Below, piece by piece: positions 1-64,000 of a stretch of 64,000 nt of DNA. The translations under genes were made by a program, and so were the position numbers. The notes below the pieces were generated by a model. It was not told where the DNA came from, did not search any database, and worked only from the letters and a program-made list of their open reading frames with translations. Within the stretch, counting starts at the first letter, position 1, and every line of letters starts with the position of its first letter. The stretch spans positions 30,719 through 94,718 of the forward strand of contig CAIQQM010000018.1 of NCBI GenBank assembly GCA_903873945.1. Reading direction: 5' to 3'. Source of the DNA: an uncultured Verrucomicrobiota bacterium. GTDB lineage: Bacteria > Verrucomicrobiota > Verrucomicrobiia > Limisphaerales > UBA8199.

Positions 1-1162
1 GGAGCGCGGGAGAATGCGCGCGATCGAGCGGGTCGGCATGCGGGTCGTACTGAGTGAAATTGGTATTCGCGGCGGTGTGACACTTGCGGCAGGTGCCTAC
101 GATGTTCTCCTTCGATAAATGCGAGCCCGGATTTGAGGTGGGCTGTATATCATGGTAGCCGTGGCAGTCGTAGCAGGCAGCAACCTCCGGCGCGACGTTG
201 GGTTTGCCCAGTGACATCGCCTTGCCGTGGTAGGTTTCGCGGTAATGCTCGAGGCGGTCCTCATGGCATCGCCCGCAGCGCTGGTCGCTAAGGGCTTTAA
301 AATTGCCTCCTTGCGGGTTCTGGATGTCGTGCGCTGTGTGGCAGTCGGTGCAGACCGGACCGCGCGGGTCATCCTGGGCCAGCAATTGCCCGTGTATGCT
401 CCGGTTGTAAGTGTTCTCGATGCCGAAGTGACATTTCCCGCATGTCTTCGCAATATTCGCGCGATAAATCGGCGAACTGCGGTCAACGCTGCGCTTGATG
501 TCGTGCATGCCATGGCAATCGTTGCAGGACGGCGCGACGATCAAACCCATCTCGATCAACCCCCGACCATGAATACTATCCAGGTACTGGACCGCCGCCC
601 GGGCATTCCGGATCTGGTAGGCTTTCGTGAGGCCCGGATTGCTATGGCACCGGGCACAGGTAGCCGGAAGGTTAAGTTTGAACACCGGCGACTCCGGGTT
701 GGAGACGGGCACGATGGCATGGGAGCCGTGGCAATCGCTGCAAACAGCCGAGCCGGAGGCACCCATTGCGTGGCTGACACCATGGATGCTGGTGGCGTAT
801 TCCCTGGCTGGTTTCTCGTGGCACTGAGCGCAATTGACCTGCCGGGCAGCGACATTGTCATCGGGATGCTTGGAAGTAATGTCGGAATGACAGCTTTGGC
901 AAGTGTTGGTCCGGTGGACCGTCGCGGCAAACCTGGCCTCATCCACGAATAAAGAGATGCCCTGGCCCGCAGTGTTCGTTTTGTAAAGCGTCTTGTCGGA
1001 ATGGCAATCGAGACAGGCATTATTTGGGTTTCTGTCGGCGGCAATGGAGGAATGGGAGCAGAGGAATAGAGCGGCCAGGAACAGGCAAATCCGAGTTCCG
1101 AACTCCGAGCTCCGAAAGAAATGCGGGTTCCCAGCAAAGGATGCCGGAGATACCGAGCGCAA
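1..1162 (-). CDS. Multiheme c-type cytochrome (at least 11 CxxCH sites), partial; 3' end runs off the window; absent from ORF track
   Basis: One minus-strand frame carries 11 CxxCH motifs, with His codons at forward positions 77,161,263,338,428,512,644,728,818,887,1001 (all = 2 mod 3). They read CRKCH,CYDCH,CGRCH,CTDCH,CGKCH,CNDCH,CARCH,CSDCH,CAQCH,CQSCH,CLDCH. The N-terminus reads ...RICLFLAALFLCSHSSIAA/DRNPNNACLDCH, which looks like a signal peptide. There is no nearby ATG; the candidate starts are TTG at 1162 or ATG at 1257. Tracked ORFs 97..513, 227..952 and 556..1251 are in other frames and have no heme motifs. Confidence 0.8.
   Translation of the reverse strand, partial: MRSVSPASFAGNPHFFRSSEFGTRICLFLAALFLCSHSSIAADRNPNNACLDCHSDKTLYKTNTAGQGISLFVDEARFAATVHRTNTCQSCHSDITSKHPDDNVAARQVNCAQCHEKPAREYATSIHGVSHAMGASGSAVCSDCHGSHAIVPVSNPESPVFKLNLPATCARCHSNPGLTKAYQIRNARAAVQYLDSIHGRGLIEMGLIVAPSCNDCHGMHDIKRSVDRSSPIYRANIAKTCGKCHFGIENTYNRSIHGQLLAQDDPRGPVCTDCHTAHDIQNPQGGNFKALSDQRCGRCHEDRLEHYRETYHGKAMSLGKPNVAPEVAACYDCHGYHDIQPTSNPGSHLSKENIVGTCRKCHTAANTNFTQYDPHADPLDRAHSPAL
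1090..1117. repeat. Heptanucleotide tandem array (tccgagt tccgaac tccgagc tccgaaa), 4 units
   Basis: Read directly from the sequence. Period 7, with the core TCCGA conserved and the last two bases variable. It lies just upstream of the signal-peptide-coding part of the multiheme gene. Confidence 0.8.
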
Positions 1163-1229
1163 AAGGGCAAGGGCGCAACCGTCGCTATTTCCAGAAAAGC
1201 TGCGCGTCGGCTGCGCCGGCTTCCCTGGA

Positions 1230-2714
1230 TTACAATCCACCGTTGTGGCAATCATTGCAGGTTGGGTCATAGTCTCCTCCCGGGTGTTTAAACTCCCCGC
1301 CAGCCGGTGTCATCTTCGCCATATCCGCACCGCTGCCCTGCGCCAGGATGATGTGACAGGCGTTGCAGTCGTTGGCTTTAATGGAACGCCGTCCGTCTTC
1401 GGCGAAGTGTTTGCCGTCATGGCAGCGGAAGCAGCCCGGCCAGTCCTTATGTCCGATATTGTTAGGATAAACCCGCCAGTTGGCGCGCATTGATGGGAAA
1501 AAGTTATCCAGGTAAATGCGCTGCACGGAGCTAATGACTTGCTTAAGACCGGGAGTGTTGAGCAGGGCGGGATATCTCCCCGCCAGACCAGTCGCAATCC
1601 CCTGGAGCGCCTCAACGTCGTTAGTGTAGCTGCGAGTCAGCACGTAAATGGCATTTGTCTTGATCCAAGGCAGATGCGAGTCGATCTGGCCGAGGCTCAT
1701 AGCGAGGTCAACGGAAGCGTCCGGCGCTTTGTAGTTATGAGCCGGCCGGTTGTGACAGTCCATACAGTCCATCCTGCGGACGGATTGGGGTTCGGGCGCG
1801 TTGGTGAAGTTTTTGGTGCGGAATACGGTGACGACCCCCTGCGGATCAGTAATGCGCACCCAAGGGATTTTCTGCCGGGCCTCGTCGGTGGCAACGTAAT
1901 CAACCTTGTTGCCCACGTTCATGTGCCAGTGAATACCTCCCATCGGACCGTGAGTCGGGTCGCCCCCGCCGACCTTCATCAGCAGGCTGAGAGAAAACGG
2001 GGTGTTGGTTTCATCGCCAAGGAAATAATTGTAAGTGCGTTCGAGGTTCCCGACGAATTTTTGAGGCCAATGACATTGCTCGCATGTTTCCTGGGCGGGC
2101 CGCAGGCTCTTGATGGGAGTGGGCACGGGACGCGGATATTTATCGAAGGTGACAGCGTAAACCTGGTAAAGGCCCGAGATCTTGGCTTTGACAAACCACT
2201 CGGTGCCGGGACCGATATGGCACTCGACACAAGAAACGCGGGCGTGAGGCCCGTGCTGGTAGGTGACAAGCTCGGGCTTCATGACGGTGTGGCAGGCCTG
2301 ACCACAAAACTGGACTGATTCACTGTAGTGGTACGTCTGGTAACTCCCAATGGCGGAGATGAGCAGGAAGGCGACGCTGCCCACGAGAAAGAAACCGAAG
2401 ATGCGCCGGTCGCGGGGCTGAGTGAAATCGATTTTCAGGTGCGGCAGCGGACCGGTAACTTTGACAAGCTGGCGATGCCGGAGAAACGCGCCAAGAAAAG
2501 CCAGTAGTAAACCAGCAACCAAAAAACCTGGTGTAACCAGATAAGTCAGGATGCCGATGTACGGGTTGGCTGAATGCGCCAGGGTATCCAGCACCAGCAG
2601 GAGGAAGAACGAAAAGAGGCTCCCCACAACCACCACCAGACCGGTCAAACTTAACCAGTTGCGAAACACAGAAACGCGGCGCGGCTGTTTTGGGGTGGCG
2701 GGTTCGTTGCTCAT
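1230..2714 (-). CDS. Membrane-anchored multiheme cytochrome c, NapC/NirT-like (6 CxxCH + 1 CxxxCH); ImcH-like architecture
   Basis: 494 aa ORF. It has two N-terminal hydrophobic helices, followed by the motifs CGQACH, CVECH, CEQCH, CMDCH, CFRCH, CNACH and CNDCH. Confidence 0.85.
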   Translation of the reverse strand: MSNEPATPKQPRRVSVFRNWLSLTGLVVVVGSLFSFFLLLVLDTLAHSANPYIGILTYLVTPGFLVAGLLLAFLGAFLRHRQLVKVTGPLPHLKIDFTQPRDRRIFGFFLVGSVAFLLISAIGSYQTYHYSESVQFCGQACHTVMKPELVTYQHGPHARVSCVECHIGPGTEWFVKAKISGLYQVYAVTFDKYPRPVPTPIKSLRPAQETCEQCHWPQKFVGNLERTYNYFLGDETNTPFSLSLLMKVGGGDPTHGPMGGIHWHMNVGNKVDYVATDEARQKIPWVRITDPQGVVTVFRTKNFTNAPEPQSVRRMDCMDCHNRPAHNYKAPDASVDLAMSLGQIDSHLPWIKTNAIYVLTRSYTNDVEALQGIATGLAGRYPALLNTPGLKQVISSVQRIYLDNFFPSMRANWRVYPNNIGHKDWPGCFRCHDGKHFAEDGRRSIKANDCNACHIILAQGSGADMAKMTPAGGEFKHPGGDYDPTCNDCHNGGL

Positions 2715-3076
2715 GGGTAGTGGCGAGCCAGGCGAGTTTCAGCGCCGGGTTCTATCATGGGATAAAATATGAGAGTCCAATGAGAACTGCGAACGTCAAA
2801 ACGAACCGAACGGCCGGTCACCGAAGTAAGTTCGAAATCCACAGCGCCGAGCTTAAAAACATCCACCTGAAATTCACTGAAATAACCGTCGTTCTTGTTA
2901 ATTCAAAAACCTCCGCGAACGGAGCTGGTCGACACACAACTTTTAGCCTTTTGTACCCAGCAGGCGCAAACCCGGTCGGCAAGGTCTCGAAACGGATTGT
3001 CAATTCCGGACGACCAGCGAACCCCGCACCCGGCCGCTTTCCTGCGGCCATACGGGTTCGCGGTCTCGAACTACGC

Positions 3077-3406
3077 TTACTTCTTGAAAGTGCGCATGTG
3101 GGCGACGAGCGCCTTAGCGTCGTTGTCGGAGATACCTTCGGCGGGCTTCATCATGATCTTGCCATCCTTGTCTTTCCACCCATCTTTAATGGCCTTTAGT
3201 GCGGCATCATCCTTAAGCTCTGCCTGCACCTTGGGATCGCTATAATCCTTCGCTCCCAGCCTCTTGCCCATCTTGGTATCGCCTTTACCATCAGCTCCAT
3301 GGCACTTGGCGCAGCTTTGTTCATACGCGACCTTGGCATCGGCCGCACAGGCGGACAGAGCTGGAACCGCCCAAGCGACGACCAGCATCAGTAATAATTT
3401 CCTCAT
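3077..3406 (-). CDS. Small monoheme class I cytochrome c (secreted)
   Basis: 109 aa with a signal peptide and a single CAKCH motif. It is a paralog of 6201..6530. Confidence 0.85.
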   Translation of the reverse strand: MRKLLLMLVVAWAVPALSACAADAKVAYEQSCAKCHGADGKGDTKMGKRLGAKDYSDPKVQAELKDDAALKAIKDGWKDKDGKIMMKPAEGISDNDAKALVAHMRTFKK

Positions 3407-3513
3407 ATTTTTTCCAGGTTATTTCTAGTTCAACTCACTGTCATCTCGGGCCGGAACTTCAGCCGGCGGAAAAGCGAATTCCTTGCCGGGTGTTCCCTTC
3501 CCGAAAATCATAT

Positions 3514-4752
3514 CTATCTGGCATGTGCCGGGTGCGGTTCGAGCGGGGCGGTACTTGGCAACTTCTCGGACAAAAATATTTTAACGAAAACCGTTAGAAT
3601 AATGAATGGCAGCAGAAGGAGGGCGGCCCCCATATACCAACCCTCCAGGCCAGCGAATTCCATCTTGTAGGTCATTACGCCACGCAGGCTCTTGGAAAAA
3701 GTCTGGCCGCCGATGACAACGTTCCAACGCATTGCAAGCACGCCAAGCAGGATCAATGCGCCGCTGGCAAAGTACATCCGACGCCGGATCAAATCCGGCA
3801 CGCGCCTGCGCAGCAACTGAAGCGAGCCCAGCAACAAAAGCGGCACCAGTGTGCCAAGGGTCACCTGGCCAAGACTTAGAGTGTAGAACAGCTTCTCGCG
3901 GGCCATGTATTGGATAACCTGGAATCCCTCCTCGGCGGAATAGATGCGATGAATCCAGTCCAAACCCTCAATGGCGGCGTCCACGACCAGGGCGTAGAAA
4001 AGAAACATGCACATAACATCAAGGCACTTCATGTCCAGGGCCTTGCGCCTTACCCAGCTCAAGACCATGTAATTGAATACGCACAACGCGATGCCGGAAA
4101 CCATCGCTGACATGATGAAAATGATGGGCATGAGCGCGTTGCCCCACCATGGGTTGGCTTTCACGGAGCCGAAGATAAATCCCACATAGCCGTGCAGCAA
4201 AAACGCCGAAGGAATGCCAACAACTGAAAGGATGTGGCCGATTTTGAAATCTAGTTTGAGCGCCGGGTCGGAGACGTCGGTGACGCCTACCGTAAAAAGC
4301 CGATAAAGCGTGCCCCTGAAGCCCGGGGTAACCTCGGACCACTCAACGAAATCGCGCCGATAATCAAACCAAAGCTCCAACAAGAGGACGGCCATCAAAT
4401 ACCAGGCATAAACAAACCCGAAGATCGCCATGGGTGACGTTAAGTGGGGGGTCATCATCACCTCAAAACACCGCTCCGGATGGCCGAGATGAAACAACAG
4501 CGGGAGGGGGGCGCACAACAAAAACGCAAACGCCGTCAGCATCGACAGCCGATACACCGGCTCCAGTGCCTTCACATTGAAAACGCGCACCAGGGACGCC
4601 ATGATGAACGCACCCGCCACCAAGCCCGTAATGTACGGATACAGCACAATCAGAATGCTCCACAACGGTTGCTGTGTCGCCTCGTTCGGGTACACGTAGC
4701 CTTCGAAATGCGGGATCAGTTCTGCAACGACATTGGTAACCGCGTTGGTCAT
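3514..4752 (-). CDS. NrfD/PsrC-family polytopic membrane subunit (quinone-interacting)
   Basis: 412 aa and very hydrophobic, with many predicted TM helices. It lies directly downstream of a Tat-exported 4Fe-4S protein, which is the typical NrfCD/PsrBC/DsrOP gene pairing. Confidence 0.8.
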   Translation of the reverse strand: MTNAVTNVVAELIPHFEGYVYPNEATQQPLWSILIVLYPYITGLVAGAFIMASLVRVFNVKALEPVYRLSMLTAFAFLLCAPLPLLFHLGHPERCFEVMMTPHLTSPMAIFGFVYAWYLMAVLLLELWFDYRRDFVEWSEVTPGFRGTLYRLFTVGVTDVSDPALKLDFKIGHILSVVGIPSAFLLHGYVGFIFGSVKANPWWGNALMPIIFIMSAMVSGIALCVFNYMVLSWVRRKALDMKCLDVMCMFLFYALVVDAAIEGLDWIHRIYSAEEGFQVIQYMAREKLFYTLSLGQVTLGTLVPLLLLGSLQLLRRRVPDLIRRRMYFASGALILLGVLAMRWNVVIGGQTFSKSLRGVMTYKMEFAGLEGWYMGAALLLLPFIILTVFVKIFLSEKLPSTAPLEPHPAHAR

Positions 4753-4753
4753 G

Positions 4754-5563
4754 CTACCTTACCTCCTTGTCAATCCCGGCATAAAATACCCGCGGCTTCG
4801 TGCCAAGGTGTGGTTTGAGTGCCTGCACAAGGTTATTCTGGTAAAACTGCTGAAGCGGATCATCCGCAACGGGATTCATCAGGTCGCCAAACACCCTTGC
4901 TTGGGTAGGACACACTTCCACGCAGGCCGGTTTCAACCCCCGGGTAATGCGGTGGTAACAAAGCGTGCATTTCTCGGCTGTTTTGGTGACGGGGCTCAAG
5001 AACCGACAGCCATAAGGACATGCTTGGATACAGAAACCGCAACCGATACAGTATTTGGGGTCGATCAGAACGGTACCATCCGGAGCATCGAAGGTGGCAC
5101 CCACGGGGCAGACTTGGACGCAAGGTGAATGCTCGCAGAGATTACACAGCTTCGGCACGAAGAATGAATGCTGGATCTCCGCGTTTGGCACGATGGATTC
5201 CGGAAAACCGTGCATGCCGCCGCTCGGAGAGTCCACCAGGGTTTCACCGCGCGCTTCTCCTGAGCCGGGCTTGGGTTTGGCAATGATGTAACGTTCGATC
5301 CAAGTGCGAAAATACTGCCCTTCGGGCACGTGGTTTTCTTTTTTACACGCCTCCGCGCAGAGACCGCAGCCGATGCAGCGGTTGGCATCTATGGCCATGC
5401 GCCATTTATGCATGGCAGGATCGTAACCCCTCGGCGCGCCGGAAGAGGCAAAAACCTTCTGGACCGCGGCCTTGGCGCTTCGCGCCGCGGAAGCAGCCAG
5501 CAAGCCTGCTGCAGCAATGCTGAGCCTGCTAAGGAGGTTGCGCCGGGATAGCCAACTTTTCAT
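4754..5563 (-). CDS. Tat-exported 4x[4Fe-4S] ferredoxin-type subunit (NrfC/PsrB/DsrO-like)
   Basis: Twin-arginine signal MKSWLSRRNLLSRL...AKA. Four Cys clusters are present (CIGCGLCAEAC, CNLCEHSPCVQVCP, CIGCGFCIQACP, CTLCYH...CVEVCP). I trimmed the start from the track's 5680 to the ATG at 5563, which overlaps the upstream stop as ATGA. Confidence 0.85.
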   Translation of the reverse strand: MKSWLSRRNLLSRLSIAAAGLLAASAARSAKAAVQKVFASSGAPRGYDPAMHKWRMAIDANRCIGCGLCAEACKKENHVPEGQYFRTWIERYIIAKPKPGSGEARGETLVDSPSGGMHGFPESIVPNAEIQHSFFVPKLCNLCEHSPCVQVCPVGATFDAPDGTVLIDPKYCIGCGFCIQACPYGCRFLSPVTKTAEKCTLCYHRITRGLKPACVEVCPTQARVFGDLMNPVADDPLQQFYQNNLVQALKPHLGTKPRVFYAGIDKEVR

Positions 5564-6018
5564 GGAACCTCCGTTGGGCTGTGAGGCACATGGCATTCTG
5601 TGCACTTGGATCCGGCGTAATGGGCCTTGCTCGCGATCTGCTTTAACCATTTTGGCCGGGATGGGCTCGCTTGATGGCACCGCACACAGTGGCCATAATT
5701 CAACATCTCCATTTTCACGTCCGGGTTGTCGGCATGGGCCTGGCCCGTGCCGTGGCAGCTCTCACAGGAAAGTGTCTTGTGCTCGTGCTTAACGAGTGCC
5801 TGGTATTCGTCCGAGTGGCACTCTGCGCAAGCCGCTTTGCCCGCATAGACCGGTTCGCGTTTCGCGAGTTCCGCGAGCGCTTCTCCCCGATACCAACCAT
5901 ATTCTCCAAAGGAGTCCGGAGTCAGAAAATAACGTGCTATCGAATAAACCACCACGATCCCCAGCGCGAGTAGGAAGATCCGGAAAACTTGCGGCGGCAT
6001 TCTAAATAAGCGGCTCAT
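5560..6018 (-). CDS. Membrane-anchored tetraheme cytochrome c
   Basis: 152 aa with an N-terminal TM helix and four CxxCH motifs (CAECH, CESCH, CVRCH, CTECH). Confidence 0.85.
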   Translation of the reverse strand: MSRLFRMPPQVFRIFLLALGIVVVYSIARYFLTPDSFGEYGWYRGEALAELAKREPVYAGKAACAECHSDEYQALVKHEHKTLSCESCHGTGQAHADNPDVKMEMLNYGHCVRCHQASPSRPKWLKQIASKAHYAGSKCTECHVPHSPTEVP

Positions 6019-6200
6019 GGCCCAGTCAATTTTCGTCTACGGCAACGATAATAATTTTAAGTGTTATTAAGAGCAAGAGAATCTAAGGATTGCCCCCCCG
6101 TGCAGCTTTTCTTCCCGTGCCGATTTATTACCTTATTTCGTCTTCCGGACCGACAAAAAGGGGAGCCGGCAAGGCTCCCCAACAAATATTTGAGCGTTTA

Positions 6201-6530
6201 CTACTTCTTAAACGCGCGGACGTATGCGGCGAGCGCCTTAACTTCGTCATCGCTCAACGCATCGCTAAAACCCTTCATTCTAACCTTGTCCCCCTCCTTG
6301 ACCCCGTCTTTAATGGCCTTGGTCATTTCAGCGTCCTTGAGAGTCCCCTGCACTTTGGCATCAGTATAATCCCTGATCTCCAGTTTCTTACCCATCTTCG
6401 TGTCGCCCTTACCATCCGGACCATGGCACTTGGCGCAGTTCTTCTCCCAAAGCTCTTTAGCATCTGCGGCACGAACTGAAACAACTCCCGCGACTAGCAG
6501 AGCTAGGCTGCAAACAATAAGTTTTTTCAT
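6201..6530 (-). CDS. Small monoheme class I cytochrome c (secreted), paralog of 3077..3406
   Basis: 109 aa with a signal peptide and a CAKCH motif. My hand count of an ungapped alignment gives 55/109 identical positions to the 3077..3406 product. Confidence 0.85.
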   Translation of the reverse strand: MKKLIVCSLALLVAGVVSVRAADAKELWEKNCAKCHGPDGKGDTKMGKKLEIRDYTDAKVQGTLKDAEMTKAIKDGVKEGDKVRMKGFSDALSDDEVKALAAYVRAFKK

Positions 6531-6958
6531 GATTGTGTTTTTCCTTTGGTTGGCTTTGTTGTCTTTGACGTATTACGGCTGCCTTTGTTCAACACTGCGG
6601 GGAAATCACTTTATCCCCCGCAAGCAAAGAATCAATGCTTACCATCATTCCCGAACGGTCGCTAAGATTATGCCAAATTGAACGCGCCGCTAGCAATTAA
6701 ATTCTTCTTTAAAGGTATACCAGTTATACTTATCCAAGTCGGAGATCGGTGGGAATCGGCGAAGAGCCGGCACCCCCGAACGTGTTGGCGATTTCAGCCT
6801 GTTTAAACCGAGTGGGCCGTCTGGCCATGTTCATTAGGGATATTCAATTGGATTTACGCGAAAATCAACCAATCCGTTGGCCGCCAAAAAATGTCCAATA
6901 TTTGGCAAGCACCGTGTAGTCCGGGATTTTCTTTGAAAGTAAGTTGGACTGAGAAATT

Positions 6959-7879
6959 GTGGAAGAACCCACTCAAAGTACTATTGTGTCGGCTGATCTT
7001 CTGGAGAAAAAGCGGAAAACTCCAGTTCGGACCAACGGCTCGTTGGAAACGGCGTTCGGCTCTCCGCGTGATTTCTGGGATAACCGATATGTCTATGCCG
7101 TGGTCTCCGCCCGTGCCCGAGGCTTAGCCGTGGGAGTTAACCTGTGTCCCAACAAAAACTGCAACTTCAACTGCGTTTATTGCGAAGTGCATCGAAACGG
7201 GGAACTGCGCGAACAGCTGGATGTGGATGTGATGGCTGCGGAGTTGAGGAAGACGCTGACTTTCGTGAATGGAGACCGTCTGCGCGAGCGTCCATGGTAT
7301 CGTGCGCTGCCCGACGATCTGCTGCAACTTCGCCATGTGGCCTTGAGCGGCGATGGAGAGCCAACCCTTTCGAGCAAGTTCGCCGATGCGCTCCAGGCGG
7401 TTGTGCATGTTCGGGCATTAGGCGGTTTTCCATTTTTCAAGCTTGTCCTCCTGACGAATGCGACCGGGCTGGATTTGCCGCAGGTGCAGCAGGGGTTGAA
7501 ATATTTCACAAAAAGCGACGAGGTTTGGACCAAGCTCGACGGCGGCACACAAGCCTATGTCAACAAGGTTAACCGGGGGAATATTCCGCTCGAAAAAATC
7601 CTGTCGAATATCCTGCTGCTCGGTCGCCAGCGGCCGGTGGTAATCCAGAGTCTCTTTCCCGCGATCAATGGCGAGGAACCGCCGCTGGAAGTCATCGAGC
7701 AATATGCGCAGCGCCTGGTGGAGCTGAAGAATGCGGGCGCCCAGATCTCGCTCGTGCAGATTTATTCCGCTACCCGTCCGACCCCAAACTCTGAAACCGG
7801 TCATCTGCCGCTCAAAGTGCTATCGCGCATTGCTCAGATGGTGCGACAAACAACGGGGTTGCAGGCCGAAGTTTTCTAG
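6959..7879 (+). CDS. Radical SAM protein (function unknown)
   Basis: 306 aa with a GTG start. It has the CxxxCxxC motif CNFNCVYC and the downstream LSGDGEPTL motif. There is no SPASM-type C-terminal Cys cluster. Confidence 0.8.
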   Translation: MEEPTQSTIVSADLLEKKRKTPVRTNGSLETAFGSPRDFWDNRYVYAVVSARARGLAVGVNLCPNKNCNFNCVYCEVHRNGELREQLDVDVMAAELRKTLTFVNGDRLRERPWYRALPDDLLQLRHVALSGDGEPTLSSKFADALQAVVHVRALGGFPFFKLVLLTNATGLDLPQVQQGLKYFTKSDEVWTKLDGGTQAYVNKVNRGNIPLEKILSNILLLGRQRPVVIQSLFPAINGEEPPLEVIEQYAQRLVELKNAGAQISLVQIYSATRPTPNSETGHLPLKVLSRIAQMVRQTTGLQAEVF

Positions 7880-8290
7880 TCTGCTGTCCCCAACGCTTCT
7901 TTACAACGAGTGCTCTTTTCGAGGATGGCGTCGGCACGCTTGGTCCAAACGAACTTTTTGGGGTCTCGATTGTGTCCGACCATGTAGGCTTTGATGGCGG
8001 CAATCATCTCCTGAACACTCTGGAAGGTGCCGCGGCGGATCCGTTAGCGGACGATTTCGCCAAACTACCTTTCCATAGGTTGAGCCAGGAACTGCTGGTG
8101 GGGATGAAATGAAAATGAAAGCGCGGATGTTTTGCTTGGCTGCCTACTGGATGGCGCGAGGCGCCCCGCCGCTGATGCGCATTGCGTATCCTGAAAACAC
8201 GGAACCTGCAGCGAAGAAGGCGTCGCCCCTCGAAGGGAAAGCTGATACCTGATCCGGACCGCTTCTGCCTCCTGCCGCTTCCCTCCAATA
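7876..8290 (-). pseudogene. IS630-family transposase C-terminal remnant (frameshift plus in-frame stops)
   Basis: The minus strand reads ...AKHPRFHFHFIPTSSSWLNL, then a frame break, then ER*FGEIVR*RIRRGTFQSVQEMIAAIKAYMVGHNRDPKKFVWTKRADAILEKSTRCKEAL*. This matches the conserved IS630 C-terminal pattern (HFTPTxxSWLNxVE ... PKPFxWT). Only about the last third of a transposase is present. Confidence 0.6.
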
Positions 8291-8304
8291 AAGGGGAGAG
8301 CGCC

Positions 8305-9303
8305 TTACTTGGAGATGGGGAACTGGGAAATTGCCTTCATGTATTGGGCACGTTCGAAAGCGCTGGGCTCGGCACAATTCTTCTGGCTCAGGCTCCCCTT
8401 CAACTGGCTCACCGATTCGTATTCGTGCTCTTCCATCCAGGCGATGAGGTCCTGCTCGACGACGCTGATCTGCCGCACGCCATGGCGGATGAGCGCGGAA
8501 CAAAGCATTGTGACATCGGCGCCGGCCATGAGCATTTTAAGCGCGTCAGAAGCGCGGTGGATGCCGCTGGTGGCGCATAAGTTTGCGCGTAATTTGCCAT
8601 AAAGGAGCGCAATCCAGCGCAAAGGCACGCGCATTGCCATGGGGGTGCTGAGGAGGATGTTTGGTTTGACTTCGAGGCTTTCGAGGTCGATGTCGGGCTG
8701 GTAAAAGCGGTTGAAGAGTACAAGGCCGTTGGCGCCGGCCTGGTCAAGGCGGCGAGCCATGTTGGCGAAGTTGGTGAAGAAAGGGCTGAGCTTGACCGCA
8801 ACCGGGATGGTGACGACTGACTTGACCGACTTGAGGATGTCGAGATAGGTCTGCTCGACTTGAGCGGAGGTGAGGTTCTCGTCCGTGGGAATATAATAGA
8901 TGTTCAGTTCCAAGGCGTCAGCGCCGGCCTGCTGAATGGCTTTGGCGTACTGAGTCCAACCGCCCGCGGAGGAGCCGTTGAGGCTGGCGATGATGGGAAT
9001 GTGAACGGCCTGTTTGGCTTTGCCGATATGCTTGAGGTATTCCTCCGGGCCAAGTCGAAACGACTCCGGCTCGGGAAAGTAGGTGAGGGCCTCGGCGAAA
9101 CTTTCGGTGCCGTGCTCCAGGTGACGGGCCAGCTCGGCCGTATCTTGGCGAAGCTGCTCTTCGAACAAGGAGTAGAGCACGACGGCGGACGCGCCGGCAT
9201 CCTCCATTTGTTTGATGGAGTCGACTTCTTCAGACAAAGGGGAAGCTGCGGGAACGAGCGGGGTGCGCAGTTTCAATCCGAGATAGGTGGTTGAGAGATC
9301 CAT
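8305..9303 (-). CDS. Dihydroorotate dehydrogenase-like (PyrD-family TIM barrel) protein
   Basis: 332 aa with an N-terminus typical of class 1 DHOD-like proteins ([24 protein letters not shown]...). It lies immediately downstream of PFOR. Confidence 0.75.
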
Positions 9304-9398
9304 AAGCCTGTTTTGTGATTAGGGATTGGTGATTGGCGAATGGCCGCCCCCTGCCCTCTCCGCATCGGACGGCAGAGAGGTGGCCAAAACATTTTACG

Positions 9399-12300
9399 TC
9401 AAGGTTGCTGGTCAACAGAGGTTTGCGGTTTTGCGGCTGTTGCAGGAGCGGCACCGGTCTTGAAATCGCGACCGGCCATGTACTGGTAATACTTCCAGCG
9501 CTGATCGGCGTCACACTGGGCCTGGGCGAAGAACTTCTTGGCGTCCTCGGGTTTGCTCTTGGTGAGCATCTTGAAACGGTTTTCAGAGAACAGATAGTCC
9601 TGAACTTTGGATTTGGCGGCAGATGAGTCGAGCTGCAGCGGGTTTTCCCCGCGTTGGACGCGGCGGGGATCGAAGCGATAGAGGAGCCATTGGCCGGACT
9701 CGACGGCGAGTTTTTGCTGACGGGCGCCGACACCGGCATCAATCGCAATGCCGTGGGCAATACAGTGGCTGTAGGCGATAATCAGGGAAGGTCCGGGATA
9801 GGATTCAGCTTCCAGGAAGGCTTTGAGAGTGTGCTCATCCTTGGCGCCCATGGCGACGCTGGCGACATAAATATGGCCGTAAGTCATAGCGATGAGGCCG
9901 AGATCTTTTTTGCCAACCGGTTTACCGCCGGCGGCGAACTTGGCGACCGCGCCGCGCGGGGTGGACTTGGAGCATTGGCCGCCCGTATTGGAGTAAACCT
10001 CGGTATCGAGCACGAGGACGTTGACGTCGCGTCCGCTGGCGAGAACATGGTCGAGGCCGCCGTAGCCAATATCATAAGCCCAGCCGTCGCCGCCGACGAT
10101 CCAGACACTCCTGCGGACAAGGTGATCGACGAGAGTCAAAAGCAACCTTGCTTCATTGGTATTCAGGCCGGCCAGTTTTTGCTTCAAGGCCGCGACGCGC
10201 TCACGCTGGTCGTAAATGCCGGCTTCGTCGCTCTGGTCAGCTTTGAGGATCCCATCAACGAGGTCAACGCCGACGGTACCCGCCAATTTTTGGAGAAGCT
10301 CGCCCGCGAATTCCTTTTGCTTGTCAATGGAGACACGGAAGCCGAGGCCAAATTCGGCGTTATCCTCGAAGAGTGAATTGCACCACGTCGGGCCGCGGCC
10401 CTGAGCATTGGTCGCGTACGGAGTGGTGGGGAGATTGCCGCCGTAAATGGAAGAACAGCCGGTGGCATTACCAATGACCGCACGGTCACCGAAGAGCTGG
10501 GTGAGCAGCTTGAGATAGGGGGTTTCGCCGCAACCGGCGCAAGCGCCCGAGAATTCGAAGAGAGGTCGCATGATCTGCTGCTGGCGGAGCGCGGTGAGCT
10601 TGATTTTGCGACGGTCCATTTCCGGCAAGGCAAGGAAGAAATTCCAGTTGTCGTGTTCCTGCACGCGAAGAGGAGCTTGAGGCCGCATGTTGATTGCCTT
10701 GAGTCTGCTTTCGGTTTTGTTCCGGGCCGGACAAACGTCCACGCAGAGGGCGCAACTGGTGCAATCTTCGGCGGCAATCTGGAGAGTCCATTTCATCCCC
10801 TTCCATTCCGGCGCGCGGGCGTCGGTGGCTTTGAACGTGGCCGGAGCGCCCGCCAATTCCTTCGGCTCATAAACTTTGGCGCGGATAGTTGCGTGCGGGC
10901 AGATGGCCACGCACTTCATGCACTGGATGCAAACGGCCTCATCCCAGACAGGGATGTCAATTGCGAGATTCCGTTTTTCGTATTGGGCGGTTGCAGTGGG
11001 GAATGTGCCATCGCAGGTGAAGGCGCTGACCGGGAGATCATCCCCCAGGCCACCAGCGATTTTACCGAGGACATTACGGACGAAATCGGGAGCGTCGGGA
11101 GAGACCGGAGGCAGATATGGTCCGGCGCCGTTGACTTTGGCTGTCAGGGGCACTTCATGGAGATGGGCCAGGGTATTGTCCACGGCCTTGAGGTTCATCT
11201 GGACGATTTCCTCACCCTTCTTGCCATAAGTCTTGCGGATGGAGTCTTTGATCGCTTCGATGGCCTCGTCCTTGGGGAGAACGCCGGAGAGGGCGAAGAA
11301 GCAGACCTGCATGATGGTATTGATTCGGCCGCCCATGCCGCTGTCGCGGGCGACTTTCGTGGCATCAATGATAAAGAAATGGACCTTCTTCGCGATGAGG
11401 GTTTCCTGGACGGGCGTGGGCAAGTGCCGCCAAATCTCCTCCTTGGGATACGGCGTATTGAGAAGGAAGGTGCCGCCGTTGACGAGAGGTTTGACCATGT
11501 CATAGCGTTCGAGGAAGACGGGTTGATGGCAGGCGACGAAGTTAGCCTGCGAGATGAGATAGGTGGAACGAATCGGCTCGGGTCCAAACCGAAGATGGGA
11601 AACGGTCATCGATCCCGATTTCTTGGAGTCATAAACGAAATAACCCTGAGCGAAGTTTGGGGTACCTTCGCCGATGATCTTGATGGAATTCTTGTTCGCA
11701 CCGACGGTGCCGTCAGCGCCGAGGCCGAAGAACATGGCGCGGATGACGCTGTCGGACTCGGTGGAAAATTCAGGATCGTACGGCAGGCTCGTGTGAGAAA
11801 CATCGTCGTTGATGCCGACGGTGAAATGGTTTTTGGGAGATGGCAGAGCGAGGTTATCAAACACGGCTTTGACCATCGCTGGAGTAAACTCCTTCGAGGA
11901 AAGGCCATAGCGTCCGCCAAGAATCTTCGGCGCGGACTTGAGTTTGCCCCAACCACTGGCCAGACCTTCGAAAACGGCGGAGACAACATCCTGGTAGAGA
12001 GGTTCACCAGTCGCCCCGGGTTCCTTGGTGCGGTCAAGGACGGCGATAGACTTGACGGTGGCGGGCAGGGCTTCAACGAAGCGCTTGCCGTCGAACGGGC
12101 GGTAGAGGCGGACTTTGATGATACCGAGCTTTTCCCCCTTCTGAAGGAGGTAATCGACAGTTTCGTGAGCCGGATCGCAGCCAGACCCCATGAGCACCAC
12201 AACGCGTTCGGCATCGGGCGCGCCGACGTAATCGAAAAGCCTGTATTTTCGGCCAACGCGAGCGCCGAATTCATCCATGACCTTCTGGGTGATATCGGCG

Positions 12301-13097
12301 CAAGCGGCGTAGAACGGATTAACGGTTTCGCGAGCCTGGAAGAAGACATCGGGGTTCTGGGCGGTGCCGCGCAAGACGGGGTGGTCGGGACTCATGGCGC
12401 GGGCGCGGTGAGCGGCGATAAGCCGGTCGTCAATGAGCGCGCGCATATCGTCGTCTTTGAGAACGGAAATCTTGGAGACTTCATGCGAGGTGCGGAAGCC
12501 ATCGAAGAAGTGGATAAAAGGGATGCGGGAGCGGATCGAAGCAGCCTGGGCGATGAGGGCAAAATCCATCGTTTCCTGGACGGAAGCAGCGCCAAGCATA
12601 CCCCAACCCGTGGAGCGGCAGGCCATGATGTCGCCATGGTCGCCAAAGATCGAGAGGGCATGGGCGGCGACGGTGCGGGCGGTAACATGAAAAACGGCCG
12701 GAAGCAGTTCCCCGGCGATCTTGAACATGTTGGGGATCATGAGCAAGAGACCCTGGGAAGCGGTGAAAGTCGTGCTAAGGGTGCCGGTTTGGAGAGCCCC
12801 GTGGACAGCGCCGACGGCACCGCCCTCGCTTTGCATTTCGACAATGGCGGGGATGGTATTCCAGAGGTTCAGCTTGCCCTCGGAGGCCCATTGGTCGCAC
12901 CACTCGGCAATGGGAGAAGACGGGGTGATGGGATAGATGGCCATGACCTCATTGAGCCGGTAGGCCACATAGGCGGCGGCTTCGTTGCCGTCCAGAGTTT
13001 TGAAGGAAGATTTGGATTTGGCGGCTTTGCCCGCGGAATGACCGGCGGACGGGTGAGCGTCCTTGCCAGCAACTAAGGAGGATTTAGTCGGCGTCAT
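9399..13097 (-). CDS. nifJ: Pyruvate:ferredoxin (flavodoxin) oxidoreductase
   Basis: 1232 aa single-chain PFOR. It has the internal 2x[4Fe-4S] domain (CIQCMKCVAICPHA, CTSCALCVDVCP) and the TPP-binding region GDGWAYDIGYGGLDH. Confidence 0.95.
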   Translation of the reverse strand: MTPTKSSLVAGKDAHPSAGHSAGKAAKSKSSFKTLDGNEAAAYVAYRLNEVMAIYPITPSSPIAEWCDQWASEGKLNLWNTIPAIVEMQSEGGAVGAVHGALQTGTLSTTFTASQGLLLMIPNMFKIAGELLPAVFHVTARTVAAHALSIFGDHGDIMACRSTGWGMLGAASVQETMDFALIAQAASIRSRIPFIHFFDGFRTSHEVSKISVLKDDDMRALIDDRLIAAHRARAMSPDHPVLRGTAQNPDVFFQARETVNPFYAACADITQKVMDEFGARVGRKYRLFDYVGAPDAERVVVLMGSGCDPAHETVDYLLQKGEKLGIIKVRLYRPFDGKRFVEALPATVKSIAVLDRTKEPGATGEPLYQDVVSAVFEGLASGWGKLKSAPKILGGRYGLSSKEFTPAMVKAVFDNLALPSPKNHFTVGINDDVSHTSLPYDPEFSTESDSVIRAMFFGLGADGTVGANKNSIKIIGEGTPNFAQGYFVYDSKKSGSMTVSHLRFGPEPIRSTYLISQANFVACHQPVFLERYDMVKPLVNGGTFLLNTPYPKEEIWRHLPTPVQETLIAKKVHFFIIDATKVARDSGMGGRINTIMQVCFFALSGVLPKDEAIEAIKDSIRKTYGKKGEEIVQMNLKAVDNTLAHLHEVPLTAKVNGAGPYLPPVSPDAPDFVRNVLGKIAGGLGDDLPVSAFTCDGTFPTATAQYEKRNLAIDIPVWDEAVCIQCMKCVAICPHATIRAKVYEPKELAGAPATFKATDARAPEWKGMKWTLQIAAEDCTSCALCVDVCPARNKTESRLKAINMRPQAPLRVQEHDNWNFFLALPEMDRRKIKLTALRQQQIMRPLFEFSGACAGCGETPYLKLLTQLFGDRAVIGNATGCSSIYGGNLPTTPYATNAQGRGPTWCNSLFEDNAEFGLGFRVSIDKQKEFAGELLQKLAGTVGVDLVDGILKADQSDEAGIYDQRERVAALKQKLAGLNTNEARLLLTLVDHLVRRSVWIVGGDGWAYDIGYGGLDHVLASGRDVNVLVLDTEVYSNTGGQCSKSTPRGAVAKFAAGGKPVGKKDLGLIAMTYGHIYVASVAMGAKDEHTLKAFLEAESYPGPSLIIAYSHCIAHGIAIDAGVGARQQKLAVESGQWLLYRFDPRRVQRGENPLQLDSSAAKSKVQDYLFSENRFKMLTKSKPEDAKKFFAQAQCDADQRWKYYQYMAGRDFKTGAAPATAAKPQTSVDQQP

Positions 13098-13149
13098 AAT
13101 TCTTGCTTAAAGTATTTTAAAAATACGGACATGCCCTTTGCGGGGCCGA

Positions 13150-15960
13150 TTACAGTTTCATTTGGATCAGGCACTCGGATTCACCGGCCGCCTGACGGAC
13201 CGAGAAACCAAGTTTGGCGCACATGTGCTGCATGTCGCGGTTTTCGCGGAGGGTGTACGCAACGAGGCTGCCCAATTTTTCGTTCCGCGCAATCTCGACC
13301 AGGCGTTTGGTGAGCTCGGTACCGAGGCCCTTGTTCTGCCATTTGTCGATGACAACCACGGCAAACTCGCCGGCGTTGGCGGTGTGAAGCTTGCTCAGCC
13401 GGGCGACACCGATGATTTCAGAATCGCCGTTGGAGCCCTTTTTCTCAGCGACGAGCGCAATTTCGCAGTCGTAATCGTTGAAGCAAATTCGCGTAAGGCG
13501 ACTGTGAGCGACGCGCTGCTGCAATTTGAGCGGGCTGAAGTAACGCAGATAAACGCTGCGCTCGGACAAGCCCTCGTGGAAGCGAACCATAAGCGGCTCA
13601 TCCTCGGGACGGATTGGGCGGATGGTGACTTTGGTATTATCCTTCATCTTCCAGGCACCGATATAGCGGGTCGGGTAGGGCCGAATCGCGAGCTTGGGCA
13701 ACTGTTCTTCGGTAGTCTTCGGGTCGTGCAGGATGACACGGGCATCGAGAGCGACAAGGTCGTCCCCGGAAGCGAAGAGCGGGTTGATATCGATTTCCTT
13801 GATCCAGCGCTGTTCGGCAACGAGCTGGCTGAAGCCGACCATAAGCTTCTCAAGAGCGACAAGATCAACCGGTTTCCGGCCGCGAACACCTTTAAGAGCC
13901 TTGTAAATCTTGGTGTTCTCCATCATGAGGCGGGCGAGGGTGGTATTAAGCGGCGGCAGGGCCAGGGCCTTGTCCTTAAAGACCTCGACGAGCTGGCCGC
14001 CCATGCCAAAGAGGAGCACGGGGCCAAACTGCGGGTCTATGCTGCTGCCAAGGATAAGCTCGTAGCCGTCGCCGAGTTTGATCATCTTCTGGACGGTGAC
14101 GCCCTGGAAATGTTCGGCGCCCTTCTTCTCCGTCACAGAAGTCTTGATGTCGTTGAAAGCCTTCCGGACTTCGGCCTCGTCCTTGAGGTTGAGCTGAACG
14201 CCGCCGACGTCGGTTTTGTGGGTAATGGTTTCGGAGTAAAGCTTGAGGACTGACGGGAACCCAATTTCTTTGGCGAGTTTGGCGGCCTGATTTTCGGTTT
14301 TGGCTATCTTCGTGATTACGGTCGAAATTCCGTAACAGCTGAGCAGGTCTTTCGACTCGGCTTCGGTCAAAATCGTGCGGCCGATCTTTTTGATGGATTC
14401 GACAAGGGCGGCGGCTTTGGCGCGGCCTGATTCAAGGTCGGACGGAGTCGCCGAAGGAACCGGCGTTTCGTAGAGCGCACGCAGGTTTTCGGAGTACTGG
14501 TACATAGAGGTGAAGACCATGGCGGCGGTATCCGGGTAGGCAAAAGTGGGGATATTCGCGCGGTTAAGAACGGCCTCGCCGGCGGCGATTTCCGCGCCGC
14601 CCATCCAGCTTGCCAGGACGGGTTTGCCCTCGATATGGCCGAAAGCCTTGAGCTTTTCGGCGGTGCCGGTGGCATCGCTCATGGCTTGCGGGGTGAGAAT
14701 CACGAGCAAACCGTCGCTATTCTTGTCCCGGCCGGCAATCTCAAGCGCTTTGGCATAGAGTTCGGGGCTGGCGTCGCCGATCACGTCGATCGGGTTGTTG
14801 TGGCTCCAAACAGGGGGCAGGAACTTGTTGAGCTCGTCCATGGTCTCTTTGGAGACTTCGGACAGAGCCCCGCCCGAGGTCAGGAGGGCGTCGGTGGCGA
14901 GCACGCCCGGGCCACCGGCGTTGGTGATGATCGTCAGGCGATTGCCCTGGGGCCGGGGTTGCTTGGAGAGAACCTCGGACATATAGAACAGGTCGGAGAT
15001 CTTGTTCACGCGAAGCACGCCGCAACGTTTGAATGCGGCTTCAAGGACATCGTCGGAACCCGTCAGTGAGCCAGTATGGGACGCGGCGGCCTTGGCAGCG
15101 CCCTCGGTGCGGCCGGGTTTGATGACAATGATGGGTTTGGTGAGCGCAACCTCGCGGGCGGCGGAAAGGAACGAGCGCGCATCGCCGATGGTTTCCATGT
15201 AAATGACGATGCTTTTGGTGTTGGGATCATCGCCAAGGTAACTGATGAGATCGCCCCAACCCACGTCGAGCATGGAACCAATCGAGACGAAAGCGCTGAA
15301 CCCGACCATTTCGCGCAAGGACCAGTCGAGGACGGCGGTGCACAGCGCGCCGGATTGGCTGATGAAAGCGACGTTGCCGCGGCGGGCAATTCCGGCAGCG
15401 AAAGTCGCGTTGAGCCCGCTGACGGGGTTCATGATACCAAGGCAATTGGGGCCGATGACGCGCATGTTGCCCCGCCGCGCATGAGCCAGAATCTGGCGTT
15501 CGAGTTCCGCGCCAGCCGGGCCGGTTTCCTTGAAACCGGCGGAAATGACGACCGCGCCCGGAATGTCAAGGTCAGCCGCCTCGCCGATGATGCCGGGGAT
15601 AATGCTGGCGGGGGTGGTCACGACGATAAGGTCGGGTTTTTCGGGAAGCGCTGAAAGTTTGGGATAGGCTTTAATGCCCAGAACGCTCGGCCGAGTGGGG
15701 TTGACAGGGTAGATGGGACCGCCAAACGGGGTGGTCATTAGGTTCCACAGAACGGTGCGCCCGACACTCCCGGGCTTTTCGGTAGCGCCCACCAAAGCAA
15801 CAGATTTTGGCGTAAAAATGGAATCCAATGGATTATGTGCCAGGGGACGGTTATGAAGACTGAAGGGTTTGACGAGTGATGGAACCGAAGCGGCGGCGTC
15901 ACGTTGGGCGGCTGAAGCCGCGTCTGAAGGTTGTTTTTTGTTGGCAATGGTCGGCTGCAT
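13150..15960 (-). CDS. ADP-forming acetyl-CoA synthetase-like protein fused to a C-terminal GNAT acetyltransferase (Pat/PatZ-type architecture)
   Basis: 936 aa. The order is an N-terminal CoA-binding domain ([17 protein letters not shown]), succinyl-CoA-ligase-like and ATP-grasp regions, then a C-terminal GNAT with the QNKGLG motif. Confidence 0.85.
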
Positions 15961-16288
15961 AATTTGTAAAGTCAGTTAAGGTTTAAGCTGAATTCAGGCG
16001 CCAGAGTTCAATATTCCGCGCGCTCCAAAGCGAACCGGATCGGACCGGCTCGCATGGAGACATAGAATTTGGCGGCTGGGAGTCTGGCAGACTTCACCGG
16101 CTTTGGCAAATGCTCACCATCTTTTGCGAGCGCCGAAGCCAGGGAAGGAAAGGAACGTTAAACCGGAGAATGAGTTAAACCAATTTGGCCCGTTTTGCGG
16201 CAGATTCGGCGCTTCATGCGCAGCCAGTGCCTGACCCTGAAATTTGCTTCATCGCCGCAGCAAGCTTGTGATGCTTGCGCCCCATGGA

Positions 16289-17044
16289 TATCGTCAGCAC
16301 CCGAAACGCCCGGCCATCCATCAACCGGTCACTCATAAAGTCCATCGACCAACGTTGGTTTGGCCGTTCAGCCCCCTGAAGTGGCACGCGAATCCGCGCC
16401 ACCCGCTTCCGCCTCGTTTTCATGCGCACCAGCAGGTTTTCCTGCCGATACAACCGATAGATCCGCCGTTTGCCAACCTGCCAACCCTCGCGCCGCAATA
16501 AAATCGTCAACCGCCGATAGCCATAGCGCACACGGACTGCGGCCAGCTCTTTTAAGCGCATTCGCCGTGCGCTCTGATCCTGCGCCTGACTCTGATAACT
16601 GAAGGTCGACCGTCCTAATAAGACCAGCCTGCACGCCCAGCGTTGGCTCACGGCAAAGGCTTGAACCGGCCACCGTGCCAACTCCCGCCAACGGGCAGGC
16701 TTTAGACTTTTTTGCCAGCACCTCCTGCAGGATGTGTTTGTCCAAAGACAAATCAGCCACCAGCTTCTTTAAACGCTGGTTTTCGTCTTCCAGTTGCTTC
16801 AACCGCCCCAGTTCACTGACGCCCATCCCCCATACTTCTTCTTCCACTGATAAAAAGTTGCTTCGCTTACCCCAAGCTGCCGACAGACTTCGTTGGCCTT
16901 GGCTCCGGTTTCCACACGCTTCAACGCGTAGATAACCTGTTCGTTGCTATTCCGCTTCCCTTTCATTGCCTGATCCGTTCTCCAGGACCAGCCAATCCGA
17001 TTTTCCTCCAACCCGCAATGGCTCAGTTCTCCGACAGCAGGTCA
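16289..17044 (-). mobile_element. Truncated IS3-family (IS407-group) insertion sequence: left IR, frameshifted orfA, 5' part of orfB
   Basis: The left end reads TGACCTGCTGTCGGAGAACTGAGCC on the minus strand, starting at 17044. orfA reads MKGKRNSNEQVIYALKRVETGAKANEVCRQLGVSEATFYQWKKKYGG, then a 1-nt frame break in a G run, then MGVSELGRLKQLEDENQRLKKLVADLSLDK. The A AAA AAG slippery site is present. orfB reads ...RVRYGYRRLTILLRREGWQVGKRRIYRLYRQENL...PNQRWSMDFMSDRLMDGRAFRVLTI, and similarity stops at about 16289. The DDE core is missing. Confidence 0.8.
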
Positions 17045-17178
17045 ACATGCGCTGGCTTTTTCCAATGTCCCAAAACTAGATAAACATGTCCCGCCAGCGT
17101 ATAGCTGAAAACCGGCGAGGAGCTACAATCTTCTATGTATCTTATGAGAAGGGCGGTTAGATCTGAACAAAATCATTT

Positions 17179-17748
17179 ATGAAAAAGCATAACATTAAAA
17201 ACATGGCGTTGGTAATTGCGGTTGCTTCGGCCGGGCTGTTGATGGCCCCCACTGTGAAAGCGACTTTGAGCATTGGTTGCGCGTCTGGAACCTATTTCAG
17301 CGGTTCCGTGAATGACAATAACTTTGCCAACAATGTGGCTGCGGCTTGCGGCGGCTCATCGCAGGTCGGCTCATGTGTTTTTCAGGATAACAACGGTAGT
17401 CGCGGTGGCCTCTTGGCAAATTCCTATACGTGTTCAGGTTTGAACACCATCAATTATCAAGGCGGAGATTACGCCCAGGCCAGTTGCTTCATCGTCCAGT
17501 GCCAATATGGCTATTACGTTTGTAACCTTGGCGGTCAGTGCGTGAATCAAAATGTTAATTGCGACTACAGCCACTGCTATGGCGGCAACCCGGCGGAATG
17601 TTTCTTTTACGGCAACTGCAAGCATCCAACCAGTTCGGTTCCTGAGCCGGCCACGGTTGTTGCCGGTTTGTGCCTGCTGGCACCGCTGGGCATTCAGTTG
17701 ATCCGCCAATTTCGACGCCGCCCGGCCAGCGAAACGGCGGCGGTTTAG
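17179..17748 (+). CDS. Cys-rich secreted protein with PEP-CTERM sorting signal
   Basis: 189 aa with a signal peptide and many Cys residues in the mature part. The C-terminus is VPEPATVVAGLCLLAPLGIQLIRQFRRR (PEP motif, TM helix, basic tail). Confidence 0.8.
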   Translation: MKKHNIKNMALVIAVASAGLLMAPTVKATLSIGCASGTYFSGSVNDNNFANNVAAACGGSSQVGSCVFQDNNGSRGGLLANSYTCSGLNTINYQGGDYAQASCFIVQCQYGYYVCNLGGQCVNQNVNCDYSHCYGGNPAECFFYGNCKHPTSSVPEPATVVAGLCLLAPLGIQLIRQFRRRPASETAAV

Positions 17749-17914
17749 AAAGTAAAAACAAGATCTTTATCAGGTTTCAAATGCGAATAGAGATGTCCCA
17801 AAGAGGGATAGAGAAAAACAGCCTCTCATGGCGTAAAAAAACAATTGAAACAATAACAGCAAAAATTAAAAGCGGCGCACCAACAAAACCAAATCAAAAA
17901 CCGGAACACATAAT

Positions 17915-18613
17915 ATGAAAATACTAAACAAAACAACCATGCTGATCGTTGCCTTGGGCATGGCGACCGCAATTCAAACCGCCCAAGCGAGTCTCTCGAC
18001 CACCACCGACACTTTGGCGGATTTGGCAGCCAACGGCGGCTCATTAACCATCGGCGACAAAACCTTCAGTGGTTTCAGCTATAACAGTAGTGGTTTGACG
18101 TCTTTCAATGCCGCCGCAATTATGGTCACCGCCAGCATTGTCAACGGGGTTTATGCCCTGACTTGGGGCGGCAATATCTCGCTATCATCGGGAGGCGCGG
18201 CAACGGCAGACTTGCTGCTCAATTATGTTGTGACAGCGAATGCCGGACTGATCACCACGATCGGCCAGAGTTACACTGGCACTGCCATAGGCGGAACGCT
18301 GGCGGTTACTGAAACCGTGGCCGCGGGCGGCGTTGGCGGACCAGTGATTGCCACCAGCCAATTGGACATCACTTCGTCCAATTCCACGGGGCCGCAGCTG
18401 ACTGTAAATCCGGGCCGATCCACCTTGTATGTCACCAAAGACATTGTCTTTGGCACGACTGAAAATGGCGGCTTGGTTTCCATCTCCCAGGTGACGCAAA
18501 CCTTCACGCAAACGGCGGTGCCCGAACCCTCGACCGTGGTGGCTGGCGCGTTGTTGCTGCTCCCGTTCGGCGTCAGCACTCTGCGCATCCTGCGCAAGAG
18601 CAAGCTGTCATAA
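17915..18613 (+). CDS. Secreted protein with PEP-CTERM sorting signal
   Basis: 232 aa with a signal peptide. The C-terminus is VPEPSTVVAGALLLLPFGVSTLRILRKSK. Confidence 0.85.
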   Translation: MKILNKTTMLIVALGMATAIQTAQASLSTTTDTLADLAANGGSLTIGDKTFSGFSYNSSGLTSFNAAAIMVTASIVNGVYALTWGGNISLSSGGAATADLLLNYVVTANAGLITTIGQSYTGTAIGGTLAVTETVAAGGVGGPVIATSQLDITSSNSTGPQLTVNPGRSTLYVTKDIVFGTTENGGLVSISQVTQTFTQTAVPEPSTVVAGALLLLPFGVSTLRILRKSKLS

Positions 18614-18646
18614 ATCCGCCCGGCCAAGATCAGGTTTAATTGTTGG

Positions 18647-18678
18647 AAACAGGCCCTTCGTTGAAGGGCCTGTTTTTT
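18647..18678 (+). terminator. Rho-independent terminator
   Basis: Hairpin aaacaggccctt/cgttg/aagggcctgttt followed by a T run, 34 nt after the stop of 17915..18613. Confidence 0.7.
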
Positions 18679-18952
18679 ATTTAATGCGGGGGGAATTTAC
18701 CAACCAGAACGGCATCGCCCACGCCGGCAATCTAAAACCCTGCAATCGTGGAAATCCCGGCCCAGCCCGCCATCGCAATCGGAATAATGAAATGGCGGGC
18801 GGGGAAAGTTGTTGGTATCCAATTTGCTTGGTTCACTTTTGCCGACAACCTATAATTTTGGAGGTAAAATCATTTATCAAGTTCGCGATTGAACAGTTAT
18901 ATTACAAAAAGAGATGGGATTATGCACTTCACAAACCTTGTCTTCATTTTAT

Positions 18953-18998
18953 CCGCAGATGACGCGGATTATCGCAGAATAAAAAGAAAAAATCTGCG
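18953..18998. promoter_or_regulatory. Cluster of CGCRGAT-type motifs (3 direct copies plus 1 inverted) upstream of the GloVer gene
   Basis: Direct copies ccgcagat, acgcggatt and tcgcagaat are spaced 9-10 nt apart. The inverted copy aatctgcgg is at 18991-18999. tccgcagat and atctgcgga can pair (9 bp). Confidence 0.5.
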
Positions 18999-19032
18999 GA
19001 CACACTTGTTAAAGACATAATCCCAAAAAGAG

Positions 19033-20208
19033 ATGCGTAAATTCCTGAAATACTATCCCTATGTGCTGTGTGCTTGCGTCTGGTCTGTCGGGGCCGGAAC
19101 TGCTTGGACACAGGTCTGGCAGTTGAACCCGCTGGTTCAATTCAACGGCACCAACGGGGCGAATCCCAATACGGCTTTGATCCCGGGCAATAATGGCATT
19201 TACTATGGCACCACTTATAATCGCGGCAGCAACAATCTGGGCACGGTGTTCAACGTGACTACCAATGGAACGCTGACCACGCTGGTCAATTTCGCCAGGA
19301 CCAACGGGGCGAACCCCAAAGGGTTGACCTGGGGTGCCGATGGCAATCTCTACGGCACGACCTATTACGGCGGCGACAGCTCCAAAGGCACAGTGTTCGC
19401 CCTGACCACCAACGGGGCGTTGACCACGCTGGTCAGTTTCAACACTACCAATGGCGCAAACCCCAATGCGGCCTTGACGCCGGGGACGGACGGTTCTTTT
19501 TATGGCACAACCGTTTTCGGCGGTGACAACAAAGTTGGCACGGTCTTCCATGTGACCACCAACGGGACGCTGACCACGCTGGTCAGTTTCGCCAATACCA
19601 ACGGGGCGTTCCCCAATGCGGCCTTGACGCCGGGGACGGACGGCATTTTTTATGGCACAACGTCGCAAGGCGGCAGCAACAATCTGGGCACGGTGTTCAC
19701 CGTGACCACCAACGGAACCCTGACCACGCTGGCCAGCTTCAACGGTGCCAATGGCGCGTTCCCCAATGCGACGCTGACGCTGGGGCCGGACGGTTCTTTT
19801 TATGGCACGACCTTTCAAGGCGGCAGCAACAATCTGGATCTGGGCACGGTGTTCAAAATGACCACCAACGGAACCCTGACCACGCTGGTCAGTTTCAACA
19901 CCACCAATGGCGCAAACCCCGACGCGGACTTGACCCTGGGCGCTGATGGATCTTTCTATGGCACGACGTTTGGCAGCAGCAACGGACTGGGGATGCTGTT
20001 CCAATTGTCACCAGTCAGCGTGCCGCCCGTTCCTTTGGACATCAGCCCGCTTTCAAACACGGTGGTGTTAAGCTGGACCAATCCAGCCTTCAGCCTGCAA
20101 TCCGCGCCGGAGGTCTTTGGCAGCTACACAAACATTCCCGGCAGCGCGAGTCCTTACACCAATCCCATCAGCGGCGCCCGCCAGTTTTTCCGGCTCATCG
20201 AAAATTGA
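19033..20208 (+). CDS. GloVer (Gloeo_Verruco) tandem-repeat protein with C-terminal beta-sandwich-like '...FFRL' module
   Basis: 391 aa with a signal peptide. It has about 6 repeats of about 50 aa (TNGANPxxxLxxGxDGxxYGTTxxGGxxxxGTVFxxTTNGTLTTLVSF). The C-terminus is LSWTNPAFSLQSAPEVFGSYTNIPG...ARQFFRLIEN. Confidence 0.85.
   Translation: MRKFLKYYPYVLCACVWSVGAGTAWTQVWQLNPLVQFNGTNGANPNTALIPGNNGIYYGTTYNRGSNNLGTVFNVTTNGTLTTLVNFARTNGANPKGLTWGADGNLYGTTYYGGDSSKGTVFALTTNGALTTLVSFNTTNGANPNAALTPGTDGSFYGTTVFGGDNKVGTVFHVTTNGTLTTLVSFANTNGAFPNAALTPGTDGIFYGTTSQGGSNNLGTVFTVTTNGTLTTLASFNGANGAFPNATLTLGPDGSFYGTTFQGGSNNLDLGTVFKMTTNGTLTTLVSFNTTNGANPDADLTLGADGSFYGTTFGSSNGLGMLFQLSPVSVPPVPLDISPLSNTVVLSWTNPAFSLQSAPEVFGSYTNIPGSASPYTNPISGARQFFRLIEN
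19141..20010 (+). repeat. ~150-nt tandem DNA repeats encoding the GloVer units
   Basis: Near-identical blocks recur at 19264, 19411, 19561, 19711 and 19867 (aacggNacNctgaccacgctggtcagtttc...). The spacings are 147, 150, 150 and 156 nt. Confidence 0.8.
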
Positions 20209-20246
20209 AGCAACCGGTTTCAGTTAATCTCCACATTCGGAAAACA

Positions 20247-20276
20247 AATCAGGCCGGCTGCGAGGCCGGCCTGATT
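20247..20276. terminator. Bidirectional terminator-like hairpin between convergent genes
   Basis: aatcaggccggc/tgcgag/gccggcctgatt forms a 12-bp perfect stem. It lies between the stops at 20208 (+) and 20315 (-). Confidence 0.6.
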
Positions 20277-20314
20277 CTCAAGCTTGAACGGGGCAGAACG
20301 CCCGCGATGAGGGA

Positions 20315-21982
20315 TTACTGCCTTTCGGCTTGTTCAAACAATTTTCGTTCTTCAGGCAGAAACTGTCCTTTGGCGGTCAGTCGTAAATATATGGCGGCTT
20401 TCGCATTGTCGCCGGTCGCTTTCAAAATCAGTCCGTAATAACCGGCAATCGAGGGATTGGCCAACTGCACCGGGGTGAGCTGCTGCATGATTTTGAGCGC
20501 CTGGGCATACTGTTTCTTCAGGTAGAGCGAGAAGGCGTAGGTCGAGGCGTAGGACGGATTCTTGGGGGACTTGGCATAAACCACCTGCGCCAGTTCGTAG
20601 GGATGCAGTTCCTGCGCCCCTAACAACAGGGCGGTGAAAGCCAGGTCGTTTTTCATTTCCAAATCGTCCGGCGACCGGCTGGACAGGATGTCGAACAACT
20701 GCATCAAGGGCCGGGTGCGGCCACCGGCCATCAGTGACTGGAGCAGCACAGGCGGCGCCCATTTCTCCTCCGGATACCGCTTCACCACGGTCCAAAGAAT
20801 CTGTTCCGCCTCGCTGTTCCATTGCCATGCTGACGCCAGCCGCAGCAGTGAGAGCAGACTGCCTTTGGAGTCGCTGGCAAACTTCTGCGCTACCACCCAT
20901 TCGGACGCCGAAGCGTCGCTCAAATTCAGTTCCCGCAGGGCGCGGGCCAGAAACGTGTGCCGCATGAATTCCAGATCACCCCAGTTCTGCTTCTGAAGGG
21001 CGGTTTTCAAATTCGGCCAGTCGTGCAACTGCACCTGGCACTGGGCGGCCAGCAGGGCTGCCGGCTGGTTTGTCTGCGTTGTTACCGGCAGGCTCTGCAG
21101 CCAGGTCAGTGCCTTGGTCGCCGAAGCTCGTTGCATCAGCCAGAGGGTCATGTCTGACAGCTTGGCCGGGTTCGTGGCCGCTTCGCGCTGGCAGGCGGCC
21201 AGGGCGGATTTGTATTCCGGACTTTTGGTCTGCTCCAGCAACCCGAGTTGCAACAGCCGGTCCGAGAAGGCCGCGTTGGTCGGCCGCACCAGTTCCTTGA
21301 CTTGGGCCAGTGCCGTGTTCAAATCGTTATGACGGACGGAGTCAATCACCAGTTCGCGCTGGGCCTGGCTGCGGATTGCCGGATTGGTTGAGTTGAGGCT
21401 GATCCGTTTCAGATCAATCCGCGCCGACGCTTGGTCGAGCGTGTCGGTGCCATGCAGTCGCAGCACCGCCAGATTCATCTGCAGGATGGGATTCGCCGGA
21501 TCCAGGCGGATCGCCTCGGTGAAATGCGTTTGCGCCGCCGCCAGCTGTCCGCCACTGGTGGCCAGCACCCCGGCGACGTTCTGGTAATTGGCGGTGTTTT
21601 TGCCACTGTCATCCACGGTGGCCAGGGCGTTGGAGGCCACAGCGAATTCCTTCAAGGCAATGGCCGTCTGGGCCAGGGCGAGGCGATCCTCCAAGGAACC
21701 GGGATCCAGATCCACAATACGCTGCCGCCAGATCAGGGCACCGGGCGAGTGCAGGGCGTCGGCGAGATTCGCCATCAGGCGGCAGGCTTCCCAATTCCGA
21801 GGGTTCAGATGCAGTGCCTGTTGCAGGCAAAGGAGTTCGTTGCGTGTGTCGGCTTTGGCGGCAAAGCTTTTAGCCATGACGAGCCAATGATTTTGCTTCC
21901 AAACCTGATAGCCCCGGTAGCCGGTGTAACCCAGCAGCAGCGTGACAATGCAGCTGGCGATGATGATGATGGATTTGCGCAT
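20315..21982 (-). CDS. TPR-repeat protein with N-terminal membrane anchor (PrsT-like position in the exosortase locus)
   Basis: 555 aa with an N-terminal hydrophobic segment and repeated TPR-like helical units. It is the last gene of the minus-strand EPS block. Confidence 0.7.
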   Translation of the reverse strand: MRKSIIIIASCIVTLLLGYTGYRGYQVWKQNHWLVMAKSFAAKADTRNELLCLQQALHLNPRNWEACRLMANLADALHSPGALIWRQRIVDLDPGSLEDRLALAQTAIALKEFAVASNALATVDDSGKNTANYQNVAGVLATSGGQLAAAQTHFTEAIRLDPANPILQMNLAVLRLHGTDTLDQASARIDLKRISLNSTNPAIRSQAQRELVIDSVRHNDLNTALAQVKELVRPTNAAFSDRLLQLGLLEQTKSPEYKSALAACQREAATNPAKLSDMTLWLMQRASATKALTWLQSLPVTTQTNQPAALLAAQCQVQLHDWPNLKTALQKQNWGDLEFMRHTFLARALRELNLSDASASEWVVAQKFASDSKGSLLSLLRLASAWQWNSEAEQILWTVVKRYPEEKWAPPVLLQSLMAGGRTRPLMQLFDILSSRSPDDLEMKNDLAFTALLLGAQELHPYELAQVVYAKSPKNPSYASTYAFSLYLKKQYAQALKIMQQLTPVQLANPSIAGYYGLILKATGDNAKAAIYLRLTAKGQFLPEERKLFEQAERQ

Positions 21983-22001
21983 CTTAAATCGGTTGATGTT
22001 G

Positions 22002-23891
22002 TTAATTTGTTGCGGCCTCGGCTACGGACAAAACCTGCTCATGCTCCTCGGGCTGCCATTCGCTCAACTTGATGCCCGTTCGCGCCGCGATTTCCTGAAC
22101 AGCACACCGGCTTTCCGGTAGCAGCTCCGAAACGATGATGACACGGCCGACTTTCCGCCGTTCGATCAGCACCGGCAGTTCTTTCAGTCCACCCAGTATA
22201 AGGAACCCATAAACCCATTGAAAATGCAACGACTTTTCATCGTCAATGAACCCCAGAATCAGGCGTCCGTCTGGGTTGCGGGAGGTTTTCAGCGCGCGAT
22301 TCTTCAAAAACAACTGCGCGCGGATGCCCGCGCCGTAGAGCAGCACTCGTTCGGTTTCGCCTGCCGCCTCGTTCTGCCGTTTCAGCCACAACATCAATTC
22401 CTCGATGCTCCGGTAGAACAGCCTCGAAGCCAGGATCACCGGATGACTCATGCCCGCAACCAGAACCGTCCGGAGAACCCACTTCGCGCCGTGCACTGGA
22501 TCAATGACTAGAGCCAGCCCCAGACTGAAAAGAATTCCCGTCTGCAGCCAGACCATGACTATCAGCACGTCACGAAGCCGGGCGCGCGGCCAGCAGGTGA
22601 TGTAAGTGCGCGAGAGCGCCAAAAGCGAAAAGGTTGGCGTCACCCAGACCGGCAGGTCCACAAACCAGACGTGCCAGAAATCCACCCGCTGACCTTCAAT
22701 GACCCACATAATCAAGGCTAGCGAACCTGCCAGCCAGACCATGTCCCAGACCGGGTAGGCCAGCGCCTTGAACGTCGTATGCGTGGGCCGGTGCAGGCCC
22801 ATCAGCAACGCCCGGCCGGTTTCGCGCAATTCAATGACGGCGAGCTGCCGCAGCAAAACATACACGCCCGCCAACAGCGCGATCAGGAAGATGCCCGCCG
22901 CGTGCGACTGGAAAAGCATGATCAGCAAACTGACCGTCACTAGGGCGCCGTTCAGCACATAAAGCGACGTGGCCACCCGCTGGGTGCTGAAGCCGGATTT
23001 AATCAGGCGATGATGCAGATGCTCCACGTCCGGCTGCATGATGCCGCGCCTTTCGCCCACACTTTGGCCGCTCATCCACGAGCGCACCGAGCGCCGCCAG
23101 ATCGCCAGCAGCGCGTCGTAAATCGGCACGCCCAGCACCATGATGGGAATGGTCATGGAAATCAGGAATGTGTTCTTGTTGAAGGTTTGCAGTGAAACCA
23201 CGCCTAGCGTGAACCCAATAAACATGCTGCCGGTGTCGCCCAGAAAAATGCTGGCCGGATGAAAATTATACCGCAAAAATCCCAGGCACGCGCCGATGAA
23301 ACCCAACAGCAGCAGCACCTCGCCGGGAACGTGCTGCATCAGAAGAATGCCGGACAAGCCCACAGCGGAGATGATGGCCAACCCCGCCGCCAGCCCGTCC
23401 AGCCCGTCAATCAGGTTGAAGGCATTGATGATGGCCACCAGCCAGACCACCACCAAAATGCAATCCACGGGGGCCGGCAAATCGTAGCCCAGCAACTGGC
23501 CAAAGTGGGTTCCCGAAAACCACATCAGCAACGCCGCCGTCACCTGTCCACCGAGCTTGACCAGCGGTTTCATGCTGCGGATGTCGTCAATCACCCCGAC
23601 CACCAGCAGCACCAGCGAGGCCAGCGCGAATTTTTCCCACCAGATAAAATCCAGCGCGTCGGCGATTTGCGGCCACGGAAATAAAACGGCCACCAGACAC
23701 GAGGCGTGAACCCCCAGCACCACCGCCACGCCGCCGCCCCGCGCAGTTGGCCGTTTGTGCGGCCGCCGCGCATCCGGCAAGTCCACCACGCCAAACCGGA
23801 TGGCCAGGCTCCGCACCAGCGGCGTAAGCAGGTAGGTCACAACGAAGCCGGCGAGAAAGATCAAAATATATTTGTCCAAATCACCAAACAT
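22002..23891 (-). CDS. WecA/MraY-family polyprenyl-phosphate HexNAc-1-phosphate transferase with a C-terminal TM plus Rossmann-like extension
   Basis: 629 aa. The N-terminal half has the NLIDGLDGLAAG signature and a WecA-like start. The C-terminal ~270 aa has extra TM helices followed by RVLLYGAGIRAQLF...ILGFIDDE...VGRVIIVSE, which resembles the N-terminal module of WbaP/PglF-type proteins. Confidence 0.8.
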   Translation of the reverse strand: MFGDLDKYILIFLAGFVVTYLLTPLVRSLAIRFGVVDLPDARRPHKRPTARGGGVAVVLGVHASCLVAVLFPWPQIADALDFIWWEKFALASLVLLVVGVIDDIRSMKPLVKLGGQVTAALLMWFSGTHFGQLLGYDLPAPVDCILVVVWLVAIINAFNLIDGLDGLAAGLAIISAVGLSGILLMQHVPGEVLLLLGFIGACLGFLRYNFHPASIFLGDTGSMFIGFTLGVVSLQTFNKNTFLISMTIPIMVLGVPIYDALLAIWRRSVRSWMSGQSVGERRGIMQPDVEHLHHRLIKSGFSTQRVATSLYVLNGALVTVSLLIMLFQSHAAGIFLIALLAGVYVLLRQLAVIELRETGRALLMGLHRPTHTTFKALAYPVWDMVWLAGSLALIMWVIEGQRVDFWHVWFVDLPVWVTPTFSLLALSRTYITCWPRARLRDVLIVMVWLQTGILFSLGLALVIDPVHGAKWVLRTVLVAGMSHPVILASRLFYRSIEELMLWLKRQNEAAGETERVLLYGAGIRAQLFLKNRALKTSRNPDGRLILGFIDDEKSLHFQWVYGFLILGGLKELPVLIERRKVGRVIIVSELLPESRCAVQEIAARTGIKLSEWQPEEHEQVLSVAEAATN

Positions 23892-23937
23892 ATTATTGGT
23901 CGCGCGTTCTCAAAATGGAGGTCGTTTGCATCTGACG

Positions 23938-25158
23938 TCAGGTTTTGCGGTTGGTGGCTTCAATCGCAGCCACCAAGCGCGGCAGCAAAGTTTCTTTGGA
24001 AAAACATTCTCCCAACGGCTCAAAATTCTGACGGCCAACTTGGGCCACGGCTGACTTCAGTTCAAGAATTGTTTTGACGGCCGACGCCGGATCGCCATGC
24101 GGTGTCCAACCGACCGGCAGCCGGCCGTTGAGCTGGTCGAGGATTTTTGAGATGTGACTGGGTCGTGGTCCCATGTAAAGAATGGGCGCATTCACCCGCA
24201 GCAAATTGTAGGCCTTGCACGGATGCACGAGGCCGACAAACGGATCGCCCATCACCACGAGATGCAGGTCCGCCGCCGAGAGCACGCCGGCCAGTTGGTC
24301 GAGCGGCTGATACGGCAGGCAGAGCACGTTCGGCAATTTGTTTTCCTGCGCAAAGGTTTTAACGCGGCGCTGCTCCGAACCGCCGCCGACAAAGCAAAAC
24401 GAAATGTCCGCCGCGCTCATGGCCAGTTCTTTCATGGCGGCGAGAACGGTGGTCAGCGGATGACACGGGCTGTGGTTGCCGGCATACATGACCACAAACT
24501 TTTTTTCCAAGCCGTGCGTTTTCCGGAATGCCGCGCGGCCGGCCGGATCAAACCGCACTTCGGCATCATGCGACCACGGCGGGATCACCGCGATTTTTCC
24601 GGCGGCGATGCCTTTCGCCAAAATCCGCCGCTCCATGAATTCATCCAGCACCACGACCACCGCCGCCTGTTTCAGACTGAAGCGGGAAAGCCGTTCGAGC
24701 CATTTCGCCGCGAATGAACCGGGCGAGAGCCAGCCGGCAGCGATAGCTTCGTCGGGATTCAAGTCCATGATCCAGTAGCAAAATTTCGCGCCGCGCAGCC
24801 GCGCATAGCCGGCGGCAATCACCGAGACCAGCGGCGGCGAGGTCAGCGCCACAATCACCTCCGGTTTCGGGAGCAGGGCCAGCCGTCTGCAACTGGAAAG
24901 GAGGAACGTCAAAAAATCCGCCGCGCGCCGCCATTTCGCGTGCTTGCCAAAGCCAGTGTTGAACACGCGAAAAATTTTGATGTCGCGCCAAGTTTCACGG
25001 GCCGGAAATTTTTTTGCCGGATCATCATAAGCCCGGCGGCTGGTGATCACCGTGACCTCATGGCCGCGTGCCGCCAAGCTGACGGCGAGGTCGGCCAGAT
25101 GCTGTCCGCTGGAAACCACATCCGGGTAAAAAGCCTGGTTGATGAGCGTGATGCGCAT
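23938..25158 (-). CDS. Glycosyltransferase, GT-B fold (GT4 family, WcaI-like)
   Basis: I trimmed the start to MRITLINQAFYPDVVSSGQHLADLAVSLAARGHEVTVIT (ATG at 25158), 2 nt after the upstream stop. The track's extension to 25365 overlaps the exosortase gene. Confidence 0.85.
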   Translation of the reverse strand: MRITLINQAFYPDVVSSGQHLADLAVSLAARGHEVTVITSRRAYDDPAKKFPARETWRDIKIFRVFNTGFGKHAKWRRAADFLTFLLSSCRRLALLPKPEVIVALTSPPLVSVIAAGYARLRGAKFCYWIMDLNPDEAIAAGWLSPGSFAAKWLERLSRFSLKQAAVVVVLDEFMERRILAKGIAAGKIAVIPPWSHDAEVRFDPAGRAAFRKTHGLEKKFVVMYAGNHSPCHPLTTVLAAMKELAMSAADISFCFVGGGSEQRRVKTFAQENKLPNVLCLPYQPLDQLAGVLSAADLHLVVMGDPFVGLVHPCKAYNLLRVNAPILYMGPRPSHISKILDQLNGRLPVGWTPHGDPASAVKTILELKSAVAQVGRQNFEPLGECFSKETLLPRLVAAIEATNRKT

Positions 25159-25160
25159 GG

Positions 25161-26786
25161 CTATTTTCCGACCTTCACCAACTTGTCCAGTTCGTCTGCC
25201 AATTCCTGCCCGGCCGCTTTGGGATCGTTGCTGCCGGTAATGATGATTTCCAAAACCTTCTGTCCCTGGTTGCCGCGGCCGGCCCAGACGCCCCGGATGA
25301 GGTTGAAGCGGGATGATTCGTCCGCCGTGTAGGTGTCCCGGCCTTCGCCAGCCTCCCAATGGCAATGATAAACCTGCAACGCTCCCTCGGAGCTGTCAAA
25401 AACGTAATGTCGCATCGGCAATTTGACACCATTCACATCCAGCACCGTCAGTTCCGGTCCGGAGACCATTTTCAAGCCGATCGCCGTCATGCAAATGTCG
25501 GGCGTGTGGCGCTTGGCCAGATAACCGGCGATGCGGCCGGGTTTCCAATCGAAATAAAACGCCTGCCAGAGGGTGCCGTCCGGGCCACGCCATTGGCCTT
25601 TCTGGCCGTCATCGAACCGCAGCAGTTCGTGTTCTTCCTCGGTCAGCGACAGCGGCTTGAAGGTCGGGTTGTTCGTGGAAAAATTCACCGACCAGTCCGG
25701 GCCGGGTTTCAAATGCGATTCGCGGATTCGATACCAAAGCTCCACGCCGCTCTCGACCGCAACCAGCCAGACGATCAAGATCAGGCCAAGCCGTTTCAGT
25801 CTGCAAAGCATGACCTCACCGTTGGCGGTTGGCGGCGCGCCCCCGCCGGGTGATGCCGGCTGGCGAACATCGGCGGGCGTGTGCCGGCGGTTCAACAGCC
25901 AGGCTGCGCTCCAGAGCAGCGCCGTGCAGACCAGCAAAATGGTTAGGCCTGCCTCGTCGTGATATTCGGCGATGGCCGCGATGCCTTTTTTTGCCGTAAT
26001 CCAAGTGAGCAGTGAGGCGCGGCAGAGATTCAACAGCATCGCCAGTGCAAAGCTGACGGGCACCAGCAGAATCCGCCGCCGCCAGTTGAACAAATAAAAT
26101 TCACCCAGAAATAGCGAAATCATCAGGCTGGATTGAAACGAGCGGATGCCGCTGCACGCATCGTTGATGCCGACGAAACCCATGCTGACTTCGATCACGT
26201 TGCCGTGCTGGATCGCCGGCACGTTCAGGAAGCTCAACACCACCACGACCAGCGCGGCGTTCATCCGGCTCAAGCCTTGGATGATCGGCGCTTCGATGAG
26301 CGTGGGCCACGGCACCGCTACCAAAAAAAACAATACTGGAAAGGCAAACTGCCGCAGCCATTTTTTCCCGCCGGCGAGATAAATGGCGTAAAGCGTCAGC
26401 CCGACGGTTTCAAAAGCCAGCAGCCATTGGACAGGCCGCCATTCCGGCGTGGCCGCTTCAATCAGCCGGGTGGGCAGATACAGAAACGCCAGCGCGCCGC
26501 AGAGCAACACCGTCAGCCAAGGATTGCCGGCCGACGAAACCTGATTTTGGTTTGCTGCGTGCAGCCAGCGCCGCAGCAGTAATCCAATCACCAGGAACGG
26601 GACGACCAAGCTGTAACTGTATTGCGGGTTTGAGGACCATTCCAGCCGGAGGTTGTCAACCAGCCGGAACCACAGATAGCCCAGCGGCAAAGCCACCAGC
26701 GCCCATTTCAGGAGGAAGCGGCTTTTCACGGATTGCCCCGGCGGAAGGATGCCCACCGCACTGGAGGAAGCTTCGGGCTTATCCAT
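25161..26786 (-). CDS. Exosortase fused to an EpsI-like C-terminal domain
   Basis: 541 aa. The N-terminal ~320 aa is polytopic and carries the exosortase catalytic motif ACSGIRS. The C-terminal ~200 aa carries the EpsI-like KRHTPDICMTAIGLK motif. Confidence 0.85.
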   Translation of the reverse strand: MDKPEASSSAVGILPPGQSVKSRFLLKWALVALPLGYLWFRLVDNLRLEWSSNPQYSYSLVVPFLVIGLLLRRWLHAANQNQVSSAGNPWLTVLLCGALAFLYLPTRLIEAATPEWRPVQWLLAFETVGLTLYAIYLAGGKKWLRQFAFPVLFFLVAVPWPTLIEAPIIQGLSRMNAALVVVVLSFLNVPAIQHGNVIEVSMGFVGINDACSGIRSFQSSLMISLFLGEFYLFNWRRRILLVPVSFALAMLLNLCRASLLTWITAKKGIAAIAEYHDEAGLTILLVCTALLWSAAWLLNRRHTPADVRQPASPGGGAPPTANGEVMLCRLKRLGLILIVWLVAVESGVELWYRIRESHLKPGPDWSVNFSTNNPTFKPLSLTEEEHELLRFDDGQKGQWRGPDGTLWQAFYFDWKPGRIAGYLAKRHTPDICMTAIGLKMVSGPELTVLDVNGVKLPMRHYVFDSSEGALQVYHCHWEAGEGRDTYTADESSRFNLIRGVWAGRGNQGQKVLEIIITGSNDPKAAGQELADELDKLVKVGK

Positions 26787-26810
26787 GTTGATTTGATTGT
26801 TGGATTGCGC

Positions 26811-27422
26811 TCATGAAATGACGCGCTGCTTGACCAGAACGGCGGGATTGCCCCGGTAAATTCCATTGGCGGCGAGATTTTTAGTCGCCACGGAACCCGC
26901 CGTCAAAACCGCGTGCGCACCAAGCGTCACGCTGGGGCCAACCCAGCAGCCAGCTCCAATCCAGACACCGTCCTCCAGCGTGATCGGCCGCGTGATCAAA
27001 TCGAAGGTGGCATGTTTGTAATCGTGGCTGCCGGTGCAGAGAAAAGCTCGCTGGGAAATGCAGACATGGCTGCCGATGACCAACTGCTCCAGGTTTAGCA
27101 GCCAGCATTCCTCGCCGAGCCAGACATGATCGCCGACCGTCAGCTTCCACGGAAATGTGATTTTGACCTGCGGCTTGATGGTGACGTTGCGTCCGATGCG
27201 CGCTCCGAATGCGCGCAGCACCGCCCGCTTCAAGGCGGAAAAACTGAACGGACACAGCCGGAACAAAATCAAGCTGACGACCAGCCAAAAAGCTTCCTTC
27301 ACCGGGCCCGCGCCCCGGTCGAACCGGCCCGGCGTATAGTGCGATAAATCCACCGGCAGCGACCGGCTTTCCGGCGCGGGAGCAGTTTGGCCGCTGCCAG
27401 ATTGGGATTGGGATTTACTCAT
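26811..27422 (-). CDS. Hexapeptide-repeat acetyltransferase (WcaF-like)
   Basis: I trimmed the start to MSKSQSQSGSG (ATG at 27422). It has left-handed beta-helix hexapeptide repeats (GSHVCISQRAFL..., GVWIGAGCWVGPSVTLGAHAVLTAGSV). Confidence 0.8.
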   Translation of the reverse strand: MSKSQSQSGSGQTAPAPESRSLPVDLSHYTPGRFDRGAGPVKEAFWLVVSLILFRLCPFSFSALKRAVLRAFGARIGRNVTIKPQVKITFPWKLTVGDHVWLGEECWLLNLEQLVIGSHVCISQRAFLCTGSHDYKHATFDLITRPITLEDGVWIGAGCWVGPSVTLGAHAVLTAGSVATKNLAANGIYRGNPAVLVKQRVIS

Positions 27423-27457
27423 TTCCTGACCAATGTAACCGGTTCGAGGCGGCGGCT

Positions 27458-28690
27458 TCAAGCATCCAAGACGCAACCGGGTTTTGCGCCGCCGCCCAAA
27501 ATCCATTGCTGGACCAACTGCAATTGCTCCGCGACGCGCGACCAAGCGAACCGCTCCACCACCAAATCCCGCGCGCGATTTCCCATCGCCAGCCGCTCCG
27601 CGCCGGTCAGGCGCTGAAGTTCGTTCAGACCCGCGACGAGACTCGGTTCGGTCGTTTCCACTTCCAGCGCAACGCCAGTTTGAAAGCCTTCCGGCAGATT
27701 GCATTCGGGCGTCATCAGAACCGGCTTGGAATTTGCCCAGGCCTCCAGCACCACCATCGGCAAACCCTCGCTGAACGAAGGCAGCACAAATGCGTCGCAA
27801 TAATGGTAGCAGGCGGCCTTGGCCGCGTTGAATTGCGGGCCGAGAAATATAATCGGAGATGGAAGATGGAAGATGGAAGATGGCGGATTATCCCGAATGT
27901 CTGCGAAGGGAATTTGTAATTCGCCGCAGAGACGTTTCAACTCCGCCTCGTGTCCGCCCTGATCCCAGCCGGCAATTGCCAAAACCCATTCTGCGGATTG
28001 CCGGTTGCCGGTTGCCGGTTGCTGATTTATCGCCCACGCCTTCAGCAAATTAACCAGTCCTTTCTTCGGATGAATCCGGCTCAGGAAGAGCAGTACTTTT
28101 TGACCCGGATCAATAAATTTTTCCCACGGCGGCGCGGATGGGGCGGTTACTGTTGGCAGATCAATTCCGTTGGGAATGACCGCGATGGTATTTTTTAGTC
28201 CAAGCTGCCGGATGGAATGGGCTTCCGACGCACACAAGGCGCGCAGACAACGTGAGCCGCTTAAATGTTCCCGTTCGAACAGCCGCCAGGCGATCTGTTT
28301 TTTCCAGCGCGAATTTTTCAGCGCCCACGGGTCGAGCATCCCGTGCGGGGAAACGAGATAAGGCCGGCTGTTGTTCCGGCTGTAATTTATCGTGGCGATA
28401 CTCGGATAAACCCAGAGACCGTGGGTGTGGCAGATGTCCGGTGCAAAGGCGTTCAGCTCCTCAAGGAATTGGGGCGACCGGCCAATCTGCTTCGGCCAAG
28501 TTGGTTTTATTGCAGCGACCGGCACCGGATGCCATGCCTTCAAATCGGCTTCGACAAATTCGTCCCATACTCCAAACACCTTTACCGCCATGCCTTGCTG
28601 GTGTTGTGATTGCACCAGACGTGACACCGCGTCAAAAAGCCCGCCGGCCTTGCGCGAAACCGATGCTGTAAGATGGGCGGACTTGATCAT
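27458..28690 (-). CDS. Glycosyltransferase, GT-B fold (GT4 family)
   Basis: 410 aa with the typical C-terminal EGLPMVVLEAWANSKPVLMT motif. It contains two heptamer arrays in loop regions. Confidence 0.85.
   Translation of the reverse strand: MIKSAHLTASVSRKAGGLFDAVSRLVQSQHQQGMAVKVFGVWDEFVEADLKAWHPVPVAAIKPTWPKQIGRSPQFLEELNAFAPDICHTHGLWVYPSIATINYSRNNSRPYLVSPHGMLDPWALKNSRWKKQIAWRLFEREHLSGSRCLRALCASEAHSIRQLGLKNTIAVIPNGIDLPTVTAPSAPPWEKFIDPGQKVLLFLSRIHPKKGLVNLLKAWAINQQPATGNRQSAEWVLAIAGWDQGGHEAELKRLCGELQIPFADIRDNPPSSIFHLPSPIIFLGPQFNAAKAACYHYCDAFVLPSFSEGLPMVVLEAWANSKPVLMTPECNLPEGFQTGVALEVETTEPSLVAGLNELQRLTGAERLAMGNRARDLVVERFAWSRVAEQLQLVQQWILGGGAKPGCVLDA
27857..27883. repeat. Heptanucleotide tandem array (agatgga x3 + agatgg) inside a GT gene
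   Basis: Read directly from the sequence. It encodes ...PPSSIFHLPSP... in the loop before the conserved FLG motif. Confidence 0.85.
27998..28022. repeat. Heptanucleotide tandem array (ttgccgg x3 + ttgc) inside a GT gene
   Basis: Read directly from the sequence. It encodes ...NQQPATGNRQSAEW... just before the second Rossmann domain. Confidence 0.85.
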
Positions 28691-28729
28691 TTCAATAACT
28701 CAAATTTGGCGATGACTTGGTCTTTCTCG

Positions 28730-30007
28730 TCACCGGCTCAACAGCAGGTTCAGCAACAGTCGGTCAATCAACCCGGCGCGCGGACGCGGATTTTTCAGCG
28801 CCACCGCCACTGCTGCGTGCAGTCCACTGGCAAACCGTTCCGGCCCCCACGCGGTAATGATGCGGCGGCTGGCGTCGCCGAAATCGCGGAGGGGAAAATC
28901 AGCGGCGGAGATTTTCAGCAGCAGTTGCGCAAGTTCTTCCACGTGGACGGGATCAAATTGAAAACCGTTCACGCCCGGCGAAACCAAGTCTGCGGCGCAG
29001 CCGCAGCGGCTGGACACCAGCACCGGCAGGCCCGAGGCCATCGCCTCGTTGACGACGAGGCCCCACTGTTCCGTCGTGCTGGCATGAACAAAAGTGCCGG
29101 CGAGTCCGAAATACACCGGTAGCTCGCCGTATTGCTTGAAGCCGGGCAGGTGGACGCACGATGCCAGACCGAGTTCGGAAATCAGCTCTTGCAAATCGGC
29201 TTTGAGCGGGCCGTCGCCGAGCAGAACCAGGCTCCAAATTTCCGATTTCCGATTTCCGATCTCCGATTTTTGAGCGAGTTCGCGATAGTGCGCAAACGCT
29301 TCGAGGAGCCGGAAGAGATTTTTTTTCTCTACAAAGCGGGCACTCGCGAGAAAATATTTTCCGGGCAAACCGTGCTGGTTTCGGATTTCCGATTTCCAAT
29401 TCCGGGCTTCATCAGCCTTGGTTGAAAAATAGTCGTTGTCCACGACATCGTAACCGAGGAAGACGCGTTCGCGGGCGAGACCAAGCTGGGCGAGGTAATC
29501 GGCGTGCGGCGCACCGCCGGACAGCCCGGCGGAATTCAGTTTCAACAGCCGGCTTTTAATCCATTCCTTCCAGGCGACGCGCGATTCGTCCCACACAGTG
29601 CTTTCCGACATGACGACCGACGGCGTGCTCGTTTCCACGCACCAAGAAAGCGCACTCAAAGCGTCAGTGGAGGCCCAGCCCGGAATCACGACGACCTGGG
29701 GTTTGATTTTGTCCAGAGCTTCCCGCATTTTGCGGTGAAGCTCCTGTTTCCATTGTCGGTCGCCGCCCTCACGATCGGTCAGTGTGATGCGCGTGAAGTT
29801 TGCCGCGCCCTCGACCTTTTTCCACGCGTAGGTATCTTCCATGGCGCAGGCTTCCACGCCCCAGACTGACATCAGCCTGCCCGCCGCATTCAAACGGGCA
29901 TGATGATACGGGCCGAACCGTTGGAATAAAACGGCAACGCGGGTTGCTTCGGTCAATCCATTTCCGGACCGGCTGACGGAGGATGCTGGAGAATAATCCA
30001 CGTTCAA
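28730..30007 (-). CDS. Glycosyltransferase, GT-B fold (GT4 family)
   Basis: 425 aa with the motif EQWGLVVNEAMASGLPVLVS. It contains two heptamer arrays. Confidence 0.85.
   Translation of the reverse strand: MNVDYSPASSVSRSGNGLTEATRVAVLFQRFGPYHHARLNAAGRLMSVWGVEACAMEDTYAWKKVEGAANFTRITLTDREGGDRQWKQELHRKMREALDKIKPQVVVIPGWASTDALSALSWCVETSTPSVVMSESTVWDESRVAWKEWIKSRLLKLNSAGLSGGAPHADYLAQLGLARERVFLGYDVVDNDYFSTKADEARNWKSEIRNQHGLPGKYFLASARFVEKKNLFRLLEAFAHYRELAQKSEIGNRKSEIWSLVLLGDGPLKADLQELISELGLASCVHLPGFKQYGELPVYFGLAGTFVHASTTEQWGLVVNEAMASGLPVLVSSRCGCAADLVSPGVNGFQFDPVHVEELAQLLLKISAADFPLRDFGDASRRIITAWGPERFASGLHAAVAVALKNPRPRAGLIDRLLLNLLLSR
29239..29266. repeat. Heptanucleotide tandem array (tttccga x3 + tctccga) inside a GT gene
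   Basis: Read directly from the sequence. It encodes ...AQKSEIGNRKSEIWSLVLLGDG..., at a position homologous to the 27998 array in the neighbouring paralog. Confidence 0.85.
29379..29406. repeat. Degenerate heptanucleotide array (tttcgga tttccga tttccaa ttccggg) inside a GT gene
   Basis: Read directly from the sequence. It encodes ...EARNWKSEIRNQHGLPG... Confidence 0.75.
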
Positions 30008-30028
30008 AAATTACCGGGTGGTTTCAAC

Positions 30029-31597
30029 TCAAACGGCAGGAGGCGGGGTGTTCATAGCGGTATTGTGGTTTTGTAAATCCGTTGGAGGCTGAACCGCCGC
30101 CACCCGTGACGGTTTTCTTTTCACAAATCCGCCCCGGGTTGAGCGCCCGGCAAAGGCGAATGGGCGGCCAACTACAGAACGCGGGCGATTGCTCGGATGA
30201 GCCGACACTTGGGCTGCCGGGGTTCTCCGGATGGTCTGGTGCGGGTGACGATCCAGCCACCATACGGCCAGTGCGCCAAATACAAACGGGTACAGGGTGA
30301 TCAGCGTGATATCGCGGCCGAGGTTGAAAGTGAGAATCAAGCCCAGACTATACAGGGGCAGCCGGCCCAATGCCTGGACATTCAAGTCCAACCGGGCCAG
30401 CCAGGCGACCCAAAGGCTCATCAATAACGCTGCGGCCGCCGGCCCGAAAAAGCGGCCAAAGTTCACCACGCCTTGACCGATGAAACCGGTGGCAATGGTG
30501 GTGTCCACCGTTCCATTTGGATTGACAGTATGATGTCCGCGAGCGATGGCATAGTCCAGCCCGATCAGGGGTTTGCCCGGCCAGAGTCCGCGCGGAATCG
30601 GGTTCACCAGTTCGGCGAAGTAGCGTTTTCCCCAATTTACCCGATAGGTGCCATTGTCTATGAAGGTGCTGATCCAACATAGTTCCTCAAACATATTCAG
30701 GCCCTCGTTGTGAACATGTTCTTCCGCACCAAGATTCAGCCCCTTTTGATGGAAGGCGGCGGTGATGGTCATGTTGGAACGGTTGGCAATGATAAACTTC
30801 ATCCAAGTGTTGACCACAAGAAAACAGGCCAGGAGCACGAGAATTTTTTTCCACATTCCTCCCCGCAGGCGCAGAAATACCCAGCTCAAAATGGCGGGAA
30901 TCACCATGGCGAGCATCATGTTTCGTGTGCGGTCAAAAATGAAAAAGGGCCACGCCAGCACGCAAAAGAGCAAGGCATAGCGGCGGATGCGGCGGTCCGT
31001 GGCCAGCGCCGCCACCACGCCGAACATCGTGGTGGACAGCAATTGCAGATAAACTGCCAGAATGGAAAAACAGTCAAAACCGACGCCGATTTGCCCGTGC
31101 GACCAAGGACTGACCTTGTAACCCAAAAATGGAAACAGGTAGTAAATGACCTGTCCTTTGAGCACCAACACCGAAACCAGAAACAGGATGACCCAAACCA
31201 CGGCGCATCCAAAAAACAGCAGGTTCAATTGCCGTTGGATCGTCGGATAGCCGACCCCGTGCTGAAACAACTGGAGCACGCCGCTGCGACGATTGAAATA
31301 ACGGGCATTGATTGACTGGTGAACGGGCGGGGTGGCCACGAGAAACACCAACAGAAACCAGGCCACTTGCCACCAGGCTCCGGACAACGTGGCGGCGTCA
31401 AACAGCTTGGCATGATTGTTTGCATAATCGTTGTAAAACACATCGCCCACATACCAGGTTGCTGCCGTGCCGAGAACCGCCAGCAAGGGCAGCCCCGTGC
31501 CATCGTTCAAACGCTGGAACGCCCCAATGCCGCCGCCTATAAGCAAGGCAATCACCACCCAAAAAGAGACGGGCATTATGAACAAAAGTTGAAACAT
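30029..31597 (-). CDS. Polytopic membrane protein, Wzy-type polysaccharide polymerase-like
   Basis: 522 aa with many TM helices and one large loop. It sits in a GT-rich EPS locus. The ~80 aa basic, Pro-rich C-terminal tail is unusual. Confidence 0.55.
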   Translation of the reverse strand: MFQLLFIMPVSFWVVIALLIGGGIGAFQRLNDGTGLPLLAVLGTAATWYVGDVFYNDYANNHAKLFDAATLSGAWWQVAWFLLVFLVATPPVHQSINARYFNRRSGVLQLFQHGVGYPTIQRQLNLLFFGCAVVWVILFLVSVLVLKGQVIYYLFPFLGYKVSPWSHGQIGVGFDCFSILAVYLQLLSTTMFGVVAALATDRRIRRYALLFCVLAWPFFIFDRTRNMMLAMVIPAILSWVFLRLRGGMWKKILVLLACFLVVNTWMKFIIANRSNMTITAAFHQKGLNLGAEEHVHNEGLNMFEELCWISTFIDNGTYRVNWGKRYFAELVNPIPRGLWPGKPLIGLDYAIARGHHTVNPNGTVDTTIATGFIGQGVVNFGRFFGPAAAALLMSLWVAWLARLDLNVQALGRLPLYSLGLILTFNLGRDITLITLYPFVFGALAVWWLDRHPHQTIRRTPAAQVSAHPSNRPRSVVGRPFAFAGRSTRGGFVKRKPSRVAAVQPPTDLQNHNTAMNTPPPAV

Positions 31598-31679
31598 AGG
31601 TGACCGGTTGATGAGCTTAAAAACTATGTCCGCTGATCAAAATATTCAAATGCAGGCATGTGGAATCATGGGAAACAGT

Positions 31680-32930
31680 TCACAGCAAACCCGATTCCAA
31701 CCGCATCAGGTCAACCGCCAGCCGGTCGAGGGTGAACTGGCTGGCTTTAATTAAGGCCGCCGCCGACTGTTTGGTCAGCAAATCAGGTTCCGCCAAAAAA
31801 CGCCGCAGTGTCTGCGCCAGCGCGCTGGCATCACGCGCCGGAATCAAAAAACCATCCACGCCGTCGCCAACCACTTTGCCGCAGCAATCCGTGACGATGA
31901 CCGGCAGGCCATGTGCCATCGCCTCCAGTTGAGTAATGGCAAACCCGTCCGAGAGGGTTGGCAAAACAAAAACATGAGACCGCCGATACCAGCTTGCCGC
32001 CTGATCGCGAACGGCACGGCCATGAAATGTCACATTGCGCGGCGCGGTTGCCAAGGCTGTTTGAGAAATACCGATGGTTCCCACCACGTCAAAATGAATG
32101 TTCTCCCGTTCCAGTTGCCGCGCCGCTGCGAGGAGATATTGAATGCCCTTGCGCAAAATCACCTGGCCAAGAAACAACACCCGCAACGGCTTATCCGGTT
32201 GCCGGTGGTTGATGGCCGCTGGCCGATTTATTCCATCGGGCTCATAGCACAGCGGAATGACAATCAATTTTTCCGCCGGGACTCTCTGCCGGAGGAGGGC
32301 CTGGCGGGAAAATTCCGAATTGACCACGACGCGGTCGGCCGCCTTCCATTCCCGTTCCCTGCGTGCAAAATACTCTTCCGGCACCTGAACCGGTTGAAGC
32401 GCCCAGCCGGGCCACTGTTTTTCCTCCGCTCGAACCAGTTCCACTTCGACGCGGTTTGGATCCATCTGGTTCAAAATGCATTTGACGTCCCGCTCCCGGC
32501 ACCATTCGAGAGCTTCCAATGCTCCGGTGTCATAGGCAAAAAAAATGAAGTCTCGATTTGCCTCCAGCCGGCGCTTCAATTCTCCCCGCACGCATTGAGC
32601 AAACCGCCGGCCAATTTTAATGAAACCGTGATAAGGTGTTTGTCGGGCGGCAATATTTCGCAAGTGTTTTTCCCAGAAAAGCGCCCGGACGTTCCATGAT
32701 TTGATGGTTGCCGTGCTGATGGTTTCAAAGCCGGGGTGACAGCGCGCACCCAATGGACGCAACGGACCCACAAATGATTTGCGAAGCATCCGCCCGGCCC
32801 AGAAATCAGTGCAAAGCGTCACTGACCGTCCGGCTTGCTGCAGGGCGCGCGGAATGGCGTAGTGTTCGCGCGCGCCGATCTGGCTGCAAATCCAGACTGG
32901 AAATTTTTGACGGCTGGCGGCCATGTTCAA
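31680..32930 (-). CDS. Glycosyltransferase, GT-B fold (GT4 family)
   Basis: 416 aa with the motif LSDGFAITQLEAMAHGLPVIVTD. Confidence 0.8.
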   Translation of the reverse strand: MNMAASRQKFPVWICSQIGAREHYAIPRALQQAGRSVTLCTDFWAGRMLRKSFVGPLRPLGARCHPGFETISTATIKSWNVRALFWEKHLRNIAARQTPYHGFIKIGRRFAQCVRGELKRRLEANRDFIFFAYDTGALEALEWCRERDVKCILNQMDPNRVEVELVRAEEKQWPGWALQPVQVPEEYFARREREWKAADRVVVNSEFSRQALLRQRVPAEKLIVIPLCYEPDGINRPAAINHRQPDKPLRVLFLGQVILRKGIQYLLAAARQLERENIHFDVVGTIGISQTALATAPRNVTFHGRAVRDQAASWYRRSHVFVLPTLSDGFAITQLEAMAHGLPVIVTDCCGKVVGDGVDGFLIPARDASALAQTLRRFLAEPDLLTKQSAAALIKASQFTLDRLAVDLMRLESGLL

Positions 32931-33004
32931 AATGGATTATGGAACGCGTCCAACATATAAACCTCGAACAGCGTCAGCCAGCAGGTCAGAACATTTCCAT
33001 CAAA

Positions 33005-34981
33005 TCAAGGCAAGCCCAGCCCTACCTGCAGGTCTGTTGGCGGGCGAGGGCGGCTGGTGGGATTGGTTGTCCACGTGCTTCCATTCCAATAAAACGTGGT
33101 CACCTGCGTATTGGTGAGAGTGACGCTGCTGGTCATGGTTTGGTCGAAATAGACCGGCACAGATGCCCCGCTGTAAGCCGCGTTGGTGATGACAATGGCC
33201 GCGTCGGATGGAATATGGCCGGCATCCGCCGTTACCAGATAATTGGGGACGCTTGCACTGTATGGGTAGGTCATCCGATACCGTGAACCGCCGCCATAGC
33301 TAATGGCGTTGGTCGGGCCCCACTCGCCATTCAGGATGATGGTTCCCCAATAATTGTTGTTGGTGGAAACATCTGAATAGGAGGCCAAAATGTTATCGGT
33401 TTCAAACTTGACTCCTCCACTTTGCCCACTTAAGTCATTGGAATAAACATTGCAGTTGGTTACCCAATTTTGCGTCCACACAAAGGTTAACCATTGCTGT
33501 CCAACTAGGGTGTTATTGTAAAACTTGACTCCATCTATGCGAGCAGGATCATCGTAGCCACTTCCACCATTAAGCCACAACGCTTTGGCACTGTTTGAGA
33601 CATAATTTCTGTAGATTACAATATTGGTGTTGCAGGCATCCGGCGATCCTGCCTGCGCTCCTGATTGCCCAATAACAAAGGCTATGTAGTTGTAGCTTCC
33701 AGTATTCAACAAACGATTGCTGCAAACGGTCACATTTGCCGCCGGGCAGGTGGCGATGACGTTGCCGCTGAAATCCACATACATCAGGTTGTTGGAAATG
33801 ACGTAGGGCTGATTGGTCAACGTGCCGCCGTTCAGCGAAATGACATTATGTTCCATGTTGGTGACATAATTGTTGATGAAGCGGGAGGGGCGCACATCGG
33901 AGTATTTCAAATAAAATTCTTCAACCTGATACATGTTCGAGAACGTGCAACCAGTGATGGTATGCGAGGTGTTGTAGTTGAACGCCGTAGCGTTGCCGTC
34001 CGTGAAAATGCAGTTGGTGACCACCGTGTCGGCTCCGCCGCCATCCGTGCCGGTGAGCCCTTTGAGCATCTCGCCTCGAAAATGCTGGAATTTGCAGCGT
34101 GCAAATGTTTTCAAGACCGGCAGCGGGTCACTGCCCAAATCCACGCTTGCCGCAGACGATCCGTCCCAGCCACGCCCATCAAAAGCGTTTGCATATTCAC
34201 TGGCACCATAGCCGTTGTGACCCACCGGCAATCCCCCGTCAAATGTGAGGTTGGTGAATACAATGGGGTAGTTGTTTGTAATCGGGCCTTGAACCGTGAA
34301 GATAAACCCGCGAAGGCAGATTTGAGCATAATTGGTCTGTTTGGGCGCATAATTATAGACCCATGAACCGCTTTGCTGCTTCCACGCGCCATCACCCATC
34401 AAGACGGTCGAATCACGGTCTGCGCCCACGAAACTCAATCCACCGCCGTGAATGGCAAAGCCGGCGTCCAGGGGGATGAAAAAATCCGGGTTGGGAACAA
34501 AGTTGGTGTATTGGATGGCCGGAAGCATCAAAAAGGTTCCCGCCGGAATGTTGATGATGGTGTTCGTGCCGCTGGCGGCATTGATCGCCGCCTGAAAACT
34601 GGCGGAATTATCCGTGCCATAGATGCAATAAACACCGTTGGAAGTCACCTGCGGAACATCACCGGAAATGTATGCCGTATTGCCGGCCACATTGGTAATG
34701 ACGGCAATCATGTCTTGGTAATTCGTTGACCAAACCCCGGTGATGTTGTTGCCAATCCGTTTCCGACCCACGGCAAACAGTTCAATCGCCTTGCCAATGG
34801 CGGCGGCGGACAGCGTATTGGTAAAGCCCACCGCCACGGAATTGCTCGTAGTATGCACCCAAACTTGCCGGGCGTCGCCTTTGGCACCAAAGCTGGTGAC
34901 ATTTAGTGAGCTTAGGGCGTGGGCAGAGAGGGAAGCCACGGTTAGCGTCAAAATCACGAGATTTCGAATCAGTTTGCTCAT
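33005..34981 (-). CDS. Secreted right-handed beta-helix protein (pectate-lyase-3/tailspike-like); candidate polysaccharide-modifying or -degrading enzyme
   Basis: I trimmed the start to MSKLIRNLVILTLTVASLSAHA (ATG at 34981). A signal peptide is followed by VTSFGAKGDA, the typical start of pectate_lyase_3 domains. The rest is Asn/Gly/Thr-rich with repetitive beta-helix character. Confidence 0.65.
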   Translation of the reverse strand: MSKLIRNLVILTLTVASLSAHALSSLNVTSFGAKGDARQVWVHTTSNSVAVGFTNTLSAAAIGKAIELFAVGRKRIGNNITGVWSTNYQDMIAVITNVAGNTAYISGDVPQVTSNGVYCIYGTDNSASFQAAINAASGTNTIINIPAGTFLMLPAIQYTNFVPNPDFFIPLDAGFAIHGGGLSFVGADRDSTVLMGDGAWKQQSGSWVYNYAPKQTNYAQICLRGFIFTVQGPITNNYPIVFTNLTFDGGLPVGHNGYGASEYANAFDGRGWDGSSAASVDLGSDPLPVLKTFARCKFQHFRGEMLKGLTGTDGGGADTVVTNCIFTDGNATAFNYNTSHTITGCTFSNMYQVEEFYLKYSDVRPSRFINNYVTNMEHNVISLNGGTLTNQPYVISNNLMYVDFSGNVIATCPAANVTVCSNRLLNTGSYNYIAFVIGQSGAQAGSPDACNTNIVIYRNYVSNSAKALWLNGGSGYDDPARIDGVKFYNNTLVGQQWLTFVWTQNWVTNCNVYSNDLSGQSGGVKFETDNILASYSDVSTNNNYWGTIILNGEWGPTNAISYGGGSRYRMTYPYSASVPNYLVTADAGHIPSDAAIVITNAAYSGASVPVYFDQTMTSSVTLTNTQVTTFYWNGSTWTTNPTSRPRPPTDLQVGLGLP

Positions 34982-35236
34982 GGAACGATCACTTTTCACA
35001 ACAATTGTTTTAGGGTGACACAAAATTAAAACATCATTTCAGCCAGCTCCTGTCAGCGGCCCAAAAGCAATAAAATGATACAGTCGCCAGCACGCTGCCA
35101 AAGTTCGTGACAAATCCGCTGCTCAAAACTGACTGGTCATGCATTCCAATTCATTTCAAGCAAAGTCCATGCCGTCTCCGGCTTTTAAGCGCTGCTCTTC
35201 GTTGGTTTTGCCGTGGAAAAACGCCCGGCGCTGTGT

Positions 35237-36121
35237 CTACTTCAGTTTCAACCACGCCCGATAATGTTTCCACGCAATCGGCTCCCGTTTTTTTAGGCAG
35301 TAGGAAATGCCTTTCAGCGCCTGCCACCACCAAACCGGTTCGCGGATCACCCAACCGCCTCCTCGTTTGCAGGCGTATCGGAACTGTGAAAAAGTTCTGT
35401 AAAGCGCCAGCCCGAAACATTGCGAAAAGGGGCAGCGCAGCCAGACGCTCCACATCTCGTTGCGCGAATGACGATGATGATTGCGCAGTTCGCTGCGTGT
35501 GGCTCCCGAATAATGATGCCGGATGGTGATCTGCGGGGTGAACAGAACTTCATAGCCCGCCGCCACGCATTGCAGTGCGTAGTCCGGTTCTTCATACATG
35601 TGGAAAAACTTCGGTTCAAAGCCGGGCAGTTGCAAATAAGTCGAACGGCGCAACACCGCACCGGAATTGGCGAAAGACCGGGTCGGACGCGCCGGGCCGA
35701 AATCTGTCTGCAAGAGGGTTTCGGGATATTCATCCGTGCGTTGCGGAAAATGAGCGATGGCCACTTTGGGATTCTGCTCGAACATCGGCGCGATGCGCGC
35801 CAGGCAATCCGATTGTTCCGGATAACTGTCATCATCCAGCGCCAGCACCAGATCGCCGCGCGCTTCACGCATCATCCAGTCGCGCGATGCCACCGAACCT
35901 TTGCCCGCCTCATTCACGATCAATTTCAACTTTCCGCCTTCCTGTTCCTGACTCTCGGCCTTTAGCATTTCCGCTTTTACAATTTCAACCGTTTCATCCG
36001 TGCAGCCATCGGCAGTGACCAAAATTTCGACCGGAGCCGGATTTAACTCACGCAGTACCTGAAGCGTCCGGCGCAAATCAGTCGCCCGGTTTTTGGTGGT
36101 GATCATGACGGTGAATGTCAT
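35237..36121 (-). CDS. Glycosyltransferase family 2 (GT-A fold)
   Basis: I trimmed the start to MTFTVMITTKNRATDLRRTLQVL (ATG at 36121). It has the DxD motif LALDDDSYPE. Confidence 0.8.
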   Translation of the reverse strand: MTFTVMITTKNRATDLRRTLQVLRELNPAPVEILVTADGCTDETVEIVKAEMLKAESQEQEGGKLKLIVNEAGKGSVASRDWMMREARGDLVLALDDDSYPEQSDCLARIAPMFEQNPKVAIAHFPQRTDEYPETLLQTDFGPARPTRSFANSGAVLRRSTYLQLPGFEPKFFHMYEEPDYALQCVAAGYEVLFTPQITIRHHYSGATRSELRNHHRHSRNEMWSVWLRCPFSQCFGLALYRTFSQFRYACKRGGGWVIREPVWWWQALKGISYCLKKREPIAWKHYRAWLKLK

Positions 36122-36132
36122 TCGTGGAAAAT

Positions 36133-36498
36133 TCAGTTTGCTGCCATTTTCTCCAGTAAAGTTTTGTGCAGCGCGGGCATTAAATTTCGATCGTCCGTCT
36201 CCGTCAGCAACCCAGACATCAACCACGCGTTATTGATACGGCGGGATTCTGTTTGATCTTGTGCCAGGGCATGTTCAATGGTCTTGCGTGGCGAAAAACC
36301 AAAGTCTGCTGGATCAACCCATCTGGCCCTGGTTAAGAATCGTTTTTTAACGCTGGGATGGGCATGGTAAACGGATATGCAATCGGCGCGCGCCGCATTC
36401 ACGAATTTTTCCTGTCCATCTCGGAATCCCCCCATTCCTTGACACGGAACTGCTCCGAAACAATCCGGCATCTGTAATTCACATGACTTGATGATCAA
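36133..36498 (-). CDS. Hypothetical protein
   Basis: 121 aa ORF tightly packed in the operon, with a 4-nt overlap to the upstream gene and a 12-nt gap to the next. I recognise no motif. Confidence 0.45.
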   Translation of the reverse strand: MIIKSCELQMPDCFGAVPCQGMGGFRDGQEKFVNAARADCISVYHAHPSVKKRFLTRARWVDPADFGFSPRKTIEHALAQDQTESRRINNAWLMSGLLTETDDRNLMPALHKTLLEKMAAN

Positions 36499-37373
36499 GA
36501 TTTTTTGAGCACCCTGGCGGCGCGCGTCTGCTCAAACAGTTTCACGCGGTCGCTCCAGAAATCACCGAGGGTTCGCCACAAGGCCACGCCCTCCAACGAG
36601 GTTGAGGCGCAGCAAAACAGGCTTCCCAAATTGTGAATCTTTGGACGTCCAGCGCCCGCGAACGACAACAGCACATCTTCGCCGTTCGCAAGATTGGTCA
36701 TGTCGGTGATGCCCATTTGACCAGCCAGTGCAAACAGCCGGTCCAAATGCCGCCGGGTGAAAGCATACGCGCCGATCAATACGTCCACCTCGGTGTTTTT
36801 TTCACTGACATGATGAAACGGGCTGCCGTTTGAAGAGGCCGTGCCGGGCAGATAAAGGTTGCCCGTCAATCCATGCGGAACTTTTTCGTCATCCAGCAGC
36901 CGCTTAAAAAAAACGGCCCATTGCGCGGGAGTTGGAAAAATATCGTCGTCCACCGAGAGGAAATAATCCCCCGGTTCCGCCGCCGCCAAAACAAAACGAT
37001 AGCCTGGACGGGTCGGCTTGGTTTCATCCACCAAAACCAGTCGCGGATCCACCAGTTTGACATGCTCGGCGATGCGCACCTTATGATTGCTATTGGAGAC
37101 GATGACCTTTTGCACGAAGCTGTTTTTAAGCGCGCCGGCGACCAGCAGAGGCAGGTTTTGCGGACGGTTATGACTGAGCAGGATGACCGTGCATCGCTTG
37201 TTTCCAGTATTGACAGCGTCCGTTTCAGGTCGAGCCAATGTCCGACACCAAGCCTTATATCGAGTCAACAATTGAAGTGCCTCAACAACGATGAAGAGTT
37301 TGTGCTTAAAACTGCGCCGGCCGGAGAAAGTCTGAAATAGATAGCGATATTGAGCTGATAAAAAAGCATCCAT
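36495..37373 (-). CDS. Putative GT-A glycosyltransferase, GT64 (exostosin C-terminal)-like
   Basis: 292 aa. It has VILLSHNRPQNL, the DxD motif LSVDDDIF, and NGEDVLLSF, which resembles the GT64 CEDIxMNF motif. Confidence 0.5.
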   Translation of the reverse strand: MDAFLSAQYRYLFQTFSGRRSFKHKLFIVVEALQLLTRYKAWCRTLARPETDAVNTGNKRCTVILLSHNRPQNLPLLVAGALKNSFVQKVIVSNSNHKVRIAEHVKLVDPRLVLVDETKPTRPGYRFVLAAAEPGDYFLSVDDDIFPTPAQWAVFFKRLLDDEKVPHGLTGNLYLPGTASSNGSPFHHVSEKNTEVDVLIGAYAFTRRHLDRLFALAGQMGITDMTNLANGEDVLLSFAGAGRPKIHNLGSLFCCASTSLEGVALWRTLGDFWSDRVKLFEQTRAARVLKKS

Positions 37374-37392
37374 TTAAGTTCGGGATTCTGAT

Positions 37393-38640
37393 TCAGCGGC
37401 TGGCGGTCGCAAGACCGGTGGTCTGCAATTCTTCGTAAAGCTTCATGTAGCGCGCGGCCATCAAAGTGTCTGTGAACGACTGAGACACCCGCTGGCGCCC
37501 GACCAGCCCCATGGCGCGGCGCTCTCCGGGATGCTGGCGCATCCATTGCAACATCCGCACCAGTCCGGGCACACTGCCGATTTCCGGTTCCAGCAGGCCA
37601 GTCTTGCCGTCGGCCACCACCTCCCGCAAACCGCTGGTGGCGTAGGCCACGACCGGGGTTTCGCAGGCCATGGCCTCCATTGCCGTGTTGCCAAACGTCT
37701 CCATCCGGCTGGGGGTGGCAAAGACGTCGAGCGCGGAATAAAACAAGCTTTGCAGTCGGGCATGGTTTAAGTTGCCAAGCTGCAAGGTTTCAATGCCGGT
37801 GGTTTCAGGCCAGCGGCCAGCCCCAAAGGTGATGAGAAAAATCTCACTGGCCGGCAAGGTTTTTAACGCCTCCAACAATAGGCCGGCACCTTTGCGCGCC
37901 TCCGTGATATCCGCACTGGCAAAACCGATGACAAACCGATTGTCAGGTATTCCGAGCGCACGCCGCGCCGACGTTTTCTCCACCGGTTTGCATTGTTCGG
38001 GATCGAGTCCCAGATGAATGGTGCGAATGGATTTGGCATATTTTGCCAGCCCGGAACGACGGATTTGGGAGGAGGTCCATTCGCTGTTGCCAACGAAATG
38101 GAGGTTTTTCCCGGCGTAGCAGCGCTCCTTGATTCTAAAAAACTTGAAAGTAGCGTCGTGCGGGGCGGGGCGTTTCTTTTGGGGACAGTTGCCGCAATGC
38201 CGGGTAAATCCTGCGCAATCACCCGGATAATGACAGCCGCCGGTGATGGGAATCAAATCGTGAAGAGACCAAACCACCGGCAACCCCGGAGGTAACGAGT
38301 CCAGAAAACTGGGCAAATCCAGCCATTGCGCCACCCAGTGAAGATTGACGATGGCCGGGTTCGCGCCAAGTGCGTGAACCGAGGTTTTACGGATCCAGCG
38401 TGGGCTGGTCACAAATCCGCCTTCGATTTGTCTGCGCCCGCGCCAACTTTTTGCCAAAGCCACGGCATTTCGCAAAAAGAAAGTGTGATTCTGAAAAGCC
38501 GGTTGCATGGTGGCATCCACTGTTTCGCCAGCCCCATAAAACATCTGGCTCCGGACACTGGCGCGGCACAGAGCCAAATGCAGTCGTTGGGCGGCGATCC
38601 CGGCTCCGCCGGATAATTGTGATGTAAAATGTGCGATCAT
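37393..38640 (-). CDS. Glycosyltransferase GT4 with a 4-Cys insertion
   Basis: 415 aa with HDLIPITGGCHYPGDCAGFTRHCGNCPQ and C-terminal ETFGNTAMEAMACETPVVAY. It is a paralog of 39926..41188. Confidence 0.85.
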   Translation of the reverse strand: MIAHFTSQLSGGAGIAAQRLHLALCRASVRSQMFYGAGETVDATMQPAFQNHTFFLRNAVALAKSWRGRRQIEGGFVTSPRWIRKTSVHALGANPAIVNLHWVAQWLDLPSFLDSLPPGLPVVWSLHDLIPITGGCHYPGDCAGFTRHCGNCPQKKRPAPHDATFKFFRIKERCYAGKNLHFVGNSEWTSSQIRRSGLAKYAKSIRTIHLGLDPEQCKPVEKTSARRALGIPDNRFVIGFASADITEARKGAGLLLEALKTLPASEIFLITFGAGRWPETTGIETLQLGNLNHARLQSLFYSALDVFATPSRMETFGNTAMEAMACETPVVAYATSGLREVVADGKTGLLEPEIGSVPGLVRMLQWMRQHPGERRAMGLVGRQRVSQSFTDTLMAARYMKLYEELQTTGLATASR

Positions 38641-39919
38641 GCCTGGATGGTTGCCCGTTTGTTGTGTTCCGCCATTTGAACTCGTTCAGGTTCGATTTCC
38701 AATGCCTGTTGATAGGCCTGTTCAAATCGTTCCACCACCTTGGACCATAAAAATGATTCCGAAACCAGATGACAGGCATCTCCGATTTGTTGACACAGTT
38801 CGGGATGGTTCAGGAGTTTTTGCAATCCCTCGACCAGTTCGTCCACCGTGAGCCGTGCCTTGTTATTTTGATCATCCGTCTGCCCCAGTAACAAGGCGGC
38901 GTTAGTCTGGCCCAGCAGTTCACGCAGCACGGGCAAATTGCGGCCAATCACCGGCTTGCGATATCGGCCGGCTTCCATGTAGACCAGCCCGAACGATTCG
39001 CCCTCGGAGGGCACGCACAGACAGGTGCAGGCCGCCAGTGCGTCATGCTTCTCGTTCTCGGACACATATTCCAGTTCAATAACACCAGGCAACGGCTTCA
39101 CCTCTGCGTCCGGCGCAGATGGCCCCAGGCAAACCAGGGTCACTGCCGGATTTTTTTTTGCAGAAATTTGAACGCCTCCACCATCAGGGGATACCCCTTG
39201 TCCACCGCTTTGCGACCGATGTAAAGAATCATTGGTCCTTCAATCCGATGTTTGGCCCGGAAACGATCACCTTGGCCATCGGCACGGTCTTCAATGCCAT
39301 TATAGACGACATCTATCGGGCAATTTATGCCCCGCGAAGTAAAATAGTCCCGCTCGTAGCAGGTATGAACCAACAGCCGATTCGACTGGCGATAAAGCTG
39401 AAAGTCCAATTTGGAATCACCAAAATTAAACGGATGCGCCGTGGGCTGAACCAGAAAGGGCGTCCCGTGGCGCTTCGCCGCTTGTGCGGCGGCAAACCCG
39501 GCCAAGGCCGTGGCGTGGCCAACATGATGAATAATGTCAAAGCCGGCAAAAGCCGCCCGCGCCGGTGCGGCGGCCACCATTTCATAAAGCGTTGCCGCCA
39601 ATCCGGTCGCTGCCGGCCGCGCGGCCAGCTTCAGAATGATCCAAAGCACCGGCGACCAAGCATAGGAAAGGCAGAGCACCCGCACCGGAACACCGTTCAC
39701 ATGAATATCGTCCGCCGGTTCGTTGAAGAACAGATAATCGTCCCGCACCGGGATGCGTGTGGCGCTGCGGGTAATGACCGTGACTTCATGTCCGCGTAAC
39801 CGGAGATGCTTGCACAAGTTTTGCGCGTGCGCCTGCAATCCACCCGTATTGGGAGTGAAACTCCAGATGCTGATTCCAATTTTAAGCTGCCGTCGGGTCA
39901 TTTGATTTGCCGAGGCCAA
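38637..39919 (-). pseudogene. GT4 glycosyltransferase split into two ORFs (39140..39919 and 38637..39143) by a frameshift at an A9 run
   Basis: The upstream ORF encodes the N-terminal Rossmann domain and ends ...EAFKFLQKKIRQ*. The downstream ORF encodes the C-terminal domain (ESFGLVYMEAGRYRKPVIG). With one extra A the sequence reads ...FLQKKNPAVTLVCLGPSAPD..., a continuous GT4 sequence. Confidence 0.75.
39151..39159. repeat. Homopolymer T9 (A9 on the coding strand) at the GT frameshift site
   Basis: Read directly: ccgga ttttttttt gcag. Confidence 0.95.
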
Positions 39920-39925
39920 ACCGTG

Positions 39926-41188
39926 TCAGCCCCTGAGTAGCGACTCATAGAGCGCAATGTAGGCCGTCGCGTTTTTGGCGTAGGAAAAATTTTTCTGTGC
40001 CCAGTCCGCCGCCGAGTTTGCCCAGCGAGTTCTCAACTCCCGATCTTGCAGCAATCCTGAAATTGCTTGGGAAAGCGCGCCAGCATGATCCCGTTCCACC
40101 AGCCGGCCATTCAGTCCGGATTCGACGATGTCCATGATTCCACCCACCGCGAATCCCGCCACGACCGTGCCGCAGGCCGCCGCCTCCAGCGCCGTCTGCC
40201 CGAACGCTTCTTCCAGCGAGGGAATCACAAAAACATCCGCCGCCCGGTAAATCAGGGCCTGCAATTCATCGCTTTCCACGCGCCCAAAATGAGTGTGCTG
40301 AAAACGAGAACCGGCCTTGAAATTTCCAGCGCCCATGGTCAACAGACGCATTTTTCCGGTCAACGACAAGCCCGCCATCGCCTCATGTAGCAGATGCCCG
40401 CCTTTGTGCTTCAGACTCAAGTCGTGGGCGGCAAAGGCCACCACGTTTTCGTCCTGGCCGATGCCGAACGCCTCACGCGCCTCGCGTCGCCGTTCGGGCG
40501 AATAGACGGATTGATCCAGTCCATAATGAATGACCTCCACGCGCCGGCTGCGGGCCAGGCCGCTGTGCCGGGCCATTTCACCCGTCCAGTGGCTGTTGGC
40601 TGCAAAGGCAAAATGCGCATTTGACCGCGTGGTATAAGCGGCCTGCCGCCAATTAAAAATCTGCCGCGAATAATCGCCGTGAGAATTGGAGTTCAAAATC
40701 GGACAGGTTCCGCATTGTTTCTCAAAACGGGTGCATTCGCCGGGATAATCGCAGCCGCCGGTGATCGGGCTGAGGTCGTGCAACGTGATGACCACCGGTT
40801 TGGTGGCGGGAATGCGAGACAGCAATGCCGGCAAGTCCGCGAAACGCTCGGTCTTGTGGAGGTTGATGACGTCCGCCTCGGCCAGCTCCGTCGTCATGCC
40901 CCGCAGTAGGTCGGCCCGCGGATCCGTCAGCCCGCAAATAATTTTTCCCCCGTGGCTGCGCGACTGCCGCTCCTGATGCGCGATCCATTTTCGCCTCAAG
41001 GTTCGCGCGACGCGGTCTGCCAGACTGCGGTTGCCGGGAAAAACAGTCACCGCCGGGTCGTCCGAATGCCGGTGCCGCACCAGCATTTGGGAATCAACCC
41101 CGTGTTGGCGCAGGGCCAGATGCTGGCGATAAGTCGCCCGGGCGGCTCCGCCAAAATTGTCGTGGGTGGCGAGGTGAAGAATTTTCAT
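39926..41188 (-). CDS. Glycosyltransferase GT4 with a 4-Cys insertion
   Basis: I trimmed the start to MKILHLATHDNFGGAARA (ATG at 41188). It has HDLSPITGGCDYPGECTRFEKQCGTCP and C-terminal EAFGQTALEAAACGTVVAGF. Confidence 0.85.
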   Translation of the reverse strand: MKILHLATHDNFGGAARATYRQHLALRQHGVDSQMLVRHRHSDDPAVTVFPGNRSLADRVARTLRRKWIAHQERQSRSHGGKIICGLTDPRADLLRGMTTELAEADVINLHKTERFADLPALLSRIPATKPVVITLHDLSPITGGCDYPGECTRFEKQCGTCPILNSNSHGDYSRQIFNWRQAAYTTRSNAHFAFAANSHWTGEMARHSGLARSRRVEVIHYGLDQSVYSPERRREAREAFGIGQDENVVAFAAHDLSLKHKGGHLLHEAMAGLSLTGKMRLLTMGAGNFKAGSRFQHTHFGRVESDELQALIYRAADVFVIPSLEEAFGQTALEAAACGTVVAGFAVGGIMDIVESGLNGRLVERDHAGALSQAISGLLQDRELRTRWANSAADWAQKNFSYAKNATAYIALYESLLRG

Positions 41189-41228
41189 TGTGCTCCTGCA
41201 AATCAATGGCTGCCGGAACCAGTCCGGT

Positions 41229-42377
41229 TTACTGGCTGACCATCCATTGTTTTCCTGGCCGGCCATCGGCGGCTGACAGACTGCTTTCGAGATATTGTTT
41301 CAACGGATCAGGATGGATGGTGAATCTCGTGTCGAGATAGTCTGTCAAGTTTTCGGTCATCGGCCCCATGATGCTGCCATAGTCATGGCCCAGCATCGTG
41401 GCCCATTTCCAAAACCACGGTCGCGGGGCAAAGTGTGAATCTTGCAGTTCAAAAAGCCGGGCGGGTGGACAGAACAAAAGATTCGTCAAACCGGCTCCAT
41501 ATGCGCCCATTACCTGGCGTGCCTTTGAAAATATTTTGACCTGTTGCGCCAAGGTGTGATTTTCCGGCCGGATCACCTTATAACCGTAGCTTTCAACCAA
41601 CGGAAGCAACTCGTCTTCGTTGGCAAGCCTCTTCATATGCACACTGTTTCTTGAAATAAAAATCCGCTCGGGTGACGGTTCGCTGCCCTGACCATGCGTC
41701 TGTAGCAAGGCTTCCCTGACTTGCCGAACCATCTTGGCGTTCCAAACCATGTCGTTGACGGGCGTGGCATGCCAGAGGCGCTCGCAGCGCGTTTCGTAAT
41801 AGCCTTTGACCGGGATCAAACGGTCGCGACCGATGCCCAAGGCCGACAGCGATTCCAACTTGAATTGCTGGATGGGATCGCTGATGATGAACTGGGTGGC
41901 CGGGGGCAAAAAGGGCAGGGCGGTTGCCAGCTTCGGCATTTCATCCGACAACCAATGTCCATAATTGGCCGAGAATAGCAGGTCCAAATAGTAGCAGTCG
42001 CCATCCAAACTTAGTTTGTGACGGCGAAATCTTGATCGGGAAATGTCGGACAGCTTGAAATCTCTGACGCGCCAGTCGCTTTCCGCCAGAAACTCACCCG
42101 ACGGGATTTTGACCAGCCCGCCCAAAGTGGAGGCGCCCGGGATACAAACCAGATATTGAGCCGGGAACTCTATTCGTCCATGTCTTTCAAGAGTATCCTT
42201 AATGTTTTGGGGTATTCCCTCCGAATCCGGCACGGAAAATTCCAGCTTGAAGGGTTCGTGAATTTTTTCAACCGGCCACCGTTTCGACAACGCGTGATCC
42301 AGCATCCTGCCGCAAAACTTTGGCCGGGCGGAATTGACGATGGGATTCCAAACGGATTTCTTTAGCAGCTTGAGCAT
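41229..42377 (-). CDS. GT61/DUF563-like glycosyltransferase
   Basis: 382 aa. The motifs YGHWLSDEMPKL and GAYGAGLTNLLFCPP match the DUF563 pattern (GHWLxDxLP ... HGAGLTN). Confidence 0.65.
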   Translation of the reverse strand: MLKLLKKSVWNPIVNSARPKFCGRMLDHALSKRWPVEKIHEPFKLEFSVPDSEGIPQNIKDTLERHGRIEFPAQYLVCIPGASTLGGLVKIPSGEFLAESDWRVRDFKLSDISRSRFRRHKLSLDGDCYYLDLLFSANYGHWLSDEMPKLATALPFLPPATQFIISDPIQQFKLESLSALGIGRDRLIPVKGYYETRCERLWHATPVNDMVWNAKMVRQVREALLQTHGQGSEPSPERIFISRNSVHMKRLANEDELLPLVESYGYKVIRPENHTLAQQVKIFSKARQVMGAYGAGLTNLLFCPPARLFELQDSHFAPRPWFWKWATMLGHDYGSIMGPMTENLTDYLDTRFTIHPDPLKQYLESSLSAADGRPGKQWMVSQ

Positions 42378-42399
42378 GGCGAAAATATAACTTATTCCA

Positions 42400-43608
42400 C
42401 TACCAACTCAGACCAAGACAGCGGCGGACAATCTGCTTGATGCGAAACTTCACAAGAAACAACCGCCCTTCGAGCGTCAGCCCATGCGTCCCGCAAAAAT
42501 GAAGAAATCCCGCCCGTTCCTTTTTGGCATCCGGACCGGTCTGGAAGAGCCGGGCATAACGGTCACGATAGAGCCGGTGTGCCCGGCTGAATGCCGTCCG
42601 GTTTTCCGGGCTGAAGTCATATTCCCAAGACGCAAACGTCCAGCCGACTTCCTTTTTCATCACTTCCAAAATCAACTGTCCATGAGCCTTCGCCAGCAGT
42701 TCCGCCGGCGTAAGGTCCGGCATGGCCGCTTCCAGCGCGTCCATGAAAGTCCCGAACGGCATCCGGAAAAGAAACGGCGAATGCGGCGAGCGCGCCACCC
42801 GGTTGCCGTCGCAGCCACTGTAGGTCAGCGCCCGCATCATCGCTCCGAAATCAAAACAGCAGATGCCCAGTTCGCGCGACAGTTCAAACCCGATGATCTT
42901 GGCCCCGCCACCGAGGGAAATAAACAATGTGTCCAGCCGATTGTCCGTCGCAAATTTCCGCAGGTCATCCTTCACCAGATCCAGGTTCGCGTTCAGGTTG
43001 CGGCCGTCGTTGCGCGCCTGATGAAAGAAGACTGCGCCTTGAAACGGCCAGTAATCCGCTGCCGCTGATTTGAACGCGGACGTTTTGGAAAGTATTTCCA
43101 GCAGCCGCGCCTCCGCCCCGGCAAAACCGACGCGCCGTTCCTGACAGTATTTTTTCAGCTCCCGATCCGTCCAGGTCAGAAACACCAGCGAGGTTTCCTT
43201 GGTCGGGTTTCTAAACGAGTCCGGCGACCGGTTCAATTTCAAATGGGGCACCAGATGTTCGTTGGGCCAGTTTTTTTCGTGGAAATCAACGTAATCAGCC
43301 AGTTGGTAGGCCTGCCACAGACGCTGGGCGTATTGCAAGTCCAGTCCTGGATTCCCGCAACCTTGGGTGCCGGACAACGGTCCGTCGCCAAACTCCAGAG
43401 ACTCGGTCCGCCCGTTTTGATGGGAGAGCAGATAGACCAGTTCCATGTCGCCCATGCGCAGAAAACAAAACGGACGGCGCGAACGCATCAGTTCCGTAAG
43501 AAGTTCGGCCTGCCGGATGCGCGCCTCCAGTCCGTCCTGCTTGCGGCCAAACATTTGCCCGGCTGGCGGCGGACAGCTTTGAAGAAGTTCCTGATGGTAA
43601 GTCATCAA
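42400..43608 (-). CDS. Hypothetical protein, possibly a GT-D (DUF1792)-like glycosyltransferase
   Basis: 402 aa. FCFLRMGDMELVYL and LFISLGGGAKIIGFELSRELGICCFDFG weakly resemble the GT-D RFGDGE and GP..A......G..aiDiG motifs. It overlaps the upstream ABC gene by 4 nt. Confidence 0.5.
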   Translation of the reverse strand: MMTYHQELLQSCPPPAGQMFGRKQDGLEARIRQAELLTELMRSRRPFCFLRMGDMELVYLLSHQNGRTESLEFGDGPLSGTQGCGNPGLDLQYAQRLWQAYQLADYVDFHEKNWPNEHLVPHLKLNRSPDSFRNPTKETSLVFLTWTDRELKKYCQERRVGFAGAEARLLEILSKTSAFKSAAADYWPFQGAVFFHQARNDGRNLNANLDLVKDDLRKFATDNRLDTLFISLGGGAKIIGFELSRELGICCFDFGAMMRALTYSGCDGNRVARSPHSPFLFRMPFGTFMDALEAAMPDLTPAELLAKAHGQLILEVMKKEVGWTFASWEYDFSPENRTAFSRAHRLYRDRYARLFQTGPDAKKERAGFLHFCGTHGLTLEGRLFLVKFRIKQIVRRCLGLSW

Positions 43609-45401
43609 CTTTTATTCTGGCTGGAAGATTCCGGCGGCGTTCCTTCCGATATTGGCCGCCCATGTTCCAGCCGGATAATGCGGTCGCAGCGCTCCAAAGT
43701 GCTCAAACGGTGGGCGATGGTGATGATGGTCAAGGTGCCTTGCAGCCGGTGGATGGTCTCCATCACGGCAAGCTCGGTCTGGTGATCCAAAGCGCTGGTG
43801 GCCTCATCCAGAATCAATATCTGCGGCCGGGGATACAAGGCACGGGCCAGCCCGATGCGCTGGCGTTGTCCGCCCGAAAGCCGCACGCCCCGCTCGCCGA
43901 TAGTCGTTTGCAATCCCTGCGGCAGTTCCTTTTCGATGAAGTCAAGAATCTGCGCTTCCTGGGCGGCCTCCAGCAAAGCTTTCGGATCCACGTCCGCCGG
44001 TTCTTCGCCGAAGGCGATATTCGCCTCGACAGTGTCATCCAGCAGGTAAATTTCCTGCGGCACATAGCCGATTAGCTGGCGCCACGCGTCGAGATTTTTT
44101 CCTGTGAGCGGTTCGCCATCCACCGTTATCCGGCCCGCTTGCGGGCTGTGCAGGCACAAAATGAGATCCACGAGTGTGGACTTGCCTGAGCCGGACGGCC
44201 CGGCAATCCCCACGGATTCGTTTTTGGCGATGGACAGGCAAAAATCTTTGAGTGTGGGCGCCGTCGCTTCCGGATACTGAAAAGAAATTTTTTCCAGCTG
44301 GATTCCCTGATGAAATGGGAGTGATGGGACAGGTGAACCATCAGCGACTGCCGCGATTTTTTTCCGCTCCAGGTCGAGAATCTCCTCTTCCAACTGGGTC
44401 AGGGTGTAATGACTGGTCGCCACGGTGACCAGTTGGCTGTAGAGGAGCTGGAGCGCCGGCAACAGCCGGTATCCCGCAAAGGCCATCACCGTAAGGTTGG
44501 GCAGGATGTTGGTGAAGGAACGGCCTTGGAGAGCCAGCATCACTACGATGGCCACGAGTCCGCCAAAGGCGGCCGGTTCAATCAGATAACGGGGGCCATT
44601 GCTGTAAACCGGGATTCTGCCTTGAAAATGGCCGATGCGGGCTGAATGCTCCAGGGCGCGATTTATGAAGTGACGGGATTTTCTGTGAACCATCACGGTC
44701 TTGATGCCGTGCAGGAACTGGTTGGCGTTTTTCCAAAAGCCAAAATTGTGCAGTTTTAATCCCTCGCCAATCGCCCGTGTCTGGGGGCGCAACCAGAGAA
44801 AGACCAGCAAATAAAAACCGCCAAAAACCACCACCGCACCCAGGGCCACTCCCGGCTGGACGAAAAAGACCGCGACGACCAGCAGCACCACCAGCACCAG
44901 CCGGGTCAGTATTTCCCCGACCGGCAACAGCACGTTCTGAATGAACATTTGCACGTCAAACAGCCGTTGATTCAGCTCGGCGGAATTGCGGCGCAGGAAG
45001 AAAGCATAGGGCTGCCGGGCGTAGGATTCAAACAGCCGCCCGCGAAGCCAGTGGCAGAGTCCGTAGGCATAACGTATCCGCAGAACCTCGCTCACCATGC
45101 TCCCCAAGCTCGAAAAAACCAGCATCGTGATGGCAAAACAGCCGGCCCCGACGAGCAGTTGATTCGTGGACAGCGGCGGGAAAAAATGCAACACCCAGCT
45201 TCCGACCCTGGATTTTTGCAGCCGCCCGGGATCGGTGGCCAGCGCAAAAAACGGAAACACCGAGGTCACCCCGACCAGTTGCAGCAGGCCGTTGAACAAA
45301 ATCAGCCCCAGCAAGCCGAACAGCTTCAGCCTGCCGTAAGGCAGTGCCATGCGATAACAGCGGGTCAACAGGCGGAGAAAGGAATTCAGCATGAAAATCA
45401 A
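43605..45401 (-). CDS. ABC exporter, fused permease/ATPase (MsbA/PglK type)
   Basis: 598 aa with an N-terminal 6-TM domain. It has Walker A GPSGSGKST, signature LSGGQRQRIGLARAL and Walker B ILILDEATSALD. The start is TTG at 45401 or ATG at 45392. Confidence 0.9.
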   Translation of the reverse strand: MIFMLNSFLRLLTRCYRMALPYGRLKLFGLLGLILFNGLLQLVGVTSVFPFFALATDPGRLQKSRVGSWVLHFFPPLSTNQLLVGAGCFAITMLVFSSLGSMVSEVLRIRYAYGLCHWLRGRLFESYARQPYAFFLRRNSAELNQRLFDVQMFIQNVLLPVGEILTRLVLVVLLVVAVFFVQPGVALGAVVVFGGFYLLVFLWLRPQTRAIGEGLKLHNFGFWKNANQFLHGIKTVMVHRKSRHFINRALEHSARIGHFQGRIPVYSNGPRYLIEPAAFGGLVAIVVMLALQGRSFTNILPNLTVMAFAGYRLLPALQLLYSQLVTVATSHYTLTQLEEEILDLERKKIAAVADGSPVPSLPFHQGIQLEKISFQYPEATAPTLKDFCLSIAKNESVGIAGPSGSGKSTLVDLILCLHSPQAGRITVDGEPLTGKNLDAWRQLIGYVPQEIYLLDDTVEANIAFGEEPADVDPKALLEAAQEAQILDFIEKELPQGLQTTIGERGVRLSGGQRQRIGLARALYPRPQILILDEATSALDHQTELAVMETIHRLQGTLTIITIAHRLSTLERCDRIIRLEHGRPISEGTPPESSSQNKS

Positions 45402-45703
45402 ATTTATTGCCGGAGAAAATCCGGGAAAGAATAACTGTTCGCGGCAATCCTGCGGGTCGTGCCGGCGGCTTCCCCGGCGAGATCGGTTTTAATCAACACT
45501 TCCATGCGTCCGGACGTTTCATGGGTAGACTTCGTCCCGGTCAATTCGCAAATGCGTTTTTGCATCCACGATCTACGAGTCTGATAATCGCCATGGTCAT
45601 TGTTTTTCCGGGAGATACCTGAAACTTTTCTCCCGGGGCTGGTGGCGGTCCATTTCCTCAAACACCCATCTCATCGTCCATACTAAAGGCTTATGGCCAG
45701 CGT

Positions 45704-47860
45704 CTAGGAACTCTTCTCCGTCTCGTCGGTGTTGACCGCATAATATTCGGCATACTTGTAGGAATAGTATGAGCGGGCGGAGGAGTCCGCGCGGTTCAAA
45801 ATCAATCCCAGCACCTTGGCCTGGCGCTGAAAAAGCAATTCCAGCGCCTCCCGAATTGCGCGGGCGTGGGAAAACCGGCTGCGCACCACGAACAAGGTGC
45901 CGTCCACCTTGGGCGCGAGCGTGGACGAATCGTCCGCCGCGAACACCGGGCTGCTGTCAAGAATGACGTAGTCGTATTGCTCGCGGAGCCGGGCGAGAAT
46001 CTGGTCAAACGCCGGGCTTAAAAACAGGTCACCGGGATTACGGGAAACGCTGCCGCGGGCCAGAAAGGAAAAATTCGGCAGGTCGGTCGTCTGAATGTAT
46101 TGATCGAGATATTCAGGCTGGTGGAGAGCTTCTTTCAAGCCGGGTTTGGACTGCAAGTTCAGGCGTTCATGAATATGGCCTTTGCGCAGGTCGGCGTCCA
46201 CCAGCAGCACCTTGGATCCGCCGAGGGCCATGGCCCGGGCCAGGTTGGTGGCGACGATGGATTTGCCCTCGTTGGGCACGGCGCTGGTGATGAGCAACAT
46301 TCTGGGCCGCTGCCCATCCACGGTCAGATAGAGCAGGGCCGAGCGAAGATTGCGGTAGGACTCGGCGAACATATGCCGGTCGTCGTTGTCGTTCAGGAGC
46401 ATCACCGGACCGGTTCCGGTCATTTCGGAAATTTCCGGCACCTGGCCGACGACACTGTCGCCGAATTTTTCCGTCACTTCACCGAGCGAATTAAACCGGT
46501 CGTCGCGCACGGTGATCAGGAAAATAATTCCAAAGCCCAGTCCCAGTCCAAGGATGACGGCCTGGGTCAGCACGGTTTGCGCCTCCTTGTAGGAGCGCTT
46601 GGCGGGCGTGGCGTTCTCGAGAATGGCGAGGCTTTCCTGATCAATGTTCCGGCTGATGTCCACGTTTTGCAGCAGGGACGAGAGTCGCTCATACAGCCCC
46701 TGGGTACGGAGCACGTTCTGCTTGAGGCGGTCCGCCGTGGCGATGCGCTGGTTGGAGTCGGCCATTTTGTCTTCCCACTCCTTGACGAACTGCTGGACGC
46801 TGTCAATTTTGATCTGGAGCGCCTGGCGGGTGGCCTCGATTTGCTCGTGATTTTGCTGGCGGTAAAAATCTGCCAGCTTTTGAGCGCGGGCGATTTCCTC
46901 ATCCAGTTTGACCATTTTGGGGTGCTTGGGGCGGAGATACTTGGCCAGCCGGTCGTGCTGCAGTTTGAGCAGTGCGATTTCCTTGTCGGCGTCCTGCCGT
47001 CCGGAAACGGAGGCGTTGACTGAACCGGATTTGTCGAGTGAATTGAAAAGCTTGTCTGTGGTGTTGGTCGCATTCGAGCTGTTCCAAGGTGCTTCCAGTT
47101 CGCGGGCGGCCAGCAGCTTCATCTGGAGCTGGTAGTCGGACAATTCGGTTTTCAACTTGGCCAGATAGCTGGCTTCGATGGTGCTCTCCTCCCGCAACAC
47201 CGCGAAGTTGTTGCTCTGTTCGTATGCGTCCAACGCCGCCTGTCCCTGCTTCATGTCCTGCCCCAGTTTCTGCACCTGTTCGGAAATGGAGGCCAGCGTG
47301 TCGCCGGACACCTCGCGCCGCACGTTTTTGCGATACTCCAGATATTGCTGCATCAAAGCGTCGAGATAGGCCGGGGTGAAGGCCGGGTTGGCGCTGCGAG
47401 CTTCAATCGTATAGACCGAGCTTTTCGGCGAGGAAAAAACCCGGATGTCCACGGGGAGCGGATCGTCGTTCTCGTCCAAGATGATGATGTTGGTGCCGAC
47501 CGACCGCATCCGGTTCAGCGTGAGGTTCCGCAGCATCTTGCTGCGCAGCAGCTCGGCCTGTGTGCCCAGGAAATTTTCCCGGTCCTCGGAGAAGGCGGCT
47601 CCGCCGGCAATCTGGATTTTTTCCGTTTCCCACATGCTCCCCACGGAGACAAAGGTGGGTGGGGTGAGGAAAAAAATGGTGATTGCCGTGCCGATGCTCA
47701 ACGCGAGGGTCAACACCGGGATCCACCAAAATTTGCGCAAAAAAAACAGCAGCTTTTGCAGGCGAAATTTAGGCGCGCCGGGCGTGGAGCTGCCGGTCGT
47801 CATGGGTTCCATCAATTGGAAACCTAAATCCGACGGCGGAACTGGTATTAAATCTTTCAT
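45704..47860 (-). CDS. Polysaccharide co-polymerase / BY-type tyrosine autokinase (Wzc/GumC-like)
   Basis: 718 aa. It has a Wzz-like N-terminal TM, a long coiled-coil periplasmic region and a second TM. The kinase domain has the P-loop VPNEGKS, DADLRKG and VILDSSPV, followed by the Tyr-rich tail SYYSYKYAEYY. Confidence 0.85.
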   Translation of the reverse strand: MKDLIPVPPSDLGFQLMEPMTTGSSTPGAPKFRLQKLLFFLRKFWWIPVLTLALSIGTAITIFFLTPPTFVSVGSMWETEKIQIAGGAAFSEDRENFLGTQAELLRSKMLRNLTLNRMRSVGTNIIILDENDDPLPVDIRVFSSPKSSVYTIEARSANPAFTPAYLDALMQQYLEYRKNVRREVSGDTLASISEQVQKLGQDMKQGQAALDAYEQSNNFAVLREESTIEASYLAKLKTELSDYQLQMKLLAARELEAPWNSSNATNTTDKLFNSLDKSGSVNASVSGRQDADKEIALLKLQHDRLAKYLRPKHPKMVKLDEEIARAQKLADFYRQQNHEQIEATRQALQIKIDSVQQFVKEWEDKMADSNQRIATADRLKQNVLRTQGLYERLSSLLQNVDISRNIDQESLAILENATPAKRSYKEAQTVLTQAVILGLGLGFGIIFLITVRDDRFNSLGEVTEKFGDSVVGQVPEISEMTGTGPVMLLNDNDDRHMFAESYRNLRSALLYLTVDGQRPRMLLITSAVPNEGKSIVATNLARAMALGGSKVLLVDADLRKGHIHERLNLQSKPGLKEALHQPEYLDQYIQTTDLPNFSFLARGSVSRNPGDLFLSPAFDQILARLREQYDYVILDSSPVFAADDSSTLAPKVDGTLFVVRSRFSHARAIREALELLFQRQAKVLGLILNRADSSARSYYSYKYAEYYAVNTDETEKSS

Positions 47861-47866
47861 GTATGC

Positions 47867-48607
47867 TTAAAACCGGATCATCCGTTCGGGCACAAAAATG
47901 AGGTCCCCGGGCTGCAACGGCAGGTCGTCTTGAGTCTCGCCCTTCTCGAAAATCCGCCCGACATTCACGGTGAAGGGCTTTTTGTTGTCCGTGCCGGAGC
48001 CCGTGCCACGCGTGACCCGGACATTTTTTTTATCGGCGAAATCCGTGAAACCGCCCGCCCGCAGAATGGCCTTGCTCACCGTCAGCGTTTCTTCGCTGGA
48101 GATGTCCTCCGGCCCCGGAGCGTGGATGGCCCCCACGAGATAAATTTTGCCGCGGCTGCGGGGCTTGGAGTTGACAGCTATGACAACGGTGGCTTGGAGG
48201 TAGTATTCCTTTTCCAGCTCGGTCTTGAGGGCGAGTGCCAGTTGCTTGCAGGTTTTGCCTGCCGCCGGGTAACGGCCAATGTAAAACACCTGCACGTCAC
48301 CCGAGTCCATCACGGTGAGGATCGTCGGGGCATCCTCGTCTTCCAAGATCTGAAAGCTCAAGGTGTCGCCAATTGCCAGACGGTATTGGTCGTCCAAGAC
48401 ATTGAAGGCGTTAGTGACATTGAGCGTGGCCGCCGCCTTTGCCGGCCCCGCCACCGGATTGGTCGCCAAGCCGTCGGCGGCTCTTAATCCGCCGGCGGCA
48501 AGCGCAAGCACCCCGAACAAGGCGGCCAAGATCAAACCGGGCAGGCGGCAGAAGCCTTTCGTCATCGGCGGATTCTGGCCGGGCAAAGGGTGAGTGCGTC
48601 CGTTCAT
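47867..48607 (-). CDS. Polysaccharide export protein (Wza-like: Poly_export + SLBB)
   Basis: 246 aa with a signal sequence, YRLAIGDTLSF and C-terminal PGDLIFVPE. The start could be the internal MTKGF. Confidence 0.8.
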   Translation of the reverse strand: MNGRTHPLPGQNPPMTKGFCRLPGLILAALFGVLALAAGGLRAADGLATNPVAGPAKAAATLNVTNAFNVLDDQYRLAIGDTLSFQILEDEDAPTILTVMDSGDVQVFYIGRYPAAGKTCKQLALALKTELEKEYYLQATVVIAVNSKPRSRGKIYLVGAIHAPGPEDISSEETLTVSKAILRAGGFTDFADKKNVRVTRGTGSGTDNKKPFTVNVGRIFEKGETQDDLPLQPGDLIFVPERMIRF

Positions 48608-49956
48608 TTGTGATGATAAGTCAGTTGCAGGCCGACGAGATTTTGCGTGTAGCCATCATTGGGCGTGCTAGAGGAACGCACGGTGATCCGATAGTTTAAT
48701 CCCAGTGAAAGCCAGCTGGTAAGCGGATGCTCAAGGCTCAACGAGCCGCCATACCAGTCAAAATTGCCGTTGGAATATCCCGGGAGGCTGCCCGAACTGC
48801 CTACGCCTTGATCGCCATGCTCGTAGAACAGCGAGGTGTTGAAATCAAAACCCTTGATGATTTTCCAGTTGATGTTCGGACGGACATACCAGTCTTCGAC
48901 CAAATCCGACGAGGTGCCAAGCTGGGTTTCGCGGCCGACTTCCAACGAGTAGCTCACGGAATCACTCGGTTGATGGGCGATATTCAAGCTGGCATACCAA
49001 CTGTTCTGGTCGGAGGTCTGGATGGACGTGCTCGTCTGCTGAAACTGATATATGGCATAGCCGCCGCGGGCGGTGACTTTCAGAAATTTACTGGGCTGGA
49101 ACTCGGCATAGGTGCCGGCGGTGTAGGCGTCATTGTTGTTCAACCCGTTCGCCCCCGATTGCGTATATCTGGTGAAGGCGGCGGTGGACTCCAGTCCGAC
49201 GGTCACCTTGGGATGCACCTGGAAACCGGCGCGGGCAAAGAGCATTTCAGCCGCGTGGGTGATGTTGTCAAATTGCGCGCTGGTGGACTGGATATTTTGA
49301 TGGTCATAGCCGGCGGACAGTGTGGCCTGGTTTAGATTCCAGGTGGCGGCCAGGCCCGCCGTGTTTTGGAACGTGCCGTAGTTGGGGGTGTTGGCCACGG
49401 TTCCGCTTTGCTGCGCCTCGTCCTGCACATAGCTCATCCAGTCGTGGAGGTTGAGCGTCACATCCTTGATGCCGATGTCGAATGAAAGCCCGGTTCGGGA
49501 GGCGGAATTCAAAACAAAAGTGCTCAAATTCGGATGCTTGAGATAGCGGTTGTAGCCAAGGGAGACGTCCACATAAAGCAGGTTGCGCTGGGTGAATGGA
49601 TAGCTGGCGGTAATCTCGACGGACGGCTTCACAATGTAATCATCCAAGGCGCTCGTGTCGGAAAGGTTCACATTGTCATTCCACTCCATTCCGATCGAAG
49701 GCAGCACCAGCATTCGAAAGTCGCCGTTCTTGAACGTATAATCCTCGGACTGCATCTGCTTGTCCCGCGCCGCCGAAACGGATTCGCCCGTCAGTGAATT
49801 CTGTAAGGCTTCCTGCGCCGGGGCGGTGCCCAGCTCGGCTAGGAGCAGCCAGGCTGCCAGCCAGCGGCGGCAGACCGGGCCGCTTTGGGTTGGTAAATAA
49901 TGGCCGGACTGGATTTTAGCTTTCTGAAATGCATTGGTATTGAAGGTGGTGAACAT
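48604..49956 (-). CDS. Putative outer-membrane beta-barrel protein associated with the EPS/PEP-CTERM locus
   Basis: 450 aa with a signal-like N-terminus and an alternating beta-strand pattern rich in Y/S/T/N/G. It is the first gene of the export block and overlaps the next gene by 4 nt. Confidence 0.55.
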   Translation of the reverse strand: MFTTFNTNAFQKAKIQSGHYLPTQSGPVCRRWLAAWLLLAELGTAPAQEALQNSLTGESVSAARDKQMQSEDYTFKNGDFRMLVLPSIGMEWNDNVNLSDTSALDDYIVKPSVEITASYPFTQRNLLYVDVSLGYNRYLKHPNLSTFVLNSASRTGLSFDIGIKDVTLNLHDWMSYVQDEAQQSGTVANTPNYGTFQNTAGLAATWNLNQATLSAGYDHQNIQSTSAQFDNITHAAEMLFARAGFQVHPKVTVGLESTAAFTRYTQSGANGLNNNDAYTAGTYAEFQPSKFLKVTARGGYAIYQFQQTSTSIQTSDQNSWYASLNIAHQPSDSVSYSLEVGRETQLGTSSDLVEDWYVRPNINWKIIKGFDFNTSLFYEHGDQGVGSSGSLPGYSNGNFDWYGGSLSLEHPLTSWLSLGLNYRITVRSSSTPNDGYTQNLVGLQLTYHHK

Positions 49957-50111
49957 ATTTATAGTTCCTTCTAATTAGGTGCCAACTAAATCAAAATTCC
50001 TGCCGTTCAGCAACATCTGAAGCTCTTCGCATGATAAACGGGAGCCGTCAAACTGGGACATTCTCGACGGCGCCGTCTCAAAAAGGCGCAGTCTATGTTT
50101 GGCTCCGGCTC

Positions 50112-51167
50112 TCATTCGGCCGCCCTTGCTCCGGGCGAATTGTGCTTGCGGTTCGAGGAGGCATGAATTCCAAACAGCAAATCCCGGCGTTTCAAGTCCT
50201 CCAAAATGTCCGTTCCGTTGGATAATTTGCGGGCAAAGATTGTTAATGCCTCTGGCGGAGATTTTTCAAGCCGGTTGTCCGGCGGGCATGGGCCGGTGGC
50301 ATGAGGCGTGCTGCCAAGTTTGTTTTTTCCAAGTCCGGGTGCGGGCGGAGTTCCGGGCTGAAGCGCCGATTTGCGCCACTGGCCGGGGCTGGTGCCAAAC
50401 CGCCGTTTGAAGCAGGTGTTAAAAAGCCCCAGGTGGTTGAAGCCGCATTGTTTAGACACGTTGATGATTTTTGCGTTGGCATCCCGCAATAATGAAATGG
50501 CTTTTAACAGGCGCATTTCCATTCTCAAGGCCGCCACTGAAACCCCAAAATGCTGATGGAAAAGCCGGTTGAGATGGCGGCGACTGCAACTGAACCGGTC
50601 GGCCAGTTCGCCCACGGAGAGATTGGTGAGTTCTGACGTCGAAAGTTTTTCAAAAACCTGGATCATATGATCCTCCATGCGGACATAGCCGCTTTGCCGG
50701 GTTTGCGCCTCCTTAAACTCCAGTGACAAAATGCTGGCGGCAATCCGGATTAGCTGGCCACGATGATCCAAGTTAATCTGGGGTGGAACCATGCCCAGCA
50801 GCCGCTGGCATTCCATCGCCAGCGGGCTTCGGGCCGGATAAATTTTTGTGGCTTTGAAACTTTCGGCGACGTTGTGTAAAAAGCTGATTTCATTGCTCGC
50901 AAACAGCGGCAGCAAATTTTCAAAGCACACCGAAAAAGTCCAGAAGAGGAATTCTCCTTTGTTGTTCGCCACCGCGAGCCGGCCGCCGACGGTTTCGTCG
51001 AAAACCAAAACGTCGCCGCCCAGCAGCCGGTGGGCGGTTGTTTTCGAGGTGTATTTGCCCGTGCCGCCCTTGGCAAACACAAAAACCAGCCCGCCCCCTG
51101 ATGGCGTCCATTCTTCAGAGGACTTCAACCGTGCCAGCCGCAATGACAGAGGGTCTTGATTGTTCAA
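50112..51167 (-). CDS. AraC-family transcriptional regulator
   Basis: 351 aa with a TTG start. It has the dual HTH region LADRFSCSRRHLNRLFHQHFGVSVAALRMEMRLLKAISLL...GFNHLGLFNTCFKRRFGTSPGQWR and a ~95 aa C-terminal tail. Confidence 0.85.
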   Translation of the reverse strand: MNNQDPLSLRLARLKSSEEWTPSGGGLVFVFAKGGTGKYTSKTTAHRLLGGDVLVFDETVGGRLAVANNKGEFLFWTFSVCFENLLPLFASNEISFLHNVAESFKATKIYPARSPLAMECQRLLGMVPPQINLDHRGQLIRIAASILSLEFKEAQTRQSGYVRMEDHMIQVFEKLSTSELTNLSVGELADRFSCSRRHLNRLFHQHFGVSVAALRMEMRLLKAISLLRDANAKIINVSKQCGFNHLGLFNTCFKRRFGTSPGQWRKSALQPGTPPAPGLGKNKLGSTPHATGPCPPDNRLEKSPPEALTIFARKLSNGTDILEDLKRRDLLFGIHASSNRKHNSPGARAAE

Positions 51168-51849
51168 TTGGCACCTAAAAGAATTAGTTTTGGCAAATGC
51201 TTATCCTCCGACTTCGAACTGGCTACCGGGGCTGACGACCATGCAGCCAGCGAATCCGCAGCGGAGACAGCCTCTTGATTTTGAGTTTTCTCAGTCTTTT
51301 TTTTCATTTTAGTCGCGCCAGTCCAGAGACTGATAAAAAAGAGTGTAATGTCACGCTTGCACGTCAAACCTCCACTGGCTGCTCGCCTGCCAGTGTGTTT
51401 GGCTGGCAGGCATATTCCATCCCGACACTTCCAATTATGGACCAAGCCCGCTTCAAAGTCCATACACATCCAATCTCATCCTTTATGGTTTAGGGAGACT
51501 TCGGCCAATATACGCATGGCACGGGAAAGCACAACATTATTGGAAGATCCAGCCAGTTTTTTTGTGGATGGGCGAAATGTACATCCTTTGAAACTGAAAA
51601 CCCATGTATTTTTTCAGGACAAGGCAGACAGTTCTGTCTTGAATGCCTTCATGCGGAATCAATCAGGACGCCTGAACATGACATTTTTCAACTGAAACCA
51701 CTTCTGCGGGCGGCGAAGCAAAGTGGCAAAAAGCCGGGTTAGTGTTGGAAATCATCACAAATTTCGTTCGTTTTTGGAGGAAGACGCCGGCTTGAAAAAT
51801 TACCCTCCGCAGCGGCATCCATGTTGGCAGGGGTTATGCAATATGCAGC

Positions 51850-52416
51850 TTGATGAAATGTCAGACCAACTCAATCCAATATCGCAGGACAAGGTTTTTT
51901 CTGCTGTGCTGGGTGGTCTTTACAATGATTTTCACCGTTTTGCCGGCACTCGCGAGCACAAGCATTCCCCTACAGTGGCTTCGCAGCACCGATCCAGCGG
52001 TCACCGGCTACAAAATTTATTATGGCGTGACGAGCCATGCTTACACCACCTCGATTGATGTGGGCAACGTCACCAACACTGTCATCACCGGATTATCCGC
52101 AAATTTAACCTATTATTTTGCCGCCACGGCCTATAATGCTTCCGGTGTCGAAAGCGATTTTTCCAACGAGGGCACCTATACGACGACCAATGCGGTTGTG
52201 CCCACACCGGCGGCGGCCCTGACCTCCGCGGTGAGGAGCAGCGGGCGGTTCTCCTTTAATGTCGAGGGCTTCACTGGAACCAACTATGTCGTGCAGGCTT
52301 CCACCGACCTCGTTCATTGGACGAGCTTGCAGACCAACAGCGGCTCGTTCACGTTTGAAGACCCCAATGCCGCCCAATTCAGCCAACGCTTCTACCGCAC
52401 CGTCACGCTGCCTTGA
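51850..52416 (+). CDS. Secreted fibronectin type III domain protein with a C-terminal 'STDLxxW...RFYR' module
   Basis: 188 aa; ATG at 51853 is the likely start. A signal peptide is followed by an FN3 domain (VTGYKIYYGVTSHAYTTSIDVGNVTNTVITGLSANLTYYFAATAYNASGVES). The C-terminus is YVVQASTDLVHWTSLQTN...SQRFYRTVTLP. Confidence 0.75.
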   Translation: MMKCQTNSIQYRRTRFFLLCWVVFTMIFTVLPALASTSIPLQWLRSTDPAVTGYKIYYGVTSHAYTTSIDVGNVTNTVITGLSANLTYYFAATAYNASGVESDFSNEGTYTTTNAVVPTPAAALTSAVRSSGRFSFNVEGFTGTNYVVQASTDLVHWTSLQTNSGSFTFEDPNAAQFSQRFYRTVTLP

Positions 52417-52443
52417 AACTGGATCAGAACGCGGTTGCCGTTT

Positions 52444-52938
52444 TCAAATCAATTCCAAATCGTCCGCCTCCATTTTGACGGCCGCCGCCTGGCTGATGAA
52501 ATCCAGCCGCAACAAAACCGTGCTCATGCCGTGACGCTTCTCCACCCAGCCTTCGACGCCCCGGAGCGGGCCGCTTTTGATTTTGACGCGCGCGCCCTCG
52601 CCAATCGTCGGTGCGAGCCGGATTTCCAAGTCTGTCTCCACCGCGCGCAGAACCATGCCCAGTTGCCAGACGAACAGGTCCTGGTCGGCGACTTCCAGCA
52701 ACCGGGACAAATACTTGCTTTGCAGCACGGCACTGCGCCGAGCGGAGGGAATTTGAAGAAAAACATAGCCGGGAAAAAGCGGCTTCTGAAAGATCACTGT
52801 TTTTCCGCGATACTTGTGGGCCGACCGACAGCAAGGCAGCGTGGCGGACAGGTTTTCCCGCTCGCAAAATTGCAGCAGTTTTTTCTCGCAGCGTGGTCGC
52901 GTATGGGCGACATACCAAAGCAGCTGGCTCACGCCCAT
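52444..52938 (-). CDS. NusG-family paralog (RfaH/UpxY-like operon-specific antiterminator candidate)
   Basis: 164 aa. It has the NGN-like N-terminus WYVAHTRPRCEKKLLQFCERENLSATLP and the KOW-like GARVKIKSGPLRGVEGWV. Confidence 0.8.
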   Translation of the reverse strand: MGVSQLLWYVAHTRPRCEKKLLQFCERENLSATLPCCRSAHKYRGKTVIFQKPLFPGYVFLQIPSARRSAVLQSKYLSRLLEVADQDLFVWQLGMVLRAVETDLEIRLAPTIGEGARVKIKSGPLRGVEGWVEKRHGMSTVLLRLDFISQAAAVKMEADDLELI

Positions 52939-53061
52939 CAGCTTGTTACCCCACCGGCCAGTGTCAAGCCCCGGAGTTTCCGGCCCCGCAATTCAGTTTA
53001 TTTGCTTTTGGCCGCCAGGATTCTGTTGTATGTAAATTCCGTCAAATCATAATAACAAGGG

Positions 53062-55308
53062 ATGAAAAAAAATGGCTTAATCCTGCTGGTGGAGGACGAC
53101 CACGATCTCCGCCAGATGTTTGCCATCTGCCTGCGCCATGAAGGTTACGAGGTGCTGGAAGCGGCCACTGGTTTGGCCGGACTCGAACTGGCGCAGGCCC
53201 GCCAGCCGGATTTGGTGCTGCTCGATGTCGGGCTGCCGGACATCAGCGGCATGGAAGTCTGCCGGCAAATCAAGGGCGACCCGAAACTGCAAGACGTCTT
53301 TGTCGCCTTCTGCTCCAGCGAGGCGACGAGCGAACAGCACAAGGTCAGCGGTTTTCAGACCGGCGCGGATGAATATCTGGTCAAGCCGTTCGGCCTGCAG
53401 GAACTGGTAGCGCGGGTGCAGACGCTGGTGCGCCTCCGCAACACCACCGCCGCGCTCCGAGCCAGCGAGGAACATTATCGCCGACTGATTGACATTTTGC
53501 CGGACGCGGTCTGCCTGATTCACCCCCAAGGGCATCTGCTCGCGGTCAATTCACAGGCGATGGTCATACTCGGTTATACCAGCACCGACGAACTGCTGCA
53601 CAAAAGCATTTTTGAGCTCACCCCGGCCGAAGAGCACGAGCGCATCAAAGCGGACATTGGAAAAGCATTGAAAGAGGGCATCATCCGAAACGCAGAGTAT
53701 GTGATGCTCAAAAAGGCCGGGGCGCCGTTCCAAGTGGAATTGAGCGCGACCGTTTCACTAGGCATTAACAACCAGCCGGTCGGACTGTTGAGCGTGGTGC
53801 GCGACATCACCGAGCGCAAGCAGGCACAGGAAGCCCTGCGGGCCAGTGAGGAACGCTTCCGCCAACTGGCCTACCACATCCGCGAGGTGTTCTGGATGAG
53901 CAACGCCGACAAGAGCAAGATCATCTACGTCAGTCCGGCTTACGAGGAAATCTGGGGGGAAACCTGCAGCAACCTTTACGCTTCGCCCCGCAGTTGGACT
54001 AACGCCATCCATCCCGACGACCGCAAGCTCGTTTTGGAAAACACCATCGCCAAACAGCTCACCGGCGAGTATGACGAGGTGTATCGCATCGTCCGGCCCG
54101 ACGGCTCGATCCGGTGGATTCAGGATCGCGCCTTCCCCATTCGCGACGCGTCCGGGAACATCTACCGCATTGTCGGCATCGCCGATGACATCACCAAGCG
54201 CAAGCAGGCGTGGGACGCGCTCGGCGAAAGCGAGGCCCGCAAGCGGGCCATCATGCAGGCCGCGCTGGACGGCATCATCACCATTGATCATGAAGGCCGG
54301 ATGATTGAACTGAATTCCGCCGCCGAAAAAATCTTCGCCCACAACCGGCCGAAGCTCATCGGCGAAAAAGTGATGGAAGTCATTCCCACCTCCTTCCGGT
54401 CGTGGTTTCAGGACGGGCTGGCCAGTTGTTTTGCCGGCGACAAAGGCCCTACTTGTGGCAGCCGCATCGAGATGCCCGCGCTGCGGGCGGATGGCAGCAG
54501 TTTCTCCGCCGAGTTCACCATCACCCGCATCCGGCTCGCGGGACCGCCGATGTTCACGATTTACATCCGCGACATCACGCAGCGCAAGCGCGCCGAGGCC
54601 GAGCTGCGGGCCTTGTCGCAACGCATCATTAAGGCCCAGGAAGCCGAGCGCTCGCGCATTGCGCAGGAACTGCACGACGGCATCAACCAACTCATCGCCT
54701 CCGTGAAAATGCGGCTCCGCAAAGTCGAAGGCAGCCTGCCCGACCGCAAGCCCGCCGCCCGAGAAATCCTCCAGCGCTGCGACCGGCTGCTCGTGAAAGT
54801 ATTGGAGGAAAACCGCCGGATCGCGCACAACCTCCGGCCCACCGACCTCGATAATCTGGGTTTGGCCGCCGCCGTCACCAGCTTTTGCAGCGAGGTCCAG
54901 TTGCGGACCAATTTGCAGTTCCAATGCCGGCTCACCGCCTCCAGCCGGCGGCTGTCGCCCGTGGTGGAACTGCACCTTTTCCGCATCGTGCAGGAGGCCG
55001 TCAACAACATCGAAAAACATGGCCGCGCCAAATCGGTCCGGCTGGAGCTGCGGTTTCAGGAGGATTTCGCGGTGCTGAAAATCCAGGATGACGGCCAAGG
55101 GTTCGACGCCAAAACCGTCAAGGCAGGAAATAAAATGCGGCATGGTCTCGGCCTGACCAATATACGGGAGCGGGCCTTGTCCCTCGGCGGCACCTATGAA
55201 ATCAAATCCGCTCCCGGCGACGGAACGACCGTGGCCGTGCGCGTGCCATTGACGGTCGCCCGTCGCGGCACCAGTCCCAAAAGAAAACGGGCGGTGGCCG
55301 CAGCCTGA
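53062..55308 (+). CDS. Hybrid sensor: N-terminal receiver, multiple PAS domains, HisKA_3/HATPase_c kinase
   Basis: 748 aa. The REC domain has LLVEDDHDL...LVLLDVGLPDISG. At least three PAS-like blocks each end in ..DITERK/DITKRK/DITQRK. The H-box is ERSRIAQELHDGINQ and the ATPase domain has GLGLTNIRERA. Confidence 0.9.
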   Translation: MKKNGLILLVEDDHDLRQMFAICLRHEGYEVLEAATGLAGLELAQARQPDLVLLDVGLPDISGMEVCRQIKGDPKLQDVFVAFCSSEATSEQHKVSGFQTGADEYLVKPFGLQELVARVQTLVRLRNTTAALRASEEHYRRLIDILPDAVCLIHPQGHLLAVNSQAMVILGYTSTDELLHKSIFELTPAEEHERIKADIGKALKEGIIRNAEYVMLKKAGAPFQVELSATVSLGINNQPVGLLSVVRDITERKQAQEALRASEERFRQLAYHIREVFWMSNADKSKIIYVSPAYEEIWGETCSNLYASPRSWTNAIHPDDRKLVLENTIAKQLTGEYDEVYRIVRPDGSIRWIQDRAFPIRDASGNIYRIVGIADDITKRKQAWDALGESEARKRAIMQAALDGIITIDHEGRMIELNSAAEKIFAHNRPKLIGEKVMEVIPTSFRSWFQDGLASCFAGDKGPTCGSRIEMPALRADGSSFSAEFTITRIRLAGPPMFTIYIRDITQRKRAEAELRALSQRIIKAQEAERSRIAQELHDGINQLIASVKMRLRKVEGSLPDRKPAAREILQRCDRLLVKVLEENRRIAHNLRPTDLDNLGLAAAVTSFCSEVQLRTNLQFQCRLTASSRRLSPVVELHLFRIVQEAVNNIEKHGRAKSVRLELRFQEDFAVLKIQDDGQGFDAKTVKAGNKMRHGLGLTNIRERALSLGGTYEIKSAPGDGTTVAVRVPLTVARRGTSPKRKRAVAAA

Positions 55309-55341
55309 AACCCAGCCGGCCGTCCGGCACCAAAACAGCGG

Positions 55342-56028
55342 CTATTTCTGGCTGGACTCCACCCAGCAGACCGCGTAGCGGATGAGGGCGTTGAGGCTGT
55401 TCAATTTCAGTTTCCGGCGGATGCTGTTGCTGTGCGTCGTGATCTCCGCGCCGGTCAGTCTGAGTTCGCGGGAGATTTCCAGCGTGCTTTTGCCCTGGCC
55501 GAGCAGTTCTAAAACTTCCAGCTCGGAATCGGTGAGCTGATCCAGCGGGCCGGCTTTTTTTTCAGACGACGGTTTTGCTGATTCCTCAAAAACATTTTCC
55601 GTGACGTAAATATGGCCCGCCAGCACATCGCGGATGGCAAAAATGATTTCCTGCGGGTCTTCCTGTTTCATGATGTAACCGTCGCCACCAGCGCGCAAAA
55701 CGCGCTGCGCGTAAAGAGCCTCGTCAAACATGGAAACCACCAGCAGCTTGACCGGCAGTTTCAGGGAGCGAATTTCCTTGATCAATTCCAGACCGCTCTT
55801 TCCCGGCAGCGCAAGATCCACCACCACCAGGTTCGGCTTGAGCTTGAGGATGGATTTAAGTCCCTGCCGTGCGTCACCCGCCTCGCCGCACACCGTGAAA
55901 TCGGGTTCGGCGTTCAGCAGTTTCGCCAGCCCTTCGCGAAAAACCGGATGGTCTTCCACCAGAAAAATCCGGCTCCGCTGTCTTGCGACCTGCTTTTTTA
56001 AAAGTTTTGCCATAGCGATGACATTCAA
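55342..56028 (-). CDS. NarL/LuxR-family response regulator
   Basis: 228 aa with a REC domain (IFLVEDHPVFREG...VVVDLALPGKSG) and a C-terminal LuxR HTH (LTDSELEVLELLGQGKSTLEISRELRLTGAEITTHSNSIRRKL). Confidence 0.9.
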   Translation of the reverse strand: MNVIAMAKLLKKQVARQRSRIFLVEDHPVFREGLAKLLNAEPDFTVCGEAGDARQGLKSILKLKPNLVVVDLALPGKSGLELIKEIRSLKLPVKLLVVSMFDEALYAQRVLRAGGDGYIMKQEDPQEIIFAIRDVLAGHIYVTENVFEESAKPSSEKKAGPLDQLTDSELEVLELLGQGKSTLEISRELRLTGAEITTHSNSIRRKLKLNSLNALIRYAVCWVESSQK

Positions 56029-56099
56029 AAATTCTATCCGCCGTCACACAAGATAATTGGGATTTTGATACATTAAACGCCTTCCTGCCGCTTTTAGCA

Positions 56100-56390
56100 A
56101 GCCAACATCCGTGCGCACACCGGCTGAAATCTTTCGGCAGTTGTGGCGTGGTCGAACTGCGTCAGAAAAGATGCAAACACTGCGCGCTGACACGGTGAAA
56201 CGTGCCGACAACGCCGCACTTTAGCAGACTGAAAAACGATTCTACGAACGCGGTTGCGATTGCGTTTTGCCCTTCGTGGCGACGGCATTCACCAGCGCGA
56301 TATTTCAAGGATTTATCCGTGAATCTTGGTTCAAGGCCGTGATAGGCGTATTTTGCATCCGCGTAGACGGACTTCCGACCAGATTTGCAC
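56100..56390 (-). pseudogene. Highly degraded IS3-family transposase C-terminal (rve) remnant
   Basis: The minus strand reads SGRKSVYADAKYAYHGLEPRFTDKSLKYRAGECRRHEGQNAIATAFVESFFSLLKCGVV...LF*. Compare the IS3 orfB pattern HSDRGSQYxS...SMSRxGNCxDNAxxESFFxxLKxE. Indels and a stop are present and the boundaries are approximate. Confidence 0.4.
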
Positions 56391-56683
56391 GTTGTTACAG
56401 ATGGTTATGGCACGCGCTGCCGGCCTGTTGATGTCCTTATACTGACATTGCATGTCTCAAATTTGTATAGAACGCGACGGGAATGCACATAATATATTAT
56501 CGTAAATACAAATTGAATTTTATGGCAGAATTTTCAGCGGTGGCGTTATTGGCAAAAATCGAATCGCGTTTCATGCAGTTACGCAAAGAAAATGACCGGC
56601 GGGCAAGCTGGTAAAGATTGTGGGGACGGGCGGTCGCGAATAGTTCGTGCTTTAAAAATCAATATCGCTCATCAACTATAATT

Positions 56684-57052
56684 GTGAAAAAAACTTCAGC
56701 CCCACAATTAAGAACCATATTGCTGGTTGACGACGATGCTGACACGCGCCAGTTGACAAAAATGTTTCTTAACAACTATGGTTATGAGGTTGATTCCACA
56801 GATTCCGCCAGTGAAGCGCTTGAACTATTCAATCCCTTTCGCCACGATCTGATTTTAACGGACAATTCCATGTCCGGCATGACGGGCGGCGAGCTGGCTC
56901 GGATCATCAAGCAAATATCACCCGCCACACCCGTGGTGATGTGCTCCGGAAATCCCCCCAACGATTGTTCCGGCATTGATGTCGTCATCAAAAAACCAAC
57001 CTATCTTCTGGCCATCAAAGACGTCATCAACAAGCTGCTGCCGCTAAATTAG
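56684..57052 (+). CDS. Single-domain response regulator (receiver only)
   Basis: REC fold: ILLVDDDADTRQL...DLILTDNSMSGMTG...KKP. GTG at 56684 is preferred over the track's TTG at 56618, which adds a non-REC, low-quality N-terminus. Confidence 0.75.
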   Translation: MKKTSAPQLRTILLVDDDADTRQLTKMFLNNYGYEVDSTDSASEALELFNPFRHDLILTDNSMSGMTGGELARIIKQISPATPVVMCSGNPPNDCSGIDVVIKKPTYLLAIKDVINKLLPLN

Positions 57053-57108
57053 CGGCAAAAAACAAGCCAGTTATGGTGGGATTTTACAGGCTCTGTGTGC
57101 TTTGGCCG

Positions 57109-57152
57109 GGCGGCAGGGATGCCGCCGTCTACGGCAGGCAGGATGCCTGCCG
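57109..57152. terminator. Two adjacent GC-rich hairpins between convergent genes
   Basis: ggcggca/ggga/tgccgcc (57109-57126) and cggcaggc/aggat/gcctgccg (57132-57152). They lie between the stops at 57052 (+) and 57153 (-). There is no clear U tract. Confidence 0.4.
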
Positions 57153-57443
57153 CTACAAGGCTCTCAGGTAATCGAACGAATAAATCCCGGAGGCATGGCC
57201 GTCGGCCCAGACCGGCTGCACGGCATAGGTGCCCACGTTGAGAATGCGCGTCAGCTTGAACGCGGCGGGGGCCAAAGTCTGCTCCGGGTTCTTATAGACG
57301 TTGCCCATGATGTCCACCTCGCCTTTGCACCCGGCGCACGGGCAACAACGCCTGAGCTTTTCCAGCGCAATAAAACTCTCGCTGCCATCCTCCCACTTAA
57401 TGGCCAATTCATCTCCAATGTGCTGCAGGTCCGCTGGTCGCAT
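57153..57443 (-). CDS. DUF971 (gamma-butyrobetaine hydroxylase N-terminal-like) domain protein
   Basis: 96 aa. The sequence LAIKWEDGSESFIALEKLRRCCPCAGC...YAVQPVWADGHASGIYSFDYLR fits the DUF971 pattern. Confidence 0.75.
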   Translation of the reverse strand: MRPADLQHIGDELAIKWEDGSESFIALEKLRRCCPCAGCKGEVDIMGNVYKNPEQTLAPAAFKLTRILNVGTYAVQPVWADGHASGIYSFDYLRAL

Positions 57444-57469
57444 ATGGCAGAGAAGTTGGCGCGGGTGAA

Positions 57470-58621
57470 TTACAGCAGATCAAGCGCGCGCTGCAACTCG
57501 GTGTCCGAGTTGTAAAAGTGCGGCGACAGGCGGATGTATTTTTGCCCTTTCCGGTCCACCCGCAGGGAGGTGAAGACGCCGGCGGCGTGAAGTTTCTGAT
57601 GCAGCGGCGCCAAATCCGCGCCCGGGCGGTAAAACGAGACCAGCCCGCTCCAGGCTTCCGGGGGCGCATCGGCTGACAGCACCGTGTACCCTTTCGCCTC
57701 CAAGGCGGGAACCAGCAGCGAGCGTTTGCGCAATAACTCCTGCGCGATGTTGGCCACGCCCGTTTCCAAAATGAGTTCCAGCGCCGCAACCAGGCCAACC
57801 AGCCCGAATAGATTGTATGCGCCGGGTTCGTATCTCCGGGCGCCGCTGTGGAAAACCATTTGTTCCTGGGCGATAAAATCCGGGCAGCGCACGTTGTTCC
57901 AGCCATAGATTGGCGGGTTCAGCTTTTCCTGCAGTGCCCGCCGCACATACATCAATCCTGCCCCGCACGGTGCCAGCAGCCATTTGTGCCCGTCCGCCGC
58001 CAGAAAATCCACATTCTCCACTGTCAGCGGGAACGCGCCCGAGGTCTGGATCCCGTCCAGGCAGAAGAGAATGCCGCGCTCGCGCAAGTACTTGCCGATT
58101 GCCTGGTAATCAATCCGGTAGCCGCTCACGAAGTGGCACGACGCCAGCGCCACCAGCCGCGTGTTCTCATCCACCTGTCCCATCACGTCAGCGGGACGGA
58201 TTGCCCCCAGCCCGCGCGTGTTCATCAACCGCACTTCCACCCCCTGCCCCGCCAAGGCCATCCAGGGATAGACATTCGACGGATAATCTTCGAAGTAGAT
58301 GAGGATGTTGTCGCCTTTCCGGAACTTCACGCCGCTGGCAATGAGGCTCAGCCCCAGGGATGTCGGGCCGACGAGCGCAATTTCGTCCGGCTGGCAATTG
58401 AGCAGCCGCGCCCCAAGTTTTCGTCCCTCCTCCAAAATCGCCGGGTAAACAAACTTTTCCTGGTCCCCGGTGGCGGCGGTCCGGGCGTACTCCGCGATCG
58501 TTTCCGAAACCCGCCGGGGCAGCGGGCAAACGCCCGCGTGCGCCAGAAACACCTTGTCCCGCGTGACGGGGAATTCAAGCTTCCGCAAGTCTTCATTAGC
58601 AAGCAGCTCGGCAATGGACAT
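57470..58621 (-). CDS. Class V aminotransferase-fold PLP enzyme (cysteine desulfurase/selenocysteine lyase-like)
   Basis: 383 aa. The PLP-lysine context is DFLAADGHKWLLAPCGAGLMYV. Confidence 0.8.
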   Translation of the reverse strand: MSIAELLANEDLRKLEFPVTRDKVFLAHAGVCPLPRRVSETIAEYARTAATGDQEKFVYPAILEEGRKLGARLLNCQPDEIALVGPTSLGLSLIASGVKFRKGDNILIYFEDYPSNVYPWMALAGQGVEVRLMNTRGLGAIRPADVMGQVDENTRLVALASCHFVSGYRIDYQAIGKYLRERGILFCLDGIQTSGAFPLTVENVDFLAADGHKWLLAPCGAGLMYVRRALQEKLNPPIYGWNNVRCPDFIAQEQMVFHSGARRYEPGAYNLFGLVGLVAALELILETGVANIAQELLRKRSLLVPALEAKGYTVLSADAPPEAWSGLVSFYRPGADLAPLHQKLHAAGVFTSLRVDRKGQKYIRLSPHFYNSDTELQRALDLL

Positions 58622-58690
58622 GGTTCCTACCCTAAGAAAAATTCGCGCGAGTGCAAAGGCGCAAAGATGCTAAAAGCGGACGGGGTAGCC

Positions 58691-58762
58691 ATAGATGGCA
58701 CAGATTTCACAGATTGGGAAAAGGATTTCAGCCACGGATTGAACACGGATTAAACACGGATT
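58691..58762. repeat. Array of 5 (plus 2 degenerate) direct CAC[A/G]GATT motifs in the 5' region of the aminotransferase gene
   Basis: cacagatt at 58699 and 58708. cacggatt at 58733, 58744 and 58755, with exact 11-nt spacing for these last three. Degenerate copies are atagatgg (58691) and aaggattt (58721). Confidence 0.7.
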
Positions 58763-58946
58763 CCCGGAACAGGAATTTAATGCAAAGACACAAAGGCGCA
58801 GAGACGCTACCAGGGGGATTTAGGACTGCAGCCCGGGAACAGGAGCTCGGCGCAGACCGACCGCGACTACGATCTGGTGGGAACCTCTCTCAACAAAGAT
58901 ACCAGCCCCACGGGCTTTTCCCTTTGTCTGCCCTGCCCTCTCTACC

Positions 58947-58997
58947 CCGGGAAATTTGCGCCGCCTGACGGCGGCTACACACTCCGACATTTCCCGG
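58947..58997 (-). terminator. Compound hairpin immediately after the T2SS-F gene stop
   Basis: The outer 9-bp stem ccgggaaat/atttcccgg encloses the inner stem gccgcc/tgac/ggcggc. There is no U tract. Confidence 0.35.
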
Positions 58998-59999
58998 CTA
59001 AAACCCTCCCGCATCCTGGATTGCCTTGAAGTGCCCCGACCAGAATTGGATGACGCGGTAGGCAATCATCAAGGCGACGCAAAGATAGATGGCGCGGGGC
59101 GTCCACTGAGCCACCGCATGCAGTTTGCGCGAGCCTTCCTCCTGGTAGTAGGCTTGCAGCCGCCGGAGTGTCTCATCGAGCTTCCCGCTCACTTCGCCCG
59201 TTGCGTACTGGCTGGCAAAAAGCTCCGGAAAACTTGAGCAATCCCGGACGGCCTCGGCGGGGGTTTTGCCGGCGTCCACCCGCGGACGCCAGGCCGCCAC
59301 GGCCCGCCGCAAGGCCGGCGAACCGCTCGCCGCCGCCGCCAGTTCCCATGCTTCCACGATGGTTATGCCCGCGCTGATCAGGGCTTCCAGCGCCCCCGCC
59401 AGCCGCGACAACGCCAGCCACCGGCGCGCTGTTCCCAGCATTGGAATGTGGTGCAGAACATTCTCCACCGCACCGCGCCACGCTTCGCCACGCTCACCCT
59501 GGCACGCGTAAATTATCACGCCAACCACCCCATAAATCGGGAGCAACACACCGAAAGTCTGGCAGAAATACGCCAGCCAGTTCCCGGAAAGGAATAGTTG
59601 CGAGAAAGGAAAAATAAAAACCGCGAAATGGAGCAGGAACGCCGGATAGGCCAGGTCACCCATCATCTGCCGGGCCAGCCGAGCCCGCTCGTCGTAATAC
59701 CGGGCCAGCACGCGGAAGCCGGCCTCCAGCCGCCCGCTCTGCTCGCCGGCCTGCAAAAGCGCGATATCGAAAGCCGGCAGCCACCCGTCAAGGTTCCGGA
59801 CCGACTCGGTGAGCGTGCCGCCGCGGCCAAGCTGTTCCAACAGCCGCCCTAGCGGCTCGCGGTCCGACGCGGCCGGCGGATGGCGCTTGAGCTGTTCAAG
59901 CGCCCGCACCACACCCAGCCCCGCCGAAGTGAGTTGTCCGAGCTGATGATAAAACTCGGCCCGTCGCGAGAACTGGCCGGGCGTGATGATGAATGCCAT
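58998..59999 (-). CDS. Type II secretion system F-family (GspF/PilC-like) membrane protein
   Basis: I trimmed the start to MAFIITPGQFSRRAEFYHQLGQLTSAGLGVVRALEQL (ATG at 59999). It has two T2SS-F-like repeats (...LESVRNLDGWLPAFDIALLQAGEQSGRLE... and ...FPELFASQYATGEVSGKLDETL...) separated by TM helices. Confidence 0.75.
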   Translation of the reverse strand: MAFIITPGQFSRRAEFYHQLGQLTSAGLGVVRALEQLKRHPPAASDREPLGRLLEQLGRGGTLTESVRNLDGWLPAFDIALLQAGEQSGRLEAGFRVLARYYDERARLARQMMGDLAYPAFLLHFAVFIFPFSQLFLSGNWLAYFCQTFGVLLPIYGVVGVIIYACQGERGEAWRGAVENVLHHIPMLGTARRWLALSRLAGALEALISAGITIVEAWELAAAASGSPALRRAVAAWRPRVDAGKTPAEAVRDCSSFPELFASQYATGEVSGKLDETLRRLQAYYQEEGSRKLHAVAQWTPRAIYLCVALMIAYRVIQFWSGHFKAIQDAGGF

Positions 60000-60186
60000 G
60001 GTTCGAGCCGCGTCGGGATTATCGCCGGCAGCTCGCCGGGCATCTTGCCTCTTGCCGGGGCTCAAGCGCAAGTACTCCTGACGGAGCCAGGGTCCGGAGG
60101 TTCGGTCGCTGCGCCCCCGTTTCACCTTCAGAAAAAATCCGCGCGAAAGCCATAAAAAGAGATTTGAGCGCAAGGGCCGGCCAATT

Positions 60187-61110
60187 ATGATGACCAGAAT
60201 GAAAGCATCGGAACAAAAAATTAAGCTTGGCAGAATGGACGCGAAGCAGGTGGCGGAGGAGATCGGGGGCTTCATTCTGAGCAAGGTGCTGGAACAGAAG
60301 AAGACCGGCGGTGTGATGGGGCTCTCCGGTGGTGTGGACAGCACCTGTGTGGCCGCGCTGGCGAAACGGGCCTTCGACCGGCACAACGCCAAGCATCCCG
60401 AACACCCGCTGGAGGTCGTGGGCTACCTTCTGCCCTCGAACACCAACCATCCCAAGGACGCGGAAGACGGTTTGAAAGTCGCGGCCCGGCTCGGGATACG
60501 GCACGAGATCCTGAGCATCGAAGCCATCGTGGAAGCCTTCAAGTCCACCAACCCGGAAGCCCTGAGCCACAAGTATCATCGCGGCAACCTGACTTCCGAG
60601 ATCCGGGCCGTCGTCCTCCACACCAAAGCGGCTACCGAAAACAAGTTGGTCATTGGCACCGGCAACCGGGATGAGGATTACGGGGTTGCCTACTACACGT
60701 TGTTCGGTGACGGGGCGGTGCATATGAGCCCGATCGGCAACCTGCCCAAGCGGCTGGTGCGGGAGATGGCGACCTTCCTGGGATTTGATGACCTTTCAGG
60801 CCGGATCTCGACCGCCGGGTTGGAGCCAGGGCAAACCTCCTTCAAAGATTTGGGCTGCGATTACGAGTTTGCGGAGCTGGTGTTAAATGGCTTGGATCAG
60901 GGCCTGCGGGCGGAAGAGCTTGCCACCCACAGCCAGGTTGTGTCTTACGCGAACCAGCAGATCGAGAAATACACCCAATGGTATGGAGCGCCTAAGTTCA
61001 CATCCGCGACGGCACTTGTCAGCGAGATTATCCGGCGGCATCAGATCGCCCTGCTCAAGGCCGAGATCGTCAACCCGGATATCGCTTCCATCACCTTAAC
61101 GCTGGAATGA
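60187..61110 (+). CDS. nadE: NH3-dependent NAD+ synthetase
   Basis: 307 aa with the PP-loop motif GLSGGVDSTCVAAL and the typical NadE length. Confidence 0.85.
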   Translation: MMTRMKASEQKIKLGRMDAKQVAEEIGGFILSKVLEQKKTGGVMGLSGGVDSTCVAALAKRAFDRHNAKHPEHPLEVVGYLLPSNTNHPKDAEDGLKVAARLGIRHEILSIEAIVEAFKSTNPEALSHKYHRGNLTSEIRAVVLHTKAATENKLVIGTGNRDEDYGVAYYTLFGDGAVHMSPIGNLPKRLVREMATFLGFDDLSGRISTAGLEPGQTSFKDLGCDYEFAELVLNGLDQGLRAEELATHSQVVSYANQQIEKYTQWYGAPKFTSATALVSEIIRRHQIALLKAEIVNPDIASITLTLE

Positions 61111-61386
61111 CCAGCAGGTCGTTGTGTCTGGCACATCAGGCTTATTTAGGGGTCACTTTATTAACCCTACCCCCGGGGTCGGTTCCAGCGCGTGGACGGC
61201 ATAAGTAAACGTCACGCAGTCCTTGCTGGGCATATTGAGGGAGTTCGGGTCACCGTTGCTGACGACACCTTCGGAAACCGCCCTAGCTTTGGGCATGCAC
61301 CTCATCGAAATCAGCGACCGTTCCTTAGCTGCCTGCTGCTGATTGTGTTTGGATTTCAAGGAATCTCTCCATTCCCCAAGGAAAAT

Positions 61387-61463
61387 TGGTCGGGGCGGTG
61401 AGATTCGAACTCACGACCTCTTGTACCCGAAACAAGCGCGCTACCAGGCTACGCTACGCCCCG
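61387..61463 (-). tRNA. tRNA-Pro (anticodon CGG), CCA encoded
   Basis: The minus strand reads CGGGGCGTAGCGTAGCCTGGTAGCGCGCTTGTTTCGGGTACAAGAGGTCGTGAGTTCGAATCTCACCGCCCCGACCA. It has a 7-bp acceptor stem, the anticodon stem cttgt/acaag with loop TTCGGGT, and a GTTCGAATC T-loop. Confidence 0.95.
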
Positions 61464-61569
61464 ACCCTGAACGAAAAGCTTGCCCATCGCCTGACCAATT
61501 TGCAACCTTGAAATTCGAGATCACTCATTTGACTTCCAACTTTGAACAAACAGTGCTTCAGTCAGGCAG

Positions 61570-62292
61570 ATGATCGGCACAGTTCTCAACGTCGCCGGAA
61601 TTCTCATCGGCGGCATCATCGGTCTGGCGGCGGGTAAAAGGCTTTCGCCCGCAAACGAATTCCTCTTTAAGGCCGCGCTGGGAGTCCTGGCAGGCTTCTA
61701 CGGTCTCTGGCTAACTTGGGCAAGCCTTAACGGTCCCTTTTTGCAGGTGCTGAAACAACTCCTGGTTGCCCTAATCGCTTTGATGCTGGGCAAATTGACG
61801 GGGCGGCGGCTGCATCTCCAAAGAGCATCCAATTCTCTTGGCCGTCGCGCGAGAGACCACATTGCCGCCGCCAAACCCGGCGACGCCCAATCTGTCGGCG
61901 AAGGGTTTAAAACCTGTGCCCTTCTTTTTTGCGCGGCACCGCTCGGCGTTCTGGGGGCGCTCCAGGACGGACTATCGGGATACCCTTACGCGCTCGCTGT
62001 CAAGGGGGTGATGGAAGGTTTGGCCGCAATGGGCTTCGTCTCCATGTTCGGCTGGGGTGTGATGCTGGCGGCCTTGCCGGTGCTGGCCTGGCAAGGCACC
62101 ATTACTCTGGCAAGCGGAAGATTGCTTGCGCCGCTCCTTCAGGCCCATGCCCTGATTGACCCGGTCAACGCTGCCGGCGGATTGCTGGTGTTCGCGGTGG
62201 CCCTGGTCATCCTCGAATTGAAAAAAATTCCGCTGGCCGATTACCTCCCCAGCCTCGCTTTTGCTCCGCTGATAACCTGGTTGTGGGGCTGA
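61570..62292 (+). CDS. DUF554 (YqgA-like) membrane protein
   Basis: 240 aa. The N-terminus MIGTVLNVAGILIGGIIG is typical of DUF554. The protein is hydrophobic throughout. Confidence 0.75.
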   Translation: MIGTVLNVAGILIGGIIGLAAGKRLSPANEFLFKAALGVLAGFYGLWLTWASLNGPFLQVLKQLLVALIALMLGKLTGRRLHLQRASNSLGRRARDHIAAAKPGDAQSVGEGFKTCALLFCAAPLGVLGALQDGLSGYPYALAVKGVMEGLAAMGFVSMFGWGVMLAALPVLAWQGTITLASGRLLAPLLQAHALIDPVNAAGGLLVFAVALVILELKKIPLADYLPSLAFAPLITWLWG

Positions 62293-62337
62293 AATGAGTT
62301 GTTCACTTCCCTGAGTTCGGCAAATATAAAAACGGCG

Positions 62338-63381
62338 ATGGCATTCGAAGATTTTCCAGCACAGCGGCAAGGCGTGCAATTATTCCAACGTTCGCTCGAG
62401 CGCGGACGCCTGGCCCACGCCTACCTTTTCGCAGGCCATCAACTGGAAGAGTTGGAGGCATTGGCGCGCACTCTCGCGAAAACCCTGAACTGCCAGCGCC
62501 CGGTCAGGAAGAACCAGATGGCGGTCGATTGCTGCGACCAATGCCCGAGTTGCCGGAAGATACAGGAGGGCAACCACGGCGATGTTCACTGGGTGCGTCC
62601 CGAATCGAAATCGCGTGTGATCACCGTCGAGCAGATGCGGGACCTTATACGGCAGATCAACCTTAAGCCCGCCGAGGCGGAACATAAAATTGCGATTATT
62701 GTCGCCGCCGACCGGTTGAATGTTCAGGCCGCCAACGCTTTCCTGAAAACCCTGGAGGAACCCCCTCAAAAATCCACCTTGATTCTTCTCACGAACGATG
62801 CGCAGCGAATTCTGGAAACAATCCTGTCGCGTTGCCTGCGGCTGAACTTCGCCGGACCACGGCAATTGCCCCCCGCGCAATTGGAATGGCTCACCGCCTT
62901 CAGCGAAACGGCGGCAGTCGACCAGAAAAGTTTGCTGGGGCGCTTTCGCCTCATGGATGTGCTGTTGAGGGAATTGAATGACGCCCGCGCGCGCATTGAT
63001 GAATCGCTTACCGCCCGCTCGCCGTTGGAGCAATATGAGGACGCCGAACGGGACTTGCGCGAAAAATGGGAGAAAGAGCTGAAGGCGGCCATCGAGGCGG
63101 AATATCGCCGGCAACGCGCCGATTTGTTGGGGGCGCTGCAATGGTGGCTGCGGGATGTTTGGGTGCGCACATTGGCGAAAAGGGGCGCAACCCGGCCTTC
63201 AACGGCGGTAGACCTGTTGAATTTTCCCGGACTCCAGGGCACGGAACAGGTGGCGCAGAGGATTTCGGCAGGTCAAGCGCTGGAAAACCTCGAGGTCATG
63301 GAGCGGCTCCAGGGCTGGCTGGGCACGAACGTCCAGGAAGCCCTGGCTCTTGAAGTCGGCCTGCTGAAGCTGCATTTGTAA
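62338..63381 (+). CDS. holB: DNA polymerase III delta' subunit
   Basis: AHAYLFAGHQ, the zinc module CDQCPSCRKI, and SAANAFLKTLEEPP-type FLKTLEEPPQKSTLILLT. ATG at 62338 is preferred to the track's TTG at 62299. Confidence 0.85.
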   Translation: MAFEDFPAQRQGVQLFQRSLERGRLAHAYLFAGHQLEELEALARTLAKTLNCQRPVRKNQMAVDCCDQCPSCRKIQEGNHGDVHWVRPESKSRVITVEQMRDLIRQINLKPAEAEHKIAIIVAADRLNVQAANAFLKTLEEPPQKSTLILLTNDAQRILETILSRCLRLNFAGPRQLPPAQLEWLTAFSETAAVDQKSLLGRFRLMDVLLRELNDARARIDESLTARSPLEQYEDAERDLREKWEKELKAAIEAEYRRQRADLLGALQWWLRDVWVRTLAKRGATRPSTAVDLLNFPGLQGTEQVAQRISAGQALENLEVMERLQGWLGTNVQEALALEVGLLKLHL

Positions 63382-64000
63382 TGAAGCCGGAACAAGCCGC
63401 CGCGACTTTTCAGCGCGAACCATTGCTGCCGCGCATTTTTGCCGGACTGTTTGGCTCATTCCTCGGTTTGTCTCTCCTCAAATTCGGCAATCCGCCGATT
63501 ATGGAGAAGTGGGTTACGCCTCCGGGAGGTTTTTATGAGTTCCTGTTCGGATATCCCTGGCCGATGACCTGGGCATATTGGCTGCTGGGTTTCATCGCCC
63601 TGGTTGGCCTGTTCGTTGCCCGATGGAGACTCAATGCGCCAAAATGGCTGGTGCTGATGCCGCTGGCCTGGCTCGTTTGGCAACTGCTTGCGACTGTTCA
63701 ATCTGTCGGGCCCCAACTCAGTCAAACCGTTTTGAGGCACTTCGTTGCCTCGATGGTGTGCTTTTACCTTGGCCTGTTCGCGCTGGGCCGGGGCAAATGC
63801 CTTTGGCCGTTTTGGATTAGCCTGCTTGCCGGATTCCTGCTCGTGCTGGCTTCCGGATGGCAGCAACACTTCGGCGGCCTGGAGGAGACACGCAGATACT
63901 TCTTTCTTTACCTCTACCCACAGGTGAAGGAACTCCCTCCCGAATATCTCAAAAGAATGTCCAGCAACAGGATTTTTGCGACGCTGTTCTACCCGAATGC
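63381..64000 (+). CDS. Polytopic membrane protein, O-antigen-ligase-like N-terminal part (partial, runs off window); absent from ORF track
   Basis: My hand translation from ATG 63381 (which overlaps the holB stop as TAATG) is open to the window end: MKPEQAAATFQREPLLPRIFAGLFGSFLGLSLLKFGNPP...SSNRIFATLFYPN. It has several TM helices. Confidence 0.55.
   Translation, partial: MKPEQAAATFQREPLLPRIFAGLFGSFLGLSLLKFGNPPIMEKWVTPPGGFYEFLFGYPWPMTWAYWLLGFIALVGLFVARWRLNAPKWLVLMPLAWLVWQLLATVQSVGPQLSQTVLRHFVASMVCFYLGLFALGRGKCLWPFWISLLAGFLLVLASGWQQHFGGLEETRRYFFLYLYPQVKELPPEYLKRMSSNRIFATLFYPN

Follow-up and report, generated by a model that had tools for sequence, protein, structure and literature searches.

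Two adjacent glycosyltransferase genes, GT1 and GT2, lie in an exosortase/EPS locus within the window (the whole stretch of 64,000 nucleotides that was analysed), and each contains two tandem arrays of 7-nt units (Table 1). Public assemblies give GT2 a length of 380 or 408 aa. The two proteins are paralogues with 27% identity, and their closest named homologues come from Verrucomicrobiae MAGs. Proteins P0001-P0120 served as the orthologue set for GT1 and P0121-P0240 as that for GT2.

Table 1. Glycosyltransferase genes and heptamer tracts in the 64-kb window (TRF, Tandem Repeats Finder).
Feature	Position	Strand	Description	Detection or domains
GT1	27458..28690	-	410 aa, GT4 family, GT-B fold; arrays 1 and 2	Pfam Glycos_transf_1, Glyco_trans_4_4, Glyco_transf_4
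GT2	28730..30007	-	425 aa from TTG, GT4 family; arrays 3 and 4	Pfam Glycos_transf_1, Glyco_trans_1_4
Array 1	27857..27883	-	(AGATGGA)x3.9 on + strand, (TCCATCT)n in sense	TRF 100%
Array 2	27998..28022	-	(TTGCCGG)x3.6 on + strand, (CAACCGG)n in sense	TRF 100%
Array 3	29238..29269	-	(ATTTCCG)x4.6 with one mismatch, (AAATCGG)n in sense	TRF 92%; exact part 29238-29260
Array 4	29379..29401	-	degenerate (TTTCCGA)x3.3	TRF 87%
Weak tract	1090..1117	not assigned	TCCGAGT TCCGAAC TCCGAGC TCCGAAA	TRF score 33-47, period 7/14

Heptamer Arrays in the Window

Arrays were detected with Tandem Repeats Finder and with a scan of the whole window for exact runs (at least 2.5 copies, periods 7-12). The exact-run scan returned three runs of period 7, namely arrays 1 and 2 and the exact part of array 3, and none of periods 8-12. 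Third-order Markov simulations of the window give a chance expectation of about 0.01 period-7 arrays per window. The four arrays that the original prediction had placed in two adjacent glycosyltransferase genes are thus confirmed. All four are coding, none contains a G3 run, and they are small (3.3-4.6 units) and mid-gene (codons ~205-278 of 410-425). A fifth array had also been proposed. A tract is indeed present there, but it is weak and consists of four degenerate TCCGARN units outside any Pfam-recognisable gene. It is probably intergenic or within an unrecognised ORF, with only a loose kinship to the other arrays. We rejected an assembly artefact as the source of the arrays, because the identical sequence occurs in independent assemblies from three different ENA accession series.

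The ORFs translate through all four arrays in frame and give the peptides originally predicted. Array 1 encodes SSIFHLPSP (residues 270-278) in loop B, the coil that separates strand E262-264 from strand E280-282. Array 2 encodes QQPATGNRQ (residues 221-229; loop A), which takes up the final turn of helix 210-223 and continues into a coil; in the AlphaFold model of GT1 this coil is followed by a helix at 230-234 and a strand at 235-243. Array 3 encodes KSEIGNRKSEI in the GT2 loop homologous to loop A, and the alignment of GT1 with GT2 bears out the earlier claim that arrays 2 and 3 occupy corresponding loops of the paralogues. Array 4 encodes WKSEIRN in the linker that joins the N- and C-terminal domains. 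The GT1 model has a mean pLDDT of 72.7, and both tract peptides are largely coil and sit in locally low-pLDDT blocks. Together with the orthologue alignment, the model confirms the prediction that the arrays are insertions in variable loops.

The tracts that could be mapped in orthologues fall between residues ~179 and 389, and none of 74 is in the N-terminal domain. Most are held in a few position clusters, at ~179-194, ~208-251 and ~261-297 in GT1 and at ~199-213, ~240-249, ~269-300 and ~362-389 in GT2. Their peptides are rich in S, R, K, E, Q and N. Across orthologous loci the array density per kb is 0.42 in GT1 and 0.53 in GT2, and 0.07 elsewhere. This 6-8-fold concentration over neighbouring genes may be beyond what tolerant loops alone explain.

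Reading Frame and Length Stability

As the original prediction stated, the gain or loss of one unit frameshifts the gene; for both GT1 and GT2 the computed product is truncated or frameshifted. A change of three units lengthens or shortens the protein by 7 residues. It follows from the sequence that all three frames of a heptamer tract encode the same cyclic heptapeptide. Length classes 21 nt apart are observed in the orthologues, with loop A measuring 39, 60 or 81 nt (the short form in locus L154 is (AATCGGA)x2.1).

Five same-species loci, L001-L005, from independent assemblies show 100% identity to the window over the arrays, and all same-species contigs anchored on the neighbouring 522-aa gene have a 410-aa GT1 and an intact GT2. 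Same-species contigs were reached first by way of the exact GT1 protein and later by way of the neighbouring gene; among those with DNA available no copy-number variant was found, in a comparison of consensus assemblies that is blind to minority length variants within populations. Protein variants with 97% identity retain the arrays, and the 90% protein clusters contain substitution variants only. In one 97% variant (P0243) an R replaces the W in array 4, which makes the tract more regular. In the nearest species, represented by L209 and L210 (77-78% nucleotide identity), arrays 1, 2 and 4 are unchanged in length and show only point changes or another unit; array 1, for example, has point-mutated units in both. 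The array 3 site is longer by 42 nt in L209 and by 90 nt in L210.

Frameshifted orthologues numbered 0/80 for GT1 and 0/47 for complete GT2, where the GT1 set is the best 80 of 567 tblastn matches and so favours intact genes, while GT2 and the other ORFs were not chosen in this way. We also looked for pairs of ORFs in two frames at 374 heptamer arrays in 200 related loci and found no clear frameshift. Six candidates were unconvincing: the five that were inspected resemble joins between neighbouring genes, and the one in L034 is close to where a long ORF starts on the opposite strand.

Unit Turnover at Conserved Sites

The sites of the arrays recur in orthologues with different units. The array 2 site holds other heptamers or a form 21 nt shorter, and at the array 4 site AAAGCAG, CAGAAGT and further arrays occur. 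At one site, with no difference in length, the window has CAACCGG, L209 a degenerate mix and L210 perfect AAAGCAG. The resulting loop peptides are unrelated to each other (KSEIGNR, QPATGNR, KAESRKQ, TLNSQPS, QVSGQWS, PPVSGLRS); many orthologues lack the loop insert altogether, and inserts are kept across many others.

Several comparisons show units changing together. Between L131 and L137, which are 87% identical, one G/A change is repeated in four successive units. Shared units are more frequent between tracts of one genome than between tracts of different genomes (9.1% vs 2.9%; permutation p ~0.01, counting units at most one base apart). In L210, AAAGCAG occurs at both the GT2 linker site and loop A of GT1. 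L126 and L127 are 86% identical and have unrelated loop-A tracts with diverged flanks, a pattern that looks like replacement or recombination rather than slippage. The allele classes of loop A do not track overall identity to the GT1 of the window.

Period-7 Excess Beyond the Window

The original prediction had offered a dispersed 7-mer repeat family as an alternative to switching, and this part is supported by an excess specific to period 7 in orthologous loci and in unrelated phyla. In 753 kb of orthologous loci, picked by protein and not by repeat, period 7 accounts for 117 arrays and period 8 for 18, and no other non-multiple period exceeds 4. In these loci, period 7 alone has a heavy tail of run lengths. 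The 860 kb flanking (AAATCGG)3 matches, from more than 12 phyla, contain 122 further heptamer arrays and at most 8 of other periods. About four units is a common size in related loci, and heptamer tracts of like type are also found outside genes. The tracts of the window are confined to the two glycosyltransferase genes and those of related loci, including L209, occur in several EPS genes, a comparison in which the window is only 64 kb of its genome.

Among the matches listed, (AAATCGG)3 occurs in at least 120 species of many phyla. We rejected a common origin of this repeat across phyla: there are approximately 1,170 unit classes, so such counts may be ordinary. The species count covers this one unit and is not used here; the evidence across phyla is the period-7 excess in the flanks only. 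The arrays are not specific to surface-polysaccharide genes: housekeeping proteins of other phyla carry (AAATCGG)n in frame, with examples in the linker of MutL, between the helicase domains of HrpB, and within RecJ, ThiD, MoeA and others. A special association with glycosyltransferases across phyla was also rejected, since the Pfam domains of 74 array-bearing ORFs belong to all kinds of proteins. In the ORFs of other phyla the reading orientation that yields hydrophilic KSEIGNR is found 66 times, vs 28 for PISDFRF.

Comparison with Known Heptamer Systems

It had been suggested that no equivalent is described, and this is wrong. That heptameric SSRs are over-represented in bacteria has been published together with a polymerase-slippage hypothesis (Rehm et al., 2015, PMC4692102, citing Mrazek, Guo and Shah, 2007), and phase variation through heptanucleotides is established for neuO (PMC13001214). 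The heptameric long-unit SSR class has head-to-tail 7-nt units, typically in 2-26 copies with about 4 preferred (PMC4692102; Mrazek, 2007). The tracts of the window match this class in their head-to-tail 7-nt units, their copy number and the excess specific to period 7. The arrays of Xanthomonas (GGGAATC) and Nostoc (GGGGA(C/T)T) share with the window tracts the period-7 excess, a preference for about four units, and variation in length and sequence between related species; they occupy many sites in each genome, with a unit typical of that genome (PMC4692102). The window unit GGAAATC is one base from GGGAATC. However, the Xanthomonas and Nostoc arrays are mostly intergenic (7-11% are intragenic in Xanthomonas), are G-rich and have been proposed to form G-quadruplexes (PMC4692102), whereas those of the window are without exception coding and in frame, contain no G3 run, and are found again at the same loops in orthologues. 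They belong to the general heptameric SSR class and not to the GGGAATC/GGGGAYT subclass.

The STRR units of heterocystous cyanobacteria are CCCCAGT, TTGGTCA and CAACAGT, and the window units TCCATCT, CAACCGG and AAATCGG do not match them. STRR and the TAACTGA repeats of Beggiatoaceae, Cyanobacteria and Bacteroidetes (PMC4679880) are likewise dispersed tandem heptamers, with intragenic copies at the insertion-tolerant periphery of proteins. They differ in having other units and in lying mostly between genes or upstream of start codons, where translational regulation has been proposed, and TAACTGA produces stop codons in one orientation (PMC4679880).

Two known systems of heptanucleotide switches can be compared. 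The (AAGACTC)n tract in neuO, carried by phage CUS-3 of E. coli K1, has 3-53 units at the 5′ end of the gene and is OFF in 65.6% of genomes (PMC13001214). It is also a coding 7-nt repeat in an enzyme that modifies a surface polysaccharide, it gives a full-length product only when in frame, and its heptapeptide repeat is translated. However, neuO varies between strains and within cultures, whereas the window tracts are mid-gene, do not vary within the species and were in no case OFF among the orthologues examined. The heptanucleotide SSRs of Haemophilus influenzae (hmw1A/hmw2A promoters and a TonB-dependent receptor gene; PMC2651432) share the potential for slipped-strand change, and some are intragenic. 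They have 6-38 units, vary among strains, show observed frameshifts and belong to a host-adapted pathogen; no such property was seen for the window tracts.

Origin and Role of the Arrays

We interpret the four tracts as intragenic heptanucleotide microsatellites in the interdomain linker and in two loops at the surface of the C-terminal Rossmann domain, and we give this reading, together with the mechanism that follows, a probability of roughly 0.7. The tracts would form, and later change, when strands misalign in replication or repair, by a process with a specific preference for units of 7 nt; our counts show the excess of period 7, and its biochemical cause is inferred. Because 7 and 3 share no factor, gain or loss of one or two units shifts the frame and would destroy the donor-binding domain, and purifying selection would let through only net changes of three units, equal to 21 nt or 7 codons. 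Tracts would persist only where a mostly hydrophilic, flexible insert of 7 residues is tolerated, which fits the clustered positions of the arrays and their amino acid composition. Over time the units may be replaced by concerted evolution, possibly aided by short-tract conversion within one genome, with tract length mostly kept while the units change. Simple slippage cannot go from two to five units at once, so expansions of that size imply either non-functional intermediates or some other process, for example conversion or unequal exchange. The net outcome would be slow variation of loop length and sequence in quanta of 7 residues, not reversible gene switching, and the tracts most likely have no dedicated function.

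The original prediction also proposed a contingency locus like neuO, in which slipped-strand ON/OFF switching of the two EPS glycosyltransferases alters the exopolysaccharide in subpopulations. Polysaccharide glycosyltransferases in an exosortase/EPS locus are a gene class typical of phase variation, the unit is not a multiple of three, tracts are 6-8 times denser in these two genes than in their neighbours, an expansion from two to five units would pass through OFF states, and heptanucleotide switching of a capsule-modifying enzyme has a firm precedent in neuO. However, tract length is invariant in same-species assemblies and in the 97% variants, and for three of the four tracts it is so even at ~22% DNA divergence; the OFF alleles so common in neuO were absent from the orthologues examined; the tracts have 3.3-4.6 units, against 3-53 in neuO and 6-38 in H. 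influenzae, and are not near the 5′ end; and like tracts are found in housekeeping genes. Switching is not supported by these data, which contain no sign of it, and we consider it very unlikely. Selection on the protein could instead maintain the tracts if the loops required a repeated flexible heptapeptide such as KSEIGNR as a linker or interaction motif, with the DNA periodicity as a by-product. The preferred orientation of KSEIGNR in other phyla, the enrichment in S, R, K, E, Q and N, and the retention of loop inserts in many orthologues all point this way. But the exact repetition has a period of 7 nt, synonymous positions included, and not of 21 nt, the same loop is filled by unrelated peptides or lacks the insert in many orthologues, and tracts also lie outside genes, all of which makes this explanation improbable.

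The heptamers might also act in cis, as sites for an RNA-binding regulator or as G-quadruplex-like or other non-B DNA, in the regulatory manner proposed for GGGAATC and TAACTGA (PMC4692102, PMC4679880). Beyond these published proposals, units are shared more within a genome than between genomes, and about four units are frequent, as in Xanthomonas. Yet the unit at a given site varies freely among orthologues, the lack of G3 runs leaves no canonical G-quadruplex, no candidate binding protein was found, and the tracts lie within coding sequence at positions set by protein structure; we regard this explanation as very improbable. Dispersal driven by recombination, through short-tract conversion or ectopic exchange within a genome or between relatives, would account for the unrelated loop-A tracts of L126 and L127 (whose flanks are also more diverged), the repeated AAAGCAG of L210, the sharing of units within genomes and the loop-A classes that do not follow identity, and tracts might then serve as micro-homology joints for swaps of glycosyltransferase segments. 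However, most differences between close relatives are changes in place, no chimeric glycosyltransferase was demonstrated, and tract length is at or below the usual need for homologous recombination; we consider this explanation very unlikely. It is unlikely, though slightly less so, that the tracts are an actively homogenised genome-wide family, spread by conversion between tracts and kept preferentially in the loops of EPS glycosyltransferases, giving 7-residue quanta together with slow polysaccharide switching via rare OFF intermediates. If it were true, the family would be an evolvability device as well as a handle on the bacterial preference for 7-nt repeats.

Implications

Read as heptanucleotide microsatellites in tolerant loops, the arrays show that a non-triplet repeat inside a polysaccharide gene does not by itself make a phase-variation switch, which removes a tempting false positive. 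The contrast between neuO, with about 66% of genomes OFF, and tracts of the type in the window, with none OFF, is usable for calling switches. For annotation, peptides such as KSEIGNRKSEI in environmental proteins are to be taken as loop inserts derived from repeats, not as motifs. The glycosyltransferase orthologues form a clean natural series, with differing perfect units at the same loops, length steps of 21 nt and clear concerted evolution. With this series one could ask what makes bacteria prefer repeats of 7 nt, a puzzle noted in 2007, and it could also reveal how coding sequence tolerates and shapes microsatellites.

Heptamer Tracts in Two Glycosyltransferase Genes

Tandem Repeats Finder recovered the four period-7 arrays that the original prediction had placed in two adjacent glycosyltransferase genes, GT1 and GT2. 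All four fall between 27857 and 29401. An exact-run scan of the whole window found no exact array of at least 2.5 copies with a period of 7-12 besides those in GT1 and GT2; third-order Markov simulations of the window give an average of 0.01 such heptamer arrays. The odd peptides read from the sequence were also recovered on translation. A fifth array had been proposed; it consists of only four units, which are degenerate and lie outside any recognisable gene.

Coordinates of the repeats and genes in the window (tracts 1-4 as reported by Tandem Repeats Finder)
Feature	Coordinates	Strand	Repeat	Peptide or product
Tract 1 (GT1)	27857-27883	-	AGATGGA x3.9, 100% matches	SSIFHLPSP
Tract 2 (GT1)	27998-28022	-	TTGCCGG x3.6, 100% matches	QQPATGNRQ
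Tract 3 (GT2)	29238-29269	-	ATTTCCG x4.6, 92% matches	KSEIGNRKSEI
Tract 4 (GT2)	29379-29401	-	TTTCCGA x3.3, 87% matches	WKSEIRN
GT1	27458..28690	-		GT4-family glycosyltransferase, 410 aa
GT2	28730..30007	-		GT4-family glycosyltransferase, adjacent to GT1
Proposed fifth array	1090-1117		TCCGARN x4	
Hexamer repeat	27400-27415	-	(GATTGG)x2.7	SQSQS
Long tandem repeats	19223-19982		~150 nt (5 copies) and ~300 nt (2.2-2.5 copies), 74-77% matches	
ORF with long repeats	19033..20208	+		391 aa

The surrounding polysaccharide locus encodes an EpsH exosortase, a hexapeptide acyltransferase, a PF00953 (Glycos_transf_4) transferase and further glycosyltransferases. It is probably verrucomicrobial, and the closest named GT1 homologs are in Verrucomicrobiae MAGs (P0033 carries that label). 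Two homologs, P0005 (73% identity to the window protein) and P0050 (66%), are labelled "Candidatus Paceibacterota" and "Candidatus Binatia" and may come from mis-binned contigs. GT1 and GT2 are 27% identical, and the tracts starting at 27998 and 29238 (29239 in the original prediction) lie in aligned loops, as had been proposed.

Two other repeats were seen in the window. The hexamer lies just downstream of the GT1 stop and is an in-frame period-6 tract adjoining the heptamer-bearing genes; on the minus strand it is read near the N-terminus (MSKSQSQSGSGQ...) of the hexapeptide acyltransferase in its shorter (203-aa) start call. The long tandem repeats are probably a repeated 50-residue protein module; contigs of the same species have a corresponding 391-aa gene call, for which no Pfam hit is recorded.

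Period-7 Excess and Distribution

The tracts are genuine and particular to period 7. Across 753 kb of orthologous loci, which were picked by protein similarity and not by repeats, there are 117 exact period-7 arrays, 18 of period 8 and at most 4 of any other non-multiple period; the run-length distribution is heavy-tailed for period 7 alone. A smaller period-8 excess (18 against at most 4 for other non-heptamer periods) accompanies the heptamer excess in the 80 loci with GT1 orthologs (L126-L205). When one genome from each GTDB species was scanned for exact (AAATCGG)3, at least 120 loci carried it, where calculation gives about 0.3 by chance. The 860 kb flanking these loci hold 122 further heptamer arrays against at most 8 of any other non-multiple period. 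Both excesses support the dispersed 7-mer family of the original prediction. The matches listed include Verrucomicrobiota, Planctomycetota, Bacteroidota, Acidobacteriota, Gemmatimonadota, several proteobacterial classes, Nitrospirota, Chloroflexota, Cyanobacteria and others. We do not take these matches as a sign of common origin, as the scan covered a single unit.

(AAATCGG)n tracts are read in frame in the inter-domain linker of MutL, between the two helicase domains of HrpB, between PSCyt domains, and inside RecJ, ThiD and MoeA. Since in-frame tracts occur in all kinds of proteins, heptamers in coding loops are no speciality of surface-polysaccharide genes. Among the matches listed, the hydrophilic KSEIGNR reading outnumbers the antisense PISDFRF by 66 to 28. 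Many other tracts are found shortly before a start codon or where a gene ends. In two Pyrinomonadaceae MAGs (L057:1899-1923 and L024:2827-2853), only a few bases separate the end of an (AAATCGG)n tract from a downstream ORF beginning MSRIGKK(P/I)IT, which resembles ribosomal protein L6; heptamer tracts would therefore also occur in the 5′ leaders of core genes.

Loop Inserts in Orthologs

The tracts are confined to loops and a linker, and are kept in frame. That they are insertions in variable loops was borne out by aligning 120 GT1 homologs, which at the site of tract 2 (loop A) carry either heptamer-derived inserts (NRKSEIGNRKSE, NQKSEIRNQKSE, NRQSAIGNRQS, QKPEVRSQKPE, QKAESRKQKAE) or a form exactly seven residues shorter. 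The site of tract 1 (loop B) is also hypervariable. In ortholog DNA, the exact loop A arrays are built of AAATCGG, AAATCAG, AGAAGTC, GGAAAGC, GCAATCG, GGAGCAA, GGTCAGT, AACTCTC, CTCCGGT and others, with length classes that include 39, 60 and 81 nt, i.e., 21-nt steps; the short form in L154 is (AATCGGA)x2.1. Array density is 0.42 per kb in GT1 orthologs and 0.53 in GT2 orthologs against 0.07 elsewhere, and the two genes are 6-8 times richer in tracts than their neighbors. Most array positions are in the linker between the domains, in loops A and B and, in GT2, at a C-terminal site; none of 74 mapped arrays is in the N-terminal domain. In four distant GT1 relatives (L192, L195, L203, L204) the matched region spans 1.56-1.78 kb against the usual ~1.2 kb, and the gene therefore appears to hold large insertions.

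In the AlphaFold model of GT1 (mean pLDDT 72.7), both tract peptides are mostly coil and lie in blocks of locally low confidence. Residues 221-229 include the last turn of helix 210-223 and continue as coil ahead of helix 230-234 and strand 235-243, and strands 262-264 and 280-282 flank residues 270-278. The peptides encoded by tracts show an enrichment of S, R, K, E, Q and N. The predicted structure and this composition fit tolerated loop inserts.

Stability of the Tracts and the Switch Hypothesis

The original prediction also offered the tracts as slipped-strand on/off switches. In simulations, each gene is truncated or frameshifted when a single unit is gained or lost, and three units alter protein length by seven residues. 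Both the observation and the arithmetic on which the idea rests are therefore correct. Judging from the reading frames, a change of one or two units would destroy the C-terminal domain. The established heptanucleotide switch, neuO of Escherichia coli K1, encodes a capsule-modifying enzyme, carries (AAGACTC)3-53 at its 5′ end, and needs a multiple of three units to be read through; in 65.6% of 64 complete genomes it is OFF (PMC13001214). Heptanucleotide tracts of Haemophilus influenzae have 6-38 units and vary from strain to strain (PMC2651432). In contrast, the tracts here have 3.3-4.6 units, lie mid-gene and are invariant, and no OFF state was seen in the sequences examined; because of this we reject switching as the main explanation and consider it very unlikely. 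Thus, of the two readings originally put forward, the repeat family holds and the switch does not.

Their invariance was seen at several levels. Five contigs that encode exactly the window's GT1 protein and come from independent ENA assemblies match the window at 100% wherever they cover 25000-33000, including the GT2 tracts, which the GT1-protein look-up does not constrain, although consensus assemblies can hide minority length variants. Contigs anchored through a neighboring 522-aa gene have intact genes of the usual length wherever they reach GT2 or GT1. Protein variants of ~97% identity have 11-12 substitutions outside the tracts and unchanged tract peptides, bar one W/R point change in the degenerate tract 4. 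In L209 and L210, from the species nearest to that of the window (77-78% DNA identity), tracts 1, 2 and 4 have exactly the same length, tract 1 having accumulated only point changes, whereas at tract 3 there are in-frame length differences of 42 and 90 nt. GT1 is intact, as a single full-length aligned segment, in 80/80 metagenomic ortholog loci (46-76% identity; pre-selected as best matches), and GT2 in all 47 copies not cut by a contig end. Among 374 exact heptamer arrays in 200 fetched loci, 209 fall within one long ORF, 159 at the edge of an ORF, in intergenic DNA or at the end of a contig, and six where two frames meet. Five of these six, on inspection, look like junctions of adjacent genes; the sixth (L034) is close to where a long ORF begins on the opposite strand.

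Turnover of Units

The tracts are stable within species; between species the units are replaced and lengths differ in 21-nt steps. The tracts are therefore evolutionarily active over the time in which species diverge. One site has the same length in three loci, yet its unit is perfect CAACCGG in the window, perfect AAAGCAG in L210 and a degenerate mixture in L209. Between L131 and L137, whose GT1 genes are 87% identical, one G/A change recurs in four consecutive loop A units, which is concerted evolution with length unchanged. L210 has perfect AAAGCAG at both the GT2 linker (298-323) and GT1 loop A (1848-1884), where the window and L209 have other units; this hints that tracts of separate genes may be homogenised with each other. 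Over all orthologous loci, different sites share an identical unit in 9.1% of within-genome pairs against 2.9% between genomes (permutation p ~0.01 when up to one base of difference between units is allowed). The GT1 genes L126:5594-6844 and L127:265-1554, with 86% DNA identity, have unrelated loop A tracts (AACTCTC-type and AGAAGTC-type) with flanks that are unusually diverged locally. The AACTCTC-type loop is also in L178 and L196, only 49-52% identical to the window GT1. This suggests that loop A was replaced by recombination, through exchange of loop segments.

We infer that the tracts arise and turn over by strand slippage preferring 7 nt, with length changes filtered by purifying selection; short-tract conversion between tracts may contribute. 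By the sequence itself, all three frames of a tract give the same cyclic heptapeptide. We think it improbable that the tracts form an actively homogenised repeat family that serves to vary the loops of EPS glycosyltransferases or to switch these slowly.

Relation to Known Heptamer Repeats

An over-representation of heptameric repeats in bacterial genomes is described by Rehm et al. (PMC4692102), citing Mrazek 2007. Xanthomonas genomes have ~190 GGGAATC arrays each, with four units preferred, mostly intergenic and differing in length between species (Rehm et al., PMC4692102); tracts 3 and 4 are built of GGAAATC, a single base different from GGGAATC. TAACTGA arrays have intragenic copies at the protein periphery (MacGregor, 2015, PMC4679880). 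Recurrence at the same loops of orthologs was not found in the cited literature on heptamer arrays. By their likeness to published arrays, the tracts thus belong to an already described class: they are bacterial heptamer repeats in an intragenic, in-frame and non-G-rich case within an EPS locus.

Follow-up and report, generated by a model that had tools for sequence, protein, structure and literature searches.

An A9 homopolymer splits a GT4 glycosyltransferase gene that is intact, with A10, elsewhere in the same population of an uncultured lake bacterium

The window, i.e. the whole 64-kb stretch of DNA analysed here, stems from an uncultured freshwater bacterium, apparently related to the Verrucomicrobiia. 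In an exopolysaccharide (EPS) locus it carries a glycosyltransferase gene that is interrupted at a homopolymer and lies between two intact glycosyltransferase genes. The relevant features, with the basis of each assignment in brackets, are:

37393..38640, minus strand: intact downstream glycosyltransferase, 415 aa, with a Glycos_transf_1 domain (Pfam)
38637..38640, minus strand: ATGA in which the stop codon of the split gene overlaps the start codon of the glycosyltransferase that follows (sequence)
38637..39901, minus strand: interrupted GT4 glycosyltransferase gene, GT-B, retaining-type (translations, Pfam, 96% identity to P0001, AF2 model)
38973..38999, minus strand: E302-x7-E310 motif (EGESFGLVYMEAG) in the donor-binding C-terminal Rossmann domain (invariant columns of the alignment)
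39140..39142, minus strand: premature TGA in the A9 frame, four codons past the tract (translation, 253 aa ending QKKIRQ*)
39141..39143, minus strand: GTG overlapping the premature stop (GTGA), start of a 168-aa C-terminal ORF (ORF list)
39151..39159, minus strand: A9 homopolymer (T9 on the plus strand), with C 39160 and T 39150 on either side (sequence)
39153..39159, minus strand: A_AAA_AAA heptamer in zero-frame phase, CA-A AAA AAA ATC (sequence)
39926..41266, minus strand: intact upstream GT4-type glycosyltransferase, 446 aa (Pfam)

The split gene begins at ATG 39901-39899 and ends at its natural stop 38639-38637. It splits exactly at C-A9-T, where the minus strand reads ...TTC AAA TTT CTG CAA AAA AAA ATC CGG CAG TGA. 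A first-pass annotation had described a GT4 gene divided at this A9 run with its C-terminal part in the -1 frame up to the stop at 38637, and the translations confirm this arrangement. Its N-terminal ORF indeed ends in FKFLQKKIRQ*; the TTG at 39919, from which that ORF had been drawn, is only an alternative start, since the homologues begin with MTRRQLK, and initiation at ATG 39901 yields a 253-aa product. Both pieces are called as CDS in the source record, the 168-aa C-terminal piece as P0122, and the GTG that begins the latter and overlaps the stop would be a possible site of re-initiation. No other homopolymer in the window is as long as the A9 run, all other A/T runs being 8 nt or shorter, and it is the sole homopolymer that coincides with a frame break. 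The 64 kb contain no broken gene besides the split GT4 gene; no gene is broken at another homopolymer, and every A/T run of 7-8 nt lies in an intact ORF. Insertion of one A had been proposed to give the continuous sequence ...EAFKFLQKKNPAVTLVCLGPSAPDAEV..., and exactly this sequence occurs in nature with A10. The repaired 421-aa protein is identical to the natural protein P0121 and, over 100% of its length, 96% identical to P0001, a natural protein of 419 aa. As the restored product matches natural proteins and the run is found uniquely at the frame break, the break is real in this sequence and does not reflect a chance juxtaposition of ORFs.

The repaired protein contains a Glyco_transf_4 domain at residues 20-204 (PF13439, 54.4 bits, cut-off 28.5) and a Glycos_transf_1 domain at residues 214-375 (PF00534, 63.7 bits, cut-off 26.4). 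An AF2 model of the 421-aa enzyme (pLDDT 88.6, pTM 0.86) adopts a GT-B fold with two Rossmann domains, and its best PDB matches in Foldseek, found with a probability of 1.00, are MshA, GlgM, glycogen synthase, BshA and PimA, with E-values from 8.1e-19 to about 1e-13 among the 50 matches listed. EX7E is the family-defining motif of GT4 / GT-B glycosyltransferases, and all 18 aligned homologues carry both E302 and E310. Domain content, modelled fold and motif together predict that the gene, once repaired, encodes a GT4 / GT-B glycosyltransferase. In the model the tract maps to the helix of residues 237-250 and the loop of residues 251-254, where the first helix of the donor-binding domain ends. 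The cut thus falls inside the C-terminal Rossmann domain, past its first strand and helix, and not at the inter-domain linker. Since the EX7E motif lies downstream of the break, it is absent from the 253-aa product, and with most of the C-terminal Rossmann domain lost the A9 allele should be OFF or at best leaky.

The flanking genes had been described as two intact paralogous GT4 genes. Both are indeed intact GT-B glycosyltransferases with a Glycos_transf_1 domain, but the paralogy is loose: the target shares 27% identity with its downstream neighbour over 111 aa only and gives no BLASTP match with the upstream one, while the neighbours, compared with one another, reach 33% identity. In view of the low identity between target and neighbours, redundancy among the glycosyltransferases cannot be assumed. 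The ATGA overlap suggests translational coupling of the broken gene to the downstream glycosyltransferase, and through such coupling the premature stop could have polar effects on the genes that follow. Compared to the sister lineage, pN/pS is 0.48 for the target and 0.71, 0.11 and 0.13 for neighbouring genes; with 25 substitutions these counts are too small to demonstrate relaxed constraint on the target.

The downstream gene at 37393..38640 served as anchor for finding other assemblies of the same population. Seven metagenome contigs (L004-L010), whose origins span three or more data sources (JGI, ENA, Logan), differ from the window by no more than three substitutions over 664-9,259 aligned bases. 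All seven carry C-A10-T, and the extra A is the sole indel between the window and each of them. Five more contigs, available as gene calls without DNA, have a 421-aa call at the same position. Roughly 10 samples yield A10, among them SAMEA6872785, SAMEA6872795, SAMEA6872760, ERR4193254, ERZ27313098/164 and JGI Ga0114951. In the protein cluster table the A10 protein P0121 is found on 10 contigs and the two A9 fragments on a single 115,906-bp NCBI/ENA contig, which is presumably the window's own source; an exact look-up in the contig index, by contrast, gave no match for the 253-aa fragment. Taken together, the tract is ON in 15 of 16 assemblies and A9 is seen in one of about 16, whereby many of the A10 assemblies come from common studies or samples and are thus not fully independent, and consensus sequences cannot reveal minority tract alleles. 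Exact look-ups in a 15-billion-protein collection returned neither A7, A8, A11 or A12 products nor A9 or A11 products of the sister lineage; high-frequency switching is therefore not visible at the consensus level. One of the seven contigs (L010), the only other one with a 168-aa call, was considered as a second A9 case and rejected: it has A10, its left end is foreign, and the call arises from 33 unrelated bases preceding the match.

The sister lineage (98.3-98.7% nucleotide identity), represented by contigs from NovaSeq/MEGAHIT short-read data, has an in-frame A10-C. More distant homologues at 77% and 69% identity, the latter from a Verrucomicrobiia MAG (L003) that was the sole relative recovered from the GTDB species representatives, are single in-frame ORFs without the tract, and each of more than 120 database homologues (370-457 aa) is a single ORF, none being split. 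Two separate ORFs as the conserved state had been named as an observation that would speak against the first reading of the locus; the opposite was found, one ORF being the conserved state. The intact single ORF with A10 is the population norm. The window also differs from its closest relatives at SNP 40311 in the upstream gene, 1.1 kb from the tract, where it encodes Gly319 (GGT) and the only two contigs covering the site (L005 and L008) encode Asp (GAT). This non-synonymous change is private to the window. At the A7-A8 runs within the 9.3-kb overlap, window and other contigs show 0 differences.

Our preferred reading, which we consider evenly poised between right and wrong, is that A9 represents a genuine slipped-strand deletion, forms the majority allele in the sampled sub-population and switches the gene OFF. 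The normal state would be a single-ORF GT4 gene with a mutable A10 tract in the EPS locus, and a slipped-strand event private to the sequenced record would have contracted A10 to A9. Translation would then halt four codons on, giving the 253-aa product without most of the C-terminal Rossmann domain including EX7E. A few per cent of full-length enzyme might still be produced, either by addition of one A by RNA polymerase or by a -1 ribosomal slip on A_AAA_AAA; from what is established for such sites, both would restore the exact wild-type sequence ...LQKKNPAV.... The premature stop may, in addition, lower expression of the coupled downstream glycosyltransferases.

The main competing explanation, to which we assign a considerable probability somewhat short of even, is that the organism has A10 and that the consensus of one assembly dropped an A in the longest homopolymer of the 64 kb, so that the gene is intact and ordinary. 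The A could have been lost through PCR stutter, at low local depth, when a co-assembly bubble was wrongly popped, or by homopolymer under-calling in long reads. In line with this, the discrepancy is limited to a long homopolymer, and other assemblies of this population disagree with it: the lost A is the sole indel against seven near-identical contigs from several data sources, the A9 products occur in one record compared to 10 contigs for the A10 product, and no further tract length is recorded in the protein collection. A9 moreover differs exactly where PCR stutter, Illumina indels and bubble-popping errors concentrate. What speaks for a real slip is that the window is free of other homopolymer discrepancies and broken genes, so that the assembly is not generally indel-prone. 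The window furthermore represents a distinct haplotype, as seen from SNP 40311, and the absence of A9 elsewhere is thus not evidence of irreproducibility; the record appears otherwise accurate and distinct in genotype. A 115.9-kb contig with two separate CDS calls would fit a short-read MAG, the platform itself being deduced, and a NovaSeq/MEGAHIT pipeline at good depth reports the majority allele. Judging from the related data, such majority-rule calling of a 10-mer should usually be right at the depth of a 116-kb contig. As many metagenomes of the same near-clonal population exist, the reading of A9 as a real allele is cheap to test. Either way, the break is a one-off -1 slip, real or introduced during assembly, of a mutable A10 tract and not a special genetic device.

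A special case of the preferred reading, which we regard as unlikely, is that selection maintains A10 so that one exopolysaccharide sugar can be reversibly switched ON and OFF. The window would then show the OFF phase, A9 having swept, e.g. under fluctuating phage pressure, while slippage on the tract would leave low residual enzyme. Indeed, the tract lies within the ORF and its length sets the frame (A9 out, A10 in), and the gene class and known precedents fit. The intact tract, CAA AAA AAA AAT (QKKN), was built from HAKN (CAC GCC AAA AAT) by four changes, each of them to A, and both sister lineages hold exactly ten A despite an offset of one base (C-A10-T versus A10-C-T). A/T runs in the genes of the window are, moreover, in mild excess over the expectation from synonymous shuffles (19 versus 12.2 for at least 7 nt, 9 versus 4.6 for at least 8 nt). 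Against such a switch, an A10 run appears in 11% of synonymous shuffles of the target gene when the residues QKKN and the window's codon usage are kept, and a run of at least 10 somewhere in the window's genes in 52%. By this measure the tract is neither longer nor commoner than composition and codon usage predict. Length variation among relatives amounts to one A9 record versus about 15 A10 or in-frame assemblies, and this single A9 could be an error; with 15 of 16 assemblies ON, no A8, A11 or other allele is recorded. The tract is missing from the 77% and 69% homologues, and the genome (56% GC) shows no sign of multiple SSR-broken genes. With no other tract length recorded and a tract that codon usage does not make improbable, support for an evolved contingency locus is weak. 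A literature search on phase variation in Verrucomicrobia found nothing specific. We consider it very improbable that A9 is instead the designed state, with full-length enzyme produced only via programmed slippage or -1 frameshifting, which would fix the proportion of short and long products. Runs of at least nine A are slippery for bacterial RNA polymerase, the A_AAA_AAA heptamer is in phase, and either slip would recreate the wild type, but the out-of-frame state is conserved in no relative: near-identical contigs, sister lineage and homologues are all in frame. Since two ORFs are not the conserved state, a slippage-dependent gene, as the first-pass annotation had also suggested, is disfavoured. 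Likewise, no independent role is obvious for the 253-aa product, which ends within a Rossmann domain. A frameshift-stimulating RNA structure was not significant in the 106-nt segment that begins 6 nt ahead of the tract and extends about 90 nt past it (-33.2 kcal/mol versus a shuffle mean of -30.1, z = -0.79). Scarcely credible, finally, is a functional split enzyme, in which the N-fragment of 253 aa would join a C-fragment of 168 aa, made by re-initiation at GTGA, to form an active two-chain GT-B enzyme like Alg13/Alg14. The GTG start does overlap the premature TGA (39140-39143) and both pieces are called as CDS in the source record; the cut, however, falls within the C-terminal Rossmann domain rather than at the inter-domain linker, no homologue is split, and the other contig with the 168-aa call has A10 and a foreign left end.

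In conclusion, the A10 tract finding is ordinary in kind, and as the class of mechanism is well known, little is conceptually new either way. If A9 is real, the locus would represent a natural case of homopolymer slippage switching OFF a surface-polysaccharide glycosyltransferase of an uncultured lake bacterium, for which pressure by phages or grazers would be a likely link. If A9 is an artefact, the 253-aa and 168-aa CDS of the public record should be merged into one 421-aa gene. Should the tract be a true contingency switch, phase variation of surface glycans of the SSR type would reach beyond host-adapted pathogens into planktonic lake bacteria and be seen directly in metagenomes.

With respect to the enzyme, the repaired target shares two Rossmann domains, both Pfam domains and the EX7E motif with retaining GT-B enzymes of family GT4 of solved structure (MshA 3c4q, GlgM 6tvp, BshA 5d01, PimA 2gej, PglA 8dqd), although it is only 15-20% identical to them. 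With respect to the interruption, programmed transcriptional slippage is known, among others, from Shigella mxiE (T9), Thermus dnaX (A9) and the poly(A) rescue in endosymbionts. The A11 tract of C. rodentium tssM1 likewise places an A/T run of at least nine just before a premature stop, an arrangement in which RNA polymerase should insert extra A and bring part of the transcripts back into frame; there, however, the interrupted state is conserved and functional and both products are needed, whereas here it is private to one record (PMC4256274). The GeneTack catalogue assigns a homopolymer frameshift seen in a single genome to sequencing error, recent indel or phase variation and not to conserved programmed shifts (PMC3711429).

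In Campylobacter (poly-G), Neisseria (lgt/pgl) and Haemophilus (lic/lgtC), a tract inside a glycosyltransferase ORF likewise toggles the frame (PMC3025981, PMC5084427, PMC11868660). Those pathogen genomes contain many tracts, mostly poly-G/C or tetranucleotide, which are polymorphic among isolates and statistically over-represented, whereas here a free-living lake bacterium has one A10 tract that is explained by codon usage and whose length polymorphism is seen in the window only. Closer counterparts, in which a one-base change in a coding homopolymer truncates an enzyme of surface-polysaccharide synthesis, are gtr6 (440A9 to 8) and wzx (T9 to 10) of A. baumannii (PMC10249906) and kpsC (7A to 6A) of E. 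coli K96 (PMC13410964). In gtr6, a capsule glycosyltransferase gene, slips from A9 to A8 arise repeatedly under phage selection (PMC10249906), and the kpsC slip is reversible and found in natural isolates too (PMC13410964). The siaD poly-C tract of N. meningitidis, as cited in PMC13410964, belongs to the same class of slipped-strand capsule-gene frameshift. The gtr6, wzx and kpsC variants come from clones that were isolated and re-sequenced, with kpsC also reverted, whereas the present one is known from one consensus sequence of an uncultured population. The likeness nonetheless extends to gene class and tract length, and to a pattern in which the intact form is dominant and OFF forms are sporadic.

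The GT4 glycosyltransferase gene considered here belongs to a large exopolysaccharide (EPS) locus and is interrupted at a run of nine A:

27458-49956, minus strand, large exopolysaccharide locus
39159-39151, minus strand, A9 tract, read from the sequence

On the minus strand the junction reads ...GAG GCG TTC AAA TTT CTG CAA AAA AAA ATC CGG CAG TGA. Hereby, translation of the frame opened by ATG 39901 gives 253 aa ending in FKFLQKKIRQ, and the -1 frame carries on as KKNPAVTLVCLGPS... until the stop at 38637. Insertion of one A in the tract results in a 421-aa protein with the Pfam domains Glyco_transf_4 (residues 20-204) and Glycos_transf_1 (214-375), both above cut-offs. The translations thus confirm what the first-pass annotation had described, namely a gene split exactly at A9, its remainder in the -1 frame, in which one added A restores a continuous, family-typical protein; this A10 protein exists on other contigs. 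The proposed start at TTG 39919 has to be revised, as homologues begin at MTRRQLK, corresponding to ATG 39901. The A9 tract is the longest homopolymer of the window, the remaining A/T runs of at least 7 nt measuring 7-8 nt; such runs lie inside intact ORFs except for four short intergenic ones. Across the dense 64-kb gene map the target gene is the sole broken one.

Each of the 120 homologues listed is one uninterrupted protein (370-457 aa), and the best match, P0001, is 96% identical at 100% query coverage. When 18 sequences are aligned, the junction falls in a variable stretch between conserved blocks, with variants including FKFLQKKNPAV, FKLLHAKNPEV and FQLLRARNPDA. Assemblies of the same population were found via the identical 415-aa downstream gene, used as anchor, and a gapped DNA pattern spanning the tract. 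The near-identical contigs L004 (JGI Ga0114951), L005-L008 (ENA) and L009 (Logan ERR4193254), aligned over 2.5-9.3 kb, show 0-3 substitutions relative to the window and a single gap each, always an additional A yielding C-A10-T; a further such contig, L010, likewise carries A10. Gene calls on five more contigs (ERZ1426834, -811, -813, -564 and -660) place a 421-aa or partial in-frame product at this position. Searched by exact sequence, the A10 protein (P0121) turns up on 10 contigs and the A9 fragments (P0123, 253 aa; P0122, 168 aa) on one 115,906-bp NCBI/ENA contig only, presumably the window's own record, as all other window proteins checked sit there. Exact look-up in the protein collection retrieved neither the products predicted from A7, A8, A11 and A12 tracts nor the sister-lineage A9 and A11 products. 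Judged from these sequences, one uninterrupted ORF is what is conserved, and the out-of-frame state is private to the window's record; two separate ORFs, raised earlier as a possible conserved state, are not what relatives carry.

The sister lineage (contigs L001 and L002, 98.3-98.7% nucleotide identity to the window) reads CTG AAA AAA AAA ACT (LKKKT), i.e. ten A in frame and shifted by one base (A10-C-T vs C-A10-T; window 39150-39160 vs L001:1023-1034 and L002). A 77% homologue has CAC GCC AAA AAT (HAKN) at the tract position and a 69% homologue is without any run there, and the tract is therefore recent. From the sequences compared, the window-type flanks (C...AAT) look ancestral. The two lineages differ by two substitutions, one at either tract end, with exactly ten A kept in both; by our own post hoc arithmetic, the chance of two changes in 12 nt is ~0.01 at 1.3% overall divergence.

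The AlphaFold2 (AF2) model has a pLDDT of 88.6 and a GT-B fold, with MshA, GlgM, glycogen synthase, BshA and PimA as best PDB matches; by its predicted sequence and structure, the 421-aa protein qualifies as a GT4/GT-B enzyme on each defining feature tested. In the model, helix 1 of the C-terminal domain (237-250) ends within the tract-encoded Q248-N251, which also starts the loop to strand 255-259. According to alignment and model, all that the 253-aa product retains of the donor-binding domain is its first strand and helix; the invariant E302-x7-E310 is lost, and by itself the product should be inactive. As the natural stop overlaps the ATG of the next gene (ATGA, 38637-38640), a polar effect of the premature stop on downstream glycosyltransferases is plausible. 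The flanking glycosyltransferases, described previously as two intact paralogous GT4 genes, are indeed intact and 33% identical to each other. Close kinship with the target does not hold (27% over 111 aa with one, no hit with the other), and since they are so remotely related, loss of the target enzyme would probably not be buffered and would change or abolish the polymer.

The first-pass reading is partly supported: the interruption and its A10 repair stand, and the transcriptional-slippage-dependent gene is very unlikely, given the single ORF conserved in relatives. The target gene lacks the conservation expected of programmed recoding. Slippage as a designed state was dropped, the two-frame layout being kept in no relative and the RNA from the tract to ~90 nt downstream folding no more stably than its shuffled versions (z = -0.79). 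On the A9 allele slippage would be a passive property, with A insertion by RNA polymerase or a -1 ribosomal slip restoring the wild type. The rate of A insertion by bacterial RNA polymerase climbs exponentially as the run lengthens (PMC5574713), and the A11 run of tssM1 gives transcripts carrying 10-15 A (PMC4256274). An A_AAA_AAA heptamer within the tract is in phase for the ribosomal slip. The sequence shows that either slip would recreate the unaltered wild-type protein (LQKKNPAV), and an A9 allele would therefore probably be leaky rather than null.

Further observations concern the locus and its surroundings. L010 (ERZ18624489; 697 bp, reported in 2 samples) aligns to the window from 39170 towards lower coordinates. 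Its AT-rich first 33 nt (L010:1-33, ATACTAAATAAATTAAACAACATAATTATACGA) are unrelated to the window or other loci, with the breakpoint ~10 nt upstream of the tract; the contig may be chimeric at this end, or a genuine junction left by a rearrangement or insertion may lie beside the tract. The final ~100 nt of L008 (L008:3367-3464; window ~37182-37187) no longer align to the window; the alignment breaks off within a 292-aa gene, past two clustered mismatches. This contig end may likewise be chimeric, or the EPS locus may carry a strain-specific replacement here. The only other indel vs the sister lineage (L001) is at window 35025, in a short A/T-rich stretch (TTTCAAATTTT vs TTTTAA-TTTT) 2 bp upstream of TTG 35023, the mechanically listed start of ORF 33005-35023. 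The EPS locus encodes a BBP2_2-type outer-membrane protein, a Poly_export (Wza-like) protein, a 718-aa AAA_31/Wzc-like protein, an ABC exporter, GT-D-like, GT61 and GT2 proteins and at least six GT-B glycosyltransferases; two large proteins (672 and 522 aa) gave no Pfam hit. Another assembly has the same gene order and sizes on a contig of 97.7 kb. The upstream 446-aa glycosyltransferase ORF shares 38 nt with the preceding GT61 gene (41229-41266) and is started further downstream, giving 420 aa, in other assemblies, so that its true start is uncertain. Of the 23 A/T runs of at least 7 nt, 21 fall in 24000-56000 (the EPS locus plus ~6 kb flank on the high-coordinate side), 18 of them inside intact ORFs; AAA makes up 58% of Lys codons in a window of 56% GC. 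Elsewhere we note:

9399-13097, pyruvate:ferredoxin oxidoreductase, 1232 aa
13150-15960, acetyl-CoA synthetase (ADP-forming)-like/acetyltransferase fusion, 936 aa
61390-61463, minus strand, single tRNA gene; Rfam gives no other match in the window at its gathering threshold

The first two suggest an anaerobic lifestyle, consistent with the hypolimnion and bog samples.

Whether A9 is a real slipped-strand OFF allele appears to us an even call. In its favor, the window contains no second homopolymer discrepancy or broken gene, and its private SNP 40311 sets it apart as a haplotype of its own within a nearly clonal population: codon 319 of the upstream 446-aa glycosyltransferase is GGT (Gly) in the window, whereas L005 and L008, which alone among the contigs span this site, have GAT (Asp). 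The other contigs of the population derive from NovaSeq/MEGAHIT data (PMC8121793), in which the consensus tracks the majority allele; the 116-kb contig with its two Prokka-style CDS would fit such an origin. Single-nucleotide slips in A7-A9 tracts are well documented for capsule genes; they are phage-selected or spontaneous, and some revert (PMC10249906, PMC13410964). An artefact is nonetheless a serious possibility, as A9 occurs in 1 record of ~16, the window departs only at its most error-prone site and no further off-length allele is on record.

Were the allele real, it could further belong to an evolved contingency locus, which we consider unlikely. The retention of exactly ten A despite changes at both tract ends points in this direction, as does a mild excess of A/T runs in the window's genes over synonymous-codon shuffles (at least 7 nt, 19 observed vs 12.2 expected; at least 8 nt, 9 vs 4.6), with fractions of 0.013 and 0.026 of shuffles, respectively, reaching the observed count. 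Against it, an A10 run arises in 11% of this gene's synonymous shuffles, and, at the level of consensus sequences, no length polymorphism beyond the window's single A9 is on record.

In conclusion, the event is ordinary in kind, homopolymer frameshifts being familiar in surface-polysaccharide genes. If an artefact, A9 amounts to a one-base annotation problem; if real, the target gene adds a further case to this class.
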